In this document: positions 1 to 64,000 of the stretch, in pieces | Layout of the letters: each line of letters starts with the position of its first letter | Position numbering within the stretch: the stretch's first letter is position 1 | Notes under the pieces: model-generated | What the model was told of the DNA's origin: nothing | The model's database searches: none | What the model saw: the letters and a program-made list of their open reading frames with translations, nothing else | Program-made: the position numbers and the translations under genes | Source of the DNA: a virus | Lineage: Duplodnaviria; Caudoviricetes | Virus record (IMG/VR): IMGVR_UViG_3300024331_000061 | Coordinates: 1 to 64,000 of that record | Strand: one strand, 5' to 3' | Length of the DNA: 64,000 bases

Positions 1-266
1 GGGGCAAGGAATACGCCCTGCTCAACACGCTGATCCAGGGCAGTGCCGCCACCATCATGAAGTGGGGGATCATCAACCTGGACGCGGCCGGGCTCGGCCC
101 GTTCCTGCGCCTGCCCGTGCATGACGAGATCCTGATGGAGGTGCCGGTCCCGTGGGCGGCCGACGTACTGCGCGAGGCCGAGCGCATCCTGACCGACCGC
201 ACCAGCTACCGCGTGCCGATCACCTGGTCCGGCAGCATCCTTGAGGAACGCTGGGTGAAGACGTGA
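1..266 (+). CDS. polA: Family A DNA polymerase, C-terminal end (5' truncated by window)
   Basis: Frame from nt 3 reads GKEYALLNTLIQGSAATIMK...LPVHDEIL; N-x-x-IQGSAA and motif C VHDE. Confidence 0.9.
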   Translation, partial: GKEYALLNTLIQGSAATIMKWGIINLDAAGLGPFLRLPVHDEILMEVPVPWAADVLREAERILTDRTSYRVPITWSGSILEERWVKT

Positions 267-267
267 G

Positions 268-606
268 CTACCGCTCGGACGCCTCGCCGTGCTCGGTGAT
301 CAGCTCGGCCTTGGTCATGTTCTCGGCTTCCTCGGGGTCCGCGCCCTGGGCTACCGCGTGTTCCACCCAGTCAGCCTTCAGCGCGCTGCGGGCTGGCGGG
401 CCGTCCTCGGGCTCGGGCTCAGCTGGCTCCGTCACGATGGCCTCGGATGCCAGCACCGGCTGGCTGCCGGGCTCGCCGGTCACCCAGTTGCGGTCCCCGC
501 TGTCCTGGGCGGGCGGCGGATTGGACGGGAGAGACTCGTTCGACGTGGCTCCGTCGATTCCGGCCATCGCGGCATCGCGGACACCGGCTCCTGGATCTTC
601 GCTCAT
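268..606 (-). CDS. Hypothetical acidic protein with small C-terminal helical domain
   Basis: 112 aa, GGAG RBS before ATG; C-terminal PARSALKADWVEHAVAQGADPEEAENMTKAEL resembles a recurrent actinophage helical module. Confidence 0.65.
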   Translation of the reverse strand: MSEDPGAGVRDAAMAGIDGATSNESLPSNPPPAQDSGDRNWVTGEPGSQPVLASEAIVTEPAEPEPEDGPPARSALKADWVEHAVAQGADPEEAENMTKAELITEHGEASER

Positions 607-621
607 GACTGGCTCCTACCC

Positions 622-780
622 GTGATCGGGCTCGTAATCGCGGTGCTGGTCATCGTAGCCTGCGCAGTGCTGGCTGTCGTCATACCCTGCGGCGGGAGCT
701 GGCTGGCCCGGCTGTGGTCCGAGACGCGGGGGCCGGACTTCCGCGAGCGCAGGAGGAAGGGATCTGGGAGAAGTGAGTAG
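622..780 (+). CDS. Possible small membrane protein
   Basis: GTG-start 52 aa with hydrophobic VIGLVIAVLVIVACAVLAVVIP and basic tail; no clear RBS. Confidence 0.3.
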   Translation: MIGLVIAVLVIVACAVLAVVIPCGGSWLARLWSETRGPDFRERRRKGSGRSE

Positions 781-1231
781 CGCACCGCCGCCGTACCTGA
801 TGTGGCTGGACCCCGGCGGCATGACCGGGTTCGCCTGGCTGTTCGAGGGCGTTTTCGGAGCCCACGAGCTGCCCTGGGATGCCGCGTGCGGCCAGCTGGA
901 GATCGCCTGCTCGTCCTGGGGCAACCGGCTGCACATCGGCTACGAGCGGTTCACCATCCTGCCCAGCACGCACAAGCTCAGCCCGCAGCCCGAGGCGTAC
1001 GAGCTGCCGGGCGTCATCAAGTTCCTGGCGCGCAAGCACCGATGCGTGCTGCTGGAGCCAGCCCAGCCGTCCGAGCGGCTGAACGTCAGCCCGGACGAGC
1101 TGAAGGCGATCGGCTGGTGGACGCCGGGCCTGGACGACGCGCAGAGCGCCAGCCGCCACCTGCTGGCCTGGCTGCGCCGCGAGAACTGCGTCCCGCCAGC
1201 CCTGGCCGTTGCACTTGCGCGCCTGCGCTAA
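773..1231 (+). CDS. RuvC-like Holliday junction resolvase
   Basis: WLDPGGMTG, IGYERF and DDAQSASRH acidic motifs; GGAG RBS. Confidence 0.75.
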   Translation: MSSAPPPYLMWLDPGGMTGFAWLFEGVFGAHELPWDAACGQLEIACSSWGNRLHIGYERFTILPSTHKLSPQPEAYELPGVIKFLARKHRCVLLEPAQPSERLNVSPDELKAIGWWTPGLDDAQSASRHLLAWLRRENCVPPALAVALARLR

Positions 1232-1242
1232 GGTGTTTACAC
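1229..1242 (+). promoter_or_regulatory. Putative -10 box (TAAGGT) fused to GTTTACAC motif
   Basis: Same TAnGnT-GTWWACAC arrangement at 8410 (+) and 62473-62486 (-). Confidence 0.45.
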
Positions 1243-1270
1243 GATCCACGATCACGATAGAGGGAGAACA

Positions 1271-1690
1271 ATGCCAGCACCGATCATCCGCCTGTACGGG
1301 GAGTCCGACGAGTCCCTGGCCACGCGGTTCATCGAGCAGCTAGACGATGCGTTCCTGTACTGCCGGGCCAGGCGGCGTCATCGCTACCCGGTGATCCTGC
1401 CCCGCAAGGGCAAGCCGTTCAAGCCGCCGAAGGGCTTCAGCTTCGAGCTGATCCCGTCGAAGCCCGGCTTCCTGCTGGTCACCGAGACCTGCGAGATCTG
1501 CGGCCGGGTGTGCAGGACGGTCACCGACCGGAACGCCTTCCTGACCGGCCAGGTCCGCCGCAAGTACGAGGACCCGGAGGGATACACCGCGCCGAAGGGC
1601 ACCGGCAAGCACCTCCAGGGCAAAGTGGCCCTGCACGAGCTGGAGCGCCGCCTGGACGAGGGCGGCCTGTTCGGGATGCCTGACCAGTGA
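1271..1690 (+). CDS. Hypothetical protein with CxxC motif
   Basis: 139 aa, GGGAG RBS, CEICGRVC. Confidence 0.7.
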   Translation: MPAPIIRLYGESDESLATRFIEQLDDAFLYCRARRRHRYPVILPRKGKPFKPPKGFSFELIPSKPGFLLVTETCEICGRVCRTVTDRNAFLTGQVRRKYEDPEGYTAPKGTGKHLQGKVALHELERRLDEGGLFGMPDQ

Positions 1691-2085
1691 AGGAGATGAT
1701 CCCGGTCATCTCCGATGACCTGGACCTAGCTGAGAAGGGCATCAGGACGCCAGCCCAGCAGGAAGCCAGCCTGGGCTTCATGGGCCGGTGGTTCGAGCTG
1801 GACCTGACCGATGACCACATGCTGGAGCTGTCCAGCATGCTCAACCGCTGGATCGCGGCGGGAAGGCCGACCAGCAAGCCGCAGAGCAACCGCCTGAAGC
1901 CGGGCAAGCCGATCGGGTCCACCATGAGCTTCTACGCCCGGCACCGGGCCTGGCACCTGGAGACCTACGGCACCGAGGTGCCGAAAAAGCTCGACGGCCA
2001 GGGCTACCGTTACAACAAGGCCAGGGTGGCCGAGTTCAGGAAGGTGGAGGCAGATCGTGTCCTGGGCGGCGATCGATCCAGCTGA
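1687..2085 (+). CDS. lsr2: Lsr2-like nucleoid-associated protein
   Basis: VISDDLD...FELDLTDDHMLELSSMLNRWIAAGR matches the Lsr2 dimerisation domain; C-terminal helix-W pattern like the Lsr2 DNA-binding domain but divergent. Confidence 0.75.
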   Translation: MKEMIPVISDDLDLAEKGIRTPAQQEASLGFMGRWFELDLTDDHMLELSSMLNRWIAAGRPTSKPQSNRLKPGKPIGSTMSFYARHRAWHLETYGTEVPKKLDGQGYRYNKARVAEFRKVEADRVLGGDRSS

Positions 2086-3895
2086 CGGCAAGCCGATGCT
2101 GGCCATCGGCTGCTCCAAGTCAGAGAACCCGCTGTGCGAGATGATCCCCGGCTGCAACTACGGCAAGGCCGACGGCATCTGGCGTCTCCCGCTCAGCTGG
2201 CCTGGCTACGTCTGCTTCCGCACGGCCTGGGCGGGCACGCACATCGACATCCACCCGCAGCTGGAAGAGTACGGGCGCAGCTGCTGGGAGCAAGTGCAGC
2301 GGCGCTACGCCGACCGCACCCGGATCGACGCCGACGAGGATCACCTGCCCCACATCATGGACGTGGAGCTGGAGCACAACACGATGCAGTTGCGCCCCGA
2401 CCAGCGCGGCGGGGTCGGCTGGCTGGTGAAGTGGGGCCGGGTGGGCATCGAGGACCCGACCGGCAACGGCAAGACCCCGGTGATCATCCGCGCGCTCCAG
2501 GTGCAGCAGCGGATGACGGGCTCGGCACTGCCAGCCCTGTACGTGGGCAACGGGTCCGCCCTGTATGCCATCCGGGACAAGTTCACCCAGTGGGCTCCCG
2601 AGCTGCGGGTGACTGTGGTCACCGGCACGATGAAGGCCCGCGAGAAGGCCCTGGCCGTCGAGTCCGATGTCTGGCTGATCGCCTGGCCGAACCTGCGGCT
2701 GCACACCCGGCTGGCTAGGTACGGGTCCGAGCGCCTGGTCCGCTGCGAGAGCTGCGGCGGCCAGGACCCGAGGGTGACGCCCGGCCGGTGCGAGGCGCAC
2801 GAGAAGGAGCTGAACGCCCTCGGCATCCGCACGGTGATCCTGGACGAGGCGCACAAGCTCCGCGAGCCGAAGTCCAAGCAGACCAGGGCGGCCTGGTGGA
2901 TGGCGCACCACGCCGAGTTCTGCTGGCCGGTGACCGGCACGCTGGTGGCTGACACCGTGGCGGACCCCTGGGGCGTCATGCACGCCCTGGACCCGCGAGC
3001 CTGGCCGAGCCGGTCGCGGTACATCGACATGTTCGCCGTCAAGGACTTCAGTTTCCACCGGGGTGCCGACATCCTCGGCATCCGGCCCGAGCACGCCTAC
3101 CAGCTGCACAGCATCATCCAGCCCTACTGGCGGCGCATCCCCCGCGAGGTGGCCCGGCCGAACGACGCGCCGCGCGGCGAGCCCGAGTTCCGCTACCCCG
3201 AGATGAGCCCCAAGCAGGCCACGGCCTACCGCCAGCTGGCGAAGGAGGCGCTGGCCGACCTGGAGGGCAGCACGCTCGTCCCCGAGTACGCCATCGTCAA
3301 GTACACCCGGCTGTGCCAGCTGGCCTCGTCCATGGTGGAGACCCGCGACGGCGAGGACCGGCAGGGCTTCACCACCCAGCTGCTGGACCTGGCGCTGCCG
3401 TCGAACAAGGCCGACGACCTGATCGAGTTCCTGGAGGACAACCCCGGACAGGTGGTGGTCGCGGCCATCTCGCCTGACCTGATCGAGCTGGCGGCGCGCA
3501 AGTGCCACGAGAACAAGATCACCACCGCCCGGATCACCGGGGGCATGAGCCGCGAGGCCCAGTACCAGGCCCAGCAGTGGTTCCAGGCCGGGCAGTGCCG
3601 GGTGATCTTCATCAACGCGGCGGGCAGCGAGAGCATCGACCTCCAGGCGGCCAGCACCATCGTGTTCCTGGAGCCCGACACCTCGTTCCTCCAGCGCGAG
3701 CAGAAGATCGGCCGCGTCGATCGGTACGGCCAGAAGTTCCCGGTGCGGCAGGTCTACATGCTGACGCCGGGCACCGTGGACCAGCGGCGTTACCAGCTGG
3801 GCTGTGATAAGCATGAGCGCCACGATCAGGTGGCGCGCGATCCTGACCTGCTCCGGTGGATCATCGAGGGCATGGCAGTCAACTGGGCCGCTTAG
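2057..3895 (+). CDS. SNF2-like superfamily 2 helicase
   Basis: PTGNGKT Walker A, ILDEAH, VTGT, QKIGRVDRYGQ motif VI. Confidence 0.9.
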   Translation: MSWAAIDPADGKPMLAIGCSKSENPLCEMIPGCNYGKADGIWRLPLSWPGYVCFRTAWAGTHIDIHPQLEEYGRSCWEQVQRRYADRTRIDADEDHLPHIMDVELEHNTMQLRPDQRGGVGWLVKWGRVGIEDPTGNGKTPVIIRALQVQQRMTGSALPALYVGNGSALYAIRDKFTQWAPELRVTVVTGTMKAREKALAVESDVWLIAWPNLRLHTRLARYGSERLVRCESCGGQDPRVTPGRCEAHEKELNALGIRTVILDEAHKLREPKSKQTRAAWWMAHHAEFCWPVTGTLVADTVADPWGVMHALDPRAWPSRSRYIDMFAVKDFSFHRGADILGIRPEHAYQLHSIIQPYWRRIPREVARPNDAPRGEPEFRYPEMSPKQATAYRQLAKEALADLEGSTLVPEYAIVKYTRLCQLASSMVETRDGEDRQGFTTQLLDLALPSNKADDLIEFLEDNPGQVVVAAISPDLIELAARKCHENKITTARITGGMSREAQYQAQQWFQAGQCRVIFINAAGSESIDLQAASTIVFLEPDTSFLQREQKIGRVDRYGQKFPVRQVYMLTPGTVDQRRYQLGCDKHERHDQVARDPDLLRWIIEGMAVNWAA

Positions 3896-3916
3896 GCCCC
3901 GAGAGGAAAAACGATC

Positions 3917-4360
3917 ATGATCAAGATCCGTTACACCGTGGCCGCAGCTGTGGTCACGGCTGCGCTGGCCATCGCCGGGTGCAGCTCATCCGCGAGCAGC
4001 GACGGCGCTGCCGCCGTCAAGTCGGCGGCGGCCTCGCTGTCCGCCAACCCCCAGTTCCAGGCGGCTAAGGACCGGCTGAACGCGAACATGCGCAAGGACT
4101 TCCACCCGACGCACCCGAAGAAGTCGCTGGAGACGGTGCTCACCGAGACGTTCCCCGGCGCGCACGTCCGGCCGATCCTGCTGTACGGGGTGAAGACCTT
4201 CAAGGCCGCTGACCGGAAGGCAGGACCGGCCCGCACCGCCTGGGAGAACGGCGTGGTCCTGTTCGCGCTCCAGCAGAGCGCCCAGGGCGTCAGCGGCCAG
4301 GCGAGCATCCCCGGCGTGACGAACTCAGCCAGCCCCGCCGCTAAGCCGAGCCACTCATGA
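3917..4360 (+). CDS. Putative lipoprotein
   Basis: Signal peptide with lipobox LAIAGC followed by a Ser/Ala linker; GAGG RBS. Confidence 0.7.
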   Translation: MIKIRYTVAAAVVTAALAIAGCSSSASSDGAAAVKSAAASLSANPQFQAAKDRLNANMRKDFHPTHPKKSLETVLTETFPGAHVRPILLYGVKTFKAADRKAGPARTAWENGVVLFALQQSAQGVSGQASIPGVTNSASPAAKPSHS

Positions 4361-5286
4361 CCACGCGAGCTGCGCCGGTCAGCAGGTACAAGCCGATCCC
4401 GAAGATCAAGCCGTGGTCCTGGCTGGGCCTGGAGTCCTTCGCCTGGGGCTTCGTCGTCGGCCACGTCATCACCTGGGCCGTGGACTGCTGGTACTTCGTC
4501 ATCACGCAGCTGACCTGGGGCTTCACCTACGCCAAGGCCAACGATCACGTCAACTACCTGAACCTCACCGACATCTGGGACCGGCTGCCCTACTGGACCG
4601 GCAGGACCCTGAACAACGCGGGCATCCACACCAGCTGGGCTACCTGGCTGATGCTGGCCAGCACCCAGCAGGGCTGGACCGAGCCCCGGCACCTGGCACG
4701 GGGCGTGATCATCGGCCTGATCGCGGGCGTGTTCATCCAGATGCTGTTCGCCAAGCCAGCCCAGTACGGCGCGGAGGACGTGAGCGCCTGGGCCTACGTG
4801 CTGGCCATCCCGAAGTCGCTGCTCTACGCCATCCCCGGCGTGGCCGCGATCGGGGTGCTGGCCTACTACCTGCCGTACCTGCTGAACCACGGGCTGCACG
4901 TGCCCGGCAACAACCTGTTCAGCAACGAGGTGAACAGCCAGCTGTCGGCCGGTGCCTGGATCGGCACCGCGATGGGCCTGGCCGGGTCACTGCTGTTCGC
5001 CCGCTGGGCCAGCAAGAAGCCAGCCCAGGAGGCCCAGTGGTTCTACGCCGAGCGCAGCGCCGCCCGGATCGAGAGCGAGTCCGCGCTGGGCAGGCTGCGC
5101 GGTAACCGGGTGATCGGCACGCCGTCCCACCGGGTCCGGGTGCGCTGGCTGATCGACAACGCGATCCAGTGCGTCGAGCGCAGCTCCTGGTCCGTCCGGC
5201 TGCTGGTCGGCGGGCTGTTCTTCGTCCTGATCTCGGCTGGCGGCGGTGCCTACATCACGCTGGCGGGACCGGCGGCGGGGCACTGA
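4357..5286 (+). CDS. Multi-pass membrane protein
   Basis: 309 aa with about 5 hydrophobic segments; ATGA overlap with the lipoprotein gene. Confidence 0.75.
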   Translation: MTTRAAPVSRYKPIPKIKPWSWLGLESFAWGFVVGHVITWAVDCWYFVITQLTWGFTYAKANDHVNYLNLTDIWDRLPYWTGRTLNNAGIHTSWATWLMLASTQQGWTEPRHLARGVIIGLIAGVFIQMLFAKPAQYGAEDVSAWAYVLAIPKSLLYAIPGVAAIGVLAYYLPYLLNHGLHVPGNNLFSNEVNSQLSAGAWIGTAMGLAGSLLFARWASKKPAQEAQWFYAERSAARIESESALGRLRGNRVIGTPSHRVRVRWLIDNAIQCVERSSWSVRLLVGGLFFVLISAGGGAYITLAGPAAGH

Positions 5287-6263
5287 TGATCATCATCAGC
5301 AACACCGAGATCAACACCTGGCAGCGGTGCCGCCGCAAGTGGCTCATCAGCTACTACCTCGGCTACCAGCCCGACGCCGAGGAAGTGACTGGCCACCGCA
5401 TCCTCGGCGTCCGGGTGCACACCGCCCTGGAGGGCCACTACGGCTACGGCCTGGACCCGCTGGCGGTGCTCCAGCTGCTCTACAAGTTCGAGCTGGAGGC
5501 CAGCCCCGAGTTCGAGCTGGAGCTGAGCGCCGAGCGCGACCTGGCCAGCGCCATGGTCGAGGGCTACATCGAGTGGGCTGCCGAGACCGGCGCGGACGCG
5601 GGCATGGCCGTGGTGGCCACCGAGGCCGACGTGACGGTGCCGCTGCCCGGCGTCGAGGGCGTGAGCCTGCGGGCCAAGCTGGACCAGATCGTCTACAACG
5701 AGCTGACCGGGCTGCACTCGTTCAAGGACTGGAAGACGGCGGCCAGCTTCGAGCAGCACGACATCCTGGCCCTCAACCCGCAGTTCAAGCTGTACTCGCT
5801 GGTCCAGAAGCTGCGCAACCCCGGCGGCGTCCTGGTGGACGGCGGCATCATCACCACGCTGCGCCGGGTCAAGCGCACCGCGCGCAGCAGCCCGCCGTAC
5901 TACCAGACCGATGAGTTCCGCTACAACCCGCAGACGGTCAACGCCACGCTGCGCAAGGCGCAGCGGATCGGCTACCAGATCAAGAAGGCCCGCCAGGCCC
6001 TGGACTGGGTGTACGCCGAGGACGGCGGCCAGGGCAAGGCCGACGCGCTAGACCTAGTTCAGCAATCGCTGTTCCCGCCGACGCCGATCGTCCGCGACTG
6101 CGGCTGGAGCTGCCCGTTCGTGACGCTCTGCCCGATGATGGATGACGGGTCGGACTGGATCGGCGCGCTGGTCAGCTCGGGCCACTACCGGCAGGAGGAC
6201 CCCTACGCCTACTACTCCGATGACCCGCTGCGGCGGGTCCGGCAGGTCCTGGAGGATCGGTAA
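5286..6263 (+). CDS. PD-(D/E)XK Cas4/RecB-like exonuclease
   Basis: TGATG-coupled start; SNTEINTWQRCRRKW, LRAKLDQ, DWKTA, CGWSCPFVTLC. Confidence 0.85.
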   Translation: MIIISNTEINTWQRCRRKWLISYYLGYQPDAEEVTGHRILGVRVHTALEGHYGYGLDPLAVLQLLYKFELEASPEFELELSAERDLASAMVEGYIEWAAETGADAGMAVVATEADVTVPLPGVEGVSLRAKLDQIVYNELTGLHSFKDWKTAASFEQHDILALNPQFKLYSLVQKLRNPGGVLVDGGIITTLRRVKRTARSSPPYYQTDEFRYNPQTVNATLRKAQRIGYQIKKARQALDWVYAEDGGQGKADALDLVQQSLFPPTPIVRDCGWSCPFVTLCPMMDDGSDWIGALVSSGHYRQEDPYAYYSDDPLRRVRQVLEDR

Positions 6264-6322
6264 TGTCGGACCCCTGTGGTAGCCCTGATAGTCTGTCGTC
6301 AACCCGATAGGGGAAGATCACG

Positions 6323-7126
6323 ATGACGATCCAGCCAACTCAAGTTGGACAAAGGCAGGCTTATCCCAACGCCCAGGCCGGTTTCGTTGGAGTGCCGCGA
6401 CCGGCGCGGCGTCTCCAGGGCATCTCGGCGCTCGTGCACGGGCTGGCGAAGGCGGGCAAGTCCAGCCTGGCCGACTCCGGGCCGCCGCCGAGGCTCATCC
6501 TGGACATCGAGGGCACCAGCTTCTGGACGCCCAGCCGCAAGGTGTACTGGCAGCCCGAGTACGAGCCGGTGCCCCGGTGGGACGAGAGCTGGGACAGCTG
6601 CGTGGTGCTAGCCCGCGAGGCCCGCACGATCAACGCCACCTACCGCATCCTGGCCAGCGGCCAGCACCCGTTCAAATCCGCCAGCGTGGACTCAGTGACC
6701 GAGTTCCAGCAGCGGATCATCGATGAGCGGGTGGGCTATGACAAGATCGGCCGCGATGACTGGGGCGTGCTGCTGCGCCAGGTCAGCTGGGCTACCCGGC
6801 AGTGGCGCGACCTGATCACGCACCCCACCAACCCGCTGTGGACGGTTACGTTCGTCGCGGGCACCCACCTGGACGGCAAGACGGCCAAGTGGCGTCCGCT
6901 GGTCCAGGGCCAGGTGGGCGACTTCCTGCCCTACTACGTCGATGTGCTGGGCTACCTGGGCGCGATGCCCGACCAGTCCCGGCACCTGCTCATCGGCCCG
7001 CACCCGCAGTACGAGACGGGCGAGCGGGTCGGCGGGCGTCTGCCCTACTCGCTGCCGATCGGCTACCCCGGCCGGTCTGGCTACACCATGGAAAGCATGC
7101 TGGCCCAGGTGCTGGCAGGAAGGTAA
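6323..7126 (+). CDS. AAA_24/Sak4-like ATPase (recombination)
   Basis: GLAKAGKS Walker A, SVDSVTE Walker B; position between exonuclease and SSB-like gene. Confidence 0.8.
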   Translation: MTIQPTQVGQRQAYPNAQAGFVGVPRPARRLQGISALVHGLAKAGKSSLADSGPPPRLILDIEGTSFWTPSRKVYWQPEYEPVPRWDESWDSCVVLAREARTINATYRILASGQHPFKSASVDSVTEFQQRIIDERVGYDKIGRDDWGVLLRQVSWATRQWRDLITHPTNPLWTVTFVAGTHLDGKTAKWRPLVQGQVGDFLPYYVDVLGYLGAMPDQSRHLLIGPHPQYETGERVGGRLPYSLPIGYPGRSGYTMESMLAQVLAGR

Positions 7127-7131
7127 CGATA

Positions 7132-8226
7132 ATGGGATACCCGAACGACCCCAACCAGGGCTGGCAGCAGCAGGGTCCGCCTCCGGGCCAGGGCGGCTAC
7201 GGCCCGCCTCCGGGCCAGGGCTACCCGCAGGGTCCGCCCCCAGGGCAGCAAGGCGGCTACGCGCCGCCTCCCGGCCAGCAGCAGGGCTACGGCCAGCCTG
7301 GCCCGTACGGGCCGCCTCAGGGCCAGCAGGGCTACGCTCCGGGCTTCGGTCCCGGCGGGATGCCCGGCGGCGGCGGCGAGGACTTCGGCCAGATGTACGG
7401 CCAGGCTGACATGTCCTCCAACCTGATCGAGAAGGGCCGCTACCCGGCGCTGATCGAGTCCTCGGAGTACGGCGCGACCAAGGACGGCACCAAGAACGCC
7501 TGGACGATCGTGTTCCGCACCACGGGCGGCATGGCCCCGAGCTACACCGGGCCGGGCGCGGGCACCAAGCTCACCATGACGCTGAGTGTCAACAAGACCA
7601 AGAAGGACGGCACCGAGAACCCGCAAGGGCTCGGCATCATGTTCCGCCAGCTCGGCGCGATGGGCGTCCCGATCCCGCCAGCTCAGCCCTTCTGGGAGCT
7701 GGGCTGGAGCCCGCAGCAGGCCGCCCAGGCCATGGTCGGCCGCCCGGTCATGCTGTCGGTGATCCAGGACGAGTACGAGGGCGTCACCCGGAACAAGGTC
7801 CGCGACATCCAGCCGCCGATGCCGGGACAGCCGCTCCAGGTCACCCAGCAGGCCCAGCAGGCCCCGCAGCCGTTCGGCGGTGCTCCGGGCTACAGCCCGC
7901 CGCCAGGCCAGCAGGGACCGCCTCCGGGCCAGCAGCAGGCACCGCCAGCCCAGGGTCCGCCGCCGAACCAGCAGCCCTGGGGACAGCCGAGCTACGGCCC
8001 GCCTCCTGGCCAGGGATACGGCCCGCCGCCTCCCGGCCAGCAGCCGCAGTTCGAGGGCCAGGGCTACGGCCAGCCTGGCTACGGCCAGCAGCAGGCACCG
8101 CCAGCCCAGCAGGGCTACCAGCAGCAGGGTCCGCCGTCCAACGGCTACCCGCAGCAGGGCCAGCCCCAGGGTCCGCCTCCCGGCCAGGGTGACGCTCCCG
8201 CGCCGCCGCCCTGGGCTCAGCAGTAA
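7132..8226 (+). CDS. SSB-like protein (DUF669-type core) with Q/G/P/Y-rich low-complexity termini
   Basis: Core GRYPALIESSEYGATKDGTK...MLSVIQDEYEGVTRNKVRDI flanked by PPPGQQGY repeats; ATG at 7132 after AGGAAGG. Confidence 0.7.
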   Translation: MGYPNDPNQGWQQQGPPPGQGGYGPPPGQGYPQGPPPGQQGGYAPPPGQQQGYGQPGPYGPPQGQQGYAPGFGPGGMPGGGGEDFGQMYGQADMSSNLIEKGRYPALIESSEYGATKDGTKNAWTIVFRTTGGMAPSYTGPGAGTKLTMTLSVNKTKKDGTENPQGLGIMFRQLGAMGVPIPPAQPFWELGWSPQQAAQAMVGRPVMLSVIQDEYEGVTRNKVRDIQPPMPGQPLQVTQQAQQAPQPFGGAPGYSPPPGQQGPPPGQQQAPPAQGPPPNQQPWGQPSYGPPPGQGYGPPPPGQQPQFEGQGYGQPGYGQQQAPPAQQGYQQQGPPSNGYPQQGQPQGPPPGQGDAPAPPPWAQQ

Positions 8227-8232
8227 CAAGAC

Positions 8233-8367
8233 GTGCCCGGCCCTGAGCAGTAGCGGCAGCAGCGGCAAGCCCTCAACTTCGCACCCGGCGGTAGAGATTC
8301 ACGGGCACCGCGCGCATGCAGGCAGAGGAAAGTGGCCGCTGGCTCCCGCTTAACCGGGGCCGGGCAC
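8233..8367 (+). ncRNA. Candidate structured RNA of unknown class
   Basis: Intergenic 135 nt closed by perfect 11-bp inverted repeat GTGCCCGGCCC/GGGCCGGGCAC, with nested shorter stems. Confidence 0.3.
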
Positions 8368-8386
8368 CTGGCCAGATCAGCTGGGC

Positions 8387-8448
8387 TGGACGGGAATGAA
8401 CTGGTGGGGTACGGTGTTTACACCACTGAAGGGCTCACAGGGAGCCCG
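8387..8448 (+). promoter_or_regulatory. Putative promoter (TGGACG-17-TACGGT) with GTTTACAC motif and GGGCTC/GAGCCC hairpin
   Basis: Hexamers at 17-nt spacing; the 36-nt element 8413-8448 recurs at 10268-10303 (31/36 identical). Confidence 0.55.
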
Positions 8449-8450
8449 GA

Positions 8451-9734
8451 ATGTCAGACCCGAGAGGCACGATTCCGATCATGACGACACCACTACTAGA
8501 CAGGACCGAGGCGTTCAACGCCGAGCGGGCCGGTCTGATCCAGAGCCTGCGAGATAACCAGGCCAGCGCCGTCGAGCGCGCCGTTGAGTACAACAAGGGC
8601 ATCGACGCCAAGATCAAGGACGGCAGGCTCGTCTCGCTGGGCAACGACCGCTATCAGGTCGTGGACCCCGGCAGCTGGGACAACGGCGAGGTCTGGACTT
8701 ACCGCAAGGTGAGTACCCAGGCACCCGCGCTGCTGCTCCCCGAGCACGGCCTGGCCGAGCTGGAAGACGGCTCGGTGGCGCTGTACCGCAAGCGCCCCGC
8801 CTGGCACAACCTGGGCAACTTCCACCTGGAGGGCCTGACCGACATCGGCCAGGTGCTGAAGGAGTCGGGACTTGACTTCGAGGTCGCCCAGATCCCCAAC
8901 CGCTACACCTGGAAGGGCATCCAGCACACCGTCCCCGGTGAGTTCATCAACGTCCGCGAGGACACCGGAGAGCCCTTCAAGACCGTCGGCAACGTCTACA
9001 CCCCGGTGCAGAACCGGCAGGCGTTCGAGTTCCTCCAGGCCCTGGCCGACAAGGGCGACATCGAGTGGGAAACCGCTGGCATGACCGCCAAGCGACGGAT
9101 CTTCGTCACGATGCGCCTGCCAGACACCCTGGTCATCGATGAGGGCGGCCTGAACGACGAGATCGAGCCCTTCGTCGGGGCGTTCAACAGCCACGACGGG
9201 CAGACCCCGTTCACCGTGGCCACCACCCCCTGGGCACCCATCTGCGGCAACACCGAGCGCTTCGCGCTCCGGGACGCCGTGAGCAAGTGGTCCATCCGCC
9301 ACACCGAGAGCGCGGCCAAGAAGATCGAGGACGCGCGCAAGACCCTCGGGCTCAGCCTCAAGTATTACGAGCAGCTGGGCGAGGAAGAGACCCAGCTGGC
9401 CCGCAACGCGATGACGCTGGACGAGGTGCGCGAGCTGATGGCGGACCTGTGGCCCGTCAAGGAGCAGGACCCCGAGAAGGAGTCCGTCCGGTCCAAGAAC
9501 TTCCGCGAGCGCCGTGACGGCCAGCTGGAAGAGCTGTGGGGCAAGAACAGCGCACGAGCCGGGAAGACCGCCTACGCGGCCGAGCGGGTCGTGACCGAGT
9601 ACCTGGACCACGTTGCCCCCCGCCGGGCCGTGGGCGACAAGCTGGCAGCGGCGCGAGCCACCGCCATCCTTGAGGGCACCGACGACGGGATCAAGGGCAG
9701 GGCGCACGAGAAGCTGATGCTGCGAGTGCGATGA
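8451..9734 (+). CDS. DUF932-family phage/plasmid protein
   Basis: YTPVQNRQAF, WETAG, GAFNSHDG, PICGNT, WSIRHT; alternative start at 8481. Confidence 0.85.
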   Translation: MSDPRGTIPIMTTPLLDRTEAFNAERAGLIQSLRDNQASAVERAVEYNKGIDAKIKDGRLVSLGNDRYQVVDPGSWDNGEVWTYRKVSTQAPALLLPEHGLAELEDGSVALYRKRPAWHNLGNFHLEGLTDIGQVLKESGLDFEVAQIPNRYTWKGIQHTVPGEFINVREDTGEPFKTVGNVYTPVQNRQAFEFLQALADKGDIEWETAGMTAKRRIFVTMRLPDTLVIDEGGLNDEIEPFVGAFNSHDGQTPFTVATTPWAPICGNTERFALRDAVSKWSIRHTESAAKKIEDARKTLGLSLKYYEQLGEEETQLARNAMTLDEVRELMADLWPVKEQDPEKESVRSKNFRERRDGQLEELWGKNSARAGKTAYAAERVVTEYLDHVAPRRAVGDKLAAARATAILEGTDDGIKGRAHEKLMLRVR

Positions 9735-9743
9735 GCCCGGAGC

Positions 9744-9771
9744 TAGGGGCCAGCCGCGAGGCTGGCCCCTA
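9744..9771 (+). terminator. GC-rich hairpin, possible terminator or RNA stabiliser
   Basis: 12-bp stem TAGGGGCCAGCC/GGCTGGCCCCTA with GCGA loop, no U-tract. Confidence 0.5.
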
Positions 9772-9791
9772 CAGCCATTGAAGGAGGCGAT

Positions 9792-10073
9792 ATGCAGACC
9801 GGAGGATTCTCCGAGGCCGCCGAGCACCTGGGCGCGCACTACGGCCAGCCGGTCAGCCGCCAGCAGGTGTTCCAGTGGTACAAGCGCCATACGCGCAACA
9901 AGGCCGGTCGGCCGTTCCCCCGCGAGGTGGAGACCGACCTGAACGCGCCGCACGGCAGGCCGCGCCGGAAGTTCGACCTGGATGACGTGCTGAGCTGGAC
10001 GGAGCCCGGCGTGCCCACGCACACCAAGGGGACGTACGGCACCGGCTGGCGCAAGCTAGGGCAGGGGTTATGA
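9792..10073 (+). CDS. Small HTH-like DNA-binding protein
   Basis: GGFSEAAEHL...VSRQQVFQW...RKFDLDDVLSW; AAGGAGG RBS. Confidence 0.6.
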   Translation: MQTGGFSEAAEHLGAHYGQPVSRQQVFQWYKRHTRNKAGRPFPREVETDLNAPHGRPRRKFDLDDVLSWTEPGVPTHTKGTYGTGWRKLGQGL

Positions 10074-10258
10074 GCGCCAGCGTGTTCCTGTCCTGCGAGC
10101 GGCACCACTCGTACGAGTCGAAGCAGCAGGCCCTGGCCGCCCTGACGGCGCGCAGGAAGGCCAGGGGCCTGAAGAAGACCCAGGGCCTGAGGCCGTTCAA
10201 GTGCCCCTCGGGCAAGCACTGGCACCTCGGCCGCGACAAGCGGTTCAGGAATAACTGA
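10070..10258 (+). CDS. Small basic Cys/His hypothetical protein
   Basis: CERHHSY...RPFKCPSGKHWHL; overlapping start/stop. Confidence 0.7.
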   Translation: MSASVFLSCERHHSYESKQQALAALTARRKARGLKKTQGLRPFKCPSGKHWHLGRDKRFRNN

Positions 10259-10267
10259 ACCCCGAGG

Positions 10268-10303
10268 GGTGTTTACACCAATGCAGGGCTCGGAAGGAGC
10301 CCG
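10268..10303 (+). promoter_or_regulatory. Second copy of 36-nt GGTGTTTACACC...GGAGCCCG element
   Basis: 31/36 identity to 8413-8448, intergenic, upstream of a small-gene cluster. Confidence 0.6.
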
Positions 10304-10324
10304 AGCGGAAGGACAACGATAACG

Positions 10325-10465
10325 ATGAAGATCCCTTTCCTCCCGAACACCACGGCGATGGATGCCGTGTCCGGGGAGATCCGGTACGCGCCCCTGGTGG
10401 GCTCGGACGAAGAGCCGATCGACCTGGAGCTGGGCGAAGACGGCGTTTGGGCGGTGCCCGAATGA
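10325..10465 (+). CDS. 46-aa acidic hypothetical protein (below ORF-track cutoff)
   Basis: MKIPFLPNTT...GVWAVPE; AAGGA RBS; ATGA overlap with next gene. Confidence 0.6.
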   Translation: MKIPFLPNTTAMDAVSGEIRYAPLVGSDEEPIDLELGEDGVWAVPE

Positions 10466-10719
10466 CCACGCCAGCCCCCCGTCCGCTGCACAAGATCGCG
10501 GACGAGATCACCCGCAAGTGGCCTGAGCCGTTCTACGGCGCGCGGCCCTACATCAGGGCGATGCGCTACCTGGCCACCATGGAGGACAACTACCACGAGG
10601 ACAAGGCCGACGAGATCGTGCTGCGGTTCCTGACTAACGCCAGGGGCTGGCGCGGCGAGGATGCCAAGCGCATCAAGGCCGAGCTGCGGTCCATGCTCCC
10701 GAAGCGGAGGACCCGGTGA
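10462..10719 (+). CDS. Hypothetical protein
   Basis: MTTPAPRPLHKIADEI..., coupled ATGA/GTGA junctions. Confidence 0.7.
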   Translation: MTTPAPRPLHKIADEITRKWPEPFYGARPYIRAMRYLATMEDNYHEDKADEIVLRFLTNARGWRGEDAKRIKAELRSMLPKRRTR

Positions 10720-10901
10720 AGCGCTACAAGGTCACGGTCACCTACCGGCCGCATGCCAACAGCCTGCGGCGGGAGACGGCAGACTTCACCGTCGAGGCCC
10801 CCAACAAGCAGGTCGCCCTGGTGCGATCCGGGTGGATCATGCACGTGAGGGAGATCTACCACATTGCGGGCAGCCTCAGCGTCGAGATCGAGGTGCTGTG
10901 A
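10716..10901 (+). CDS. Hypothetical protein
   Basis: 61 aa, GTGA overlaps at both ends. Confidence 0.6.
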   Translation: MKRYKVTVTYRPHANSLRRETADFTVEAPNKQVALVRSGWIMHVREIYHIAGSLSVEIEVL

Positions 10902-11197
10902 AGGCCCGCCAGCCGTACACCGGGCCGGGCTACCCGGCCTGGTGGGCGGTCTCCCAGACCTATGAGCATCAGGGCAAGACCCTGGCCCGAGGGCAGGGCC
11001 TGACGATCACCGGCGAGCGCGGCGGAAGGTTCACCTTCTACGAGCACGTAGTAGCCCAGCCGAGGCCGGGCAGCCGCAAGCGCAAGCCAGCTGAGTGGAT
11101 CACCGTCCTGGGCGGCCCGCTCGGCGTGAAGCAGTTCCGGTCATTCCGGCCGGATCGGATAGGGCGCGTCCTGCGCCCGGAGAGGCGGAAGCGGTGA
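10898..11197 (+). CDS. Hypothetical protein (SH3-like beta domain common in actinophages)
   Basis: LTITGERGGRFTF...WITVLGG...FRSFRPDRI; GTGA coupling. Confidence 0.65.
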   Translation: MKARQPYTGPGYPAWWAVSQTYEHQGKTLARGQGLTITGERGGRFTFYEHVVAQPRPGSRKRKPAEWITVLGGPLGVKQFRSFRPDRIGRVLRPERRKR

Positions 11198-11535
11198 CCC
11201 GGCAGTCCAGCCTCAAGAACATCGTGACCCGGCCAGGTGACTACGACTACGGCAGCTACCCTGGCGATCACGAGCTGATCCTGTACGGCAGGGCCGCCGC
11301 GCCCGCCGTCCTGGCCAGGCGGGGCACCGAGACGCACCTGAGCGCGGACGACATCCGCAAGCACGTGCTGGTGTTCATAGCCGAGCACCCCGACGAGTTC
11401 GGTCCCGCAGTCAGGGCGATCACCGCCCTGTGGGACGACACAGACCTGGACCGGCTGAACCAGGGCATCCACACATTCAGCCTCACCGAGCGCGAGCGGA
11501 AGAGCTTGCGCCAGCACCTGGAGACACAACGATGA
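11194..11535 (+). CDS. Hypothetical protein
   Basis: GTGA-coupled start, GC3-rich codons. Confidence 0.65.
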   Translation: MTRQSSLKNIVTRPGDYDYGSYPGDHELILYGRAAAPAVLARRGTETHLSADDIRKHVLVFIAEHPDEFGPAVRAITALWDDTDLDRLNQGIHTFSLTERERKSLRQHLETQR

Positions 11536-11957
11536 CAACGATGACGATAACGGTGACGCACGACCAGCTCAGCCAGGCCCGTGACGAGGGTTCTGTGCTC
11601 ACGGTCACCGGCACCGAGGACCAGACCGGAGACCTGGTGACCATAGCCGGGGACTGGCGGCCGATGATGCGCCTGTTCGAGGGCGTGACCGAGAGCGGCG
11701 AGGCTACCGCCGAGGTCGAGACCTACCAGGTAGTGCACCGCGTGCCCCTGCGCCGGGCCACCGTGGCCGTCGGCACCGGCCAGCCAGCCGAGGCCGCCCG
11801 CGTGGTGGACAAGTACCTGTACGGCAACTACCGGGTGACCGGGGCCGACCAGGAGCACGTCTACATCGAGGGCCATGATGACCACGGGTTCACGCTCGAT
11901 GCCATCACCGACCGCCTGGCCAGCGGGATGCTGTACGCGAGGGAGGTCCGGTCATGA
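11532..11957 (+). CDS. Hypothetical protein
   Basis: MTTMTITVTHDQL..., ATGA coupling. Confidence 0.7.
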   Translation: MTTMTITVTHDQLSQARDEGSVLTVTGTEDQTGDLVTIAGDWRPMMRLFEGVTESGEATAEVETYQVVHRVPLRRATVAVGTGQPAEAARVVDKYLYGNYRVTGADQEHVYIEGHDDHGFTLDAITDRLASGMLYAREVRS

Positions 11958-12358
11958 GATCAGCTGAGGCAGTCGAGTTCGTCCGCAACTCGGTGTTCAA
12001 GCCGGGCTGGCGGATGAAGGCCGAGCGGTACACCGCCGACATGATCATCTTCACCTTCTACATCGACACGGTAGACACCAGCTACCCGGACGCCGACGGC
12101 ACCTGCCGCAGGCACGTGACGCTGGTCCGTGACGAGGTGTGGGACGTGAGCGGCCTGGACGAGATGGGCCTGATCGGCCGCATCCTGCGGCTGTCGGCAG
12201 AGACCGACGTGCACGAGGACCGCGAGTTCTTCAAGGTCCGCCAGCCCGACGGCAGCTGGCACGCCCCGCTGCACCCGCACACCTACGAGGGCCAGCGCGC
12301 CTGGAGCAACGGGCGAGCCCGCCAGGGCTGGCGGGACGTAGCGGACGAACTGAGGTAA
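11954..12358 (+). CDS. Hypothetical protein
   Basis: 134 aa, FKPGW...HEDREFF...PLHPH. Confidence 0.7.
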   Translation: MRSAEAVEFVRNSVFKPGWRMKAERYTADMIIFTFYIDTVDTSYPDADGTCRRHVTLVRDEVWDVSGLDEMGLIGRILRLSAETDVHEDREFFKVRQPDGSWHAPLHPHTYEGQRAWSNGRARQGWRDVADELR

Positions 12359-12360
12359 CC

Positions 12361-12558
12361 ATGGCCACCTATCGCTGGTACATCATCGGCACCCGCCGGG
12401 ACAGCGAGACGGTGCAGATCCTGGGCTGGTCCAGGGACCGCATAGCGGCCCTGGGCCGTCCGGGCGTCATCGCCGTCTACTACGCATCCAGCCGCCGGAT
12501 GGCGGCCCGGCTGGCCAAGGCCGACCGGGGATTCGAGATCAAGTGGAGGAAATACTGA
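12361..12558 (+). CDS. Hypothetical protein
   Basis: MATYRWYIIG..., GAGG RBS. Confidence 0.6.
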   Translation: MATYRWYIIGTRRDSETVQILGWSRDRIAALGRPGVIAVYYASSRRMAARLAKADRGFEIKWRKY

Positions 12559-12800
12559 TGAACACGGCTCGTGCACCATCTGGTGCACCGACCCGGCTGA
12601 GCTGGCGCAGGGTCCAGCCCGGCATGAGGATCTATGATCCGTCCAAGGGCAACCCGCTGATCATGGCGATCGTGCCCACCAACACCGACACCCGCCGGGA
12701 GATCCGGCACCCGGCCGCGATGGCCACCACCACCGACTGGCGTTTCGCCCCGAAGGCGGGGTTCGTCAAGCTGGTCTCAGCTGAGCTGGAGACGCTATGA
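12558..12800 (+). CDS. Hypothetical protein
   Basis: TGATG coupling, GGAGG RBS. Confidence 0.6.
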   Translation: MNTARAPSGAPTRLSWRRVQPGMRIYDPSKGNPLIMAIVPTNTDTRREIRHPAAMATTTDWRFAPKAGFVKLVSAELETL

Positions 12801-12988
12801 GCGCGCGGAAGTCCCTGGCCCGGTCCTACCGGAAGGTAGCCCGAGCCCAGGCCATGATCCTCCGCGAGCAGGCGTATCAGCTGCGCCGCGCGAACGACGA
12901 GCACGATCTGGACGAGCTGCCGTGGTGGAGGCAGCGCACGCTGGGCAACCTGCTCACCGTCCTGATCCAGCGTTACTGGCCGTGGTGA
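12797..12988 (+). CDS. Hypothetical protein
   Basis: 63 aa, ATGA coupling, ends just before terminator. Confidence 0.6.
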   Translation: MSARKSLARSYRKVARAQAMILREQAYQLRRANDEHDLDELPWWRQRTLGNLLTVLIQRYWPW

Positions 12989-12997
12989 ACGACCCCC

Positions 12998-13027
12998 GAA
13001 GGCCCGCCCTAACCGGCGGGCCTTTTC
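12998..13027. terminator. Bidirectional intrinsic terminator between convergent modules
   Basis: AAGGCCCGCC-ctaacc-GGCGGGCCTT followed by TTC, at the strand switch. Confidence 0.8.
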
Positions 13028-13284
13028 GCTGTCACGGGCTTGCAGCCGGTAATCGGGTCCACGTCATCGTCCGGCACGGCGGCCATCGGCTCGGTCCTCT
13101 TGTCGATGAAGCGCCACATGCCGCGCGGGTTGAGCAGGTCCAGCACCAGCGCCGAGCTGACCATGGTGTTGTTGCCGTGCAGCGCCTGGAGCTGGGTCAG
13201 CTCGATGCGGACCCGCGCCTCGGCATCGCGGTAGTCGCACTCATGGTCAGCCCGCTGCCGCTGCCGCGCCGCCTTGAATGGCAT
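13009..13284 (-). CDS. Hypothetical protein downstream of endolysin
   Basis: 91 aa, TGATG coupled to the lysin; 3' end runs into the terminator. Confidence 0.5.
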   Translation of the reverse strand: MPFKAARQRQRADHECDYRDAEARVRIELTQLQALHGNNTMVSSALVLDLLNPRGMWRFIDKRTEPMAAVPDDDVDPITGCKPVTAKRPAG

Positions 13285-14078
13285 CAGGACAGCTTCGCCC
13301 AGGTGGCCGGGCCGACAACGCCGTCCACGGCCAGGCTGTGATGGGACTGGTAGGACCGCACCGCCGCCGTGGTGGCCACGCCGAACACGCCGTCAACGAT
13401 CAGCGGGCCGAAACCAGCCTTGTTCAGCGCCACCTGGAGCGTCTTGACCGCCTGGCCGGTGACGCCAGCCTGGACCGTGGGGTGCGAGGGACGCGGGCTG
13501 CCCGGCCGGGGCCACTGGCCGTAGTCCGCCTTCATGCTCTGGTCCCAGTCGGCGCTCTGGCCCGCGACCGTGACGCCGTTGTGCGTCTGGCGCAGCTGGG
13601 CTCGCGTGTCCCAGTTGCCACCGCTCCAGGCGTAGGTCTGCCAGCCGTACGTGACCTTGCCTGCGTCGAACGCGCGCTTCAGCGGGTAGTACCCGCTGTA
13701 GATCCCGGTGCGGGCCTTGCCGATGACCGAGGCCACGCCGTCGAGGTACGAGTTGATGGCAGCCTGCTGGGCTGGCGTGGAGTCGAAGTCGCAGGCGAAG
13801 TAGATGGGCGCGTTCTTCATGCCGAGCAGGCTGGCCTGGCCGTCCGCGTTCTGCGCGTCGTCCACGCCCTGCCTGTGGCCGCCCAGCATGGCCTGCGCGG
13901 TCTGCTCCCAGACCAGCACCACGTCCAGCCCGGCTGCCACGGCGGCGTCCAGCTCAGACTTCACCAGGTCCTTGGACGGGTCGTGGCTCAGGTAGCGGGC
14001 GATGAACATGACCCCGGCTGCCTTCAGGGCGCTGGGGCTCGGCTTGGGCTGCGCCCAGGCGTAGTCGATACCCTTCAT
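13284..14078 (-). CDS. Endolysin: DUF1906/GH25-like glycoside hydrolase plus PG_binding_1 domain
   Basis: GIDY...FIARYL...LVWEQ...PIYFACDFD...GIYSG...WQTYAWS; C-terminal VKTLQVALN...DGVFG...VRSYQ...DGVVGPATW. Confidence 0.9.
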   Translation of the reverse strand: MKGIDYAWAQPKPSPSALKAAGVMFIARYLSHDPSKDLVKSELDAAVAAGLDVVLVWEQTAQAMLGGHRQGVDDAQNADGQASLLGMKNAPIYFACDFDSTPAQQAAINSYLDGVASVIGKARTGIYSGYYPLKRAFDAGKVTYGWQTYAWSGGNWDTRAQLRQTHNGVTVAGQSADWDQSMKADYGQWPRPGSPRPSHPTVQAGVTGQAVKTLQVALNKAGFGPLIVDGVFGVATTAAVRSYQSHHSLAVDGVVGPATWAKLS

Positions 14079-14121
14079 CGTGATCCTTCCTTCATCGTCA
14101 TCAGGACCAGGCCAGCCTAAC

Positions 14122-14394
14122 TCAGCAGCCTGCGATGAGCAGGTAGCCGCTGCCCTTGGTGAAGCCAGCCGGGATAGTCACGGTCGTGTTAGTGAACGCA
14201 GCCAGGGTGGCGATCCCGGATGACGGGCTCAGCACGGCAGCCAGCTTGATCACCTGGAAGACCGGCCCGCCCGTGATGGTGGCCAGGTCCACCGTGTCCC
14301 CGGTGTTGACGTTGCGCAGCCAGAAGACAGCGAACAGGTCCGGGCCGCTCTCGCTGTACTGGTTGATGACGTTGGTGCTGGTCAGGACGGCCAT
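14122..14394 (-). CDS. Small tail-associated protein, paralog of 23125-23403
   Basis: Shared GDTVDL, FQ-x-x-K-x-A, TTVT-x-PAG, GYLL. Confidence 0.7.
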   Translation of the reverse strand: MAVLTSTNVINQYSESGPDLFAVFWLRNVNTGDTVDLATITGGPVFQVIKLAAVLSPSSGIATLAAFTNTTVTIPAGFTKGSGYLLIAGC

Positions 14395-14404
14395 CGGCTT
14401 CTCC

Positions 14405-17400
14405 TTAGTGGGTCCAGTTCACGATCATCGCCGGGGTCTTGCCGCCGACTACGCCGCCGCCCCAGAAGTTGCCCCACCAGTTCAGGTTGGTGTTGTTGGG
14501 CGAGGTCGGGGCGAGCACGGCGTAGGTCGTGCCCCCGGCGGCGAACGGTGCCCAGGCGCTGGAGCCGAGCGTATGCGTCAGCAGCTGGCCCTCCGCGATG
14601 TTCCAGAAGTCCAGGAAGCTGGAGTACCCGGCCGAGCCCAGCACGGTCGAGCTGTGCAGCCCGACGGTCATCCCGTAGCTGTAGTACGAGCCCGTGTTCT
14701 GTAGCCGCAGCTTCACGCTGTTGATGCCGAAGGTGCTGAGCACCGTGTTCAGGTTGTTGCCCAGGCTGCCGACGTTGAACTGGATGTACCCGATGTTCCA
14801 GGCCGAGCCAGGCCCGCTGGGCGAGCCCTGGTAGAGGGTGCTGTTGTGGTTCCGCTGCGCGCCGCCCGAGTAGTAGCTCCAGGTGTTGGCCCCGTAGAAA
14901 TACTCCGTCTTGGTCTGCGCGCCGCCGGACCCGCCGGTCGTGCCGGACCCGAGGACCACGCCGCTGTTGATGAACTGGCCGTTGTCCACTCCCAGGTCGG
15001 TGACGCGCATCTCGATCGATGTCTGGAACTGGATCGTCCCGCCGGTCTGGATCAGGCCGGTCAGCAGCACCCGGTACGGGGTGTCCACGCCGGGCGTGCC
15101 CGGAATCCAGGAGACGTAAGGGCTCATGAAGTTCTTGCTGGCATTCGAGATGGTCGTGATGGTCGGGCTGTGCCCGGCCACCTCCGACACGCTGCCGCCG
15201 ACCGTGGTGCTGGGCGTCGAGCCGTCCGTGGTGTACTTCAGCCGGAAGACGACCTGGTTCCCGGATGCCCCGGCAGCGGAGACCAGGAAGTCCGTCGGGA
15301 AGACCTCAAGCATGTAGGCGTGCCCGGCCGGGATGGTGAAGTCGATCTCCAGCAGGGCGGTCTCGGCCTGGGCGATGGCAACGCTGGGCCAGCTGACGGG
15401 CGTCCAGGCGCGCTGGATGATCCCGCTGTTCCCCGCGACCAGGAACTGGGCCAGCGATGTGCCTCCGAGGATCACGTCCGTGGTAGCCGAGAGGGTCTGC
15501 CCGGTGATGTTGCCGAGGGCGTCGATGCCCGCGAGCTGGTTGTTGAACGGGTCCTCCACGCCGAAGACGTTGGTCAGGCCGGGCAAGCCGATGAAGTTAA
15601 TGCCCTGCGGTACGACATTGCCGAAGGGGTCCGTCGTGGCGATGGGCGAGTTGGAGTAAACCAGGCCGCCGGGCACCGCGATGGCGTCGATGTAGTACAC
15701 GGTGTTCACCGCGTCGGCCGCCGCCTGGTTGACGAAGAAGACGGCAGACTGCGCCCCTGCGGGCACGCCAGCCCCGGAGATGGAGACCGCGTAGACCCCG
15801 TTGGTCGTGGTGGTCAGCGTGCCCTGGTCCCCGCTGGCGCTGCCCAGGTTAGAGCCGGTGCCGCCCGGCCCGGACCAGAAGGTGAACCCGATGGAGATGC
15901 CTGTCAGGGCAGCCGGGGTGAAGATCTGGCAGGACATCGAGACGCTCGTGCCCGCGATCACCGGGAAGGCCGGGAAGGTCGCGCCCCAGTTCGCCGTGGT
16001 GTTGCTGTGCGTGATCTTCAGCGACATCTGCCCGTTAGCCGACCAGACGGTGCTCGGGGTCAGGGTGGCGTTGACGCCCGCAGGAGAGCCCGTGGAAGCC
16101 GGGACGACCGGGTTGTCCTTCAGCCCCAGGATGATGGCTGACCAGGCCGCAGAGACGATCGTGGCGCTGCCGGTGACCGCAGCCGCGCTGATGTTGGCGG
16201 TGTAGTAGATCGAGGTGTACTGGAAGGTGGCCACGTGCTGCTGGCTCAGCAGCGTCCAGCCGTCCGGGATGGCGCTGGGAATGCCCCCGGCGCTGGCGTC
16301 GGAGACGAACAGCAGCACGATGTCCCCGTAGTCGGCCGGGGTGCCGGACACGCTGATGGCGGTGCCCGAGCCGTTGGCCGAGCTGGAGAAGTCAGTGACC
16401 GAGCCGGACGGCAGCACCCCGGCCGTGGCGATGGCCGTGATGTTCTTCTCCTGCGTATTCGCTGCCGCGTAGGTAACGGTGATGCTGTCGTGGCTGGTCA
16501 GCACGTTGGCGTTGGGGCACTGGAAGACCTGCATCTGCTGATTGACGGTGACCGACTGGACCAGCGTGTAGGTGTTCCCGGCGGTGTCCGTGACGCCGGT
16601 CGCCGCCGTGGCTCCCGAGCAGGAGGCCACCACGGTGACCGTGCTGCCGGGGATCGTGGCCGTGGTGGTGACGCCGTTCGCGTAGGTGGTCGAGCTGACC
16701 GCCGAGCTGGCGCTGAACAGCACCAGCGGGTAGCCGGGCGGCTCGAAGTCCCAGCCGGTCGGGCCGGTCAGGCTGGAGTAGATCAGCTGGGTGCCGCCGG
16801 GCGAGAGCTTCATCAGCAGCGTGCCGCTGGAGCTGAACCAGTCGATCGTGCCGTCGGCCTCGATCTTGAAGACCACCACGCCGCCCACGTTGGTGATCGT
16901 GATCGAGCCGTCGGCGTTGATGCTGGTCTTGGGGTCGGTGGCGCTGTTGCGCAGGATCGAGCCGGTGATCGTGGTCGCATCCACGATGCCCGCGACCACC
17001 AGGTTCGCCGCCAGCAGCGCAGCCGTGATGGTGCCCGCGAAGATGTTGGCGCTGGTGATCGTGGCCCCGGCGATCTGGCTGCCGAGGATGCCCGCCGCTG
17101 CCGCTAGCTGGGCTGCGGTGATCGTGCCGGTGGCGATCTGGAGCGCGGTGATCGAGCCGGGCGGGATGACGCCAGCCGGGATGACCGCAGGGCTGCCGCT
17201 AGCCTGGGCTGACGGGTCACCAGCCTGGCCTGCCCCGTTGACGGCCATCAGCGCGACGTAGTAGGTCGTGCCCGCCGTGAGCCCGCCGATGCCGAACAGG
17301 CCAGCGCCGATCATCTGGCCCACCAGCGTGCCGGACGAGGGAGTGAAGTTGGGCGTCACCGACACGTGGACCTGAGTCGCGGCGAAGTCGAGCAGCGGCG

Positions 17401-17722
17401 TGGTGCCGTCGCTCATCAGCCCGTCCCAGCTCACGATGAGCCCGCCGATGCCGCCCAGCACGACAGGCGTGCTCGGGGACAGCGGCGGCACGACGGTGCC
17501 AACCTGCTTGACCGCGAACGTGCCGTCGGACTGCGCGCCGATGACGATCGCGGGTGCCCCGGTGTTGTCGTTGATCGTGAGGCTGCCGCCGTCGATCGAC
17601 GTGTTCTGGCTGTTGTAGCCGCTGCGCTGGTTGCGCTCCAGCGTGGTGATCCGGGCCGCCATCTCCCGGATCTGGCCGGTGAGCTGGGTGACCGCCGGAT
17701 CGAGGATTCCGCTGACTGGCAT
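14405..17722 (-). CDS. Large minor tail protein / tail fibre (FN3-like and beta-sandwich domains)
   Basis: N-terminal IREMAARITTLERNQ, LIVSWDG...YYVALMAVNGAG FN3-like segment, T/S/G-rich beta domains. Confidence 0.8.
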   Translation of the reverse strand: MPVSGILDPAVTQLTGQIREMAARITTLERNQRSGYNSQNTSIDGGSLTINDNTGAPAIVIGAQSDGTFAVKQVGTVVPPLSPSTPVVLGGIGGLIVSWDGLMSDGTTPLLDFAATQVHVSVTPNFTPSSGTLVGQMIGAGLFGIGGLTAGTTYYVALMAVNGAGQAGDPSAQASGSPAVIPAGVIPPGSITALQIATGTITAAQLAAAAGILGSQIAGATITSANIFAGTITAALLAANLVVAGIVDATTITGSILRNSATDPKTSINADGSITITNVGGVVVFKIEADGTIDWFSSSGTLLMKLSPGGTQLIYSSLTGPTGWDFEPPGYPLVLFSASSAVSSTTYANGVTTTATIPGSTVTVVASCSGATAATGVTDTAGNTYTLVQSVTVNQQMQVFQCPNANVLTSHDSITVTYAAANTQEKNITAIATAGVLPSGSVTDFSSSANGSGTAISVSGTPADYGDIVLLFVSDASAGGIPSAIPDGWTLLSQQHVATFQYTSIYYTANISAAAVTGSATIVSAAWSAIILGLKDNPVVPASTGSPAGVNATLTPSTVWSANGQMSLKITHSNTTANWGATFPAFPVIAGTSVSMSCQIFTPAALTGISIGFTFWSGPGGTGSNLGSASGDQGTLTTTTNGVYAVSISGAGVPAGAQSAVFFVNQAAADAVNTVYYIDAIAVPGGLVYSNSPIATTDPFGNVVPQGINFIGLPGLTNVFGVEDPFNNQLAGIDALGNITGQTLSATTDVILGGTSLAQFLVAGNSGIIQRAWTPVSWPSVAIAQAETALLEIDFTIPAGHAYMLEVFPTDFLVSAAGASGNQVVFRLKYTTDGSTPSTTVGGSVSEVAGHSPTITTISNASKNFMSPYVSWIPGTPGVDTPYRVLLTGLIQTGGTIQFQTSIEMRVTDLGVDNGQFINSGVVLGSGTTGGSGGAQTKTEYFYGANTWSYYSGGAQRNHNSTLYQGSPSGPGSAWNIGYIQFNVGSLGNNLNTVLSTFGINSVKLRLQNTGSYYSYGMTVGLHSSTVLGSAGYSSFLDFWNIAEGQLLTHTLGSSAWAPFAAGGTTYAVLAPTSPNNTNLNWWGNFWGGGVVGGKTPAMIVNWTH

Positions 17723-17724
17723 GG

Positions 17725-20262
17725 CTACAGTGTCCCAGCCTGGCCGCTCTGGGCCTGGTAGGTGAAGCTGTCGCTGCGGGCCAGCGTCAGTGACATCAGG
17801 TCGGTGGTGGGGTCCTGGGTCATGGCGACGATGCGGCTCCAGATGACCGTGTTCCGCCAGCCCTGGGCCATGATCACCGGGATGTCATCGCCGGGCATGA
17901 AGCTGCCGAACGGCGCGTTGGGGTGGTTCTTCACCACGATCTGGCTCACCGTGTCGATGTTCTGCATCGAGGACAGCGCCTTGGTTGCCTTGCTGGCCAC
18001 CCTGGCTACGGTGTTCGCGGTCTGGTCGGTGAACACGAAGACCCGGCGCAGCCGCCCCGTGTTGGCGGTGGACGTGGTGACCCGCACCGCCGCCGCCCCG
18101 CTGCCCGCTCCCAGCCCGACGATGGTCGAGGCGTACTTGGTCCCGTCGCGGGTCACCTGGACCGGCTGGATGATGTTCTCGCCCTCAGCGAACCGCAGCC
18201 CGGTGAGCCGGGTGCCCTGCCGGGGCACGCCGAACAGCAGCTGGTGCCGCACCGTGGCGCGGGTCGGGTCGGCCCAGAAATGCCTCTCGCGGATGTCAAA
18301 GATGGCCTCGGACTGGATCGAGGTGATCTCGCCGCCCAGGTCGGTGCTGTTGTACCAGAACAGCTGGATCGGGGTGATCGTGCGGATCTGGGTGACCATC
18401 GTGCCCTTGGCGTACGCCTTGCGCAGGTTGGTGGCCAGGGTCATGTTGCCGGTGATGAAGCCCTTGGAGTCGGTGATGATCTGGTTGACCACGTAGGCGT
18501 CCGGGCCGATCAGGATGTTCTCGCCGCTGGCGAACGGGGCCGTGGTGCCCAGCTGGATGTTGTTGGCCCCGGCTGCGGCGGCCTTGGCCAGCGGGGAGTT
18601 GACCGGCGTGGTCTGGGCCACCGGGTCACCGAGGGCGTGCGGCTCGGTGAGCTTGGAAGCCAGGGTGACCTGGCCGGTGGCCACGCCGTTCACGCGGAAG
18701 ACATGAGCGATCACGTAGGGGATGCCGCTGATGGTGATGTTCTCGCGGTCGTTGAACGCCTGGGCGTTGGCCAGCCAGATGGTCGTGTCCCCGGTGGCCG
18801 CCTTCCGGGCCATCGTGTCGGCCGTGCCCGGTTCTACCTGGCTGCCCAGCAGCACCCCGGCCTTGTTGGTGCCCAGCTCCATGTTCAGGTTGCCGCCGGG
18901 CTGGCCCTGGAGCCAGGCCCAGATGTAGCGCACCACGTCCAGGGCGTCGATGTTGGTCCGGCTGAAGTTGGCCCCCTCGTACGGCATGCCGTTGGGGTAG
19001 CCGGAAAAGCCCATGGCGGTGATGTTCCACTGCGGGCCGCTCATGGTGGACTGGGTGACGATCCCGCCGAACTTGATCTCGTCTGATTCCTCCAGGTAGA
19101 TCGCGTCCCGCCACTCCATGAGCAGCGCGTTGCCCGAGCTGTCCATCAGCTCGCCGCGCGGCGGGGCCAGGGTGCAGGTGAAGCTGTCGGCGGTGTTGAG
19201 CGCCCAGGTCACGCTCGGGCTGACGATGCCCTGCACGTCGCGGTTGAGCCACTGCCCGGTGATCAGGTTCTGGATGTGCATCCGGGGCATCCGGGACAGG
19301 ATGAAGGCTGGCGAGGCGGGCTTGATCGCGGTGCCGGGCGTGGGCGTGGGAGCCCCGCCGATGGTGACCGTGATCGCGTCGGCTATGCCAGCCCTGTCCG
19401 TCATGGCGTTGGCCTGGCTGACGGCAACGCTGAAGTCCTCGGTGGTGGCGAGGACCTCGGTCTCGCCGGGGCTCAGCGCGGGCGTGCCGGTGGTGAACGT
19501 GTCGCCCACGCCAGCCGTGTCAGCCAGGGTGACCGCGACCGTGGCGGTGAACGCCTCCCGGACACCGGCCACGTCGGCCAGGGCAGGCGAGCTGGCCCCG
19601 CCAGCGGCGGGCAGGATCTCCAGTGCGGTCCAGGCGAAGTCGCTGGAGCTGTGCCAGGTCCAGCCCATCGTGGTGGCACCAGGAGTCACTGTGGTCACAT
19701 GACCGGCGGCCTCGGCTACGAAGTCCGTGCCGTCATTGAAGAAGTGATCCGTGGTGACCCCGCCGACCGGCGTCGGCGTGCCGGTCTCGGTGTTGCCGAC
19801 GGACAGGCCCACGCAGGTCCAGCTGCCGGTCTGCGTGGTGGTGATGCTCTTGGTGAACGTCGAGCTGGTGCCAGTCCCGTTGGCCGAGGCCGCGCCAGCC
19901 TGGCTGGAGTTCGCCCCGGTCAGGACATAGGGGGTGATCGAGAAGTTGGCCGTGCCGGTGGCGACCGTCCGGGTCACGGTGACCGTGATGGTGCCGGGCG
20001 CGCTGGCGTAGAAGTGGCTGAACTGGTAGGACCCGGCGAACTGGCCGTCGTAGGCGGGCGTGATCGCCGTGTAGCTGTTAGCCAGGGAGTCCGCGCAGGT
20101 GACCGTGGGGCCGGTGATCGTGGTGTTCAGGAACCCGATGTTGACGACGATGACGACCATCGAGTTGGCGGGCGGGCTGAAGCTCGCCGTGGCCAGCGTG
20201 CCCGAGCTGTTGCCCGTGCTGTCGATGGGCGCAGGCGTCGAGGCGTCCTGGAGGATGGGCAT
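17725..20262 (-). CDS. Tal/hub-like minor tail protein with N-terminal beta-sandwich and short stalk
   Basis: C-terminal part (GQWLNRDV...WALN...RDAIYLEE...IKFGGIV...DDIPV...RIV) is of the actinophage Tal type; position after Dit region. Confidence 0.7.
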   Translation of the reverse strand: MPILQDASTPAPIDSTGNSSGTLATASFSPPANSMVVIVVNIGFLNTTITGPTVTCADSLANSYTAITPAYDGQFAGSYQFSHFYASAPGTITVTVTRTVATGTANFSITPYVLTGANSSQAGAASANGTGTSSTFTKSITTTQTGSWTCVGLSVGNTETGTPTPVGGVTTDHFFNDGTDFVAEAAGHVTTVTPGATTMGWTWHSSSDFAWTALEILPAAGGASSPALADVAGVREAFTATVAVTLADTAGVGDTFTTGTPALSPGETEVLATTEDFSVAVSQANAMTDRAGIADAITVTIGGAPTPTPGTAIKPASPAFILSRMPRMHIQNLITGQWLNRDVQGIVSPSVTWALNTADSFTCTLAPPRGELMDSSGNALLMEWRDAIYLEESDEIKFGGIVTQSTMSGPQWNITAMGFSGYPNGMPYEGANFSRTNIDALDVVRYIWAWLQGQPGGNLNMELGTNKAGVLLGSQVEPGTADTMARKAATGDTTIWLANAQAFNDRENITISGIPYVIAHVFRVNGVATGQVTLASKLTEPHALGDPVAQTTPVNSPLAKAAAAGANNIQLGTTAPFASGENILIGPDAYVVNQIITDSKGFITGNMTLATNLRKAYAKGTMVTQIRTITPIQLFWYNSTDLGGEITSIQSEAIFDIRERHFWADPTRATVRHQLLFGVPRQGTRLTGLRFAEGENIIQPVQVTRDGTKYASTIVGLGAGSGAAAVRVTTSTANTGRLRRVFVFTDQTANTVARVASKATKALSSMQNIDTVSQIVVKNHPNAPFGSFMPGDDIPVIMAQGWRNTVIWSRIVAMTQDPTTDLMSLTLARSDSFTYQAQSGQAGTL

Positions 20263-22512
20263 CTAGTAGACCGTGACCGTCCCCGCGTACTTCTTGGGCG
20301 CTTCAGGCGTGCCCTGGATGAAGCCCCACACGTCGTAGCGCTGGCCGACTACCAGGGTCGGCCCGGTCGAGCCCGGCCCGGTCGGGCACAGCTGCACGAA
20401 GCCCTTGCCGGTGCCGCCGGTCAGCCAGGTGCCGGTGAACCAGGTGACCGGCTGGGCTGGCGAGGCCGGGTTGCCCGAGCTGACCGGCAGGGCGTACTGG
20501 CAGACCAGCGCGGTCGGGTCGATGACCGTGCCGTCCAGGTCCGAGGTCCATCGGATCGGGATGTTCTCTTCGCTCAGCGCGGCGATCGGGTCGAACGCGG
20601 TCATCTTGATCCTCCACCTGGCTGGCTCGGGCTGGGCTGCCCATCGTGCGTGGCTCATCTCGGCCCTCCACCTGCCTGTCTCAGGCTGTGCTCCCCATCG
20701 TGCCGCAAGCGGCCCTGCTCGCCAACGCACCTCGCTCTGGAGCTGCCAGACCTCTCGGGGCGGCAGGACCACGCCCGTGAAGGCATGGAAGAACTCGACG
20801 GTCCCTGCAAGGTCTGAGAAGGCCAGGGTGACGACAGGAGCCAGCAGCTCCACCGCAGCCGCAGAGTCGCCCAGCGGCACGCTCACGGCCACCTGGAGGG
20901 CATCTACGGCCCCCGCCGCGTCGGCCAGCGGGACAGCCGTGCCGGTCACCACGACAAGGGAGTCGGTGACCCCGGCTACGTCAGCCAGCCCGGCTGAGCT
21001 GGTGACGGTGAGCGCCTCGGCTGCGCCCGCGACATCGCTAAGCGCAGCCGAGGCAGTGACAGCCAGGCTATCTACCGCAGCCCCGGTCTCAGGCCAGGCC
21101 ACCACGTTGCCGACTACCACGGCGATGGTGTCGGCTGCCCCGGTCACCTCAAGCAGCGGGACGGCGGCTGCGGCGGCCAGGGCATCGACCGCACCGGCCT
21201 GTTCCGGCAAGGCGACCGCTGCGGTTGCCGCCAGGGTATCGACCGCGCCCGCCGCGTCGGCGTAGGCCGCCTGGAGAGCCACGCTGATCGTATCGACCGC
21301 GCCAGCTGCGTCGGTGAAATTTTCAGCGGTACTTACGGAGAGAATTTCAACGGCCCCGGCCACGTCGGCCAGCGGAGCTGAGCTGGTGACCGCGAGCGCG
21401 TCGATGGCGGCTGCCACGTCCGCCTGCGGGATGGGCTGGCTGACCGCTACGGTGTCGATCGCGGCGGCCACGTCGGCCACGGCCAGGGCGGCGGACACGA
21501 CAGGGGCGTCCGCCGCCCCGGCCACGTCAGCCAGGCTGGCCGTCACCGTGGCGGTGCTCGACTCGACGGCCCCGGCTGCGTCGGCCAGCGGCGCTGAGAC
21601 GGTCACAGACAGGCTGTCGATCGCGCCCGTCACATCGGCCACGGGTACTGCTGCGGCGGCGCTGAGCGCCTCCGTGGCCCCGGCTACGTCCCCTAGCGGG
21701 GCAGCGGCCGAGACGGCCAGCGCATCGATCGCGCCAGCTGCGTCAGCTACGCCGATGGCCGAGGCACCGCCAGCCGGGGCATCCGCCGATGGGCGGGGTG
21801 CCATCCTGCCCAGGGTGGCCGGGGACCGGCGGCCAGGCGGGATCATCGGCCGGGTAGGCGGGCTGCTGGCAGCGGACAGCACCTCGAATGCGATAACCCC
21901 GAAGGAGTCCAGCGGGTAAGTGAAGGTAAATGTCGCGGTGCCGCCGGGCGATGCCAGGGTGGCCCCGGAGACGTTGCCCGCTCCCGAGCTGTTGTTCTGG
22001 TCGGCCTCAGCTCTCTCAGTGCCCGCGCTCCAGGTCATGCCGCCGGACCCGAACGCGACGAACGCCAGGCACAGCCCGCCCACGGTCGTGCCGGTTACAG
22101 TGGGCGATCCCGTGGTGGTGTTGGCGTTGAAGCTCGGGGACAGGGTGCCCTCTGCCCCGCCTCCGGTCACCGAGATGGACACGCCGCCCAGAGCGCTGGT
22201 GGTGCCGCTCGCGCTGACCGAGATGGTGAACGCAGACCCAGTAGGCGGGTTGGCGAGCCTGAAGACCTTGACGAACCCGGACGCGCCGGTCAGCACGGTA
22301 GCGGAGACGCTCTGCCCTGGGCTCAGGGCAGTCATCGAGATCCCGTTGTAAGTCGCGGTGACCGTGTGACCGCTGTCGGCGTCGGCGTTCCCGATGTTGA
22401 CGCCGACATACAGGGCGGAAGCGCCAGCCCCGCAGGTATGTGTCCAGGTGGCCGCTACGCCGCTGCCCGCGAATGTCGAGGACGATACCGCGAAGGCGTC
22501 GAAGGCGACCAT
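20263..22512 (-). CDS. Repeat-rich tail fibre-like protein
   Basis: N-terminal beta domain, about 18 copies of an 18-aa LADAAGAVDALAV-type repeat, C-terminal domain with its own RBS. Confidence 0.75.
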   Translation of the reverse strand: MVAFDAFAVSSSTFAGSGVAATWTHTCGAGASALYVGVNIGNADADSGHTVTATYNGISMTALSPGQSVSATVLTGASGFVKVFRLANPPTGSAFTISVSASGTTSALGGVSISVTGGGAEGTLSPSFNANTTTGSPTVTGTTVGGLCLAFVAFGSGGMTWSAGTERAEADQNNSSGAGNVSGATLASPGGTATFTFTYPLDSFGVIAFEVLSAASSPPTRPMIPPGRRSPATLGRMAPRPSADAPAGGASAIGVADAAGAIDALAVSAAAPLGDVAGATEALSAAAAVPVADVTGAIDSLSVTVSAPLADAAGAVESSTATVTASLADVAGAADAPVVSAALAVADVAAAIDTVAVSQPIPQADVAAAIDALAVTSSAPLADVAGAVEILSVSTAENFTDAAGAVDTISVALQAAYADAAGAVDTLAATAAVALPEQAGAVDALAAAAAVPLLEVTGAADTIAVVVGNVVAWPETGAAVDSLAVTASAALSDVAGAAEALTVTSSAGLADVAGVTDSLVVVTGTAVPLADAAGAVDALQVAVSVPLGDSAAAVELLAPVVTLAFSDLAGTVEFFHAFTGVVLPPREVWQLQSEVRWRAGPLAARWGAQPETGRWRAEMSHARWAAQPEPARWRIKMTAFDPIAALSEENIPIRWTSDLDGTVIDPTALVCQYALPVSSGNPASPAQPVTWFTGTWLTGGTGKGFVQLCPTGPGSTGPTLVVGQRYDVWGFIQGTPEAPKKYAGTVTVY

Positions 22513-22540
22513 GCGTTCTCACCGCCCTCCTGGCGGGCGG

Positions 22541-23125
22541 TTAATTGCTCAGCTCGGCCCAGAAGTCAGTGATGGTGACCGAGGGCGTGCCGGTCACGCT
22601 GGACAGGGTGATCCCTACGTCTAGCTGGTTGTTGATCTGCGTGTTCAGCGTGCTGACCGTGCGCAGCGCCGCCGTGATCGGGAACGGGAGTACCACGAAG
22701 GCTGCCGCCAGCCCGCCTGCCGCGCCGAACCCGTGGAAGACCTTGCCCTGCCCGTGGATCACCCCGTTGGCTGAAACGCCCGTGCTCACCGCCCGGATGG
22801 TGCCGTCATACTCCAGGATGAACGGCCAGGCAGTGGCCGCGACGTTGATGGCCAGCGCGGATGACGCGGCCAGCACGACCGTCTCCGACGCCACCGCGCT
22901 CCCGACCGCGCCCATGCGGAAGTCCAGGACGACAGTTGGCGTGGCTGAGGTGGACGTGACCTCGCCCGTGGCCCGGATGCTCAGCCGCGCCCCGTCGCCG
23001 TAGATCCCGCCGGGCAGGACGGGGACCGGAGCGCCGAGCAGCCCCGAGGTGAGCGCAGCGGCGGTGACCGCCGTGCCCGCCACATTCGGCTGGGGCAGGA
23101 GCGGGAACCGCCAGAGCTGGCCCAT
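22541..23125 (-). CDS. Virion-associated hypothetical protein
   Basis: 194 aa beta-rich, TAATG coupled, in tail cluster. Confidence 0.7.
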   Translation of the reverse strand: MGQLWRFPLLPQPNVAGTAVTAAALTSGLLGAPVPVLPGGIYGDGARLSIRATGEVTSTSATPTVVLDFRMGAVGSAVASETVVLAASSALAINVAATAWPFILEYDGTIRAVSTGVSANGVIHGQGKVFHGFGAAGGLAAAFVVLPFPITAALRTVSTLNTQINNQLDVGITLSSVTGTPSVTITDFWAELSN

Positions 23126-23403
23126 TAGTTGGTGTCGCCCCAGACGAGCAGGTAACCGGCGTCGTTCGCCAGCCCGGCTGGCATGGTGACGGTGGTCCCG
23201 CTGACCGTGCAGACAGCGGTCCCGGCGATGGTGGTGGCCAGCATCGTGGCCTGCTTGACCAGCTGGAAGTCCTGGGCGACCCCGGCCGGGCCGAGGTCCA
23301 CCGTGTCACCCGCCGTGACCTTGCTGATCCTGTAGAGCACCGTCCGGTCGGGGGCGTCATTGGTGTAGACCGCCCGCAGCTGGGCTGCTGTGATGGCTGC
23401 CAT
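23125..23403 (-). CDS. Small tail-associated protein, paralog of 14122-14394
   Basis: Shared motifs as above; coupled to the upstream fibre-like gene. Confidence 0.7.
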   Translation of the reverse strand: MAAITAAQLRAVYTNDAPDRTVLYRISKVTAGDTVDLGPAGVAQDFQLVKQATMLATTIAGTAVCTVSGTTVTMPAGLANDAGYLLVWGDTN

Positions 23404-24122
23404 CAGGTCACCGTGCCAGCGCCGGACGGGAAGCCGAAGCTGATCGTCTCGGTGGCGGTCCAGGTCTGCCCGGCGGCCTTGGTGCCCTGGGCGCTGACGC
23501 CGTGGTTGAAGAAGATGCCGCCCGTGGTGGCGTTGGACACCGAGTCGGCGTTGCCGTTGTCGGTGCCGAACTCAGCCCAGACGAAGTTGGCCACCGCCGT
23601 GCCGAAGATCGAGACGAAGGTCAGCGTGGCCGGGCTGGCAGCGGTCTGGATCGTGGGTGCGCCGGACACCAGCTTGAAGTAGCTGGTGGTGCTGGCTGCG
23701 CCCGTGTCGCCGGTCAGCGTGGTGTTGGCGTAGGCCGCCGCCGTGGCCGACGTGCCGACCCCGATCCGGCCCTGCGTGGCGCTGAACTTGTTGGTGATCG
23801 AGGTGCCCGCGATCGAGCCGAGCAGCGCGACCATCCCGGCGATGCAGACCAGGTTGCAGTTCTCGTCGTGGGTGACCAGGTAGGGCTTGACGCCGTAGTA
23901 GGCGAACTGCCTGGGCGGGATGTCGTGCCAGGGTGGCGCTCCGAAGTCCTTCTGCACATGGCGCAGGGTCCAGGCGGTCTGCTCTTCGTCCCACCGTTCC
24001 ACGTGGAACGAGGTCTGGATGGTGAGGAACTCCCGCATGCCGGTCTCCGCGTCCACGCGGAGGTGCTCGGACGCTCCCGTGAACTCAGCTCCCGGCCCGA
24101 GAGGCGTGTCTGAATAGCTCAT
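23403..24122 (-). CDS. Minor tail protein
   Basis: RIGVGTSATAA...TLTGD...FGTAVANFVWAEFG pattern common in tail/collar proteins. Confidence 0.7.
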   Translation of the reverse strand: MSYSDTPLGPGAEFTGASEHLRVDAETGMREFLTIQTSFHVERWDEEQTAWTLRHVQKDFGAPPWHDIPPRQFAYYGVKPYLVTHDENCNLVCIAGMVALLGSIAGTSITNKFSATQGRIGVGTSATAAAYANTTLTGDTGAASTTSYFKLVSGAPTIQTAASPATLTFVSIFGTAVANFVWAEFGTDNGNADSVSNATTGGIFFNHGVSAQGTKAAGQTWTATETISFGFPSGAGTVT

Positions 24123-24129
24123 TGCTCTC

Positions 24130-25095
24130 CTACGTTGCTGCCGCTAGCTGCTGGAACTCATAGGTGACGGCGATCGATCCGCCCTCGTCCAGGCCGATGA
24201 GGCCGGTCTGGGTGCCGTCCGTGACCTGCTTCATCTGGAGCGTCTGGGTGGTGCCGCGCAGCCCCGGCGGGATGGCCACGCTGAAGGCCCCGGTGATGCC
24301 GTGCCGCCACTGGCCGGTGGCCGACGGGATCGAGACGATCGTGGTCGGCATGGACAGGTTGGGCGCGGTGACCGACGCGCCGAACACGGGGTTGACGAAG
24401 CCACGGGCGAAGCCGGACGCCCAGAGCACGTCGTTGATCTCCCAGTTCATGACCATCGTGGTAGCCCAGAGCGGGATGGGCACCTGGAAGTTGAACACGG
24501 CGGGCCAGGCCACGCCGGTCGTGCCGACGGTCCAGCTGTTCAGCGAGCCAGGCCCGGTGGCCGCCAGCATCTGCATGATCCGCTGCGGGTTGGCCACCTG
24601 GCGCAGGTCGTGGATCATCGCGTTGGTGATGGCCGAGGTCGAGACGGGGATGTCGATCCGGGCCAGGGCGATGGCGCTGATGCCGCCGGGCGGGACGGTC
24701 GCGGACCCGGACACGCCGCTGATGACGCGGGGGAACAGGATCTGGCCCGAGGCCGGGTTGCCCCAGGGGCTGCCAGCCCAGGTGGGGTCCTCGGCGCGCA
24801 CCACGATCATGTCCGAGCGGATCGTGCCGCCGGTCGCGGCGATGGTCAGGGACGTGTCGTTGCCGACGTTGTAGCCGTAGTAGCTGCCCTGGAACGGCGT
24901 CTCCGCGCCGAAGACCACGACCGCGCCGGGGTTGATGATGATGCCCGCGCTCGGCGCTCCGGTCTGGGTGACGATGCAGTCAAGGTGGCTGACCACGCCC
25001 TGGCTGGACAGGGTGGCGCTCTGGAGCATGAGCCGCAGGAAGTTGCCGCTCTCGCTGTTGCCGTCTACCGCGTAGGCGGCGGTCTGGAAGGTCAT
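24130..25095 (-). CDS. Minor tail protein (actinophage type)
   Basis: Start MTFQTAAYAVDG at 25095 (ATGA with Dit); VTQTGAPSAGIIINPG, RSDMIVVRAEDP, IALARIDIP. Confidence 0.75.
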   Translation of the reverse strand: MTFQTAAYAVDGNSESGNFLRLMLQSATLSSQGVVSHLDCIVTQTGAPSAGIIINPGAVVVFGAETPFQGSYYGYNVGNDTSLTIAATGGTIRSDMIVVRAEDPTWAGSPWGNPASGQILFPRVISGVSGSATVPPGGISAIALARIDIPVSTSAITNAMIHDLRQVANPQRIMQMLAATGPGSLNSWTVGTTGVAWPAVFNFQVPIPLWATTMVMNWEINDVLWASGFARGFVNPVFGASVTAPNLSMPTTIVSIPSATGQWRHGITGAFSVAIPPGLRGTTQTLQMKQVTDGTQTGLIGLDEGGSIAVTYEFQQLAAAT

Positions 25096-26024
25096 GCCGA
25101 GCCCCCGATCGACAGCGCGGCATTGCGCCACTGCACCGTGCACGTCGAGTTGCCGGTGAAGTCCTGTCCGCTGAATCGCACGAGGGTGGCTCCTGGCTGG
25201 ATCTGTAGTCCGATCATCGGGTTGCCGGTGAGCAGCCCGGCTACGCTGGTGATCCCGTTCAGCATCGCAGTTCTCGCCCAGGGACGGGTGTCTATCGTCA
25301 GCGTGTCGGTGTTGCCGAGTATCCCGTTGTAGCCGATCGTGACCGGCGTGTTCACGAAGCTGAAGGCGGGGTAGCTGACCGGCCCGGCGAATATGATCAC
25401 CGGCCAGGTCGGCAGCGTGCCGGTGTTGGTGATGACGTTCTGCTGGAAATTAGCTGAGCTGGCCAGCTGGTACGGCGGGATGAGCGGCGGGGTCAGCGTG
25501 CCCCGGAAGCTGGGCTTCTGGGTCAGGATGATGCTCTGCTGCACGTCGCTGTACCACGTGTTGTCAGCGCACTGGAACTGGCTGGTGAAGGGCACCTGCC
25601 CGGTGTAGACCAGTCCGAGTGTCGGCATGATCTTCCGGCCCCGGCCGTAGCAGCGCCGGGTCACCAGCGAACCGGGGTAGAAGGCCCGCAGCACCTGGAC
25701 CGGCCCGTTCGCAAACCGCACAACGGGATCGTTCCAGATAGCGGCCAGCGCCGAGTAGGCGTCGAGCGCGTTGACCACGGGCACCGGGCTGTACGCGAAG
25801 CCGGTCTGGGTGATCACCATGCCAGGCAGCGTGTCCACGCCGAACAGCGTGCCGTCGTGGCCGACCACGGCCTGGTCCTGGACGGTAAGCGAGCCGGTGT
25901 CCGTGCTGGTGCTCTGGATCTGGATCGAGTTGGCCCCGCGCCCGAAGACGAAGGCGCTCGCGTCTCCGCTGGGCAGGTTCTTGCCGATCGAGTATTGCCC
26001 GGCGCTCAGTGTCGGGTCAGCCAC
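25092..26024 (-). CDS. Distal tail (Dit-like) protein
   Basis: Directly after tape measure; RRCYGRGR, FQCAD, NTGTLPTWPVI, LTIDTRPW. Confidence 0.75.
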   Translation of the reverse strand: MADPTLSAGQYSIGKNLPSGDASAFVFGRGANSIQIQSTSTDTGSLTVQDQAVVGHDGTLFGVDTLPGMVITQTGFAYSPVPVVNALDAYSALAAIWNDPVVRFANGPVQVLRAFYPGSLVTRRCYGRGRKIMPTLGLVYTGQVPFTSQFQCADNTWYSDVQQSIILTQKPSFRGTLTPPLIPPYQLASSANFQQNVITNTGTLPTWPVIIFAGPVSYPAFSFVNTPVTIGYNGILGNTDTLTIDTRPWARTAMLNGITSVAGLLTGNPMIGLQIQPGATLVRFSGQDFTGNSTCTVQWRNAALSIGGSA

Positions 26025-29000
26025 CTGGCATCACCCCTGTCCAGCCCTGCTGCTGTGCCACCCTCAGCCTAAAGCTCAGCTCGGCAAATGCCTGGGCGAG
26101 CGTGCCCCCCTCAGGCAGCATGATGTTCAGCACGTTGGCCAGCTGGCCTGCGGGAGCCGAGCCGCCCGGCCCGGCTGGCGTGACCCACTCCTGGCCCTTC
26201 TCCCCGAAGGTGTACTGCGTGCCCGACGCACCGAACCCGATGACCGGCTCGCGGATCAGGCCGCCCTTGGCGAAGCCACGGCGACCGCCAGCCCCTAGCA
26301 GGCCCCGCGCTACCGGGTCCGAGGCCCACGGGCCGTAGCCAGATGAGCTGAACAGGCTGATGGCCGCGCGGGTGTTGTTGGCCGCGTTGAGCAGGTTGCC
26401 GAAGGCCCCGTTCTGCCGGATGCCGCTGGTCGGCGTGATCTGGTACAGGCCCCAGCCGGTGAGGCCGGGGGGCTGGCCCTGCTGCACCGCGCCGGGCCGG
26501 TCACCGGACTCGGCCATGGCGATGGCCGCCATGTTGTTGGCAGCCCAGCCAGGCCCGCCGAGCTGGCTCCACAGCGCCGCGATGGCCCTGGCGGACATGG
26601 TGCCCGCCGTCGCGCCGCCGCCCCTGGCCGTGCCCAGCCCGCCGGGCGGGACGCCGGTCCACAGCAGCGGCATCGCGTGCAGGTTCATCAGCTGCGGACC
26701 CATGCCGCCGCCCTGGCTGATGACGCGCATGGCGTCCCGCACGATCGCCACATGCCCAGGGTCAGCCCCGCCCGCCGGACTGTGATAAAAGGCGAGACCA
26801 CCAGGGACAGGCGGGCTCCTGTGAACCCATGAGCCCTGTGCTTCTGATGTGCGTGGTGCGTTAATACCGAAGTGGTGGTAAATCGCTTGCGTAAATCCTG
26901 AACAGTCCGCACCACCAGGAACAGCAGTCCCACCCCACACATAGGGTATCTTGCCGATGAACTGCATGGCGTAGTCGGCTATGGCCGACCCGCTGGCCCC
27001 GCCCAGGCCCTGCCCGCTGAGCCACTGGGCCAGGTCGGTGATGATGATCTTGGGCAGCTGGGTCAGCAGGTTCCCGAATGCGCCACCGGCCCCGCCGTTG
27101 CCCAGGTGGTTGGCCAGTCCGGTGAGCGCCTTGGACACCATGGTGAGAGTCGCGCCGGGGTTGGACGTGGGGCTCAGGATCTCGGACACGATCCGGGGCA
27201 CGTTGAGCGCGGCGTGCAGGATGTCACCGAGACTCGGCCCGCCGACGGGGTTCACGCCCGAGCCGAAGCGCGCCTGGGCTGGCGTGACGCCGGGCGGGTT
27301 CTGGCCGACCTTGCCGCCCTTGGCGTAGCCGGGGACGCCGATCGTGGCGAGCAGCGGGGCCAGCAGGCTGCTGTGCGCGGCCGAGAGCACCGTCTCGTCC
27401 TTGCTGGCCCGGATCAGCACGTCATCAGCGGTCGGGCCGGTGCCCACGGTGATCTTGCCGCCAGCCGCGAAGTTGCGGATGTACGGCGGCCTCGGGATGG
27501 GCGCTCCCAGGTGCAGCGCGCTGGTGATGGTGTCGAACCCGTTGGCCACAGCGCCCAGCACGGTGTTGACCACGAACTTGACCGGGCCTGAGACGACGCT
27601 CTTGACGCCATTCCAGAACCGCCCGATGTTGGTGGCGGCGGTCTGGAACCAGCCGGGCACGGTCTTGGTGAAGAAATTGGATACGTCGGTCCCGAATACC
27701 TGGTGGAACCAGTTGATCAGGTCACGGAACCCGCCCTTTACCGGGTTTATCAGCCGGTTGATCGTGGCGTGGTAGAAGGAGTCCCAGACGTTAGGTATGG
27801 TCCGGGTGAAGAAATTGGAGATATCGGTGCCGAATACCTGGTGCAGCCAGCCCCAGAATGAGCTTGCTACCTTCTGTATCTCACCCCAGATAGCCTTCCA
27901 GTGCTTGGCCAGCTCGATGACGCCCAGGGCGATCAGGCCGACCGGGCCGAGCAGCGGCAGCAGGAACTTGCCGAACCCGTCCCAGATGAAGTGCCACGCA
28001 TCAGCCGCGAGCTGCTTGATCTCGCCCCAGACGGCTTTCCAGTGCTTGACCAGCTCGAAGATCCCGATGGCCAGCGCCGCGATGGCGATGATGATCAGCC
28101 CGATCGGGTTGGCGGCCAGCGCGGCGTTCAGAATCCACTGGACGGCGGCCCACAGCTTGACCGCGCCCCAGATCGCCAGGAGGCCGACGACGATGCCCTT
28201 CAGCACGTCCGGCGGGATGGCGTTGATCAGGCTGGTCAGCCCGCTAGCCAGGTCCTGGATAACCGAGACCACGGCGGTCGTGAAGAGGCCGACGAACGTG
28301 AGCAGCAGCGGCAGGATGACGGGCAGCACGGAAGCGATGGCCTGGAGGGCCACGGTAGCCAGCTGGGTCAGCGGCGGCAGGATGGCCAGCACGGCGCTGA
28401 CCAGGGCGTTAATCAGGATGCCCGACAGCGCCGAGATGAACTTGATGATAGGCGGCAGCAGCGGGGTAAGTCCGTGGAGAAGGGCCGTGATCAGCCTGGC
28501 CAGCGGCTTGACCAGCGCCTCCAGGGCGTCCCCCAGGATGGCGAAGACGCCGCTGTTCTCCATCACGGTGAAGATCCCGGACAGCGCCGTGGCGAAGGCA
28601 GACAGGCTCGGGGCGACCGCGATCAGCAGCTGGGCGACGGCGGTAAAGGCAGCTACCAAGTCAGTGAGAATGGCACCGGCAAGGGATGCGATCAGCTTTC
28701 CGATAATGGTCAGGAATGGCAGCAGGGACTTAATGACGGCGGCAAAGGTGACGAATACGGGAGCCAGGGCGTTAGCAAATATGGCTGCCAGTTTCCCGAT
28801 TATGGGGAATAGCGCCGCTACCACGTCGAGAAGGGCCTTGAGAATAGCCGAGGCTGGCTTGATGACCGGGGCGAACTCAGTCAGCATGGTGCCCAGGTCC
28901 TTGCCGATGGTGGCCATGACCTGGGCGAAGACGTTCAGGGCGGGACCGGCTGCCTTCAGCAGCGAGATCAGGCCGGGTAGCAGCCCGGTGACCAGCCCGC

Positions 29001-29997
29001 CCAGGCCCTTGACCAGCGGGGCGATCAGCGGTGCGGTCGCCCGGAACGCCTGCCCGAGCAGTGGCAGCAGGGTCTGGGCCACGCTGGTCACGCTGGTCAG
29101 AAGCGGCTGGATCAGGGTGCCTGCCCCGGCGAACGCCTGCTTCAGCTCGGGGGTGATCGACCGCATCAGGCTCGGGATTCGCTTCAGCGCCGCCATCAGC
29201 GGGGTCAGCATGCCCTCGGCCCCGGCCATCAGCCCGGCCTTGAGAGCCGCCCCGGCGGCCTGTGCCTCGGCGTACGCCGGTCCCTGGGTGGCGGGCTGGC
29301 CCTTGACGTTCTTGGTCCCGATGAGCGTCTTGGCCCCGAGTGCGGCGAACCCGAGCCCGGCCCCGGCGGTGACCGCCGCGCCGCCGATCGCGCCGACGGC
29401 GGGCAGCGCCCCGAGCGCCGCGCCGCCGAGGCCGAGGATGGTGGCGGCCCGCGTGCCGATCCCGAGGACGCCAGGCCCGATGCCCTTGAACAGCCCGGTG
29501 CCCAGGCCCTGGTTCTGGTTGCCCCCGCCGCCCCGGCTGGCCGCCCTGGCGATGGCCGCCGTGCCGACCGGGCCGATGCCGCCGCCACCGCCCCCGCCAC
29601 CGCCGCCTGCGCGCTGCTGAGCGGCCTGCTGAGCCGGTGCGGACGCGGGGGTAGGAGCGTTGACTACCTTGCCGAGCAGCCCGCTGCTGGCGGCCTGCTG
29701 AGGGCTCGGGGAGCCGCTGACCGGATGCGGGCTGAACATCGCGTTGAGCGAGCCGAGCACGGAACCCTGCGGGCTGGACCGCAGCCGGGAGGCCGCGTCA
29801 CGGGAGATCTGGTTATCCAGCTGCGCGAACATGGACCGTGCCCGGCCCAGGCTGGCATTATCGAACACCGCCGAGATGCGGACCTTGTGATCCTGGCGCT
29901 CGAACGCCTTGACCCGTTCCTCAGCCTGGGTCAGCTTGCGGTCGAACAGGGACATCTCGACATCAAGATGTGCCTGGATGGCACCCGCATCGAACAT
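26017..29997 (-). CDS. Tape measure protein with C-terminal NlpC/P60 and lytic transglycosylase-like domains
   Basis: Long Ala/Leu helical repeats; PYVWGG...ADCSG...RTS...GHV (NlpC/P60); AIAMAESG...GLYQI...GPW (SLT-like). Confidence 0.92.
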   Translation of the reverse strand: MFDAGAIQAHLDVEMSLFDRKLTQAEERVKAFERQDHKVRISAVFDNASLGRARSMFAQLDNQISRDAASRLRSSPQGSVLGSLNAMFSPHPVSGSPSPQQAASSGLLGKVVNAPTPASAPAQQAAQQRAGGGGGGGGGGIGPVGTAAIARAASRGGGGNQNQGLGTGLFKGIGPGVLGIGTRAATILGLGGAALGALPAVGAIGGAAVTAGAGLGFAALGAKTLIGTKNVKGQPATQGPAYAEAQAAGAALKAGLMAGAEGMLTPLMAALKRIPSLMRSITPELKQAFAGAGTLIQPLLTSVTSVAQTLLPLLGQAFRATAPLIAPLVKGLGGLVTGLLPGLISLLKAAGPALNVFAQVMATIGKDLGTMLTEFAPVIKPASAILKALLDVVAALFPIIGKLAAIFANALAPVFVTFAAVIKSLLPFLTIIGKLIASLAGAILTDLVAAFTAVAQLLIAVAPSLSAFATALSGIFTVMENSGVFAILGDALEALVKPLARLITALLHGLTPLLPPIIKFISALSGILINALVSAVLAILPPLTQLATVALQAIASVLPVILPLLLTFVGLFTTAVVSVIQDLASGLTSLINAIPPDVLKGIVVGLLAIWGAVKLWAAVQWILNAALAANPIGLIIIAIAALAIGIFELVKHWKAVWGEIKQLAADAWHFIWDGFGKFLLPLLGPVGLIALGVIELAKHWKAIWGEIQKVASSFWGWLHQVFGTDISNFFTRTIPNVWDSFYHATINRLINPVKGGFRDLINWFHQVFGTDVSNFFTKTVPGWFQTAATNIGRFWNGVKSVVSGPVKFVVNTVLGAVANGFDTITSALHLGAPIPRPPYIRNFAAGGKITVGTGPTADDVLIRASKDETVLSAAHSSLLAPLLATIGVPGYAKGGKVGQNPPGVTPAQARFGSGVNPVGGPSLGDILHAALNVPRIVSEILSPTSNPGATLTMVSKALTGLANHLGNGGAGGAFGNLLTQLPKIIITDLAQWLSGQGLGGASGSAIADYAMQFIGKIPYVWGGTAVPGGADCSGFTQAIYHHFGINAPRTSEAQGSWVHRSPPVPGGLAFYHSPAGGADPGHVAIVRDAMRVISQGGGMGPQLMNLHAMPLLWTGVPPGGLGTARGGGATAGTMSARAIAALWSQLGGPGWAANNMAAIAMAESGDRPGAVQQGQPPGLTGWGLYQITPTSGIRQNGAFGNLLNAANNTRAAISLFSSSGYGPWASDPVARGLLGAGGRRGFAKGGLIREPVIGFGASGTQYTFGEKGQEWVTPAGPGGSAPAGQLANVLNIMLPEGGTLAQAFAELSFRLRVAQQQGWTGVMPGG

Positions 29998-30327
29998 CAG
30001 GCACCACCCTTCTTCGACCTGTCTGCCTCCAGCTCGGCCCGCATCGCGGTCAGGTCCAGCACGTCCGCGCCCATGTCCACGTTCTCGCGGACCTTCGGCC
30101 CGGCCATGCCCGGCGTCAGCTCCGTGTTCTCTTCGCGGAAGCTGAAGGGCACGCTCTCATCTTCCGCCAGCCCGTCCAGGTAGCACTTCTGCACGTCCCA
30201 TGCCAGCTCATCCCACTCGGCCAGCGAGAGGGACAGGTAGCGGCGGATGATGTACCCGATTACCCGGCGCGTGCGCCACGCAGATTCGTCACCTGCGCGT
30301 TCCCACCGCCGGTCACGGCTTCCGGGG
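29997..30327 (-). CDS. Tail assembly chaperone frameshift extension (gpT-like)
   Basis: -1 frame open from the end of the TAC gene to 29997 (WRTRRVIGYIIRRYL...EWDELAWDVQKCY); candidate slip CCCCGGAA at 30327-30320. Confidence 0.6.
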
Positions 30328-30691
30328 CCATCACCTCTTGCTGGAGCCAGTTGAAGAAGACAGTGCGGATGCGCATCGGCAGCTGGCCGATCTGCTCAGC
30401 CGTGGGCGTGTCCGAGCACAGCTCCGCGTACACCTCGTTCAGCTTGTTCATGGCCCTGATCTGGATCTCGGGGTCCAGGTCGTCCAGGGCACCCAGCATC
30501 GACACCGGGTCCTCCAGGTCCACGCCCTCGGGCAGGTCCTTCTGGGCTGCCTGGAACGTGTCCTTGACCCCGGCCATGAACGCCGCGATCTGCCGGTCAG
30601 TCGGCTCCGGGATGGTGCCGTGCGCCTGGACGAAGGGCCTCAGGTCGAAGTCGAGCGCCTCTACGACGCCCTCAGCCTTGAATCCTGCCAC
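30260..30691 (-). CDS. Tail assembly chaperone (gpG-like)
   Basis: 143 aa acidic protein between tail tube and tape measure genes. Confidence 0.8.
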   Translation of the reverse strand: MAGFKAEGVVEALDFDLRPFVQAHGTIPEPTDRQIAAFMAGVKDTFQAAQKDLPEGVDLEDPVSMLGALDDLDPEIQIRAMNKLNEVYAELCSDTPTAEQIGQLPMRIRTVFFNWLQQEVMAPEAVTGGGNAQVTNLRGARAG

Positions 30692-30700
30692 TTGCTGCTC

Positions 30701-31309
30701 CTAGCTCGTGGCGATGGCCGTGAGGTCAGTCCACGTGATCTGGTTGAACGGGCAGACGGCGTTGAGCGTGAGCGGGTACAGCCTCTGCTGGGCTGCGCGC
30801 CGGTACGCCGTCTGGACCTGCCCGGCGGACACCACGGTGGGGATCGAGAGCACGCGGGCGAAGCCGAGCTGGTTCTTGCCGACGAGCGCCACGGCCACCT
30901 GCTGGAAGTTGGTGCTCAGCGTGAGCACCGACTTGCCGGGCTGGCCAGCGCCCGCCGGGGTGACCGCGACCGAGCCGCCGTTGCCCCAGGCAAGGTTGAC
31001 GTTGGTCAGCGTCTCTTCCGACAGTGAGCAGGTCACCTGGAGGGTGGCGGTGCTGACCGCCACGCCGACCGGCGTCGGCTGCTCTTCAATCGTCAGGTCC
31101 TGGGTGGTCGGGTTGAACGTGACGGTGACGCCAGCCTCGGTGGCTCCCACGTAGGCCCAGCCGAGGCCGGTCCAGGACGAGCCGACGCCCAGGTTCTGGT
31201 CAGACGGCACCGCCGTGCCGACGATCGCCGTGAACAGGATGCCGATCCCGAACAGGACGTTGGTCGTGGTGTAGTTCGGGGGCGAGTAGACAAGCGGCGG
31301 GCCAGCCAT
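30701..31309 (-). CDS. Major tail (tube) protein
   Basis: WAYVGATEAGVTVTFNPTTQDLTIEEQPTPV...SLSEETLTN; synteny. Confidence 0.85.
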   Translation of the reverse strand: MAGPPLVYSPPNYTTTNVLFGIGILFTAIVGTAVPSDQNLGVGSSWTGLGWAYVGATEAGVTVTFNPTTQDLTIEEQPTPVGVAVSTATLQVTCSLSEETLTNVNLAWGNGGSVAVTPAGAGQPGKSVLTLSTNFQQVAVALVGKNQLGFARVLSIPTVVSAGQVQTAYRRAAQQRLYPLTLNAVCPFNQITWTDLTAIATS

Positions 31310-31314
31310 CTAGA

Positions 31315-31689
31315 TCACGTCTCTTCCTGGGTGAGCTTCACACCCGAGTCACTGGCCGCCTCCATCATCGCCTGCACGGCACGGGCGGGCACTTCGGTGT
31401 AGTCCTCGCCCACCTCAAGGCCGTTGTGGACGAAGGCGATATGCGGTGCTTCCACCTTCAGGCGGATTGTCTCGCCAGCTGCCGCCTGGGCGCGGACGCT
31501 GGCCAGCTCGCTCTCCAGCCTGGCTGCCCTGGCGGACAGGTCCTCGTCAGCCGCAGGCTCGGCGCTGGTGCCCAGGGCCGCGCTGTCGGCCTGGTCGTCC
31601 TGGGTCTCGCCTACCATCCGGGCTGCGAGCGTGTCCGTGGCACCGGCCTCTTCCGGTCCCGCGTAGCCGGGCTGACCTGGCTCTGTCAT
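31315..31689 (-). CDS. Hypothetical protein
   Basis: 124 aa acidic N-terminus plus small C-terminal domain. Confidence 0.65.
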   Translation of the reverse strand: MTEPGQPGYAGPEEAGATDTLAARMVGETQDDQADSAALGTSAEPAADEDLSARAARLESELASVRAQAAAGETIRLKVEAPHIAFVHNGLEVGEDYTEVPARAVQAMMEAASDSGVKLTQEET

Positions 31690-31702
31690 GTCTCAGATCC
31701 TC

Positions 31703-32188
31703 TCACGGCTGAACGGGAATGAGCGTGAAGGCGCGGACCACCAGGTTGGTGGTCGTGGTGAAGTCGATGAGGACGCAGCCCACGTCAGCGGCCACGACGG
31801 CCTGGCTGTTGAGCGCACCAGCCCACGTCTGCCCGGAGACGCCCTGGATGTTGTAGGTGGCCGGGGACCACGGACCCAGCCAGCCCGAAGACGTGACGCC
31901 GAGGGTGGCCTGGATGGTCGTGCCCGGCGCGTACGTCCCGGTGTTGCCAACCGGGTCTCCGATCAGCACCTGGGAGACGCCAGCCCCGGCAGCGCCGCTG
32001 GCCCAGTACAGCACCACCTGGCCGTTGTTCGGGATGCGGATCGCACCGGAGATGTTCGGCCAGGCGGTGATCGCGCTCGGGCTGCCCGCGTCGTAGCCGG
32101 GCGTGGCCGCTAGCGGGAACACGCTGGTCAGCGGCTGGCTGTTGAGCGGGATCGGCAGCAGCGTCACGCGGGGCTGGGGGAACGCCAT
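31703..32188 (-). CDS. Virion-associated hypothetical protein
   Basis: Start MAFPQPR at 32188 after CAGGAG; beta-rich. Confidence 0.7.
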   Translation of the reverse strand: MAFPQPRVTLLPIPLNSQPLTSVFPLAATPGYDAGSPSAITAWPNISGAIRIPNNGQVVLYWASGAAGAGVSQVLIGDPVGNTGTYAPGTTIQATLGVTSSGWLGPWSPATYNIQGVSGQTWAGALNSQAVVAADVGCVLIDFTTTTNLVVRAFTLIPVQP

Positions 32189-32189
32189 G

Positions 32190-32612
32190 TCAGACTCCTG
32201 TAACGATAATGTAACTGCACGTGAACTCGTGCCTGAGGTCCCCTGGATCGACGGGCAGCGGGGTCGGGCCGTTGGTAGCCCTGTAGGCATTGCTGATCTG
32301 TACGCCATCGACCAGCACCGGGAACGGGGCTCGCAGGATCAGGTCATCCAGGAACTGGGCCGTGGCCTCAGGCTCGAACGGGTCGTCCTGCGGCCCGCGT
32401 ACCCGCACCTGGAACATGCTGGCGTCTACCACGCCCTCGTCCGCCAGGTAGCCAGGCCCGCCGCCGCCCGTGATGAACACCGAGCGGTCGGGCTCGTCCA
32501 GGATCTGCGGCCCGGCGAACAGCGGGTAGCCGACCTCCTGGGTCGCGTCCCAGCCAAGGGACCTGATCCAGTCGATGATCAGCTGCGTCTGGGCTACCTG
32601 GAGGACGGGCAT
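32190..32612 (-). CDS. Tail terminator-like protein
   Basis: EPDRSVFITGGGGPG...FQVRVRG...DLRHEFTCSY; position upstream of tail tube. Confidence 0.65.
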   Translation of the reverse strand: MPVLQVAQTQLIIDWIRSLGWDATQEVGYPLFAGPQILDEPDRSVFITGGGGPGYLADEGVVDASMFQVRVRGPQDDPFEPEATAQFLDDLILRAPFPVLVDGVQISNAYRATNGPTPLPVDPGDLRHEFTCSYIIVTGV

Positions 32613-32613
32613 G

Positions 32614-33117
32614 TCAGCGGCCCCTCAGGTGCGGCGGGGGCTCCTGCTTGTTCATGACGTGCCACCAGATCCACCCGATCAGCTCGGGCGGCAGGTGCCG
32701 CAGCCGGGCCTTGGCCCGCAGCTCGGCGTCCGTCAGCCGGTGCTGCTTGGGCTGGCGGTCGTAGATGCTGCGGACCCCCACGTGCACCTCGGGGTGCCCG
32801 GAGCGGAGCAGGTCACCGAACTCGCGCGGCGCGTTGGCCTCGACCTGATCGCTCAGGTCCTCCATCGCGTTCTCCATCGCCCGGTGGCCGCCGTCGCGCA
32901 GCACGTCACGGGCGTACTGCGCCAGGTAGTCGTCGTAGTTCTCGTACAGCGGGGCCTGGAGATACTGCGCCCGGCCGCCGCGCGGGTGCCGCAGCTCCAG
33001 GTGCTCGTGCTGGTAGTGGGCGTAGACCTGATCCACGGTGACGGTGCCGTGCAGGTTCCCCTCGCGGCTGCCGGTCTTCCGGCGCAGCTCGGCTACCTGC
33101 TCGCTGAAGCTCTTCAT
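32614..33117 (-). CDS. Neck / tail-completion protein (HK97 gp10-like)
   Basis: Start MKSF at 33117 (ATGA); QVYAHYQHE...HPRGGRAQYLQAP...APREFGDLLRSG. Confidence 0.65.
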   Translation of the reverse strand: MKSFSEQVAELRRKTGSREGNLHGTVTVDQVYAHYQHEHLELRHPRGGRAQYLQAPLYENYDDYLAQYARDVLRDGGHRAMENAMEDLSDQVEANAPREFGDLLRSGHPEVHVGVRSIYDRQPKQHRLTDAELRAKARLRHLPPELIGWIWWHVMNKQEPPPHLRGR

Positions 33118-33644
33118 GGCATCCAGCTCTGCCCGGACCAGTCCAGCCCGCGCGGGGACCACAGCCCAGCCGGGGTGTCGGACTCCAGGTAGCCGTCCTG
33201 GCCCACGCGGGTGTTGCTGTCGCTGCCGTTGAAGATGGGCGGGATGCGGTTGACCACGTGGGCCATCTCCGCGCCGACGCCAGCCCCTGCTACCGCCGGG
33301 TCCAGCCTGATCTCTCCCGAGCGCACCGCGTCCAGGATCTTCTGCGCGTTCTGGTACGCGATGAAGGCCGGGTGTGTCGCGGGTATGGCCTTGGACTTGA
33401 GGTAGTTCTTCCAGGCCCAGAAAGCGGCCAGGTCCAGGCACAGGTCGTGGAAGATGTCCGGCGGCACCGCCTGCGGCACGCTGGAGTCGTAGACCGCCCC
33501 GGCGTAGACGCTGATCCGGCTGCTTGCGGTAGCAAGAGCCTGGTTGAGCTGGAGGTCGCTCAGCTGCGCGGGCGTGCCGACCCCGCTGTCCGTGCCGGAC
33601 AGCACCTCGCGCAGGTCAGCCAGGGTGGCATACAGGACCGTCAT
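33114..33644 (-). CDS. Head-tail adaptor (Mu gp36/DUF1320-like)
   Basis: YATLADLR...LSDLQLNQALATASSRISVYAG...P-x-IFHDLCLDLAAF. Confidence 0.7.
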   Translation of the reverse strand: MTVLYATLADLREVLSGTDSGVGTPAQLSDLQLNQALATASSRISVYAGAVYDSSVPQAVPPDIFHDLCLDLAAFWAWKNYLKSKAIPATHPAFIAYQNAQKILDAVRSGEIRLDPAVAGAGVGAEMAHVVNRIPPIFNGSDSNTRVGQDGYLESDTPAGLWSPRGLDWSGQSWMP

Positions 33645-33847
33645 GGCACCGCGCAGGCAAGCAGCCAGGCCGCGAAGCCGCCGAACCCCCAGGCCCACGC
33701 CGGGCCGTGGAAGATGCCGCCGACGATGAGCGCGGCGATGGCGAAGCACACGAAGCCGAGGAAGCAGATGAACCGTGACAGGAACCACGGGGACCGTGCC
33801 ACGTAGCCGGACTGTCCCTGGTAGCCGGGCTGGCCTGGAGCTGCCAT
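33641..33847 (-). CDS. Small two-TM membrane protein
   Basis: Two hydrophobic segments, coupled start/stop. Confidence 0.65.
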   Translation of the reverse strand: MAAPGQPGYQGQSGYVARSPWFLSRFICFLGFVCFAIAALIVGGIFHGPAWAWGFGGFAAWLLACAVP

Positions 33848-34047
33848 CAGCCTGTCCCTCCGAACGACTGGGCCTCGCTTGGGTCATTGTCCGTGGTCGT
33901 GAGCGAAGTCAGGTTGGAGACGCCGTAGGCGGCCTCCAGCGTGCTACCGGCCGGTACGTCCACGATGGTCCCGCCCGTGACGGGGAAGTTGCCGCCATCC
34001 CAGTTCACGATGATGTCCTTGTTGACCACGCGCGGGTTGGCGGCCAT
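33847..34047 (-). CDS. Small beta-rich virion-region protein
   Basis: 66 aa; similar to 34652 and 37394 proteins. Confidence 0.65.
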   Translation of the reverse strand: MAANPRVVNKDIIVNWDGGNFPVTGGTIVDVPAGSTLEAAYGVSNLTSLTTTDNDPSEAQSFGGTG

Positions 34048-34643
34048 CAGTTGCTCACCCCTGCTCCGAATCCGGTCAGCCCGCCCTCGGCGTGCGCCGG
34101 GTAAGGCAGGAGCGTCTGCGGGTTGTACCCGGCCAGCTCGGCCAGGGTGTTGTAACTGGCATAGACCGGCGCGTAGATGCTGGGCATCGGCGCGGTCCAG
34201 GCCCAGGTCGGTGCAGCCGAGTAGACCAGCGTGATCGAGCCGCCAGGCGGCAGCATCACCGAGCTGGGGCTGGCGATGGCGGTGCCGCTCCGTCCGTCGG
34301 CCAGCGCGGTCCAGACCCAGGTAGGCGCAACCGAGTAGGTGATGGCGATCGTGCTGCCCGCCGGGACCACCAGGACACCTGCGGTCAGGCCCGAGGACAC
34401 GCCGCCGACCGAGATGACGGTGACCGTACCGGCGGTCACGGTGACCGCGACGGGGAACGGGTTGGTGTTGCTGGCGGCCACCGTGCTGGCCGGGACAGCT
34501 GGCGTGGCGACCACGGGAGCGAGCGGCGGGGCAACCAGGATGCCGGTGACCGTGCCGCCGGTCACCGTGACGTTGACGAACTGCCCGTTGCTGTTGGGCG
34601 CAGCTACCGTGGTGGCCGGTACTGCCGGGGTTACAACGGTCAT
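34047..34643 (-). CDS. Thr/Val-rich virion-region protein with internal duplication
   Basis: Repeats V-x-VTVTxGTVT and PxGxxIxxxYSxAPTWxW. Confidence 0.7.
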   Translation of the reverse strand: MTVVTPAVPATTVAAPNSNGQFVNVTVTGGTVTGILVAPPLAPVVATPAVPASTVAASNTNPFPVAVTVTAGTVTVISVGGVSSGLTAGVLVVPAGSTIAITYSVAPTWVWTALADGRSGTAIASPSSVMLPPGGSITLVYSAAPTWAWTAPMPSIYAPVYASYNTLAELAGYNPQTLLPYPAHAEGGLTGFGAGVSN

Positions 34644-34651
34644 CCTGGCTC

Positions 34652-34933
34652 CTAGTTTGCGAGGGCTGCGTGCCCTACGTCATCGACACCCTGGGTGAAC
34701 AGGCGCAGGTTGCCAGCCCCGATCGCCGTGAACAGCGGCCCGGCGGGGTCCAGCACGATGGCCGTGCCCGAGATGAACGTGGTGGGCCACAGGTAGCCAG
34801 CCTGGCCTACTGCCGTAGCCGCGTTGCCGAGCCCGGCGAGCCCGCCGCTTCCCTGCTCGCCCGCAACCGCCGTGGCCAGCGTCCCGGCGGCCACGGTGAC
34901 GGTGGAGGTGAGCACATAGCGGTTCAGCGCCAT
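34652..34933 (-). CDS. Small beta-rich virion-region protein
   Basis: 93 aa, AIGAGNLR motif shared with 37394 protein. Confidence 0.65.
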   Translation of the reverse strand: MALNRYVLTSTVTVAAGTLATAVAGEQGSGGLAGLGNAATAVGQAGYLWPTTFISGTAIVLDPAGPLFTAIGAGNLRLFTQGVDDVGHAALAN

Positions 34934-35364
34934 CAGAACCCCCAGCCCGGATTGCCGGGCACCAGCTGCTCGCCTGCCGCGCTGAAGGACGGGTTGACGG
35001 CCAGCTGGCCGAAGGTGACGCTGTTCGCGTGCGCCCTGGCGAAGCCGCCCGCGACCGGGATGTTGGTAGCCGTGCCGGTGGTGGTCACCACGACCACCTC
35101 AGCCAGCGCGCCCACGTCGTAGAGCAGGCGCATGCCTGCGGTGAAGCTCGCGCCGCCCGAGGCGACGGTGATCGCCAGCGTGGTAGCCGGGGTGACCACC
35201 GCAGCTGTGGCGGTGCCCGTCGGGGCCACCGCCGTGAAGGTGAACTGCCACTCGCACCCGGAGCAGCGGTACAGGACGCCGCCCGCGCTCACGTCGATGA
35301 ACGACCGCAGCGCCTTGCATCGCGGGCAGAGTGCCAGCGAGTTGACGGGGATCGTGGCAACCAT
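34933..35364 (-). CDS. Zinc-ribbon plus beta-domain protein
   Basis: CPRC...CSGC then FTAGMRLLYD...RAHA. Confidence 0.7.
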   Translation of the reverse strand: MVATIPVNSLALCPRCKALRSFIDVSAGGVLYRCSGCEWQFTFTAVAPTGTATAAVVTPATTLAITVASGGASFTAGMRLLYDVGALAEVVVVTTTGTATNIPVAGGFARAHANSVTFGQLAVNPSFSAAGEQLVPGNPGWGF

Positions 35365-35367
35365 GTG

Positions 35368-35937
35368 CTACCTGCCTGCCTGGGCTCGCTGGCGGACGCG
35401 GCTCGGGATGATGTCCTCGGCGTCCACCTGGCGAGCGCCAGCCCCCGGATCGCCGTCCCAGTTCTCGCTGCCCGGCTGCGGCTCCTGGCCCTCGGGCACC
35501 TCGCGGTACTCCACGGCTGAGCTGCCCGGCGGGTCCGGTCGCGCGAAGTCCGTCCCCGGCGGGGGAGGGGGCGGCGCATGCAGCGCGCCGGACACCGCCT
35601 TGGGCGGGACGCGGCGCAGCGGCTCGCTGGTCGATCCGGGTCCGGTGGCCGGGCGGATCACCGCGATCCGGCGTCCGTCCCTGACGCCGTGCCGCATGTA
35701 CGTCGCGGCCTCGGCCTCGGTCAGGTGCACCGTCTCGCCCGCCAGCACCAGGTCCGTGTTCTTCTCCGGGTCTCCCCGGCGCGGCACGGACAGCGGGATC
35801 AGGGCGATGTAGGGGTCACCGATGCGGACAGCGGGGGCCATGCCCGCGCTGGCCCGCGCGAGCAGGTCGTCCAGCGTCTTCTGCTCGCTGGCGGTGAGCG
35901 GCCGGGTTTCCTCGGCAGCCTTGGGCTGGGCGGGCAT
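35368..35937 (-). CDS. Hypothetical protein after major capsid gene
   Basis: 189 aa, TGATG coupled to MCP. Confidence 0.7.
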   Translation of the reverse strand: MPAQPKAAEETRPLTASEQKTLDDLLARASAGMAPAVRIGDPYIALIPLSVPRRGDPEKNTDLVLAGETVHLTEAEAATYMRHGVRDGRRIAVIRPATGPGSTSEPLRRVPPKAVSGALHAPPPPPPGTDFARPDPPGSSAVEYREVPEGQEPQPGSENWDGDPGAGARQVDAEDIIPSRVRQRAQAGR

Positions 35938-36848
35938 CAGACTCCAGAGAGCAGGCAGATGGCCAGCGGCTGGTCGAGGCCGATGGCGGAAGCCCGCTGG
36001 GTGTCGGAGCGCCAGGTCTTCCTGGGCTCGTCACGGTAGAGGGGACCGGCGACGTAGGGCAGCTCGTCCGCGAAGAACCCGGCGCGCTGGCGCTGCATGA
36101 CGATCGCGTTGCCAGCCGGGACCTGGCGGCTGACCAGCACGTCCAGGTTGAAGATCTTCTGCGGGAGCTTGCCGGTGTAGAGCAGGTTCTCGCTGGCGAT
36201 GTCACCGATGTACGGCGCGGCGAACGTGCTGCTCTGGAGCAGCGTGTTCTTGGTGCCGTGGTTGATGATCAGCGTGTCGGCCTCGAAGCCGAGCCACTGC
36301 GTGACCCCGGACGGGCTGACGATGTTGGCGTTCTCGATGAGGAAGCACGCCTGGGCCAGGTCAGCCCGGATGGTGGCCGCAGCCGACGCCCAGGTGTTGC
36401 TCACCGCGAGCGTCTGGATGCTGGAGTTGGCCACCACCGCCGAGTAGAAGGCGGTGTTCCAGCTGTAGACCATGGTGTTCTTGACCTGCATGAGCTGCCG
36501 GGTCACCGGGTCTACCGCCTGGCGGCGGCGCATCTCGTCCGAGAGCATGATGGCCATCGCGCGCTCGTGCGTGAAGACCACTCGCGGGATGCCGATGCTC
36601 GTCGGCACGACGGGCACCTCACCGAACTCTGGCCGGATCTCGGGGTAGTCATCCGCGTACAGCGGCGTGCTCTCCGAGTACCTGACTGCACCACTTGGTG
36701 CAGCCCCGCCCATGCGCAGCACCGAGTCCATCACGAACTCGTTCTGGGTCATGTCGAGGATGAGAGCAGGAATGACCAGGGGGTCCTTCAGCAGCTCATT
36801 GACGGTAATGCGCGGTGCATCGCTGTAGCCGCGAGTCCCTACCGGCAT
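35937..36848 (-). CDS. Major capsid protein (HK97 fold, capsid-E-like)
   Basis: 303 aa after protease and decoration genes; EFGEVPVV, DTLIINHGT, VLVSRQVP, GFFADELP; AAGGAG RBS. Confidence 0.85.
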   Translation of the reverse strand: MPVGTRGYSDAPRITVNELLKDPLVIPALILDMTQNEFVMDSVLRMGGAAPSGAVRYSESTPLYADDYPEIRPEFGEVPVVPTSIGIPRVVFTHERAMAIMLSDEMRRRQAVDPVTRQLMQVKNTMVYSWNTAFYSAVVANSSIQTLAVSNTWASAAATIRADLAQACFLIENANIVSPSGVTQWLGFEADTLIINHGTKNTLLQSSTFAAPYIGDIASENLLYTGKLPQKIFNLDVLVSRQVPAGNAIVMQRQRAGFFADELPYVAGPLYRDEPRKTWRSDTQRASAIGLDQPLAICLLSGV

Positions 36849-36871
36849 CGGTCACTCCTTTGTTGTTCAGG

Positions 36872-37369
36872 TCAGACGGTGAGTCGGACGCGGCCGAGGA
36901 AGAAGGATGCCGCGCCCTGGCCGCCGATCTGCTGGGTGAGCATGGCCGCAGCCACGCCTCCGGGGTGCGTGCACTTGCCGACGATCTGGTCCGTCGCGGG
37001 GGCGACACCGCCTGTGATGAGCGTGCCGTTGGCCGCTGCGATGACCAGCTGGCCCTGCGGCACCGCGCCCGAGAACCAGGCCCAGATGTCCGTGTGGCCG
37101 TAGTAGACGGACACGTAGTCGGTCAGCACGCTGATGTCGATCAGCGGCTGGCCGTAGGCGTTCGCCGCTCCGGTCTGGGTGGCGATGACGTTGGCGTCGT
37201 TGCCCGCGATGCCGAGCGCGAACTTGGACGCCGCCGTGCACGGCTTGACCGTGAGGTCCGTGGTGGGGTTGGTCACCGTAGTGAACTCAACGAGCTGTCC
37301 GCCGTAGATCAGCGTGCTGACCTGGAAGTTGGCAGGACCCATCTTGTAGTGCGGAAGGACTGCACTCAT
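36872..37369 (-). CDS. Capsid cement/decoration protein (DUF2190-like)
   Basis: IYGGQLVE...ALGIAGNDA...GAVPQGQLVIAAANG...IVGKC; position upstream of MCP. Confidence 0.65.
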   Translation of the reverse strand: MSAVLPHYKMGPANFQVSTLIYGGQLVEFTTVTNPTTDLTVKPCTAASKFALGIAGNDANVIATQTGAANAYGQPLIDISVLTDYVSVYYGHTDIWAWFSGAVPQGQLVIAAANGTLITGGVAPATDQIVGKCTHPGGVAAAMLTQQIGGQGAASFFLGRVRLTV

Positions 37370-37393
37370 CCGACTATCTCTCTTTCCGGGTTG

Positions 37394-37597
37394 CTAGCTG
37401 CCGTTCGATACGGCGAAGCCGAGTCCGAGCTGGTCGTGCATGGTGGTAGTGGCCACGGCCCGCAGGTTGCCCGCGCCGAGCGCGGTTACCTCGGCCGCGC
37501 TCAGCTCCAGCACCTGCTTGACGAAGACCACTTTGGCCGGGTGCTGGTAGTCGGTCGCCGCGATGGTGACCGGGACGGTTACGACGAATCGTGACAT
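37394..37597 (-). CDS. Small beta-rich virion-region protein
   Basis: 67 aa, ALGAGNLR motif. Confidence 0.65.
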   Translation of the reverse strand: MSRFVVTVPVTIAATDYQHPAKVVFVKQVLELSAAEVTALGAGNLRAVATTTMHDQLGLGFAVSNGS

Positions 37598-38794
37598 CTA
37601 CGACAGGCCCATCTGCTGCTTGGCCCGCGCGATCACGTCGGCGCGCGAGGTCTCCGCAGCGGTGGCCTGGGCGTCCTCGGGGCCTTCCATCGCGGAGCCC
37701 AGCTCCACGCCGAGGTCGAGCATCTGCGCCATCTTGGCGTACTCGCTCAGCACCCGGCGCATGACCTGGCCGGCGTCCACCCGCGTGCCGCCGGTCAGCT
37801 CGATCACGTGCCCGGAGCCCTGGAGCAGCGGCCGGGCCAGCTCGGTGATGTACGGCGGGATGCCGAGGTCAGCCAGGCTGCGCTTCTCGCCCTCGAACTT
37901 CTGGGCATCGAACTGGACCTGGAAGACACCCAGCTGGCGCTCGGTCTCGTCGGCGCGGGCGTTGGCCAGGTCGATGGCCATCTGGGCCTGGTTGGTCAGG
38001 CCGGTGGCGGCAGCGCCAGCCCCGGTCTCGGCCAGGAACTCGCTCTCCAGGTCGGCCAGGTCCTCGTCGCTCATCGCCTCGATGAGGTCGGCCAGCTCCT
38101 GGTCGGTCAGCTCGTTGTCGGGCTGGCCGCCGGTGCCGTTGGTGCCGCTGGCCGGGGGAGCTGGCGGTGCCGTGCCGAGCAGCTTGTCCAGGGCAGCCGC
38201 GTCCAGGTTGAGCAGCCTGGTCAGGTTGGCCTGCTGCTGGGCGTTCAGTTCGGGCATGGTGTCTTCCTCCCCAGCAAAGCTGGCTCCGGTGAGATCGATG
38301 ACAAGAGACGGCGTGTTGGCCGCCTCGATGGTCTGCCACGCGCCCAGACCGGGGATGCGCGGGTCCAGCGTGCCGAGGACGTGCTGCACGGCGGCGGGGT
38401 AGAACTTACCGTCTGACCTGGCATAATTCTCGACAATCCTGGCCGACACCCCCAAATACGGGTTCTCCCTCAGCACCTGCTCGCCGCGCTCGGTGGGCTG
38501 GAGGTACAGCCAGAGGCCGTCATCCTCGGAGCGGAGGTCCGTGATGGTGCCCCTGTGACGCTCGGGATCGTTGGTGTGCGTGTTCTTCGCGTCGGCTAGC
38601 TGGAAGGACACCTGGTCGTAGGCGCGGTCGCGGAACGCCTGCGCCAGGCTGTCGTTGTAGTCCTTGCTGAAGTGCAGCATGCGGCCCTGGTACTCCACGT
38701 CATCGACGGGCAGCACGCGCTTCTTCCAGAGCCGGTTGCCCAGCTCGATCGCGTTGCCCCGGAAGAACGGGGTCAGGACCGCAGCGGTATCCAT
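37598..38794 (-). CDS. Mu-like prohead protease with C-terminal scaffold
   Basis: N-terminal NTHTNDPE...DGLWL...LGVSARI...VLGTLDPRIPGL protease-like part; acidic coiled-coil C-terminal half. Confidence 0.8.
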   Translation of the reverse strand: MDTAAVLTPFFRGNAIELGNRLWKKRVLPVDDVEYQGRMLHFSKDYNDSLAQAFRDRAYDQVSFQLADAKNTHTNDPERHRGTITDLRSEDDGLWLYLQPTERGEQVLRENPYLGVSARIVENYARSDGKFYPAAVQHVLGTLDPRIPGLGAWQTIEAANTPSLVIDLTGASFAGEEDTMPELNAQQQANLTRLLNLDAAALDKLLGTAPPAPPASGTNGTGGQPDNELTDQELADLIEAMSDEDLADLESEFLAETGAGAAATGLTNQAQMAIDLANARADETERQLGVFQVQFDAQKFEGEKRSLADLGIPPYITELARPLLQGSGHVIELTGGTRVDAGQVMRRVLSEYAKMAQMLDLGVELGSAMEGPEDAQATAAETSRADVIARAKQQMGLS

Positions 38795-38796
38795 GG

Positions 38797-39519
38797 CTAC
38801 TTCCCGAAGTTGTCGGCCCGCTTGGCGAAGGCGTGCGCCTTCTCGGGCGGCCAGCCCTTGGCCCGCAGCTTCTTGTGCACGCTCTTGCCCTTGGGACCGA
38901 GGTCCTTGGGCGTGTCGTCATCCTCGTCATTGTCGTCGTCCGAGCTGCCTGAGCTGGTGACGCGAGCACCGTTCGATGAGCTGGAGTTCGGGAAGGCGAA
39001 CGTGCGGATGGCCGGGACGCCGAAGTGCTCCATCAGCGGGGTCTGGACGGCGGGCGGCTGGAGTCCGGGGGACTCAGCTGGCCTGGCCAGGCTGGCCGTG
39101 CCCTTGTTCCAGGTGGCGAGCAGCTCGCCCAGCGCGCCGCGCTGGTGCGTGTGCGGGCTCAGCTCCTTGCCCTCGTAGACGGCCTGCCAGCCCTGGTCCC
39201 CCTGCCGGATCTCCCCGATCATCCCGCCGCCCCGGCGGTGCCGGATCGAGGCGGTGCCCTGCGGCGTGCGGCTGACCAGCACGTCATTCGGGCTGGCAAC
39301 CGGGTAGCGCGGGGTAGCCATGTCAAGCTGCGTTGACAGGCTGACCGTCTCGGCACGGTAGCCGCACCGGGGACAGGCACCCGGCGCGGGGCTGTTGCCG
39401 TCGCCCGCGAACTCCATCACGCCCTGGCCGCGAGCACGGCTGGCGATGAAGGCGGCGAGTTCAGCTGGGTTCGCTGCCCCTCGCGCGGCGAGCGTTCCCG
39501 TTGCCAGGCGACCGGCCAT
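38797..39519 (-). CDS. Head-region modular protein
   Basis: Probable start MAGRL at 39519 (GGAGG RBS); CPRC, STQLDMA linker, basic C-terminal module. Confidence 0.65.
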   Translation of the reverse strand: MAGRLATGTLAARGAANPAELAAFIASRARGQGVMEFAGDGNSPAPGACPRCGYRAETVSLSTQLDMATPRYPVASPNDVLVSRTPQGTASIRHRRGGGMIGEIRQGDQGWQAVYEGKELSPHTHQRGALGELLATWNKGTASLARPAESPGLQPPAVQTPLMEHFGVPAIRTFAFPNSSSSNGARVTSSGSSDDDNDEDDDTPKDLGPKGKSVHKKLRAKGWPPEKAHAFAKRADNFGK

Positions 39520-39600
39520 GCGCCCTCCAAGTCTCAACCTCTACTTGAGAGTCAGCGTAGACCGTCAAGCGGCGGATGTTAGCACCCGCCGCGCCTGAAA

Positions 39601-39741
39601 TCAGGAATCACCACGCTGGATAGCCTCGTCAACGAACATTTCGGCGGCCTTCGCGGCGTCCTCGGGCTCCATGCCCTTGTCCTCGAACGAGTTCTTCATC
39701 ACGGTGATCGCGGTCTGCCGGACATCCTCGGGAACTGGCAT
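39601..39741 (-). CDS. 46-aa acidic helical protein (below ORF-track cutoff)
   Basis: MPVPEDVRQTAITVMKNSFEDKGMEPEDAAKAAEMFVDEAIQRGDS; TGATG coupled. Confidence 0.6.
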   Translation of the reverse strand: MPVPEDVRQTAITVMKNSFEDKGMEPEDAAKAAEMFVDEAIQRGDS

Positions 39742-40424
39742 CAGACCTTCTTGACGAACTCGGTGATGAGCTGGACGGCGATAGGCCCGAGCGCGGCTGC
39801 GATGGCAATCATCGGGGCCACGCCGACTGCGGACAGGGCCATGGCGATGATGGCACCCGCCAGCGCCACGCCGCCCTCGATGGCCAGCCGCGTCCGGGCC
39901 GCCTTCTGCTCCTTGAGGTCCTGCGCGGCCTTGGTGGCTTCCAGCTCCTTGTTGGTCTTGTCAACCTTGTCGATGATCTCGTGCACGATCGCGGCGTGCT
40001 CGGCGCGCAGCTGCCCGGCCATCTCGGCTGCGGCGGCTGCGGCGCGGGCCTTCGCCACGGCATCTACCTCCGGGGCCACCTTGGGCAGCTCCCCAGACCC
40101 GGACTTGGACTTGTCCTTGGCCTGGCTGCTGATCAGCACGGCCCCGCGCGTCCACTCGCCGTGCAGCCCGCGCATCTCGTGCTCCCATGCGGCCAGGTCC
40201 ATCACCTGCTCAGCGATCCCGGCGAGCTGCACCGGGGCCAGCCTGGCCAGCATGGTGCCCACGTCCTGGATCTCGCGCAGCGCGGCCCCGGTGGCCGACC
40301 TGGCCAGCTCGCGGACCCTGGACCGGCCCTCGGCCGCACGGGCGGCCGGGTCCTCGTAGACCCAGCTCAGCACGCCGTACGCCTGCCGCCCCTGGAGCGT
40401 GTCACCGCCAGCCCTGGCACCCAT
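39741..40424 (-). CDS. Head-region protein with linker motif, coiled coil and C-terminal TM segments
   Basis: EQVMDLAAWEHEMRGLHGEW; hydrophobic C-terminus. Confidence 0.75.
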   Translation of the reverse strand: MGARAGGDTLQGRQAYGVLSWVYEDPAARAAEGRSRVRELARSATGAALREIQDVGTMLARLAPVQLAGIAEQVMDLAAWEHEMRGLHGEWTRGAVLISSQAKDKSKSGSGELPKVAPEVDAVAKARAAAAAAEMAGQLRAEHAAIVHEIIDKVDKTNKELEATKAAQDLKEQKAARTRLAIEGGVALAGAIIAMALSAVGVAPMIAIAAALGPIAVQLITEFVKKV

Positions 40425-43400
40425 CAGGCTGCTCTCCCTTCACGGGCCATGCGCTCAGTATGCGCCGTCTGGTGCACGGTGCGGACGGCGGCGCGGTGCG
40501 CGTTCACGGCGGCTTCCTGCCCGGACCAGGCTTCCAGGATGGCCCGCCTGGTCTCGACCTCCACCCTGGCCATCGCTATCTCATCCGTCAGCAGCGGCGC
40601 GTCGGGCGAGTCCTTCAGCGCGGCCATGATCACCTGGCGGGCCATCACGTTCACCTTGCGGGACGCGCCCTCGCGGTTGATCTCGTCGGACAGCTCACGG
40701 GTCCGGGCGTAGCCGGGCGTGCTCATCCGCAGGTCGCCGTGGCCCTCGTCCTGGGCCACCTGCTGCACCCAGTCCTGGGCCATGGCGGTCTGCCAGCCGT
40801 AGTGCCCCCAGGCGCTGCCGTTCTTGATCTTCACCGGGTCCTGGGCCGCCAGGGCCATGTCCGCCAGCGTCTGCATCTGGAACCGCATCACGCCCGGCTC
40901 CGCAACCTTCCGTTCCCCGATGCCCATCGCCTTGAGGAACTCGGGGGCGTGGTGGATGGTGGCCAGCTCCGTGAACCCTTCCTCGATCGCGCCCGTGGCC
41001 GGGTCCTGGTAGGCGCGCTGGTGGTCGCTGTATTCCTCGCGGTACAGGGTCCTGATGCCGAACGACCGGCGCTTTTCGTTGATCTTGGCCTCGCTGCCGC
41101 CGATGTCCGCGTGGGTGAACTCGTGCAGCAGCACCTCAGCTGAGTCAGGGTGATCGACCGGGCGGAACTGGTGGGCCATCATTTCCTCGATGCTCCTGGC
41201 CACCACGCCTGAGACTTGCAGCTCCCCGGACCAGCTCATCTGACCGGCGGTGTCGGGGTCATCGATGCCCACGGTGACCTTGCCGTTCCACGCCTCGCGC
41301 CCGCCGCCCAGCAGGCCCGGCACCAGCGGAGCGCCTTTGGCCGCGAAGTCCCTGACGGCCTTGTGCATCGACTCGTAGGACCCCTCGCCCTGGAGCGGCG
41401 GGATGTCCTCCCCGGAGGGCGGGGTCTCCCTGCCGACCGCCGAGCCGTCGAGCCACTTGTTCATGTGCGACCACCGGCCCCGGTCATCCCGGCTCTCCAG
41501 CGGGTTGAAGTGCCAGGCTAGGAGGACCTGATCCCGGATTGAACCGCCGTGGCCAGCTCGGCTGCCATCGCCAGCCGCTCGTCCTCGGGCAGGTCCGCGT
41601 AGCCCTCCGGGACCTTGACCAGCACCTTGGTTGGCGTGCTCTGTGATGCGTCCGCCACCGCTGCCTCCTGTCGGGATCTCGGCGTAGTCCGGGAGGCTGT
41701 AGACCGAGATCTGGTTCCGCGACCTGCCCGCCGCTACCGCCATGGACTTGCTGGCGAAGTTGTCGCTGGGCTCCAGCCACAGCTTGCCGTCGTGCACCCA
41801 TCCGCCCAGGTACGCCTGCTTCCCGGTGAACGAGTTCTTCTCGGCCATGATCATGTCATCGATGGCGCGGGTCAGCTTCGCGTGGTCGTCCAGGATGGCG
41901 GCCGGGTACGTGTGCGTGTGGTCTACCTGGGCCACCATGTACCCGCCGGGCGGGCTCTCTCCCGTCCGCACGCTGACGCTGAAGCCCTTGTGGTGCGCAG
42001 CAGCCGTACTGGCTGCGCTCTCAGCTGCGCCGAACCGGGTCCACCGTCCCCGGCTGTCCCGCAGCTCAGCCAGCTCGACAGCCTGCCCGCTGATGGTAGC
42101 CAGCCCGGCTGCCTTCTTCCTCAGGGCCAGGTAGTTCGCCCACCGGATCATCGTCTCGGTGTGCCAGAGCGAGCGCCCGTGGCTGGCGAAGTCAGCCTGC
42201 ATGGACCGCAGCCGGGCCTCCATGGCGCGGACCTCGCCCTCGGGGATGCCGTTGGGGTTGGCGAACAGGGCGCGGGTGAACGGGCTGACGGTGCCCTTCT
42301 GCCCGTTCGGGCCGACTACGCCCGGCCGGAAGCCGTTGGTGCCGTAGGCACTTGAATTGTCAATCGGGACCGGCTTGTCCCCGTCCATCAGGTAGTTGTG
42401 CGAATGCCTGTCCGGGTTGTCGATCAGGTAGTCGAGCATCCCGATCCGCAGGCCCCTCGGGCTGGAGAACAGGTCCGGCATCGCGTCGTACGGGTCCTCG
42501 GGGTCCACGTTGCGGTCTGCCAGGTAGCGCTCGGCCAGCACGCCCTTGCTGAAGGCCATGGTGACCTGCTTCGGCCCGCTGCGGTGCACGGCCGGTGCCC
42601 CGGTGCCCTCCACCGCGTCAGCCACGGTGGCCGCCAGCTCTTCGGAGTCGGCCAGGTCCTTGGCCGGGTGGCCCTGCCAGTCGAGCAGCGTCTTCTGGAC
42701 CGCCTTCTGGCCGTTGTTCAGAGTCAGGATCTCGGTCCTGCCCTGGAGCCCGTCACCGAGCTTCTTGTGCGAGGCGATCCCGCTGGCCAGGTCGCTGGCC
42801 ACCCGCGCCACGCCACCCCGCGTCCAGCGCCCGTGCCGGTCCCGCAGCTCGTGCTCCCAGACGGCCAGCTCGACGGCCTCGTTCCAGTCGCTGACCACCT
42901 GAGCCAGGCTGGTCGTGCCGGGGTGCAGCGGCAGGCCCTCGGCCCCGGCGTACTTCGCCCACTTAGCCCAGGCATTCCTCAGCATGGTCGTGCGGCCCTT
43001 GGCGCGGGCGTTCTCGGGGCTGGCGGGGTCGGCGGCCTGGACCGCCGTGACGGCCAGGTTGGCGCTCTGCTGGTGCAGCCAGGTGATGGCCTGGAGCTGG
43101 TGCGGCGCGATCGGCGTGCCCTGCTCGTTGAGCTGGCGGGCTGCCTCGCGGTACTGGTCCGCGACGTACTCGTGGTAGCGGGCCTTGCCGATCGGCGGCT
43201 CGATGTTGTCGGGCAGCCGTACGCCCATGGCCACGGACAGGGCGTGCCGGTCGATCACCACATGGCCCTTGGTGTCGGACGGGGCATCGCCGCCGTTCTC
43301 GATAAGGTGCGCGAACGCCCTGGTCTTGGGTGCCTGGAGCGCCTCGTCCACGGTGGCTCCGTCCAGGGCCTCCTGGGCGTTGGCCTGCATGGCCCCGCTG

Positions 43401-45892
43401 ATCAGCCCGTCCCCTGGCCCGAGCGCCCGGTGTTCCTCAGCCGCCCTGGCTGAGTTGAACATGTTGACCGGCCAGCTGGCCTGCGGGCTGTAGGCAGCCA
43501 GCAGGATCGCGCCCTTGCGGGCGTCCCCGTCAGCCATCTTGGCAGCCAGCATGTGGGCGTCGGCGTACCAGCGCATCCCCTGGGCCTTCTCCTGGTCCGA
43601 GGATGCCCTGTATGCCGCGATCACGTTGGCCGGGCTGACCGGGTGCGCCCTGAAGAACGGGTGGTCCTCCGGGTGCGGGTAGTTGATCGGGCTCTTGTTC
43701 TTCTTGATCAGCAGCCGCTCGTGCCTGGGCACCATATAACCCGCGCCCCTGCTCCATTGGCCGTGAGCATCCCGCTTCTCAGCCGGGTTGAACCGCCAGC
43801 CCAGATCCAGGGCCTGGGCGCTGATGCCAGCCCAGTTCTGCCCGCCAGCACCGGGAGCCGCGCCGGGTGCGATGTCGTTGAGCCGCGAGATCATCTGCGT
43901 GTACCAGTCATCGTGGCCCAGCCGGTGGAACTCGGGCTTGATCGTGGCCAGGCCCTCTACCAGCTGCTCGTACTCGGCCGTGTCCAGGACCTCGTTGTGC
44001 CAGAAGGGGCTGTTGGTCCCGTAGCTGCTGGCGAAGCCGCCGCTCATGTCGATGGGCACCGGCACGTCATCCGGGGTGATCATCCAGTTGAAGTCGTGCC
44101 GGTCGGGGTTGGAGATCAGGTAGTCGAGCACACCGATCTTGTGGCCCTGGGGGTTGTCCTCGCTCTCCAGGTCGTAGGTGTCAGCGCCGCCTGAGTAGTT
44201 CCCGGCCACCTCGCCGGGCACGAAGCCCATGATGATCTCGTCGGGCTCGCCGTCCGTCAGGCGGGCTACCGGCGGTGCGCCAGCCCCGACTACCTGGCTG
44301 ACGTAGTAGGACAGCTCGTCGGCGTCCGGCATGGACTGGTAGCCGGATAGGTACTTCTTGTGCACGACCTTCTCGCCGCTGGGCAGCGTGACGATCTCGA
44401 CGGTGCCCTGGATGCCGTCACTGGAGTCCTCGGAATCACCCATGGCCAGGTCATCCTCGGTGATCTCCTGGAGCTTCCTGACCTCTGGGCTGTTGTGGCC
44501 GACCTCTTCTGGCGGGCTCGGCATGCCCGGCAGCAGGTACTGCTTGACGCCGGGGGCCACCATGACGCCAGGCGGGCTCGGGCTCGGCGGCGGCGGCGTC
44601 GGCTGCTTAGCCGGTTCCTCCATCGCCCGCAGGGCCGTGTCGGACACGTGATGCTCGTTACCGGCCCCGTCGGTGATCAGCCAGGGCGCATCCGGGTTAG
44701 GCGGGTGCGGGTCGAGTGCGACCCACGCCATCGGCCCCGGCCCGCTGACCACCCGGAACTGCATCCCGGCCATGCGATTGATGTCCGGCGGCTTTGTCGG
44801 GCCGAGCAGCGAAGCCGAGTGGTGCTCAGCCATCCTCCTGGCCCAGGCTGCGGCCCCGATCGCGGGCATCTGGGAGATCGGCTGCTCCTGCCGGATGACC
44901 CCGCCGTTCTTCCAGTCGATCAGCCGCCGCATGCCGTCGGGCGCATCGACCACCACGTGGCCGCCTGCCACGGCCACGACACGGCCCTGGAGGCCCATGC
45001 TGCTCTGGGCCAGGTCCCCCTCCTTCGGAGCCCCGGTCCTCGGCATGATGCCAGTGCCCCGGAAATTCCAGGCTCCGGGGATGTGCGGCGGGACGGCGGG
45101 CAGTGCCGGGCCGACCTCGGACAGCGGGACGGTGTGCACGGGCACCCCGCCGTTGCGCCAGTCCACCAGGTGCCGCATGCGGTCGTTGGCGTCGATGGCC
45201 GCGTGACCGCCCGCCACGGAGATGACGGTGCCCCAGACGCCCTGGCTGTTCTTGGCCTGGTCCCCGACTCGCGGCTCCGTGACGATCTGGTTGCTGATGA
45301 GGCCGCCCCGGACGAACTGCCACGCGCCGAGCAGGTGAGGCACGGGCACGGCACGCCCGGCCCTCAGCGCCCTGTTCCGCTCGGCCTCTCGCTGCATGGC
45401 CTCGCGGCCCTCTTTCAGCGTGCTCGCGCCCTGCGGGAACGGGTGAGCATGCCGGATGATCTGGCCCTGCTCATCGACGGTCCAGGTCTGTCCGCCAGCC
45501 CTCCTGTTGTCGTGCTGCTTGGCCTTCAGCTCGGCAGCCGGTGTCCAGGGCCGGGATACGGGAGCCGGGTGCATCCGGTCCCACTCGGCCATGTGCTGAC
45601 GACGCTGGGCGAGCTGACTGCGGATCGTCTCCGGGCCGTTGCCCTCGGCCTTCAGCCGCCGGGCGATGGCCTGCTCGGTGATGCCGCCGCCGAACTGCTG
45701 GCGGCCCGCCTTGTCCCGTTCATGCGCCGCCTTCTGCCTGTAAACCTCGCTCGGCCAGCCCTGGCGCGCGTTCTCGCGGGCGAAGGTGTCCGGCCGCCAG
45801 GTCGTCTTGATCCACCGGCCGTGGCTGTCCCTCGGGTGCAGGACGCTGTTGAAGAACGCCAGCTCCAGGATCTGCTCGCTGATGGTCGTCAC
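40424..45892 (-). CDS. 1822-aa modular head-associated polyprotein (2 PI3/PI4K/HipA-like kinases, glycosylase-like domain, unknown domain, HExxH peptidase)
   Basis: DYLI-x-NPDRH-x-x-N twice, HEFTH...EEGFTE, five linker motifs ending RD-x-x-G-x-W; GTGA/TGATG coupling. Confidence 0.8.
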   Translation of the reverse strand: MTTISEQILELAFFNSVLHPRDSHGRWIKTTWRPDTFARENARQGWPSEVYRQKAAHERDKAGRQQFGGGITEQAIARRLKAEGNGPETIRSQLAQRRQHMAEWDRMHPAPVSRPWTPAAELKAKQHDNRRAGGQTWTVDEQGQIIRHAHPFPQGASTLKEGREAMQREAERNRALRAGRAVPVPHLLGAWQFVRGGLISNQIVTEPRVGDQAKNSQGVWGTVISVAGGHAAIDANDRMRHLVDWRNGGVPVHTVPLSEVGPALPAVPPHIPGAWNFRGTGIMPRTGAPKEGDLAQSSMGLQGRVVAVAGGHVVVDAPDGMRRLIDWKNGGVIRQEQPISQMPAIGAAAWARRMAEHHSASLLGPTKPPDINRMAGMQFRVVSGPGPMAWVALDPHPPNPDAPWLITDGAGNEHHVSDTALRAMEEPAKQPTPPPPSPSPPGVMVAPGVKQYLLPGMPSPPEEVGHNSPEVRKLQEITEDDLAMGDSEDSSDGIQGTVEIVTLPSGEKVVHKKYLSGYQSMPDADELSYYVSQVVGAGAPPVARLTDGEPDEIIMGFVPGEVAGNYSGGADTYDLESEDNPQGHKIGVLDYLISNPDRHDFNWMITPDDVPVPIDMSGGFASSYGTNSPFWHNEVLDTAEYEQLVEGLATIKPEFHRLGHDDWYTQMISRLNDIAPGAAPGAGGQNWAGISAQALDLGWRFNPAEKRDAHGQWSRGAGYMVPRHERLLIKKNKSPINYPHPEDHPFFRAHPVSPANVIAAYRASSDQEKAQGMRWYADAHMLAAKMADGDARKGAILLAAYSPQASWPVNMFNSARAAEEHRALGPGDGLISGAMQANAQEALDGATVDEALQAPKTRAFAHLIENGGDAPSDTKGHVVIDRHALSVAMGVRLPDNIEPPIGKARYHEYVADQYREAARQLNEQGTPIAPHQLQAITWLHQQSANLAVTAVQAADPASPENARAKGRTTMLRNAWAKWAKYAGAEGLPLHPGTTSLAQVVSDWNEAVELAVWEHELRDRHGRWTRGGVARVASDLASGIASHKKLGDGLQGRTEILTLNNGQKAVQKTLLDWQGHPAKDLADSEELAATVADAVEGTGAPAVHRSGPKQVTMAFSKGVLAERYLADRNVDPEDPYDAMPDLFSSPRGLRIGMLDYLIDNPDRHSHNYLMDGDKPVPIDNSSAYGTNGFRPGVVGPNGQKGTVSPFTRALFANPNGIPEGEVRAMEARLRSMQADFASHGRSLWHTETMIRWANYLALRKKAAGLATISGQAVELAELRDSRGRWTRFGAAESAASTAAAHHKGFSVSVRTGESPPGGYMVAQVDHTHTYPAAILDDHAKLTRAIDDMIMAEKNSFTGKQAYLGGWVHDGKLWLEPSDNFASKSMAVAAGRSRNQISVYSLPDYAEIPTGGSGGGRITEHANQGAGQGPGGLRGPARGRAAGDGSRAGHGGSIRDQVLLAWHFNPLESRDDRGRWSHMNKWLDGSAVGRETPPSGEDIPPLQGEGSYESMHKAVRDFAAKGAPLVPGLLGGGREAWNGKVTVGIDDPDTAGQMSWSGELQVSGVVARSIEEMMAHQFRPVDHPDSAEVLLHEFTHADIGGSEAKINEKRRSFGIRTLYREEYSDHQRAYQDPATGAIEEGFTELATIHHAPEFLKAMGIGERKVAEPGVMRFQMQTLADMALAAQDPVKIKNGSAWGHYGWQTAMAQDWVQQVAQDEGHGDLRMSTPGYARTRELSDEINREGASRKVNVMARQVIMAALKDSPDAPLLTDEIAMARVEVETRRAILEAWSGQEAAVNAHRAAVRTVHQTAHTERMAREGRAA

Positions 45893-46083
45893 GGGCGAGC
45901 CCAGACGTAGCCGTTGCTCCAGCCGTTCAGGACCCTGAACGCTTCCTCGGGATCACCGCCTGCCTTACGGACGGCTGAGTCGGCCATGGTCTGGAGGCTA
46001 GGGGAGCTGGCCAGCAGCCGCCCGGCGTCCAGGCTGATCGTGCCGAGCTGGCCCTTGGCGTCGAACACCCGCAGCGTAGCCAT
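45889..46083 (-). CDS. Small hypothetical protein
   Basis: 64 aa, translationally coupled on both sides. Confidence 0.65.
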   Translation of the reverse strand: MATLRVFDAKGQLGTISLDAGRLLASSPSLQTMADSAVRKAGGDPEEAFRVLNGWSNGYVWARP

Positions 46084-48602
46084 CAGCTAGCCAGCAGGAT
46101 GCCATCTGGCTCATTGGCCAGGGCGATCTGCTTCAGGTCGGCCGCGATCTGCACGTTGAGCTGGTGGATCTGCGCCCGGAGCGACGTGATCAGCTGCCCC
46201 CTGGTCGGGGCCTTCTTGCCCGCCGGTCCCTTCCTGGCCGGTGCGCCCTTCTTGGCTGGCGTGGCCGCCGCCGTCTTGCCGGTGGCCCCGGCCTTCTGGG
46301 CAGCCTTCGTGGTCTTCTGCTTGACCACCGTCAGCTTGGCCAGCTGCGCGGTGAGCAGCTTCAGCTTGGCCCGGTCAGCCTTGACCCGCGCCCGGAGCTG
46401 CTGCTTGCTCAGGCCCGCAGATGCCGTCGTGCCGCCGCCTCCCCAGGTGCCGACCGGCGTCCGGGCCTGCGCCGGGTTGAACCCGGCCAGCTCGATCGCA
46501 TCGAGCACGTCGCCCCAGCTGTGCGCGTGGGCTCGGGCCTGCTTGGCGCTCCAGTCCGCGCTGGTGGCCGCCGAGGCGGCCCGCACCTCGGGCCTGACGT
46601 TGCCGCCGCCAGCCGCCCAGCGCTTGGATGCGCCCCGCGCGATGGCGATGGCCTGGCTGAGCGTCTTGGCCCGGCCGGTGCGCAGCAGAGCCCTGGCGAT
46701 GTTCTGGATGTACGGCGGCAGCTCCATGCCCTTGACGCCCCAGAGCCCCGGCCCGCCCGGCTTGCCGAACGGGTGCGGCTCGGTCGCCAGCCTGCCGGTG
46801 TCGGCGCTCAGCAGGATCGCGGCGTCGATGTCTTCCCAGCTGGCCTGGATGGTGGCCATGATGCCTTGCTTGATCTTGGCGTAGTAGGCGGGGTCCGCGA
46901 TGCCCAGCATCTTGGATTGCGCCGGGCTGAATGCGGGCATGGACGCCAGCGCCTCGAAGTCCTGGATCTTCTGCGCCGCTGACGCATCCCGCCGGTAGGT
47001 CCTGGCGTCCGCCGTGACCGCAGGCCCGTGCGAGTGGAGCTGGCCGGGGTGGGCCGCGTGCAGGTCCTCGTGCACCTTCACGAAGTCCTCGTAGGTGCGG
47101 GTCTCGCGGTTGAACCCGGTGCGGCCGGTGGGCAGCCCGAGCTGGTGGCCCTCCGCGATGTGCTTGATCATCGCTGCCCTGGTCTTGGGGATGCCGTGGA
47201 AGACCCAGCCGTGGCTGTAGCCCTTCGGGCCGGTCAGCTCGATCGCGTCGAGCACGTCAGCCCAGCTGAACTGGATGGTGGGCGGGCCTGGCGGCATCTC
47301 CAGGCTGCCGCTGGCCGACCAGGCGGCCACGTCGTTGTTCCAGCCCGCGACCTTCTTGCCGAACGTGGTGCCTGGTGTCGCCGCCTCTGCCTTCTTCGCC
47401 TTCCGGGCAGCCAGCTCCTGCTGGTATTGCAGGTCCCTGGCCCGGTTCTCGTGGATGTGCGCCAGCACGCTGTCCCCGCCCTCGCGGGCCACCTGCGCAC
47501 TGCGCAGCTCACCCGCGATCTGCTGGGAGAGCTTGTCCTTCTTGACCCCGGCGGCGCGGGCACCGCGCTGGAGCTGGATGTTGGCGAGGACCTCATCGCC
47601 GCCCTCGCGGGAGACCTGGGCGGACCTGAGCCAGCCGTGGCTCCAGCCACCCGGTCCTACCAGCTCTACCGCTGCACCCGTTGAACTCGCCTGGATCATG
47701 GCCCGGCGGGCTCGTTCCTCGGCCACCAGCCTGTGCAGCTTGTGCTTGTGCCCCTCGGAGCTGAACATGTTGGCGAAGCCCCTGGCCTCGCGCTTGGACA
47801 GGTGCCTGCCGAACGGCTGGTTGAGCCGTCCTGCCGTCGCCTCCAGGGACGCCCCGGCCTCTACCTGCCGCAGCCAGCCGTGGCTCCAGCCGCCGGGTCC
47901 GGTCAGCTCGACGCCGCCAGCCGGGTTGGCGTGCTTCTGCCCGAGCTTGGCGAAGCCCTTGCGCCCGTACTTCTTCCGCCCGATGTACGCGGCCAGCGCA
48001 CCTGGGTTCCTCGCGCCCCTCTTGGCCAGCGCGCCCTTCAGCGCGCTGAAGTTCTTGCCGCTGCCCGGCTTGGCCCCGGCGAACGTAGCCAGCCCGATCA
48101 CGCCGTCGAGGTCCTCCCAGGACAGCGCCTTGAGATGCTGAGCCTGCGGGGAGACCGCAGGCGCGGCGGCGACGGGTCCTGGTGCACCATTCGGTGCACC
48201 GACGGGGACGGGCTGGCTGGACGGCAGGAACGTCTTACCGCTGGCCGCCGCCATCGCCCGCTTCTGCTCCATGAACCCCTCGTTGCGGGCTCGCACGTCA
48301 TCGATGTCCTTGACGTTGAGCAGGTGCCGGTACGCCTGCTGCATGTAGAGCTTGGCTGCCATGTGGCCCTGGTCGTCGTGCACGCCGTGGCGGGTGATCT
48401 GGAGCGGGGCGAAGCCCTCGATAGCGGCGTTCAGGTGCCGCCTGGCTCCCTCTGTGCGCCCGCTGTCCAGCTCGCGGGCAGCGTCGGCCAGGTGGTCGTG
48501 CACGCTCATGTCGGGGAAGGTCTGGGCCACCTGAGCTGCGAGCTTGCGGATGCCCGCGCTGGTGCGCTGCTTCATGGGGGTGGTTGGGGTGATCCTAGTC
48601 AT
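46083..48602 (-). CDS. 839-aa modular basic head-associated polyprotein
   Basis: Start MTRIT at 48602 (ATGA with MuF); six (SW-x-D-x-x-x-x-)(V/I)-x-L-(A/T/S/V) linkers. Confidence 0.75.
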   Translation of the reverse strand: MTRITPTTPMKQRTSAGIRKLAAQVAQTFPDMSVHDHLADAARELDSGRTEGARRHLNAAIEGFAPLQITRHGVHDDQGHMAAKLYMQQAYRHLLNVKDIDDVRARNEGFMEQKRAMAAASGKTFLPSSQPVPVGAPNGAPGPVAAAPAVSPQAQHLKALSWEDLDGVIGLATFAGAKPGSGKNFSALKGALAKRGARNPGALAAYIGRKKYGRKGFAKLGQKHANPAGGVELTGPGGWSHGWLRQVEAGASLEATAGRLNQPFGRHLSKREARGFANMFSSEGHKHKLHRLVAEERARRAMIQASSTGAAVELVGPGGWSHGWLRSAQVSREGGDEVLANIQLQRGARAAGVKKDKLSQQIAGELRSAQVAREGGDSVLAHIHENRARDLQYQQELAARKAKKAEAATPGTTFGKKVAGWNNDVAAWSASGSLEMPPGPPTIQFSWADVLDAIELTGPKGYSHGWVFHGIPKTRAAMIKHIAEGHQLGLPTGRTGFNRETRTYEDFVKVHEDLHAAHPGQLHSHGPAVTADARTYRRDASAAQKIQDFEALASMPAFSPAQSKMLGIADPAYYAKIKQGIMATIQASWEDIDAAILLSADTGRLATEPHPFGKPGGPGLWGVKGMELPPYIQNIARALLRTGRAKTLSQAIAIARGASKRWAAGGGNVRPEVRAASAATSADWSAKQARAHAHSWGDVLDAIELAGFNPAQARTPVGTWGGGGTTASAGLSKQQLRARVKADRAKLKLLTAQLAKLTVVKQKTTKAAQKAGATGKTAAATPAKKGAPARKGPAGKKAPTRGQLITSLRAQIHQLNVQIAADLKQIALANEPDGILLAS

Positions 48603-49285
48603 GCCACTCGTACCAGCCTCCTGAACGACGCGCCGTGGGCGCTTGGCAGCATTCTCGCACCGATGTGCGCCGGACCTGGGTAACAGCGGCAGTGCGGATG
48701 CACCGCGCCGGGCCAGCCGATCAGCGGGATGGCCGTGGCCTCGAAGTTCTTCCCGTTGGCCGCCTTGCACTCGGTGCTCGTGCGTGCGTCGAGCACCGTG
48801 TTCCAGCCGAGCAGGTTGCCGTAGGTCATGGCCGCCGAATCCACCTGGGCAGCTGCCTTCGCCCGGTTCCACATCGCGTCGAGATGCTGGCCGAAGTACC
48901 GTCGCTCGCGCGCAATTGCATCTGCAAGCGCCTTCTGCAACGGCTGACCGTGGCTGCGGGCCTCGGTCAGGTCGCTAGTAACGCGGCGGCCAGCTGCGAG
49001 GGCGAACTGAGCCCGCCGCAGGTAGTTCTGCCGTGCGGTCGTCAGGGACGCGGAACCAGCGACCCCCGTCCTCTCCGGTGGAAAGCTCATCACCATATCC
49101 AGGACGGCCAGCATCGAGGCGGGTTGCACCTGGGACGTACGGAAGGACGGAAGTAGGCTCGTCAGGACCGCCATGGGTGTCACCGCCGAGGCCAGCGCCG
49201 TGGCCAGGGCCGCGATAATGGCCGTATCTGTCGCCGTAACCGGCGAGGATGGCGGGGGCGGCGGCTGCTGAGCGGGCGTAGTCAT
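48599..49285 (-). CDS. MuF-like minor capsid / head morphogenesis protein
   Basis: LGWNTVLDARTSTECKAANG...PGAVHPHCRC; follows portal. Confidence 0.8.
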   Translation of the reverse strand: MTTPAQQPPPPPSSPVTATDTAIIAALATALASAVTPMAVLTSLLPSFRTSQVQPASMLAVLDMVMSFPPERTGVAGSASLTTARQNYLRRAQFALAAGRRVTSDLTEARSHGQPLQKALADAIARERRYFGQHLDAMWNRAKAAAQVDSAAMTYGNLLGWNTVLDARTSTECKAANGKNFEATAIPLIGWPGAVHPHCRCYPGPAHIGARMLPSAHGASFRRLVRVA

Positions 49286-49478
49286 CTGGATCGACTCCCA
49301 TCGCTACCAGCATGCGCCTGTGCAGGTGCCAGGCCAAGCGCACCCGCTCCGTGTGCTGCCTGTCCGCGTAGACCCGCAGCCGGTGCACCCGGTACATCAG
49401 GATCACCGTCATGACCAGGCTGGCTGCGATGCCCGCCGTGACGAGCTGCTGGAAGTGCTGGTGCCAGTAAACACTCAT
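48975..49478 (-). CDS. Membrane protein ORF whose 3' part overlaps MuF
   Basis: TGATG coupled to portal; N-terminal TM; last 311 nt overlap MuF in another frame. Confidence 0.4.
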   Translation of the reverse strand: MSVYWHQHFQQLVTAGIAASLVMTVILMYRVHRLRVYADRQHTERVRLAWHLHRRMLVAMGVDPDDYARSAAAAPAILAGYGDRYGHYRGPGHGAGLGGDTHGGPDEPTSVLPYVPGATRLDAGRPGYGDELSTGEDGGRWFRVPDDRTAELPAAGSVRPRSWPPRY

Positions 49479-51070
49479 CAGCCAGGTTTACCAGCTCGGG
49501 CGGCTGGTGTCGGCCCGGCCATCAAAGATCCCGCCCTGGGCGGCCTCGGCGGCCCGCTGACTGGCTGCGCGCCCGGAGGCGGCGGCGGGCGCAGCCCTGG
49601 TGCGCCACCCGGCCGCGCCCCCGCCTGCTGCACGATACCGTGAGCGGCCCCAGCCAGCCCCTGGAGCTGTCCTATGGACCCGGCGGTCTCCGGGGGCAGG
49701 CCCGGCGGCGGGTTCTGCGTCATGGCTTCCTGGCGCTGCGTGGCGGTGGCGATCAGCGCCGCGTGCACCTGGTCCACGTCGAGCTGGAGGATGCTGGCCA
49801 TGCGCTCGGTGATCAGGTCGAACACCTGGAGCGGAACGTGCAGGACGGGGGCGGCTGCCATGGTCTGGAACATGGTGAGCAGCGCGGCCTGCTGCTCGTC
49901 CTGGAGCGGGCCGAACTTGGCGCTGGGGAACGCGGCCTCGGGGCCGAAGTTGAGTAGCACCAGCGGCCGGATGATGCCGTGGGAGTAGGCTTCCGCCTGC
50001 TCTTTCGCCACGCCCTGCCTGCTCTTGAGGTAGAACGATGACTGGTCCTGGCTCAGCGAAAAGCTGCCCTTGCCGCCCATTGCGGAGCCGGTCAGGCCCA
50101 TGAACCCAGCCAGGACAGAGTGGGTCTGCCAGCCCTCCAGGAACGCCATGGCCTCAGCGAAGAACTTGCCGCCGTCCCCGCTGGACTCCAGCACGTCGAA
50201 CAGCTTCTTGTCCTCGGACGGGTGCACCATGCCGACCACGCCGCTGGACTTCAGCGAGGCGATCGAGTCGGCCTTGTCGTTGGCCTCGGCCTGGTCGTTG
50301 CCGTAGACCACGGTCCTGGGCAGCGCCTGGACCTCCAGGAAGTGATACCAGAGGTAGAGCAGCTTCATCTTGGTCTGGTAGCACCAGTAGGCCACCTCCA
50401 TCTCGGACGCGCCGATCAGGGGCTCGCGGTGCTTGCCGTGGGTGTAGATGAAGCTCCGCACGTGCGGGATGTCCACGTAGCCGGGCGTCTTGGACTTGCT
50501 GCTCAGGGCCATCTGGCCGCCGAACAGCCAGACCTGCTGGCGGAACCCGTGCTCGGCCGCCGTGCGCGAGTTATACCGGGCCTGGCAGGTGGACACCGGC
50601 CGGAACGCGATCTTGTCGTAGATGATCTTGCCGTCGTCCGGGCGGACCTTCCAGACCTTCTCGAAGAAGGCCCGGCGGTAGATCTGGCCGCTGGTGATCT
50701 GGCCGATCAGGTCCACGTTCTGCGTCTGCATGCCGCCGTTGTGGTCCGGGGTGAGCAGCACGCTGTTGACGAAATCGGCCTCGCCCTTGTCACCCTTGGC
50801 TGGGTTGATGCTGAAGTCGGCTTCGCGGATCGGCAGGGTAAGCACGCTCTCGACGGACTGGCAGATGCCGTCCCGCTGGAACATCACCTTCATGTCCCGG
50901 CTGGTCCACTCGCCGTAATCGAACACGTCGCCGCCGCCGTAGTAGGCGAACAGCCGCTGCCCGATGTCGAACTGGGTGCCGATCTCCTTGCCCAGCAGCT
51001 GGCTCTTGGTCGTCTTGATGTCAGGCAGCTTCAGGACCTGCGCCAGCTGACCATCCTGCTTCTGGGCCAT
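49478..51070 (-). CDS. Portal protein (DUF935/Mu gp29-like)
   Basis: AFFEKVW, AYWCYQTK...WYHFLEVQALP, IIRPLVLLNFG; between terL and MuF. Confidence 0.88.
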   Translation of the reverse strand: MAQKQDGQLAQVLKLPDIKTTKSQLLGKEIGTQFDIGQRLFAYYGGGDVFDYGEWTSRDMKVMFQRDGICQSVESVLTLPIREADFSINPAKGDKGEADFVNSVLLTPDHNGGMQTQNVDLIGQITSGQIYRRAFFEKVWKVRPDDGKIIYDKIAFRPVSTCQARYNSRTAAEHGFRQQVWLFGGQMALSSKSKTPGYVDIPHVRSFIYTHGKHREPLIGASEMEVAYWCYQTKMKLLYLWYHFLEVQALPRTVVYGNDQAEANDKADSIASLKSSGVVGMVHPSEDKKLFDVLESSGDGGKFFAEAMAFLEGWQTHSVLAGFMGLTGSAMGGKGSFSLSQDQSSFYLKSRQGVAKEQAEAYSHGIIRPLVLLNFGPEAAFPSAKFGPLQDEQQAALLTMFQTMAAAPVLHVPLQVFDLITERMASILQLDVDQVHAALIATATQRQEAMTQNPPPGLPPETAGSIGQLQGLAGAAHGIVQQAGARPGGAPGLRPPPPPGAQPVSGPPRPPRAGSLMAGPTPAARAGKPG

Positions 51071-51076
51071 GGCCCC

Positions 51077-51088
51077 AGGGTAGACCGT
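51077..51088 (-). promoter_or_regulatory. Putative leaderless promoter -10 (TACCCT, 6 nt before portal ATG)
   Basis: ACGGTCTACCCT; related ACGGTCTACGCT at 39554-39565 and TACCCT 6 nt before ATG 55396. Confidence 0.4.
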
Positions 51089-51101
51089 GCAGGCTTACCC
51101 G

Positions 51102-51314
51102 TTACCGCCCGCCGCGCTGGCGGATGATATAAGCGATCAGCTGGTGAGCGCAGCCGATATCGCTGGCGAGCTTGCGCATGGTCCACTTCCGCCGGTCCTC
51201 GTTGCGCAGCTCCATGATGAGCCGGTCCCGCGAATCACGACGGCGGCCCGCCTCCTGTTCGAGACGAGCCGCCGCCTGATGGTGCTCACGGGCCTGCTGA
51301 GCCCGTATGTCCAC
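51102..51314 (-). CDS. Small HTH DNA-binding protein in the Ro60 cassette
   Basis: WTMRKLASDIGCAHQLIAYII helix-turn-helix; AAGGAGG RBS. Confidence 0.7.
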   Translation of the reverse strand: MDIRAQQAREHHQAAARLEQEAGRRRDSRDRLIMELRNEDRRKWTMRKLASDIGCAHQLIAYIIRQRGGR

Positions 51315-51329
51315 TGCTATCCGGCCTCC

Positions 51330-53006
51330 TTACAATGCGCCGCTGGCGAAGTCCGCCAGCAGCCTCGGCACGGCCTGGTCGAACCCGGATACGTCCAGCG
51401 TGCGCCAGTCGGCCGGGTCCGCGATGGTGAAGTTGGTGGGCGTGTAGGCCACGACAGCCAGCCGGGCGTCGATGCCCATCTTCTGCCGGTAGTCCTCCAG
51501 GGCCTGGTGCGGGTGGATGTCCCCGTACCAGGTCTCGTTGTCGGTGTGGATCTCGAACACGTCCACCGGGATGCGGTGCTTGGCCGCCTCCAGCATCGGG
51601 ACGGCGCAGTTCGTGCCGCCCATCTGCATCCCGAGCGCGACCTGCATCACGTCATCCAGGCGCATGCGCGGGCTGATGGGGTACTCGCTGATGCCCGAGT
51701 TCATCCCGTTGATCCGGGTCCACCGGCTCGGGTAGCTGCCGTGGGTGAACGCGGTGATCATGTGCTGCGGCTCGGTGGCCGCCGTCACCAGCGCGGCTGC
51801 ACTGGCCAGCTCGCGGCAGCTGATGGGCAGGCCGCCAGCCGGGTGGCCCATCGAGCCGCTGATGTCCACGGCCACGTTGCGCCGCTTCCCGGTCACCGGC
51901 ACCGCGCCGTAGCTCAGGTAGAACGACTCGTCCAGCGCATCGCAGACCTGCTGGCTGACCGGCCAGTGATCCGTGCTGCGGGCACCGTGCCCGCTGGCGT
52001 AGGTGCGCAGCGCGACCAGCTGGTTGACCGGGTGGATGCGGGCCTTCGCCAGCCCCTCGGCGTCGGTCAGCCGGGCGGTCACCAGGCGCGTGGTCTCGCT
52101 CATGGGGGTGAGCAGGCCGAGGCGGCTGATCTGGCCCAGGCGCTTGACCAGCGTGCCCAGCGGGATGCCGGTGTGGATCAGCGCGTCCCAGACCTCGGGG
52201 CTGGCCAGGGCCTCGGACGGCAGCATCTCGTGCGTCAGCTTGGACGTGCCGGGCGTGCCGTTGTAGTCCCCGATCAGCCGGGCGATCTGGTGGTTCGTGG
52301 TGCCGGGGTGCCAGACCTGCTGGTAGGCGTGCAGCAGCTGGGGCATGTCGCCCTTCAGCCACATCGACTCGCGGCGGCCCTTCAGGATGTAGTTGAACAG
52401 CATCACGTGGCTGCGCGGGATGGGCTGGCGGCCGAAGTGGCTCAGCCGCAGCAGGTCGCGCTGGCTCCAGTCATCGCGGCTCTTGTACTTCATGACCTGG
52501 TAGGCGACCTCATCGGCGTCCTTGTCGGTGTACCACTTGCCGACCGCCTTGGTCAGCGCGCGGCCCCAGCCACGGAACTGCTCGATGTAGCCCGCGAACG
52601 TGAGCAGGTGCGAGCCGGTGCGGCAGACCAGCGGCAGCCGGTCGAGCGCGGCCTGGCGGTAGTGCGTGTCGCCCAGGCTGGCTGCGGCGGCGAGGGAGAA
52701 GATCGCCGGGTTGACGCGCGGTGCGCGCCCGCCGATGCTGATGTCCTCGATTTCCTCGATCAGCCGGTAGTCGTTCGCCTTGGCCATGCGGATCACCCGC
52801 GCAGCTGCGGCCTTGGTCATCTTGGGCTCGGTCGCGTTGAACGTGCCGCCCTCGGTGCCCATGGTCAGGAAGCGCCGCAGCGCGGTGACCTCGGAAGTCT
52901 GGAAGGTGTAGCCCCCGGCGCTGTTGGGCACCTGGCGCGGGTCAGCGCGCCGGGACTGCGGAGTAGGGGACCTGCGGGTGTATATGTCGGAAAGGGAGTC
53001 AGGCAT
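51330..53006 (-). CDS. rsr: Ro60/TROVE-domain RNA-binding protein with vWA domain
   Basis: QVPNSAGGYTF, RRFLTMGTEGGTF, WGRALTKAV, KYKSRDDWSQRDLLRLSH, VAVDISGSM, TDNETW, ADP-x-D-x-x-TLDVSGFD. Confidence 0.95.
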   Translation of the reverse strand: MPDSLSDIYTRRSPTPQSRRADPRQVPNSAGGYTFQTSEVTALRRFLTMGTEGGTFNATEPKMTKAAAARVIRMAKANDYRLIEEIEDISIGGRAPRVNPAIFSLAAAASLGDTHYRQAALDRLPLVCRTGSHLLTFAGYIEQFRGWGRALTKAVGKWYTDKDADEVAYQVMKYKSRDDWSQRDLLRLSHFGRQPIPRSHVMLFNYILKGRRESMWLKGDMPQLLHAYQQVWHPGTTNHQIARLIGDYNGTPGTSKLTHEMLPSEALASPEVWDALIHTGIPLGTLVKRLGQISRLGLLTPMSETTRLVTARLTDAEGLAKARIHPVNQLVALRTYASGHGARSTDHWPVSQQVCDALDESFYLSYGAVPVTGKRRNVAVDISGSMGHPAGGLPISCRELASAAALVTAATEPQHMITAFTHGSYPSRWTRINGMNSGISEYPISPRMRLDDVMQVALGMQMGGTNCAVPMLEAAKHRIPVDVFEIHTDNETWYGDIHPHQALEDYRQKMGIDARLAVVAYTPTNFTIADPADWRTLDVSGFDQAVPRLLADFASGAL

Positions 53007-53032
53007 CGTGATCGTTTCCTTTCATGAAGAAA

Positions 53033-53105
53033 GCCCCGCGAGCATAAGCATTCCGGCCGGGGATACTGTCCGACACGGTAACCGGCCGAATCCGGCTCGC
53101 GGGGC
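53033..53105 (-). ncRNA. Y-RNA-like unit 3 (minimal, 73 nt)
   Basis: 11-bp terminal stem; GAGCCGGATT...GGTTACC and TTATGCTC motifs shared with units 1 and 2. Confidence 0.7.
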
Positions 53106-53186
53106 ATTCAGTTCTTCTGGGTTGAGCAGCTGCCGTGTCCCCCGGTTTGGGGGGGTGAACCAAGGGACACATGCAGCCACAAAAAG

Positions 53187-53282
53187 CGCGGCGAGCATAA
53201 ATGAAAGCCCGGTAAGAAGTGCCCTTGCGGACACCTTCCCGTTTGGAAGGCGGTAACCGGACCTAATCCGGCTCGCCACGCG
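53187..53282 (-). ncRNA. Y-RNA-like unit 2 (96 nt)
   Basis: Terminal stem CGCGTGGCGAGC/GCTCGCCGCG, same conserved motifs, internal GCAA tetraloop hairpin, followed by TTTTT. Confidence 0.72.
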
Positions 53283-53299
53283 GATGATCTTGAGTTATG

Positions 53300-53449
53300 G
53301 GCGATGAGCATAAATCTCAGCCTGGGGTTTTAGCGCTCTAGCCCTGAGCTACCGTCCCTGGCCCTTTCGGGTTAGCGGGACGGGCGGGGACTCCAACCCC
53401 GCATCCTCTCCGTTAGCAGCGGTAACCAGACCAATTCCGGCTCATCACC
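53300..53449 (-). ncRNA. yrlA: YrlA-like Y RNA unit 1 (150 nt) containing a circularly permuted tRNA-like domain
   Basis: Stem GGTGATGAGC/GCTCATCGCC; T arm, 7-bp acceptor CCGTCCC/GGGACGG capped by CCC-GAAA-GGG, D arm GCTC-AGGGCTA-GAGC; upstream of Ro60. Confidence 0.85.
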
Positions 53450-53457
53450 TTGTCCAT

Positions 53458-53486
53458 AAGCTAGACGACTTTCGCCGGTCTGTCAA
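53458..53486 (-). promoter_or_regulatory. SigA-type promoter for the Y RNA-Ro60 cassette
   Basis: TTGACA-17 nt-TAGCTT; predicted start site a few nt before the first Y RNA stem. Confidence 0.8.
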
Positions 53487-53491
53487 ATCCA

Positions 53492-55147
53492 TTACCGCCA
53501 TGCCTTCACGTTGGGCCGCTCGCGGTTCTCCTGAGCCTGGCTGAGCGTGTCATCCTGCGGCGCGAACCCGTCTTCGGTCCAGTCGCCCCCGGCCCTGGAG
53601 TAGGCACCGCCGTGCGCGCTGGCCAGGCGGCGGCGCATGCTGCTCACCCTGCCGCCGGGCTCTTCCTCGATGTCCGGGCCGTACTCGGCCAGGTCCTGCA
53701 TGCCAGCCCACTCCCGCTTGGTGGCGGGCACCAGCGGGCCGAAGGTAGCGTTCAGCCAGAAGTGGCAGCCCCACACCAGCGAGTCCAGCCTGTCTGGTGA
53801 GCGCTCCCCCTGGGCTCCGGTGAAGCTGCACATCTGGTCCTCAAGGTCTACGAAACGCTCGGTGTCGGTATGCCAGATCCTGTCTCCGCTGTCCGGGTCG
53901 GTGATCTGGTATGTGACGGACTTGTTGCAGTGCCGGACTATGCCGCGCTCATACAGGGCCGATACCGGCTCAGCACGGGTCCGCTTAGCCTGGCTGGCGT
54001 GTACCAGCTCGTAGGGGACACGGCCGGTCTCCTTCATGACCTGCTCGAATGTGGACTTCAGCCAGCCCCCGCCGTGGTTCTTCTCGATCACCAGGGTGGC
54101 GTGCAGCTCCTGGGCCTTCTTGATCACCCGCTTGGCGAACATCACCGGGGACTCCTGGCCGCCCCAGCTCTCTATGACGTAGACGTGCGGGTCATCGACC
54201 TGCCCCCTGGCGACCACGGTGTACGCCTGCTCGTCGCTGTCCTCAGCCCCGTCACTGGGGTCCACGCCGATGTAGACCCTGGTCAGGAACGTCGGGCCGC
54301 CTTCCTCGCCCACGCCGGGGCACTGGATGGAATCGACCAGCTCGCGGGTCCACAGGGCGTTCGCCACGTCGTCCAGCAGCTCGCCCTCCAGCTCCTGGCG
54401 TTCGAGCCGGGTGCCCTTGGCCGCGCCGACGACAGCCCGGTAGAACGCCTCGGACAGGTTGGCGATGTTGTCGATGGTGCGCAGCCGCCGGGTGATCACG
54501 CCGCCGTGCTCGGGCTCGTTGCGGATCAGTGACCGGACCAGCTTGCGCGCCGGTCGGCTGACCTTGGGCGTGCCGGTGGCGATGATCTTGGACACGCCCA
54601 TCCGCACCGCGTACCGCAGCGATTCGCCCCAGGCCACTTCCCACTTCTGCCAGAGCCCGATTTCGTCGCACCAGGCCGCCTTCAGGTTGCGGCCCTGGAT
54701 GCGCAGGCCGCCCTCGTCGGCGCTGTCCACGTAGATCACCACGCCGTTGTGCATGACCACCTGGCCGTAGGTGCGCCAGGCGCTGCGGACCAGCTTGGAG
54801 CGGTGGTCCTTGACCTCGGCCATGGAGGTCCCCAGCGCCCTCAGGATGCCGCTCTCGCCCTCCACGCACTTGGTCCAGGCGTCGGCGTAGGTCGGCGCGA
54901 TGATGCCGTACTCGCCCTCTCCGTCGGTATCCATGAGCACGATGTCCGCCAGCCCCTGGGCACCGGCCCTGGTCTTGCCGCTGCCCCGGCCGCCCTGGAG
55001 GTAGAACACCCGCCACGGGTCCTCGATAGGCGGCAGCAGCTGCTCGGGCCTGCTGGTCGCGCGCCACCGCACGCGCGGGTCCTCGCTGGGTTTGGACAGC
55101 TCATCTGACCAGCTCGCCAGGACGATCTCGTCAGCGGTGGCGGTGAT
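53492..55147 (-). CDS. terL: Terminase large subunit (ORF track starts at 55072; open frame extends to 55150)
   Basis: GGRGSGKT Walker A, AWCDEIG Walker B, YIGVDPS and PDRLDSL nuclease motifs. Confidence 0.93.
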   Translation of the reverse strand: MTATADEIVLASWSDELSKPSEDPRVRWRATSRPEQLLPPIEDPWRVFYLQGGRGSGKTRAGAQGLADIVLMDTDGEGEYGIIAPTYADAWTKCVEGESGILRALGTSMAEVKDHRSKLVRSAWRTYGQVVMHNGVVIYVDSADEGGLRIQGRNLKAAWCDEIGLWQKWEVAWGESLRYAVRMGVSKIIATGTPKVSRPARKLVRSLIRNEPEHGGVITRRLRTIDNIANLSEAFYRAVVGAAKGTRLERQELEGELLDDVANALWTRELVDSIQCPGVGEEGGPTFLTRVYIGVDPSDGAEDSDEQAYTVVARGQVDDPHVYVIESWGGQESPVMFAKRVIKKAQELHATLVIEKNHGGGWLKSTFEQVMKETGRVPYELVHASQAKRTRAEPVSALYERGIVRHCNKSVTYQITDPDSGDRIWHTDTERFVDLEDQMCSFTGAQGERSPDRLDSLVWGCHFWLNATFGPLVPATKREWAGMQDLAEYGPDIEEEPGGRVSSMRRRLASAHGGAYSRAGGDWTEDGFAPQDDTLSQAQENRERPNVKAWR

Positions 55148-55150
55148 GGC

Positions 55151-55396
55151 CTACTCCGGGCCTAGCTCCGGGGCCAGCGTGACCACGGTCGGCGCGTCCA
55201 CCAGCCCGGCCTTGTGCAGCCCGTCGCGGGTGCGGATGATCAGGTGCCCCAGCTCGTCCTTGCGCTCGGTCTGGAGGCTGTGCAGGATGTCGTCCTCGTG
55301 GCCGGTGATGACGTGCTCGCCGTCGGGCACGTCGCCGGTCGCAGTGACCGCGATGCTGCCGTTGTTGGACTTGATCGTGATCGTGTAGTCGCCCAT
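55151..55396 (-). CDS. Hypothetical protein, in frame with terL across a TAG
   Basis: 81 aa, GC3-rich codons. Confidence 0.65.
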   Translation of the reverse strand: MGDYTITIKSNNGSIAVTATGDVPDGEHVITGHEDDILHSLQTERKDELGHLIIRTRDGLHKAGLVDAPTVVTLAPELGPE

Positions 55397-55412
55397 CTGC
55401 CCAGGGTAACCC

Positions 55413-56186
55413 CTACTTGTGCAGCACGATGGTGATGATGATGGCGATCAGCGAAACCAGCATCGACGCGGCCATCAGGGAGACCACCACGTTGCTGTTC
55501 CGCAGCCCCTTTTCCTCGCGGCCCTCCCCGGCAGACTCCTTGATGCCCCGCGTGCGTTCCTCGATCGACGTGAGCCGGGTCCGGGCGTCATCGATCTTGT
55601 CATCGAGGGCCTTGCGGCTGGCGCTGCCTACCTGGTCCAGCGCCCTGATCTGCTCCTTGGTGTTGGCCTCGGATACCGCGATGGCCGCCGTGTTCGACTT
55701 GTTCTGCTCCTGCACGGCCTCCTTGGCGGCGGACAGGGCCGCATCCACGGCGGTCTTGCTGGCAGCGAACTGCCCGTCGATCGCGGCGAACTTCTCAGTC
55801 AGCCGGACGGCGATGATCTCGATCTGGCTCATGATGAACTCGCGCTCAGCATCGTCCCGGCTGTCCCGCTCAGCCCGCAGCAGGCCGACGAACTTATCCA
55901 GCTCCCTGGCCGCCAGGGCGATGGCCGTGTCCATGCCGTCGAGCCGCTGCTCGATCAGGGCGCGGGCTGACTCCAGGTCCCCGGTGAACTCGCGGCGGCG
56001 GCTCTCCAGCGCCTCGCCCAGGGCAGTGAACCGGGCCTCGAACGTCTCGCGCAGCGCGGTCAGCTCGCGGCGGAACACCTCGGTGGCACGTTCGACCGCT
56101 TCGGTGGTGAGCGTGGTGGGGTCGGGGATCGGCACCCAGCCGCCCCCCGACGTACGTCCTGGCTGATCAGGCCCGCCGTCTGCCAT
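55413..56186 (-). CDS. Coiled-coil protein with C-terminal TM helix
   Basis: 257 aa helical, terminal VVVSLMAASMLVSLIAIIITIVL. Confidence 0.75.
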   Translation of the reverse strand: MADGGPDQPGRTSGGGWVPIPDPTTLTTEAVERATEVFRRELTALRETFEARFTALGEALESRRREFTGDLESARALIEQRLDGMDTAIALAARELDKFVGLLRAERDSRDDAEREFIMSQIEIIAVRLTEKFAAIDGQFAASKTAVDAALSAAKEAVQEQNKSNTAAIAVSEANTKEQIRALDQVGSASRKALDDKIDDARTRLTSIEERTRGIKESAGEGREEKGLRNSNVVVSLMAASMLVSLIAIIITIVLHK

Positions 56187-56237
56187 ACCTCAATTGTCAC
56201 CGCAGGGCCTGACAATAACGAACAGCTCAGGTAACGC

Positions 56238-56915
56238 TCAGGCAACGACCTTGAGGTGCTTGCGGAACGTCTCGCGGGCGTGGCCCTTGCGGTCCAGTGG
56301 CACGCCCGAGTCCTCCAGGGCCAGGTCCAGCGCCCGGTCGAGCATCTCCATCGTCTGCTGCCGGATGCCTACCAGGCGGGCGTCCAGGTTGAGCCGCCCC
56401 GTGCTCAGCAGCACGCCGGACAGGTCGCGCAGCGCCTGGGTGTAGAGCGCCACGTCGGTCAGCATCTGCTCGCCGGTCTTGCCCGCGTAGCCGCGCCGGT
56501 TGAGCTTGGCCACTTCCTTGCGCAGGATGTCCTTCCACGTCTTCAGCTCGCCTATGACGGCCATCAGCTCGCCGTAGGGGTCCGTCACCGGATCGGGGTG
56601 CTCCAGGTCCGCAGCGTGCTGCTCGATGATCTCCTGGGCGCGCTCAGGCATCCTGCCGTGCAGCAGGGCCAGGCTGACCTTCGCCAGCTGGGCTGGCTTG
56701 TGCTTGGAGCACGCGGGCGGGTCGGTGCCCTCTGCGGCCAGCTCGGTGCAGACGCCGTGGCGGCACCGCTTCACCCCGGTGACCGCCTCGGCTTCCTCCA
56801 GCATCGACGCGGGCATGTGCCGCAGGCAGAACTCCATGCCCTCCACCTCGTACCGCTGGCAGCGCCGCCCGCCAGCGTCCGAGTCGATGCACCGTACTGA
56901 GCCGAGGTTCCGCAT
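56238..56915 (-). CDS. terS: Probable terminase small subunit (Cys/His N-terminus, helical C-terminus)
   Basis: RC...RRC...FCLRH and RC...C...CSKH repeats; DPYGEL...; upstream of terL; start uncertain. Confidence 0.55.
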   Translation of the reverse strand: MRNLGSVRCIDSDAGGRRCQRYEVEGMEFCLRHMPASMLEEAEAVTGVKRCRHGVCTELAAEGTDPPACSKHKPAQLAKVSLALLHGRMPERAQEIIEQHAADLEHPDPVTDPYGELMAVIGELKTWKDILRKEVAKLNRRGYAGKTGEQMLTDVALYTQALRDLSGVLLSTGRLNLDARLVGIRQQTMEMLDRALDLALEDSGVPLDRKGHARETFRKHLKVVA

Positions 56916-57051
56916 GTGCTCATTGTGCACGACAAACGCCCCGGCGCGGCGGCACCGGGGCGTCTGCGGCTCGCGCAGCTGGCGAGGCACCGGGCGGTCC
57001 AGGTGCCTGGAGCGGCCAGCTATCCCACTCGCGCGAGCTAAATCGTCGTGA

Positions 57052-57720
57052 CTAGGAGTTGTTCTTGCCCCAGAGCTGGCCAGTGCGGCTGTGGTCGATG
57101 GCGAACTTGACCTGGATGCGGGCACCCTTGACGCCGATCGAGCCGTTGTTGGCCGGGTTGGTCATCACGAGGTGGTTGATCGGCTCGGTGTAGCTGACGA
57201 ACTGGCCGTCAGCTGCGCCGAAGTCGGTCACGTTGAAGGTCTGCCAGGGGTTGAACTTGTTGGCGACCGTGTTGCAGACCCGGAGCTGCGCCGTGGCGAA
57301 GCCGTTGGGGTTCACCGAGGACAGGCACAGCCCGGAGCGGACGCCGAGCGGCGCGAACTCCAGGCTCACGGCGCTGCTGGTGACGCCGAACCTGTCGGTC
57401 AGCGTGGTGGTCGTGGTGATGGCACCGACATTGGCGGTCGAGGTGTCCGTGGTCAGGTGCGTCACGACCACCCAGTCCTCTGCCTTGTCGGTGGCCGACC
57501 GGGTGAAGACGATGATCGGGTTGCCGACGACCTTGGCCGCGCCCTGCACGTCGAGGTCGGGCCGGTTCGGCACCTCGGACTGGATGCTGCGGCAACCGTT
57601 GAGCGCGATGTCGCATGCGTGCGTGCTGGCGTTCGCCGTGCCGGACAGGCCGACGGCCAGGCCGCCAGCTACCAGCACCGAGCCAGCCAGGATGGCCAGC
57701 CTCTTGTTCCTGCGCTTCAT
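57052..57720 (-). CDS. Secreted protein with ricin-B-lectin-like motifs
   Basis: Signal peptide MKRRNKRLAILAGS...ANA; SGLCL, QLRVCN, WQTF, GQLW. Confidence 0.65.
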   Translation of the reverse strand: MKRRNKRLAILAGSVLVAGGLAVGLSGTANASTHACDIALNGCRSIQSEVPNRPDLDVQGAAKVVGNPIIVFTRSATDKAEDWVVVTHLTTDTSTANVGAITTTTTLTDRFGVTSSAVSLEFAPLGVRSGLCLSSVNPNGFATAQLRVCNTVANKFNPWQTFNVTDFGAADGQFVSYTEPINHLVMTNPANNGSIGVKGARIQVKFAIDHSRTGQLWGKNNS

Positions 57721-57783
57721 CGTGATCCTTTCGTCATCGTGAGGGCGATCCCCCCACACTTATCGCCCGATTCACACGGGACT

Positions 57784-58257
57784 CTACACCCGGAACGCCA
57801 TGGTGGGAGCCCACCAGCCGCTCCAGGAGTGCCACCACACCCGTGTACCAGTTTGCTGGGCTCCGAAGGAGGTGTGGTGCCAGATCGTTGCGAACTCGAC
57901 ATGCCCGGACCCGAAGAACAGCAGGTCACCGCGCTGGGCCTGGCTGACCGGGACCACACGGGCGTGGGCGTACAGCCAGGCGATCATGGCATAGGTGGTG
58001 CGGACGGAGGACGGCCAGTGCGGGTTCGTATGCAGCATCGAGGCGTACACCAGGCCCGAGCAGTCGAATACCGCCGGGCCGGTTCCGCCCCAGCCGTACC
58101 AGTGCCCGGCTCCGTGGGCCTCGGCCCAGTTGAGCGCCGCGTTGCCGTAGCTGGTGCTGGCCTGGGCTGGCTGGGTGTGGACTACCGCCGTCGCTAGCCC
58201 GGTCACCATGGCCACCGCAGCGATCGTGCGCGCAATGCGCGCGTAATTGATGCGCAT
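57784..58257 (-). CDS. Secreted NlpC/P60 peptidoglycan endopeptidase
   Basis: Signal peptide ending AQA; WYGWGGTGPAVFDCSGLV, GDLLFF, GHV. Confidence 0.88.
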   Translation of the reverse strand: MRINYARIARTIAAVAMVTGLATAVVHTQPAQASTSYGNAALNWAEAHGAGHWYGWGGTGPAVFDCSGLVYASMLHTNPHWPSSVRTTYAMIAWLYAHARVVPVSQAQRGDLLFFGSGHVEFATIWHHTSFGAQQTGTRVWWHSWSGWWAPTMAFRV

Positions 58258-58259
58258 GG

Positions 58260-59144
58260 TCAGCACCCGTCGTAGGGGGACCAGTTGTTCTGCCCGCCCT
58301 GCGCCATCGCATTGTTGAAGATCTGCGTCTGGTAGCTGGCGCTGGCGTGGCCGAAGCTCGACGCGCTGCCGCCGTATGCCTGCCAGGTACTGGCGCTGAA
58401 CTGGTAGAGGCCGTAGTGGCCGCTGGAGTTCATGACCTGCGAGTTCCCGCCGCTCTCGCGGGTGATCACGCACTGCTGGAAGCCGCTGTAGTTGTGCGGG
58501 TTCACGTTGCCCATGCCGCCGCCCGAGCTGACGGTGACCGCCCGGTGGATGACCGTGCTGCCGCCGCCGTGCAGCAGCGAGCAGGGCATGTCGTGGGCTC
58601 CGTCGCCGTCGCCGTCGCCGCAGCCGTACTGCGTGTTGCCGTCGAATTGATCGCGGTGGCCGCCGCTGGCGGACAGCACCGCCTGCTGCGGGTGCCAGCG
58701 CTGCTGCGGCGGGTCGGCGTACTTCAGCTGGGACGGCAGGTACTGGCAGCTGATCGCCAGCTCCTGGCCCGTGCTGATCATGTTCGCGTTCTTGCCGGTC
58801 AGGTGGGCGGCGCGGCTGGCGGCGTAGATGCCGGTCCAGTCACGGGCCTGGCCGTGGCACTGCTCGTCCGCGATCGAGGACATCGACTGGCCCGCCTTGA
58901 CCTGGTAGGTCAGCAGGGCCGCGTCGGACTGCTGGCGGGTGGCCGCCAGGATGTGCCGGAAGCTGAGCTGCATCGCCAGCTTGTCGGGTCCGGCCGGGAC
59001 GGACGGGCCGGGGAGGGTTTGCGCCTGGGCGGCGCGGGAAGGCAGGAACACCATGACGAGCGCAGCCAGCCCGGTGAGGGCGAAAATAACCCCGCCAGCT
59101 GCTTGTTTCGTTACCTGCCAGAGGTGCGTGACACGTATCTTCAC
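58260..59144 (-). CDS. rpf: Secreted LysM plus Rpf-like transglycosylase (resuscitation-promoting factor-like)
   Basis: YQVKAGQSMSSIA LysM-like; CVITRESGGN...YGLYQFSASTWQAYGG...QNNWSP Rpf domain. Confidence 0.85.
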   Translation of the reverse strand: MKIRVTHLWQVTKQAAGGVIFALTGLAALVMVFLPSRAAQAQTLPGPSVPAGPDKLAMQLSFRHILAATRQQSDAALLTYQVKAGQSMSSIADEQCHGQARDWTGIYAASRAAHLTGKNANMISTGQELAISCQYLPSQLKYADPPQQRWHPQQAVLSASGGHRDQFDGNTQYGCGDGDGDGAHDMPCSLLHGGGSTVIHRAVTVSSGGGMGNVNPHNYSGFQQCVITRESGGNSQVMNSSGHYGLYQFSASTWQAYGGSASSFGHASASYQTQIFNNAMAQGGQNNWSPYDGC

Positions 59145-59219
59145 CGTTATCCTTCTGCCAGAGCGGTCGCTTCACCGGGGGGCTTCCTAAGGCGCAAACC
59201 CGGCTAGGCGCTGTCTACA

Positions 59220-59287
59220 GCAAAGCCCAGGTCGCGGTTGCTACCTGGGCTTTGCCAAGCGTTCAATAGGCCGCTAGCTAGCGGCCT
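59220..59287. other. Two intergenic hairpins upstream of the rpf-like gene
   Basis: 13-bp stem 59220-59255 and perfect 20-bp palindrome 59268-59287. Confidence 0.6.
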
Positions 59288-59366
59288 GCCTACTCAGCAG
59301 ACGTGAACGCATGGCAAGCAGCAGCCTAAACCTGCTGCCGGGCCATACGTCAAGGATCTCGGGGGT

Positions 59367-59666
59367 TTACTGCGCGTGCCGCCAGATGCACAGGCGCGGG
59401 ATGCACCGGCCGAGGTTGTGAAAATACAGGCTGACCTGCTCAGACGTGTAGCACAGGGTGCAGCCCTCGTCCGCTCCCTTCTTGTGCAGGGGACAGCGGA
59501 TGCTGACCAGCGGAGCTGGCTTGGCCATGGTTCCTCCCTCCGCGCACTCATAGCGCCCGGTCCTGGTGTGATACCAGCCGCGTACCGTGACGTGGCCGAA
59601 CTCGTGTCTCTCGAATGCCGTGCAGTCGCGGATCTGCTCCTTGCATTCGGTGCAGGTGATGATCAC
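59367..59666 (-). CDS. Cys/His-rich hypothetical protein
   Basis: CTEC, WYH, CPLH...CTLC. Confidence 0.6.
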   Translation of the reverse strand: MIITCTECKEQIRDCTAFERHEFGHVTVRGWYHTRTGRYECAEGGTMAKPAPLVSIRCPLHKKGADEGCTLCYTSEQVSLYFHNLGRCIPRLCIWRHAQ

Positions 59667-60274
59667 CAGTTGCTGATGCCGTAGATGACCGCCAGCCCGA
59701 ACAGGCAGGCGGCCAGAGTCTGGGCGATCTCGGTCGGGATGGCCAGCATGATCAGGCCCATGGTGACGAACACCCCGACAGCCCGGCGGTCGCTGCGCCG
59801 CCGCTGGATGGGTGACCTGGCTGGCCTGGCTGGCTCCCTGAGCGCCGCCCTGACCGCCTGCCTGGTCTGCTCGGGCGTCTTCGGGACGGGCAGCGGCGGG
59901 AGCGTGCGCAGCTCATCGCAGTAGACGCACAGCGGCTGCACGTCCGGCCCGATCACCAGCGTCTGCGTCCCGCAGCGGTCGCAGGTGCCATCGCGCCACT
60001 GGCGCTTGGCCGTGGCCAGTGCACCATCTGGTGCACCAGCCTCTTCCAGGATGACCCTGGCTACCGTGCCGTCAGCTATCGCGCGCCGGATCTTGCGCAG
60101 CTCGGCCTCGTCCGGGGGACGCCCGTAGCTGCGGTCCCGGTGCGTCCGGCTCGGGCTGTCCGGGCAGTAGCCGTAGTTGCCGTGGCCGTCCGCCTCACGC
60201 AGCATGTTGCCGAGGGAGCCCGGCTGAAGCTCGCCGCCGCAGTAGTAGCAGCGCCTCAGGGAAGCCTTCGCCAT
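59663..60274 (-). CDS. Hypothetical protein with CxxC motifs and C-terminal TM segments
   Basis: CYYC, CDRC, CVYC; GTGA coupling. Confidence 0.65.
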   Translation of the reverse strand: MAKASLRRCYYCGGELQPGSLGNMLREADGHGNYGYCPDSPSRTHRDRSYGRPPDEAELRKIRRAIADGTVARVILEEAGAPDGALATAKRQWRDGTCDRCGTQTLVIGPDVQPLCVYCDELRTLPPLPVPKTPEQTRQAVRAALREPARPARSPIQRRRSDRRAVGVFVTMGLIMLAIPTEIAQTLAACLFGLAVIYGISNW

Positions 60275-60528
60275 TGCAGGTCCTCCCCCAGCTCGAACGC
60301 CAGCCCCGGCTCGTCCGTGGCCCGGATGACCGTCCCGGCTGGCTCCCCCGTGCTGATCGCCATGGCGTCAATGATCCCGCTCTTGCGGACGTTCAGCACG
60401 TTGCGCTGCTGCGTTTCGTCAAGCTCGGCGGTGAGCCGGGCCACCTCGGCGCGCAGCTCGCCGTTCTCAGCCCGCAAGCGGTCATAATCCGCCAGCTTGC
60501 GGGCGTCCTCTGGCCAGTTGACCATCAC
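60256..60528 (-). CDS. Hypothetical coiled-coil protein
   Basis: 90 aa. Confidence 0.6.
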   Translation of the reverse strand: MMVNWPEDARKLADYDRLRAENGELRAEVARLTAELDETQQRNVLNVRKSGIIDAMAISTGEPAGTVIRATDEPGLAFELGEDLQWRRLP

Positions 60529-61130
60529 ATGCCCTTCGGCCCCAGCTTGTCGAGGTCGATCTCGCCGCCGTCCTCGGGCTCAGGCCGGGCATGCCGGGGG
60601 TGGCCCTCTTCGTGCTGGGCGATCTGGTCGGCCATGTGGGCCATCATCGTGAGCAGCTGGTCCGATGCCTCCAGGCGCTCCTGGGTGACGTTCTCGCCCG
60701 CCTTGACATCGGGGCGGGTCTCGTCCAGCCAGGCCCGGAAGGCGTCAGCGGCCTCGGGCACGGTGTGCAGGTGCTCGATGGCGAAGCTGGCCAGCGCCAG
60801 CGCTCCCGCGCTCTGCGCCGCGCCCTCATCGATCTGCGGGACGGGGATCACCATGGTCTGGTGCGGTCCCCGCATCGCCTCGGCCACGCGCTCCAGCACG
60901 CTGGCCGCGTGGCCCTTGCCCGCCATGGCGCGCTTGGCCATCGTCATGACAGCCAGGTCAGTCAGGCTCAGCGAGTGCTCGCTGATGTTCTGCTCGGGCA
61001 GCGGTGCCCCGTTCTCCTTGGCGTAGACGCGGACCCGCTCGATCAGCTCAGGGTCGCTCTGGATGAGGCTGATGCACATGGAGGCCACGACCAGGGCCGA
61101 TGCCTCGGCCCTGTCGATGCGGGTGGTCAT
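60525..61130 (-). CDS. Hypothetical protein
   Basis: 201 aa helical, ATGA coupling. Confidence 0.7.
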   Translation of the reverse strand: MTTRIDRAEASALVVASMCISLIQSDPELIERVRVYAKENGAPLPEQNISEHSLSLTDLAVMTMAKRAMAGKGHAASVLERVAEAMRGPHQTMVIPVPQIDEGAAQSAGALALASFAIEHLHTVPEAADAFRAWLDETRPDVKAGENVTQERLEASDQLLTMMAHMADQIAQHEEGHPRHARPEPEDGGEIDLDKLGPKGM

Positions 61131-61477
61131 GATGCGTGCTCCTTCTCGGTGTCAACAGCCTCGCGCAGCCGCTTCACGGCTGCTCGCTCGTAGGGGGTGA
61201 GGGTGACCTGGTTCTCGACGCGGGGCAGGATCAGGTCGATGTCGGAGACCGCCTTGCCGGTGAGGCCGGTGCGGCCCTCCAGCCAGGCCGCCGGGAGGCG
61301 GCCCTGGTGGCTCATGTGGTAGTCGAGCGCGGCAGCCGAGCTGGTCGCGCGCTCGGCTGCCTCGGTCTCGGCGCTGATGGTGCTGGCGGACTCCCAGTCG
61401 TGGATGCCCTGCCGCTGGCCCTCCAGCATGTCCTCGGGCTCGGTCTGCTCGTGACGGCCCTGGTACGGCTCAGGCAT
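61127..61477 (-). CDS. Hypothetical protein
   Basis: 116 aa acidic. Confidence 0.65.
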   Translation of the reverse strand: MPEPYQGRHEQTEPEDMLEGQRQGIHDWESASTISAETEAAERATSSAAALDYHMSHQGRLPAAWLEGRTGLTGKAVSDIDLILPRVENQVTLTPYERAAVKRLREAVDTEKEHAS

Positions 61478-61958
61478 CGCGCGCCGCCTTGTCCCGCTCG
61501 GCCTCGGCCGCCTTCTTCAGGCTGTCCAGCTTCAGCGGGCGCAGGTACAGGTTCAGGTCGGCCTGGGCCTTGTTGCGGGCCTTGGTGAGCCGTTCCACCT
61601 CGGCGGCCTCGGCGTCGGTCAGGCGGCGGGTCACGTCGCCGTGACTGGACCAGCTGGCCAGCTGCTCGGTGTCGCCGCTGTCCCACTTGACCAGGATGTT
61701 GCCGCTGGTCGCGTGGAAGCCGGTCACCTTGCCGTGCTGCACCCGGCCGTCGGCCTGGAGCCGGGTGAACGGGAACTCGAACTTCGTCTTGATCTTGCGT
61801 GCCTTGCGCTCCAGCTCAGCGAAGCTCGTCGCGTCCAGCCGGATGCTCCCGTGACCCGCGCCGGGCGTCTCGATCGTGACGTAGAACTTCCCGGTCTCGT
61901 CGCTGATATCGACCGGGAGGTCCTTCCCGGCCACGCTGATGGTGAGTGCGGTCCTCAT
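61470..61958 (-). CDS. Hypothetical protein, tandem paralog of 61955-62434
   Basis: Start MRTAL at 61958; FPFT...GKVTGFHATSGN-x-LVKWDSGDTEQ. Confidence 0.75.
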   Translation of the reverse strand: MRTALTISVAGKDLPVDISDETGKFYVTIETPGAGHGSIRLDATSFAELERKARKIKTKFEFPFTRLQADGRVQHGKVTGFHATSGNILVKWDSGDTEQLASWSSHGDVTRRLTDAEAAEVERLTKARNKAQADLNLYLRPLKLDSLKKAAEAERDKAARDA

Positions 61959-62434
61959 GCCGACAGCCCTCCTGCCAGCCGCCTGGCCTCGTCGGCCGCA
62001 TCGCGCACCGACTCGAACTGGCGAGCGCTCACGAAGTCGTTCCACGCCTTCTGGGCGTCACGAACGTCCGCGATGAGCTTGCGCAGCTCGGCCTTGTCCT
62101 CGTCGGACAGGCGCGGCATCGCGTCGTTGATGCTGCTGCTGCTGTAGGTCTGCTCGGTCTTGCCGCTGGCCCAGCGGATGAGCATGTTGCCGTTGGTGGC
62201 GTGGAAGCCCGTGACCATGCCGTCCTGGCCGATCCGGTTGGTGAACGGAAGCTCGAAGCGCACCAGGCGCAGGTCGGCCACCTTCTGCTCCAGCTGGCGG
62301 AAGCTGTCTGCGCTCACGTCGTTCTCTTCGCCCAGGTGCAGCGTGAACGTCGCCTTGTCCCACTCCTTGGGGTGCGTCTCCAGGTGCACCGGGAACGCCT
62401 TGCCGCTGACCGTGATGGTCAGGCCGGTATCCAT
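61955..62434 (-). CDS. Hypothetical protein, tandem paralog of 61470-61958
   Basis: LPFT...GMVTGFHATNGNMLIRWASGKTEQ; AAGGAG RBS. Confidence 0.75.
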   Translation of the reverse strand: MDTGLTITVSGKAFPVHLETHPKEWDKATFTLHLGEENDVSADSFRQLEQKVADLRLVRFELPFTNRIGQDGMVTGFHATNGNMLIRWASGKTEQTYSSSSINDAMPRLSDEDKAELRKLIADVRDAQKAWNDFVSARQFESVRDAADEARRLAGGLSA

Positions 62435-62472
62435 CGTTATCGTCTCCTTGATCGTCGTCCGCGTTTCGCGGG

Positions 62473-62486
62473 GTGTTTACATCCTA
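62473..62486 (-). promoter_or_regulatory. Putative -10 (TAGGAT) fused to GTAAACAC motif, then CCGCG-AAA-CGCGG hairpin
   Basis: Matches the motif at 1229 and 8410; in a divergent intergenic region. Confidence 0.5.
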
Positions 62487-62563
62487 CTACAACCTACTCT
62501 GAAGCCAGCCGATTCCCCAGCTGCTCCAGTCCCCGGCGGCCAGTCTGCCAGGAGGTGCAGCTC

Positions 62564-62755
62564 GTGGGCTACTGCGATACCTGCGGCAGGTTCGCCCTGC
62601 TGCACGAGGTCCTCAAGATATGCAGGCTGTGCCAGCTGAGCTGGCAGCCGCACGACCGCCCGAAGGACCTGGGCATCCGCCGGTTAGGCTGGGCTCATGG
62701 GACAGCCGATCGCGCCGAGCACGCCGGTCCTGATGGTCGCCCTGATGAACCTTAA
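62564..62755 (+). CDS. Small zinc-finger protein
   Basis: GGAGG RBS, GTG start, CDTC...CRLC. Confidence 0.5.
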   Translation: MGYCDTCGRFALLHEVLKICRLCQLSWQPHDRPKDLGIRRLGWAHGTADRAEHAGPDGRPDEP

Positions 62756-62960
62756 CCAGTCCAGCCAGGCTGGTCCGCTGCCCAGGGTGCTGACCGGGCA
62801 CAGCTTCTGGGCCAGCTCGCGCCAGGTGCAGGTCCTCATCGGCGCAGGCCAGGCCCGCCTCTGGACAAACGGCGATCCGCCAGCCCCTCCCGCTGAGCCC
62901 AGGCTGACGGTGAACGGGGTGCCGGGCATGGCCGCCGGGACCACGAACAGCTCACACTGA
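62697..62960 (+). CDS. Hypothetical protein
   Basis: 87 aa with GC3-rich codons. Confidence 0.55.
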   Translation: MGQPIAPSTPVLMVALMNLNQSSQAGPLPRVLTGHSFWASSRQVQVLIGAGQARLWTNGDPPAPPAEPRLTVNGVPGMAAGTTNSSH

Positions 62961-62995
62961 ACCTCGTCTAGATCCCTACTCAGCCGGTCGGGAAC

Positions 62996-63067
62996 TCAGC
63001 GGCGCAGCAGCAGCACCACGACCACGATGATGAGGATCAGGACGATCGCGCCGATTCCGATATACAT
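62996..63067 (-). CDS. 23-aa single-TM micropeptide
   Basis: MYIGIGAIVLILIIVVVVLLLRR, GC3-rich codons. Confidence 0.55.
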   Translation of the reverse strand: MYIGIGAIVLILIIVVVVLLLRR

Positions 63068-63076
63068 GCCGGTGAG

Positions 63077-63265
63077 CTACCCGCCGCGCGCCATGTCATT
63101 CATGACGCGCTGGCGCACCGCCTCGGCGCTGGCCTCCCAGTGGGTGCGGACCTCAGGTGAGCTGCCGAACCAGTCAGGCAGGTGCTCGTCATGGACGCTC
63201 TTGTGCCCCGCGTCCTCGCTGTAGGCGTCGTAGGCCACCTGGCCCAGGCTGCGCAGGTCGGCCAT
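63077..63265 (-). CDS. Small hypothetical phage protein
   Basis: GQVAYDAY...LPDW...WEASAEAV. Confidence 0.7.
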   Translation of the reverse strand: MADLRSLGQVAYDAYSEDAGHKSVHDEHLPDWFGSSPEVRTHWEASAEAVRQRVMNDMARGG

Positions 63266-63266
63266 C

Positions 63267-63602
63267 TCAGCCGCGCCCGAGGGACGGCACGCCCTGCATC
63301 TGGCCCTGGATAGCCGGGGGCAGCGCGGAGAGCTGGGCGGCCAGCACGTGGCCCCAGCAGATCCGCAGCAGGCCCAGCTGCGGCATGATCGAGATGGAGA
63401 CCACCTCCGCGAACTGCGGGTCGGGCAGCTGCGCCAGGTGCACGTCGAGCTTCAGCGGCTCCTGGGTGTTCTCCTTCAGGCCCTGCTCGATCTCGGTCCT
63501 GAAATAGCGGTCGAGGTCGTTGCGGTACAGGCCCACGCAGATCGGGCAGAACTCCTTGCCCTCGGGCGGGACAGGGCCGTTGACCATCAGGATGGCTCGC
63601 AT
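63267..63602 (-). CDS. Hypothetical protein
   Basis: 111 aa, CPIC...CWGH; GAGAGG RBS. Confidence 0.7.
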   Translation of the reverse strand: MRAILMVNGPVPPEGKEFCPICVGLYRNDLDRYFRTEIEQGLKENTQEPLKLDVHLAQLPDPQFAEVVSISIMPQLGLLRICWGHVLAAQLSALPPAIQGQMQGVPSLGRG

Positions 63603-63624
63603 CGTGATCTTGATCCTCTCGTCG

Positions 63625-63801
63625 TTACGCGCCGCGCCGGGGGTCGGCCTGGCGGTCTGGTCTCAGCACGCTACCGGGCTCGTGGGCGCAGTCGCACAAG
63701 CGGCTGGCCAGCTTATCCAGGTCCGTGATGCCGGGGTCGAGCTGCCGGGCCACCTCGGGGCACTCGTGGTGCCGCCGCTCGCGGCACGGCGGGCAGATCA
63801 C
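63625..63801 (-). CDS. 58-aa Cys/His zinc-binding protein
   Basis: VICPPCRERRHHECP...CDCAH; GTGA coupling. Confidence 0.55.
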   Translation of the reverse strand: MICPPCRERRHHECPEVARQLDPGITDLDKLASRLCDCAHEPGSVLRPDRQADPRRGA

Positions 63802-64000
63802 CGCTCGATGCCCTTGCGCTCCAGGTCGCGGATCGCGTCCCGCACCCGTGCTCGCTCCAGCTCGTCACGTTCCTCGCGGTCCTCGCGCTCCCAGCGCTCC
63901 AGGACCCACGTGAGCGCCTCAGCGGGCGTCTGCCGGTCCACGATGAGCAGCTGGTCCATGTTCACGTCCAGGTGCCACAGGACGCCCTTACGGACGTGCT
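63798..64000 (-). CDS. Hypothetical protein, C-terminal part (truncated by window)
   Basis: Open frame HVRKGVLWHLDV...ERKGIER. Confidence 0.5.
   Translation of the reverse strand, partial: HVRKGVLWHLDVNMDQLLIVDRQTPAEALTWVLERWEREDREERDELERARVRDAIRDLERKGIER

Follow-up and report, generated by a model that had tools for sequence, protein, structure and literature searches.

Multi-effector polyvalent proteins of phages and conjugative elements have been described by Iyer, Burroughs, Anand, de Souza and Aravind (2017; PMC5512222). They combine several unrelated effector domains per polypeptide in shuffled architectures, are encoded beside portal-terminase packaging genes, and are predicted cargo that is packaged and then delivered together with the DNA. 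Their domains comprise kinases of a truncated Ser/Thr/Tyr type, ADP-ribosyltransferases, ParB, 2H phosphoesterase, GNAT and zincin domains, with the metallopeptidases (MPTases) being a hub domain and the predicted processors of the proteins in which they are embedded (PMC5512222). The MuF polymorphic toxins of temperate phages also carry variable effector cargo, including zeta toxin and ADP-ribosyltransferase kinds, each consisting of a MuF domain at the N-terminus and one covalently attached toxin at the C-terminus (Jamet et al. 2017; PMC5576092). In T4, the internal proteins IPI-III and Alt are each encoded by one small gene, carry one capsid-targeting leader of ~10 residues that is removed by the gp21 protease, which also cuts itself and the scaffold, and are injected with the DNA (Mullaney and Black 1996; PMC5694885). 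The characterised proteases of T4, phiKZ, 201phi2-1 and SPN3US share cleavage on the C-terminal side of Glu (PMC5694885). The last three are jumbo myoviruses whose ejection proteins, made from separate genes with N-terminal propeptides, are processed by gp175/gp245; one motif ending in Glu recurs across many of their head-interior proteins, with multiple sites per protein and autocleavage of the protease (PMC5694885, PMC10052503).

Here we describe P0001, a gene found among the head genes of an uncultured soil phage in a window of 64 kb, the whole stretch of DNA that was analysed. P0001 belongs to the polyvalent proteins as defined by Iyer et al. 2017, and its sequence supports the view that it chains five distinct effector-type modules, with one conserved peptide marking their boundaries. 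A sequence-only reading had set it apart from single-toxin MuF fusions, which holds in that the MuF protein is separate and the cargo gene has five modules, but the claim of a new system was overstated in view of the work of Iyer et al. What appears to be undescribed, judging from the sequence, is a two-part junction that would combine a lineage-specific protease site with a widely common tag; a recurrent junction peptide is mentioned in neither PMC5512222 nor PMC5576092 (the word "linker" occurs 0 times in each), and PMC5576092 does not mention cleavage either. The head-gene neighbourhood is as follows.

49478..51070, minus strand: Mu-type portal protein, the gene downstream of which P0001 sits
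48599..49285, minus strand: short MuF/SPP1-gp7-like gene, 228 aa, without fused effector (Phage_Mu_F, TIGR01641)
46083..48602, minus strand: basic protein of 839 aa that contains about six sibling junctions of the form ..I-E-L-[TA]-G-P-x-G-[WY]-S-H-G-W
40424..45892, minus strand: P0001, 1822-aa polyvalent polyprotein; GTG start, start and stop overlapping both neighbouring genes
39741..40424, minus strand: P0003, 227 aa, with one full linker (nt 40128-40238; 62.9 bits in the genome profile search)
37598..38794, minus strand: P0025, 398 aa, prohead protease (aa 1-145) fused to a helical scaffold-like part; T4 gp21/assemblin fold
35937..36848, minus strand: major capsid protein of the head module, with no short site

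The reading frame is open over 1822 codons from its GTG start, as had been proposed. The order in which P0001 lies between MuF and the prohead protease also stands, but neither gene (48599-49285; 37598-38794) adjoins it directly: upstream are the 839-aa gene, whose last sibling junction resembles the full linker, and a 64-aa ORF, and downstream are genes of 227 and 246 aa, the former (P0003) consisting of an N-terminal piece of ~70 aa, the linker, a coiled coil and hydrophobic C-terminal segments. The MuF-like gene is indeed short and free of a fused toxin, with matches to Pfam Phage_Mu_F (E 1.1e-5) and TIGR01641 (E 3.5e-6) that both fall below the cut-offs of these models. A head-morphogenesis setting was found in all nine contexts examined, downstream of the portal where a portal is in view, and a capsid or head-protease gene also follows downstream in seven of them.

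The linker is a peptide of ~30 aa with the consensus I-S-x-Q-x-φ-[ED]-L-[AG] ... E-x-R-D-x-x-G-R-W. P0001 has five copies, at residue 1 and then ahead of every later module, so that all modules, the first included, are preceded by one; a sixth lies in the next gene, P0003.

45797..45892, minus strand: linker 1 (aa 1-32), extreme N-terminus; 32 bits, leave-out HMM
43847..45796, minus strand: module 1 (aa 33-682), PI3/PI4-kinase-like; PF00454 E 7.6e-10, 39.5 bits, in 2 stretches
43739..43846, minus strand: linker 2 (aa 683-718); 52.5 bits, leave-out HMM; model pLDDT 40-55
42911..43738, minus strand: module 2 (aa 719-994), DUF7178, all-alpha; PF23802 E 3.8e-36; pLDDT >90
42809..42910, minus strand: linker 3 (aa 995-1028); 43 bits, leave-out HMM; model pLDDT 49-69
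42116..42808, minus strand: module 3 (aa 1029-1259), second PI3/PI4-kinase-like domain, between linkers 3 and 4
42026..42115, minus strand: linker 4 (aa 1260-1289); 33.6 bits, leave-out HMM
41561..42025, minus strand: module 4 (aa 1290-1444), conserved 155-aa module; weak phrog_17808 match only
41456..41560, minus strand: linker 5 (aa 1445-1479), first half degenerate (V-L-L-A); 36 bits, leave-out HMM
40427..41455, minus strand: module 5 (aa 1480-1822), candidate zincin-like metallopeptidase; HEFTH at aa 1590

All five linker peptides quoted in the sequence-only reading were found, at positions differing from those it gave by a few codons at most: aa 4-27 (nt 45812-45883), 690-713 (43754-43825), 1005-1023 (42824-42880), 1267-1284 (42041-42094) and 1452-1474 (41471-41539). 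The N-terminal placement of one copy, the two-part build and the occurrence of the core half in other phage lineages had escaped it. Across the six frames of the window, the expression [RH]D..G[RQEK][WF] matches the five P0001 linkers and nothing else, and a looser expression adds one site, 40152-40172, in P0003. A leave-out HMM, built from 61 linker copies of other proteins and none from this window, recovers the same six copies with independent E-values of 1e-9 to 1e-15, the next best match in the window having E 0.07, and extending a profile search to the entire 83.8-kb genome adds no place to these six. Since the DNA copies share a mutual identity of just 71-76%, selection acts on the linker peptide and not on the DNA. 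Linkers 2 and 3 have AF2 pLDDT values of 40-69 as against >90 in the DUF7178 core, and the linkers are thus predicted by the model to be flexible.

The expectation that the linkers bound distinct domains was borne out: linkers 2 and 3 flank the Pfam DUF7178 match (aa 755-939), and linkers 3 and 4 the second kinase-like domain. Module 1 begins with an unassigned part that holds two tandem repeats of ~82 aa; a Pro-rich spacer and the kinase-like domain follow, the latter having its DRHxxN loop near aa 600. This kinase is PI3/PI4-like, unlike the truncated type of polyvalent proteins (PMC5512222). The modelled structure of module 2 has the HhH-GPD DNA glycosylase superfamily fold (Z 9.8 to 3n0u; the top 22 matches all belong to this superfamily, after which Z drops to 3.8), and DUF7178 is absent from the domains given in the accessible portion of PMC5512222. 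Module 4 is present in eight of the 21 family members. Module 5 shows an I-E-E-G-F-T-E helix downstream of HEFTH; it matched no Pfam or NCBIfam peptidase model, and a weak feature-based lead points to Peptidase_M78.

Comparison with 20 homologues demonstrated that modules are exchanged exactly at the linkers, as the proposal of swappable modules had anticipated, the exchanged units including Arr-type and exotoxin-type ADP-ribosyltransferases and zeta toxin. The order of modules is shuffled across the family, and in 19 of the 20 homologues one linker copy starts at residue 1-28, the others standing ahead of each module. P0001 and its homologue P0006 are collinear until residues 1028 and 965, the final residue of linker 3 in both, and again from 1263 and 1151, the start of linker 4; the intervening stretch holds the module 3 kinase in P0001 and an Arr-ms domain in P0006, with a Pfam match from residue 966. 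Similarly, P0008 diverges from P0001 at 1028/801 and continues into a zeta toxin, so that in close homologues the place of module 3 is taken by an Arr-type ADP-ribosyltransferase or a zeta toxin.

Beyond this family, 278 protein clusters among the 1.84 billion searched match the linker profile at E<=1e-3, 77 of them at E<=1e-10. Of 155 proteins bearing the linker, 83 carry one inside the first 12 residues, and the median linker spacing of 264 aa corresponds to the size of a domain. The core motif alone (~15 aa, P-R-D-x-x-G-R-W-T) punctuates giant proteins with an ART-PolyVal domain, as named by Iyer et al., or an internal MuF domain. The genes for these giants follow the portal in phages whose proteases are of the Peptidase_S78 or S78_2 type, and the residues directly ahead of the core are different there, being mostly K-[AFY]. 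Stand-alone proteins begin at the predicted post-cut tag, M-A-F-N-P.. in P0222 and P0258 and M-T-F-N-P.. in P0265, as does gp18 of Mycobacterium phage DrLupo (M-A-Y-N-P..), with matches in cultured phages being weak (16-19 bits; tblastn E 2-8).

A prohead protease had been predicted, and P0025 supplies it. Its residues 1-144 match T4 gp21 (Foldseek E 4e-4, prob 1.0; VIA Z 9.4, 128 residues aligned, rmsd 3.6) and also herpesvirus proteases in structure comparison, and H73, S117, D128, H138 and D144 are kept without exception across 46 homologues. P0025 itself carries four to five conserved φ-φ-[DE]-L-small sites that resemble the linker first half; D167-L168, L333 and E364 are invariant in the same homologues, including at the low-confidence protease/scaffold boundary. 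The window proteins, 19,119 aa in total, contain the pattern φ-φ-[ED]-[LF]-[AGT] 21 times, and 14 of these instances fall among the head-interior genes of the block 36872-48872 (binomial p 4e-6, or 1.4e-3 without the linkers themselves), a test that is partly post hoc because the site was defined after the linkers were seen; in P0025, five sites are seen where 0.18 are expected. The major capsid protein, having no such site, is presumably left uncleaved.

From position and motifs we infer the packaging of P0001, its cleavage and the exact position of the cut, the role of the tag and the delivery of the modules, in a scheme that we favour with slightly better than even confidence. A gene within the head-assembly operon would yield the five effector modules as a single chain, and the linker first half (I-S-x-Q-x-φ-[ED]-L-[AG]) would be the cutting site for the phage's own P0025, which would cut after the acidic residue, as its characterised relatives do. 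The second half (W-x-F-N-P-x-E-x-R-D-x-x-G-R-W-T-x-G) would stay as an N-terminal tag on each freed module, and the cut modules would enter the host along with the DNA. Certain observations count against a protease site, namely that linker 5 (V-L-L-A) has no acidic residue, and that a lineage whose capsid is Mu-like (L007) has a non-acidic residue ahead of the conserved Leu; the protease-scaffold candidate of that lineage has no detectable similarity to P0025. N-terminal linker copies usually retain the first half, with nothing upstream to remove, which fits a short propeptide and equally a single uncut binding unit.

That P0001 carries its own HExxH module, the published candidate processor of such proteins, counts against cutting by P0025, and a possible but doubtful alternative keeps the same architecture and assigns the cleavage to this embedded zincin-like module, with the linker as its recognition site; the cut would precede packaging or follow injection, in line with the proposal of Iyer et al. 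for polyvalent proteins. P0001 and 12 of the 21 family members have the HExxH and the I-E-E-G-F-T-E helix in their last module, metallopeptidases hold a hub position among polyvalent proteins (PMC5512222), and a core motif kept across lineages with differing head proteases fits a protease that travels with its cargo. However, eight of the 21 members have a polyprotein without any HExxH, module 5 lacks a peptidase model match beyond the Peptidase_M78 lead, and the first-half site also occurs in P0025, P0002, P0003 and P0026, the pattern of a head protease that cuts itself and its scaffold. The gp21-type protease with matching sites is therefore the better candidate.

It is unlikely that the linker stays uncut and serves as a flexible docking peptide, through which the intact polyprotein would bind a head component (portal, MuF, scaffold or capsid interior) multivalently while the joint tolerates shuffling. 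A conserved unit of ~30 residues is much longer than a protease site, its R, G and W are near-invariant, both halves are kept in N-terminal copies, MuF adjoins or is embedded in most of the contexts seen, and there are precedents for uncut transfer in the N4 virion RNA polymerase and several plasmid polyvalent proteins (PMC5512222); yet sites matching the first half also occur, without the second half, in P0025 and other head-interior proteins, the stand-alone tagged proteins begin exactly after the predicted cut, and, by reasoning only, an uncut chain of 1822 aa with five folded domains would be hard to fit through a tail channel. Finally, a late cytoplasmic multi-enzyme protein whose head-gene position is incidental and whose repeated peptide is, for example, a host-protease or host-factor binding site would suit the inferred status of packaging and the independence of the core motif from head-protease family, but is very improbable given the conserved position in at least three head lineages, the versions with an embedded MuF domain, the start and stop codons overlapping neighbouring head genes and the short sites common to the P0001 linkers and P0025.

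On the favoured reading, that of a polyvalent protein cut by P0025 at tagged junctions, the locus resembles the T4 system in its protease fold, in short sites cut after an acidic residue, in a short N-terminal cargo leader, in a protease predicted to cut also itself and the scaffold, and in the probable route of injection; T4 internal proteins and P0001 share no sequence homology, and, unlike in T4, up to five cargos are chained through a ~30-residue junction whose second half is predicted to stay. As in the jumbo phages, one motif runs across head-interior proteins, whereas no repeated tag is kept between modules there and no swapping of cassettes at the site has been reported. The locus also differs from the polyvalent proteins of PMC5512222, whose processing has been assigned to embedded zincins, in having a conserved two-part peptide before every module. 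The tag, common to head polyproteins of many lineages, most likely serves cargo loading, retention or exit, and would act in portal/MuF-type heads. In encapsulins, a short conserved cargo-loading peptide directs unrelated proteins into an HK97-fold shell; these peptides are mostly C-terminal and bind the shell protein, with no link to cleavage. By analogy, the tag may be a comparable short conserved peptide on otherwise unrelated proteins, placed, unlike those of encapsulins, N-terminal to the modules and beside a predicted cleavage site. Because the junction is a self-contained unit, whole modules would be exchangeable by recombination between phages.

The 1822-aa polyprotein (P0001) is punctuated by a repeated peptide of about 30 residues with two halves, the first of the form I-S-x-Q-x-φ-[ED]-L-[AG] and the second a core around P-R-D-x-x-G-R-W-T. 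All five linker peptides quoted in the sequence-only reading are present in the P0001 translation, and a regular expression for the core matched five P0001 sites and no others when applied to the window in six frames. A hidden Markov model built only from the copies in other proteins recovered six copies in the window (E 1e-9 to 1e-15, the next match standing at 0.07), the sixth being located in P0003, the 227-aa product of the next gene, and a profile search of the full 83.8-kb genome returned the same six. In P0001 the copies occupy aa 1-32, 683-718, 995-1028, 1260-1289, and 1445-1479, so that a linker stands ahead of every module, the first included, and none follows the last. The DNA copies are just 71-76% identical; it is therefore the peptide that is conserved, and a DNA-level recombination signal was rejected on this ground. 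Two further candidates were also discarded: RHS/YD repeats (Y-D-x-x-G-R-L), as the spacing here is 100-700 aa and not about 20 aa, and self-cleavage at Asn-Pro or Asp-Pro, as W-E-H-E-L replaces F-N-P in many copies.

The modules between the linkers are of distinct kinds. The Pfam PI3/PI4-kinase-like model PF00454 matches in two stretches (39.5 bits against a cut-off of 27.1), of which the catalytic-loop region alone aligns, and both stretches carry the loop D-R-H-x-x-N, as N-P-D-R-H-D-F-N and N-P-D-R-H-S-H-N. DUF7178 (PF23802) is matched with E 3.8e-36 and 125.3 bits against a cut-off of 27, and a structure predicted for aa 683-1031 from a 51-row alignment (pLDDT 86, pTM 0.81) places its core above pLDDT 90 and the flanking linkers at 40-69. 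In an exhaustive structural comparison with VIA, the top 22 matches to this model were all OGG, MagIII, EndoIII, MutY, AlkA, or DUF2419, with Z running from 9.8 to 5.1 before falling to 3.8, and the Foldseek match was weak (E 0.35, prob 0.85). On the predicted model, DUF7178 thus gains a fold assignment: it shares the fold of the HhH-GPD DNA glycosylase superfamily and is glycosylase-like by fold. Module 4 is a conserved unit of 155 aa. Two tandem repeats of about 82 aa (44898-45265, minus strand; 122 nt, 74% identity), Gly/Val-rich and with the look of a small beta domain, were also noted in the N-terminal part of module 1.

A word-indexed search yielded 20 homologues of P0001, of 1,024-1,983 aa, in which 61 further linker copies align cleanly. 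When each protein was cut at its linkers and the pieces were clustered, the architectures of the family were found to vary by whole modules as well as by module order, the domains added in homologues including Arr-ms, ADPrib_exo_Tox, Zeta_toxin, Abhydrolase_8, ParB_N, and 2H ligase; the alternative modules that Pfam names are ADP-ribosyltransferases of Arr and exotoxin type and zeta toxin. The sequence-only reading had envisaged module swaps bounded by the linker in relatives, and the break-points prove exact: P0001 and its homologue P0006 stay collinear up to the final residue of linker 3, inclusive, and resume at the start of linker 4, with the kinase between the two in P0001 and Arr-ms in P0006, and a second homologue, P0008, departs from P0001 at the same residue, the end of linker 3, into a zeta toxin. 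No loci related to P0001 were found among viral contigs, and phmmer searches of P0001 and P0025, the 398-aa protein encoded before the capsid gene, against PDB sequences gave no useful match.

The window covers the first 64 kb of the 83.8-kb virus record, which occurs in soil metagenomes; the sequencing runs listed for it are three of soil-metagenome DNA, with none of RNA among them. The polyprotein gene lies in a head module (window G+C 66-72%) whose starts and stops overlap, and which is therefore read as a single late operon:

53492-55072, minus strand, large terminase
51330-53006, minus strand, Ro60/TROVE gene between terminase and portal
49478-51070, minus strand, Mu-type portal
48599-49285, minus strand, short MuF/gp7-like gene
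46083-48602, minus strand, 839-aa basic protein
between the 839-aa protein gene and P0001, minus strand, 64-aa ORF
40424-45892, minus strand, P0001, 1822-aa ORF
39741-40424, minus strand, P0003, 227 aa
between P0003 and P0025, minus strand, P0026, 246 aa
37598-38794, minus strand, P0025, 398 aa
between P0025 and the major capsid protein, minus strand, 67-aa ORF and 165-aa protein
35937-36848, minus strand, major capsid protein

The order of terminase, Mu portal, MuF-like protein, polyprotein, protease-scaffold, and capsid is the same in two loci of other phages (L002 and L003). The 839-aa protein is built of short modules with a sibling junction, ..D-A-I-E-L-[TA]-G-P-x-G-[WY]-S-H-G-W, and the 929-aa ORF listed for it overshoots the true start of the gene, the orthologues in L002 and L003 beginning near 48602. 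Its junction copies are repeated at the DNA level too (47203/47629/47872 and 46483/47230), and its C-terminal tail is rich in Lys, Ala, and Pro. Besides its one full linker, P0003 has a coiled coil and, at the C-terminal end, a pair of hydrophobic segments, and it may be a membrane-inserting ejection protein; its counterpart in L003 (9312-9845) has a linker ending in G-R-F. Two further genes deserve mention in their own right: that at 51330-53006 encodes Ro60/TROVE plus vWA domains (PF05731, E 1e-32; PF25045, E 4e-51; phrog_850), and that at 26017-29997 (minus strand) encodes the 1326-aa tape measure protein, with NlpC/P60 and SLT_3 lysozyme-like domains close to the C-terminal end.

Searches of Pfam, PHROGs, and NCBIfam gave no match for P0002, P0003, P0025, or P0026, and what P0025 is likely to be emerges from its structure. 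Mu-like_Pro is found in 26% of the members of its language-model neighbour cluster, and in the structure predicted from 46 homologues a confident beta domain takes up residues 1-145, with the remainder helical. T4 gp21 was the top Foldseek match (E 4e-4), with cytomegalovirus protease next, and VIA aligned residues 1-144 with gp21 (5jbl) at Z 9.4 over 128 residues and with varicella (VZV) protease at Z 6.1; His73, Ser117, Asp128, His138, and Asp144 are invariant among the homologues. By its predicted fold, then, P0025 is a prohead protease of the gp21/assemblin type, which identifies as gp21-like a large protease-scaffold family of at least 688 members with no Pfam match. Studied proteases of the gp21 kind cut after Glu and also cleave themselves and the scaffold (PMC5694885). 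The window proteins contain 21 occurrences of the short pattern φ-φ-[ED]-[LF]-small, with 14 in the head-interior block (p 4e-6) and five in P0025 (p 1.4e-6), p-values that are generous since the pattern was picked after the linkers had been seen. Across the 46 homologues, conservation is complete or almost complete both for the Asp-Leu where protease and scaffold adjoin and for the sites of the helical part. Three homologues of 518-536 aa (P0089, P0120, and P0135), one of them named 'phosphatase PhoE' by its source, cover just 43-51% of P0025 at 68-69% identity and may join a portion of the protease-scaffold protein to another domain.

The linker extends well beyond this family. A 15-copy profile run against 1.84 billion representative proteins matched 278 proteins at E<=1e-3, of which 77 also passed E<=1e-10. 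Most of the matched proteins carry 2-7 copies, spaced about a domain length apart, and in a census of 45 of them DUF7178 was the most common module (35 proteins), followed by alpha/beta hydrolases, ParB, zeta toxin, ADP-ribosyltransferases, 2H ligase, and GNAT. A second class matches the core alone, as [FY]-[ND]-P-x-[EQ]-P-R-D-x-x-G-R-W-T-x-G-G, and consists of giants bearing an ART-PolyVal or an internal MuF domain, which lie in head modules after the portal alongside Peptidase_S78 or S78_2 proteases and HK97- or Mu-type capsids; here the residues directly upstream of the core differ and are often K-[AFY]. P0271/P0270, which also gave a linker-like match in the exhaustive search, were set aside as unrelated tandem-repeat proteins. 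Among 50,697 cultured-phage records, tblastn with the full-linker consensus gave only chance-level Synechococcus matches, and the core motif gave weak ones (E 2-8), which nonetheless lay at the N-terminal ends of proteins from the head modules of Mycobacterium and Nocardia phages. Mycobacterium phage DrLupo gp18 (L004, 6004-6642) starts with M-A-Y-N-P-L-Q-A-R-D-R-K-G-R-W, and the protein at 5989-6699 of Nocardia phage P3.1 (L005) has the N-terminal core ..K-F-N-P-R-Q-P-R-D-L-R-G-R-W; both are Lys/Arg-rich, basic head-module proteins in which the core matches are weak but well placed. Neither has a Pfam protease match, and their annotation as 'capsid maturation protease' looks doubtful. A stand-alone tagged protein appears to be present in cultured Barnyard-group mycobacteriophages, which offer a tractable test system.

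Two other loci carry features of separate interest. In L006 (16197-16720), from another tag-bearing phage, K-A-F-N-A-D-E-A-R-D-D-H-G-K-W follows in frame after the Peptidase_S78_2 stop codon, which could be due to read-through, to a wrongly called start of the head gene that follows, or to an error in sequencing; an adjoining ADP-ribosyltransferase gene (14410-15687) and a 162-aa gene are also core-tagged. In L007, a 1140-aa protein (5934-9356) in which a Mu-type portal is fused to a zeta toxin/AAA_33 domain lies directly upstream of a MuF-like gene and of a 1399-aa ART-PolyVal protein with seven copies of H-P-R-D-D-H-G-R-W.

Multi-effector virion proteins are already a published concept (Iyer et al. 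2017, PMC5512222). Like such polyvalent proteins, P0001 joins at least two unrelated effector-type domains in one chain (PF00454 in two stretches, PF23802, and the HExxH module) and is encoded near the portal and terminase packaging genes of a phage. A zincin-like MPTase hub is common in that class, though not obligatory, and module 5 of P0001 has H-E-F-T-H and a downstream Glu-rich helix, both kept in relatives, together with a weak Peptidase_M78 lead; no Pfam or NCBIfam peptidase model matched, so that we infer a candidate zincin from the motifs. In MuF polymorphic toxins an N-terminal MuF is fused to a C-terminal toxin, whereas P0001 has no Pfam match to MuF, which is a separate short gene without a fused toxin, much as the sequence-only reading had it; distant tag-bearing proteins, unlike P0001, do embed MuF. 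The likeness to T4 internal cargo is one of working principle only: a gp21/assemblin-fold protease is also encoded here, and cargo of the T4 type is cleaved within a short shared motif, on the C-terminal side of an acidic residue, whereas here the motif is present, enriched, and conserved and the cut is predicted. No Pfam or PHROG match relates P0001 to the T4 internal proteins, Alt, or their leader. The junction peptide finds no mention in PMC5512222 or in the MuF-toxin paper (Jamet et al. 2017, PMC5576092), and a literature text search for core motif strings (PRDxxG, RDxxGRW, and similar) gave no match. What this case adds is a junction core common to lineages with different head proteases.

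The simplest account of these sequences, in our view, is a two-part linker in a chain of injected effectors: the first half would be a head protease site, cut after the acidic residue, and the second a separate and far more widespread tag, kept at the new N-terminus. Stand-alone M-A-F-N-P proteins fit this account because they start exactly one residue past the proposed cut. Cleavage of P0001 by its own embedded HExxH module, and not by the head protease, seems unlikely to us; that the linker stays uncut and P0001 serves as a multivalent tether seems slightly less likely again, and a role outside the capsid, for a gene placed among those of the head, is the least probable of the three. Within the two-part account, we put forward only tentatively, as a possibility with the odds against it, that tailed phages of the portal/MuF type use the core [FY]-[ND]-P-x-[EQ]-x-R-D-x-x-G-[RK]-W-T as a general, portable cargo signal, an N-terminal tag for prohead loading or retention and/or for ejection priming whatever the head protease; the residues just upstream would then form a cut site, particular to each lineage, at which cleavage exposes the tag.

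Enzymes injected with phage DNA can disarm the host ahead of any phage gene expression. To our knowledge, T4 and the giant phages apart, little is understood of the way in which these payloads are selected, loaded, and re-assorted. The present case offers a testable rule, namely that a two-part peptide ahead of each payload module marks the exchange points among relatives, and its core recurs in no fewer than 278 protein clusters from phages whose head proteases differ. Should the core be a cargo signal, one peptide would explain how injected enzyme payloads are built and re-assorted across hundreds of lineages, and chosen proteins, whether reporters or effectors, could be loaded into phage heads. 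If the tag serves as a signal for loading or ejection, the cargo of virions could be predicted from sequence, and the modular way in which polyvalent proteins evolve would have an explanation.

What the first reader, a model, noticed from the sequence alone, without database searches (positions are those of the whole stretch)
51102..53486. Self-contained Ro60 plus triple Y RNA plus HTH cassette inserted between terL and portal
A consensus promoter (TTGACA-17-TAGCTT) is followed by three tandem RNAs of 150, 96 and 73 nt. Each is closed by a stem with the same GAGCCGGAWT...GGTTACCG 5' strand and TTATGCTC 3' strand, but carries a different internal module. A full Ro60 gene and an HTH gene follow. 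Ro60 with YrlA-type RNA is established in bacteria and some phages, where the Y RNA tethers Ro60 to effector proteins. Three different scaffolds on one phage transcript, in a normally conserved terL-portal junction, suggests a multi-adaptor RNP for RNA-level counter-defence or host RNA remodelling (inference).
Basis: partly seen in the sequence, partly recalled or inferred. Interest (0 to 1): 0.88.

Follow-up and report, generated by a model that had tools for sequence, protein, structure and literature searches.

The report
Phage Ro60 gene with Y-RNA array
An uncultured soil phage carries, wedged between two packaging genes, a Ro60 RNA-binding protein gene with three small partner RNAs and a small helper protein; the module is real, but phages are already known to carry this kind.

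Summary
On the minus strand, right after the terL stop codon, lie a promoter-like site, three tandem structured RNAs (150, 94 and 71 nt), a full-length Ro60 gene (TROVE + vWA domains, MIDAS motif kept), a 70-aa helix-turn-helix-like gene, and then the portal gene.

Covariance models built only from actinophage Y RNAs, without this phage, find exactly these three units in 64 kb: 76.8, 55.6 and 29.6 bits. Their stems show many compensatory changes.

In the nine closest relatives terL is followed at once by portal, so the 2.4-kb block is an insertion. One other phage has the same block at the same site, with four RNAs.

The kind is known. Y RNAs next to Ro60 were reported in 254 bacteria and 22 phages (PMC4201824), and a phage Ro60 with two Y RNAs has been studied biochemically (PMC12135203). 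Arrays of 4-7 units turned up readily in other phage and bacterial loci here, and this scan has noted such arrays on other DNA. Three units are therefore not unusual.

Counter-defence remains an untested guess. The least described part is the small protein, which accompanies Ro60 throughout this clade.

The parts
53492..55072 (-). terL (large terminase), upstream flank of the insertion
   Evidence: Pfam Terminase_6N and Terminase_6C. There are 62 relatives in IMG/VR at 55-78% identity.
53458..53486 (-). Promoter-like site, TTGACA-17-TAGCTT. It would start transcription at about the first base of U1.
   Evidence: Read directly from the sequence. The -35 box and its position are conserved in L126/L150. 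The consensus scan did not call it.
53299..53448 (-). U1: a YrlA-type Y RNA. It has the Ro60-binding stem plus a permuted tRNA-like module: T arm, 7-bp acceptor-like stem with an extra hairpin, UA, then D arm.
   Evidence: Independent model R3 scores 76.8 bits, E 7e-15. Rfam YrlA matches the tRNA-like core only, at 22.1 bits, below the gathering score. On alignment A1, 34 pairs are 91% paired and 20 show compensatory changes. ARAGORN miscalls part of it as tRNA-Ser.
53186..53279 (-). U2: a Y RNA with a two-hairpin module, one hairpin capped by a GCAA tetraloop. Its closing stem is followed by UUUUU.
   Evidence: Scores 33.8 bits with R1, 22.5 with R2 and 29.6 with R3. The fold has z -4.2. The GNRA hairpin is conserved in L126 unit C and in L072/L128 unit 1.
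53125..53177 (-). 22-bp hairpin between U2 and U3. It is not a Y-RNA unit and its role is unknown; a processing site is one possibility.
   Evidence: -35.8 kcal/mol, z -4.5. No Y-RNA model finds it. It is absent from L126.
53033..53103 (-). U3: a minimal Y RNA (Ro60-binding stem plus a small GGAC loop module), ending 27 nt before the Ro60 start codon. Its closing stem is followed by CUUUCUUC.
   Evidence: Independent model R2 scores 55.6 bits, E 1.6e-10. On alignment A2, 23 pairs are 91% paired and 10 show compensatory changes.
51330..53006 (-). Ro60/Rsr ortholog, 558 aa
   Evidence: Pfam TROVE and vWA_Ro60; PHROG 850. It aligns over its full length to X. laevis Ro60 1YVP (1e-92) and D. radiodurans Rsr 2NVO (2e-89), with the MIDAS residues kept.
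51102..51314 (-). 70-aa partner protein: a long N-terminal helix followed by a C-terminal helix-turn-helix. The N-terminus MDxRAQQAREHH is invariant.
   Evidence: AF2 model with pLDDT 83. Foldseek's top hits are HTH domains, all with E>0.2. Pfam HTH_31 and MRP-L20 match only below threshold. Its only relatives in the phage database are the genes right after Ro-like genes.
49478..51070 (-). Portal protein, downstream flank of the insertion
   Evidence: Pfam Portal_Mu. It directly follows terL in the nearest relatives.

Best explanation
This is a phage-borne Ro60 ribonucleoprotein module of the actinophage type, carried as a 2.4-kb accessory insertion between terL and portal of an apparently lytic 84-kb soil phage.

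Proposed mechanism:
1. A promoter directly after the terL stop codon starts transcription at the first base of the first Y RNA. This is inferred.
2. The precursor carries three Y RNAs and then the Ro60 and small-protein genes. This order is shown.
3. The RNAs are released by processing and partial termination. Inter-unit spacers carry a recurrent AACU..A motif, and U2 and U3 end in GC-rich stems followed by U-runs. The release step is inferred, by analogy with M. smegmatis YrlA/YrlB, which are cut from one precursor.
4. Each RNA binds the outer face of the Ro60 ring through the shared stem (GAGCCGGA..GGUUACC paired with ..UAUGCUC). This is inferred from homology to an RNA shown to be bound by M. 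smegmatis Rsr.
5. Each RNA presents a different module: a permuted tRNA mimic (U1), a GNRA-capped hairpin pair (U2) or a minimal loop (U3). The differences are shown.
6. As in bacteria and in Thermus phage phiLo, these modules most likely tether Ro60 to host RNA enzymes such as PNPase, or gate it, and so redirect host RNA decay or quality control during infection. This is inferred.
7. The 70-aa HTH-like protein is a dedicated partner. It most likely autoregulates the cassette, or else is a subunit of the particle. This is inferred.
For: - Protein: Ro60 domains and the MIDAS motif are present.
- Detection: the three units are found by models built only from other phages.
- Structure: covariation supports the closing stem, the inner helix and the T and acceptor-like arms. 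Both alignments are 91% paired, 0 of 500 shuffles reach the observed covariation, and slid controls give 38-46% pairing.
- Homology to a bound RNA: U1 aligns with mycobacterial-type units whose sequence matches the published M. smegmatis YrlA probe sequences.
- Insertion: terL and portal abut in the nine nearest relatives. The same cassette, with four units, sits at the same site in L126/L150.
- Partner gene: the Ro60-HTH gene pair is conserved in Sparky, Farewell, BearBQ, Cashline, prophiGD43A-5, L072 and L128.
- Lifestyle and partners: the record, estimated 100% complete, has no integrase or resolvase. It has no RtcB or RNA ligase either, so any enzymatic partner must come from the host.
- Literature: PMC4201824 and PMC12135203.
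Against: - There is no expression, processing or binding evidence for this phage.
- Rfam YrlA scores only 22 bits against a gathering score of 69, and covers only the tRNA-like core. Mycobacterial-type units also fall below that threshold.
- The -10 box is weak, and the generic promoter and terminator scans found nothing.
- The host is unknown.
- The T loop reads UUGGA instead of UUCGA in both phages, so the tRNA mimicry may be imperfect.
- The partner enzymes are a guess.
Confidence: 0.75

Rival explanations
1. U2 and U3 are not free-standing Y RNAs. They are cis-acting leader elements of the Ro60 mRNA: Ro60 binds Y-like stems in its own 5' leader, and the stem-plus-U-run structures act as attenuators, giving feedback control of Ro60 synthesis. 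Only U1 would be a true trans-acting Y RNA.
For: U3 ends 27 nt before the Ro60 start codon. The minimal class sits directly before Ro60 in the window, L072, L128, Sparky, BearBQ and prophiGD43A-5. The closing stems of U2 and U3, and of L126 units B and C, are followed by U-runs like intrinsic terminators.
Against: In L126 the minimal unit is second of four, not next to Ro60. In M. smegmatis the RNA lying between YrlA and rsr (YrlB) accumulates as a discrete Rsr-bound RNA (PMC4201824). Distinct module classes are conserved across distant phages, which fits trans-acting function.
Confidence: 0.15
2. The cassette serves the host cell rather than the phage. It would be a moron expressed from a prophage that improves stress survival, as Rsr does after UV or starvation in Deinococcus, or that blocks superinfecting phages.
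For: It has its own promoter and terminator-like ends. In the temperate actinophages BearBQ, Cashline and prophiGD43A-5 the homologous cassette lies beside the integrase, the repressor or a toxin-antitoxin pair, where lysogenically expressed genes usually sit.
Against: The record, estimated 100% complete, has no tyrosine or serine recombinase. Here the cassette sits inside the late packaging and head operon, in the same orientation.
Confidence: 0.07
3. The block is a passively carried remnant of recombination at a hot spot and has no current function.
For: About a quarter of the relatives carry unrelated inserts at the same junction: an Lsr2-like gene, an HNH/NUMOD3 endonuclease and others. 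Between the window and L150, portal is 90% identical but terL only 66%, which shows recombination there.
Against: All parts are intact. Ro60 has diverged to 62% between the two phages while keeping its full length and motifs. The RNA stems keep pairing through compensatory changes. Several metagenomic Ro60 proteins at 82-91% identity exist in each sub-clade. All of this indicates purifying selection.
Confidence: 0.03

Closest known systems
Actinobacterial and mycobacteriophage Rsr (Ro60) with YrlA/YrlB Y RNAs (Chen et al. 2014, PMC4201824; Rfam RF02553)
   Same: - Ro60 has TROVE and vWA domains.
- The RNAs lie just upstream on the same strand, within one transcription unit.
- The 5' strand carries ..CGGUUACC.., the local form of the GNCGAA motif. 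The 3' strand A(U/C)A(U/C)GC(C/U)C appears here as UUAUGCUC.
- One RNA has T and D arms and a 7-bp acceptor-like stem, as in M. smegmatis YrlA.
- The other RNAs are small hairpin types.
   Different: - There are three units, where two are described in print.
- The inner part of the Ro60-binding stem is more fully paired here, by A-U and G-U pairs.
- The T loop reads UUGGA.
- The acceptor-like stem carries an extra hairpin.
- The Rfam score is far below threshold.
- The cassette sits between terL and portal of a phage unrelated to the cultured ones (terL at most 34% identical).
Thermus phage phiLo Ro60 with Yrl1/Yrl2 (PMC12135203)
   Same: A phage-encoded Ro60 with several Y-like RNAs upstream and no phage PNPase, so a host partner is presumed. 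Counter-defence was proposed for phiLo as well.
   Different: The phiLo Y RNAs carry the CGAA motif, and no tRNA-like domain is reported in the passages I read. No small HTH partner is described. phiLo Ro60 did not appear among the sequence matches to solved structures, so it is distant.
Ro-like cassettes of the cultured actinophages Sparky, Farewell, BearBQ, Cashline and prophiGD43A-5 (GenBank records)
   Same: Ro60 is 46-49% identical. The same ~70-aa partner gene lies directly downstream. The same classes of Y-RNA unit lie upstream: tRNA-like first, minimal last.
   Different: In those phages the cassette lies near the integrase or immunity region or among tRNA genes, not in the packaging operon. 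Their 3' strand is ACAYGCCC. Their Y RNAs are not annotated, or are partly miscalled as tRNA.

Membership tests
Ro60 / Rsr (TROVE family) | TROVE (HEAT-repeat ring) domain above the Pfam cut-off | tested here: met
   PF05731 scores 114 bits against a cut-off of 23.
Ro60 / Rsr (TROVE family) | C-terminal vWA domain with the MIDAS motif (DxSxS, T, D) | tested here: met
   PF25045 scores 174 bits. DISGSM, GGTNCA and HTDNET align with the MIDAS positions of 1YVP and 2NVO.
Ro60 / Rsr (TROVE family) | Full-length similarity to Ro60 proteins of known structure | tested here: met
   1YVP at E 1e-92 over residues 17-553, and 2NVO at E 2e-89.
YrlA-type Y RNA (Rfam RF02553) | Reaches the Rfam gathering score | tested here: not met
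   U1 scores 22.1 bits against 69, over model positions 24-84 only. The mycobacterial-type units L072 and L128 also fail, at 48.5 and 46.3 bits, so the threshold is strict for this clade.
YrlA-type Y RNA (Rfam RF02553) | Encoded within 4 kb of Ro60 on the same strand (criterion of Chen et al. 2014) | tested here: met
   All three units lie 27-440 nt upstream of Ro60 on the same strand.
YrlA-type Y RNA (Rfam RF02553) | The 5' and 3' ends pair into a stem that carries the conserved 5'-strand motif | tested here: met
   The closing stem and the inner helix are supported by compensatory changes. In helix 1, 6 of 7 pairs covary; in helix 2, 5 of 9 do. GGUUACC aligns with the Rfam CGAAUG region.
YrlA-type Y RNA (Rfam RF02553) | tRNA-like module with T arm, D arm and acceptor-like stem | tested here: met
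   This applies to U1 only. The T arm, the 7-bp stem, UA and the D arm GCUC..GAGC all align with actinophage YrlA units. The T loop is UUGGA rather than UUCGA.
YrlA-type Y RNA (Rfam RF02553) | Recognised by a model of undoubted clade members that excludes the candidate | tested here: met
   With R3, built from 9 actinophage units, U1 scores 76.8 bits at E 7e-15.
YrlA-type Y RNA (Rfam RF02553) | Bound and stabilised by Ro60 in vivo | not testable with these tools
   This needs RIP, Northern or EMSA experiments.
Non-tRNA Y RNAs (YrlB / Yrn2-like small hairpin Y RNAs) | Same Ro60-binding module as the neighbouring YrlA, with a short hairpin or loop as the distal part | tested here: met
   U3 scores 55.6 bits with R2. 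U2 scores 22.5 with R2 and 29.6 with R3. For the minimal class, 10 of 23 pairs covary.
Helix-turn-helix DNA-binding proteins | Match to an HTH family above the curated threshold | tested here: not met
   The homologs L126 and L072 score 15.7 and 17.3 bits on HTH_31, against a cut-off of 27. MRP-L20 scores 20.5-27.4 against 30.4. No PHROG matches.
Helix-turn-helix DNA-binding proteins | Tri-helical fold with a helix-turn-helix | tested here: inconclusive
   The AF2 model has helices 3-39, 46-53 and 57-68 at pLDDT 83, from only 4 sequences. The best Foldseek hits are Lrp/AsnC and Mos1 HTH domains and a mitoribosomal protein, all at E 0.25 or worse.
Phage moron (accessory insertion) | Absent from close relatives at an otherwise tight gene junction | tested here: met
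   Nine relatives with 77-78% identical terL have a gap of 13-18 nt between the terL and portal matches.
Phage moron (accessory insertion) | Own promoter and terminator | tested here: inconclusive
   The -35 box is consensus and is conserved in two phages, but the -10 box is weak. U-runs follow the unit stems. The scanning tool called none of these.

The most novel reading that the evidence does not exclude
The invariant 70-aa protein encoded right after Ro60 is not a transcription factor. It would be a third, undescribed subunit of the Ro60-Y RNA particle in this clade of phage and actinobacterial-type loci. Its strictly conserved acidic and basic N-terminus (MDxRAQQAREHH) would dock on Ro60, for example at the vWA MIDAS site, whose ligand has never been identified. 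Its HTH would contact RNA, as the HTH-containing mitoribosomal protein it weakly resembles does. The array of 3-7 Y RNAs would then supply interchangeable adaptors for one protein core.
Probability: 0.2. Interest if true: 0.6.

Novelty: new member of a known kind. Interest (0 to 1): 0.35.

Why it matters
The window adds a clean example of a Ro60/Y-RNA module behaving as a mobile cassette. It drops into a precise site between two packaging genes of a lytic soil phage lineage unrelated to the cultured actinophages that carry it.

Comparison with other loci gives three usable leads:
- Y-RNA arrays are built from a few recurring module classes on one constant Ro60-binding handle.
- A small HTH-like protein travels with Ro60 in this clade and has not been studied.
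- Some 'tRNA' annotations next to Ro-like genes in phage records are probably Y-RNA tRNA mimics.

All three can be tested in cultured relatives such as Sparky and BearBQ. None changes the established picture of Ro60 biology.

Tried and rejected
I therefore could not fetch the contigs of the closest Ro60 proteins (P0002-P0007, 82-91% identity) to see their context.
- The protein-pattern scan of viral contigs with the window's Ro60 found nothing.
- The loose 5'-motif scan of viral contigs gave 83 loci, of which only 3 were real.
- The specific minimal-unit pattern found only L072 and L128 in viral contigs. In metagenomes it found only L150, which is the same phage as L126. In genomes it found nothing.
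- A 5'+3' motif pattern in genomes gave 86 loci, of which one (Rhodomicrobium) had Ro60. There the 3' motif match was accidental.
- Rfam alone would have dismissed the RNAs. The generic promoter and terminator scans were blind to them.
- I considered that the T-loop change C56>G is compensated by a D-loop G19>C swap. The short D loop AGGGCUA can be numbered either way, so I dropped this.
- I considered that hairpin 53125-53177 is a decayed fourth unit. No model supports that.
- I looked in the phage record for an integrase, resolvase, RtcB, RNA ligase, WhiB and Lsr2. All were absent, so the host stays uncertain. An actinobacterial host is hinted at only by an Lsr2-like gene in a relative and by the affinities of the cassette.
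- RNAalifold on the four-sequence two-hairpin class proposed a local hairpin, GCCGG/CCGGU, in place of the long-range inner helix. Both strands are invariant, so covariation cannot decide between them.
Full report
**What is there.** The window is part of an 83.8-kb IMG/VR virus record estimated to be complete. All features lie on the minus strand.
- terL is at 53492-55072 and the portal gene at 49478-51070 (Terminase_6N/6C and Portal_Mu).
- Between them lies a 2.4-kb block.
- The block starts with TTGACA-17-TAGCTT, 5 nt after the terL stop.
- A 485-nt non-coding stretch follows.
- Then comes a 558-aa ORF with TROVE and vWA_Ro60 domains.
- After a 15-nt gap comes a 70-aa ORF. The portal start follows 31 nt later.

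**The RNAs.** The non-coding stretch holds three units, each closed by its own GC-rich stem (inverted repeats I1, I3 and I4). Each carries GAGCCGGAWU..GGUUACCG on the 5' side and UUAUGCUC on the 3' side.
- Rfam's YrlA model matches only the tRNA-like core of U1, at 22 bits against a gathering score of 69.
- That threshold is strict for this clade. Units from mycobacterial-type prophage contigs match the published M. smegmatis YrlA probe sequences, yet reach only 46-48 bits.
- The Rfam alignment shows that GUCGGUUACC occupies the place of the GNCGAA(N)G motif that Chen et al. link to Rsr binding.

**Independent test.** I collected units from upstream of Ro-like genes in:
- two IMG/VR prophage contigs (L072, L128);
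- Mycobacterium phages Sparky and prophiGD43A-5;
- Gordonia phages BearBQ and Cashline.

Two covariance models were built without the window or its sister phage, then run on the whole window.
- R3 (nine tRNA-like units) finds U1 at 76.8 bits (E 7e-15), U3 at 36.5 and U2 at 29.6.
- R2 (five minimal units) finds U3 at 55.6 bits (E 1.6e-10) and U2 at 22.5.
- Nothing else in 64 kb reaches E<1. There are exactly three units.

**Structure.**
- The tRNA-like class (A1, 11 sequences) has 34 pairs that are 91% paired. Twenty of them show changes on both sides. No shuffle out of 500 reaches the observed covariation, and partners slid by 1-3 columns give 38-46% pairing.
- The minimal class (A2, 7 sequences) gives 23 pairs, 91% paired, 10 compensatory.
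- These alignments mix paralogous units from one locus with units from different phages. The counts are therefore not independent events, but the signal is strong in the closing stem, the inner helix and the T and acceptor-like arms.

**The three modules.**
- U1 reads as a permuted tRNA: T arm, 7-bp acceptor-like stem (here extended by a small hairpin), UA, then D arm. This is the layout of M. smegmatis YrlA, which RNase P cleaves (PMC4201824).
- U2 carries two hairpins, one with a GCAA tetraloop. That hairpin recurs in L126 unit C and in L072/L128 unit 1.
- U3 is a minimal unit whose loop (GUGUCGGACAGUAUCCCC) is identical in the sister phage and similar in Mycobacterium-type loci.

**The insertion.** Sixty-two IMG/VR contigs encode terL at 55-78% identity.
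- In the nine closest, and in most of the others, the portal gene starts within a few to about 25 nt of the terL stop. None of the 62 has Ro60.
- One further phage (L126, which is the same as L150) has the same layout at the same site: terL, promoter-like TTGACA, four units (tRNA-like, minimal, GNRA hairpin, and a longer one), Ro60 (62% identical), an extra 83-aa ORF, the small protein (55%) and portal.
- Its portal is 90% identical to the window's but its terL only 66%. The region has therefore been recombined.
- The Ro60 proteins of the two phages head two sister groups of metagenomic proteins, at 82-88% and 84-91% identity within groups and about 60% between them.
- About a quarter of the relatives carry other inserts at this junction. 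These include an Lsr2-like DNA-binding gene and an HNH/NUMOD3 endonuclease, and one relative has an intein inside terL.
- The junction is thus a recurrent landing site rather than a strictly conserved one.

**How unusual is a triple array?** It is not unusual.
- Unit counts elsewhere: Sparky, BearBQ and Cashline have two units; L072 and L128 four; prophiGD43A-5 six; viral contigs L242, L243 and L244 about seven, six and four to five. A Rhodomicrobium genome has five units before its Ro60.
- The literature describes two Y RNAs per species, processed from one precursor in M. smegmatis, and YrlA-like RNAs in 22 phages (PMC4201824).
- Thermus phage phiLo Ro60 binds two upstream Y-like RNAs and host PNPase in vitro (PMC12135203).
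- Ro-like genes occur in 354 records of the phage collection, nearly all from actinobacterial hosts.
- Earlier notes of this scan report Ro60 with Y-RNA arrays in other phages.

**The proteins.**
- Ro60 aligns end to end with X. laevis Ro60 and D. radiodurans Rsr and keeps the MIDAS residues.
- The 70-aa protein has no family match above threshold.
- With a four-sequence alignment it is predicted (pLDDT 83) as one long helix followed by a helix-turn-helix.
- Its structural neighbours are HTH domains and an HTH-bearing mitoribosomal protein, all with weak scores.
- Its only relatives in 50,697 phage records are the genes immediately downstream of Ro-like genes in Sparky, Farewell, BearBQ and Cashline. 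prophiGD43A-5 gp53 is also a homolog (hhalign 99.7%).
- It is absent after the more distant Ro60 of L242.
- It is therefore a dedicated companion of this Ro60 clade. Whether it binds DNA, RNA or Ro60 is open.

**Expression signals.**
- The -35 box is consensus, and it recurs at the same position in the sister phage.
- The -10 box is weak by E. coli standards.
- The spacing puts the start site at the first base of U1's stem.
- U2 and U3, and units B and C of the sister phage, end in GC-rich stems followed by U-runs. This could define 3' ends or attenuate read-through into Ro60. The terminator scan cannot see such long 'loops'.
- Inter-unit spacers carry AACU..A in 11 of 26 upstream 30-mers, against 1.3% of random 30-mers. 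This was a post-hoc motif and some rows are near-duplicates. It may mark a processing site.
- A 22-bp hairpin (53125-53177; -35.8 kcal/mol, z -4.5) between U2 and U3 has no counterpart in the sister phage and is unexplained.

**Function.**
- The record has no integrase or resolvase, so action during lytic growth is more likely than lysogenic conversion.
- It has no RtcB or RNA ligase, so any enzymatic partner must be the host's.
- By analogy with bacterial Rsr-Y RNA-PNPase and with the phiLo complex, the best guess is that the particle retargets or restrains host RNA decay and quality control.
- The proposed link to defence systems is untested.

**Verdict.** This is a real, well-formed Ro60/Y-RNA cassette, a new member of a known kind. 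Its value is mainly as a clear case of cassette mobility, and as a pointer to the unstudied small partner protein.

Noticed in passing
window 53125-53177 (-): A near-perfect 22-bp hairpin lies between U2 and U3 (-35.8 kcal/mol, z -4.5). It is not recognised by any Y-RNA model and is absent from the sister phage. It may be an RNase III-type processing site or a relic.
   Followed up: partly
L153 (prophiGD43A-5, MW584167.1) locus 1747-1825; window 53377-53455: The GenBank 'tRNA-Thr(tgt)' of prophiGD43A-5 overlaps the 5' half of a YrlA-like unit (L153:1753-1886). ARAGORN likewise calls 'tRNA-Ser(gct)' across the start of U1 in the window. Such tRNA calls next to Ro-like genes are probably Y-RNA tRNA mimics. 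That prophage has six unannotated units.
   Followed up: partly
L026:6750-7382, L043:4665-6374, L059:4148-5296: Relatives of this phage carry other cargo at or near the terL-portal junction: an Lsr2-like DNA-binding protein (a hint of an actinobacterial host), an HNH/NUMOD3/T5orf172 homing-type endonuclease, and an intein within terL.
   Followed up: partly
L150 (= L126) versus the window: The region is mosaic. Portal is 90% identical, while terL is 66% and Ro60 62% identical, so there is a recombination break near the cassette.
   Followed up: no
L126:1949-2200 (-): The sister phage has an extra 83-aa ORF between Ro60 and the small HTH-like gene. The window has none.
   Followed up: no
Spacers before window U2 (about 53283-53298) and U3 (about 53106-53124); also L072, L128, L126, L152-L154: The motif AACU(N)0-2(A/C)A recurs in the single-stranded spacers just upstream of internal units: 11 of 26 upstream 30-mers against 1.3% background. 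The motif was defined post hoc. It may be a conserved processing site.
   Followed up: partly
L162 (Rhodomicrobium sp. MAG) 2180-2900; L242 2550-3480; L243 2720-3480: Arrays of five to seven Y-RNA-like units on the same handle (GCCGGA..GGUUAYC paired with ..AYAYGNCC) lie upstream of Ro60 in an alphaproteobacterial genome and in other viral contigs.
   Followed up: partly
window 53396-53402 and 53343-53349 (-): The T loop of U1 is UUGGAGU (C56 replaced by G) and the D loop is a short AGGGCUA, in both this phage and L126. Whether a swapped 19:56 tertiary pair compensates could not be decided.
   Followed up: partly
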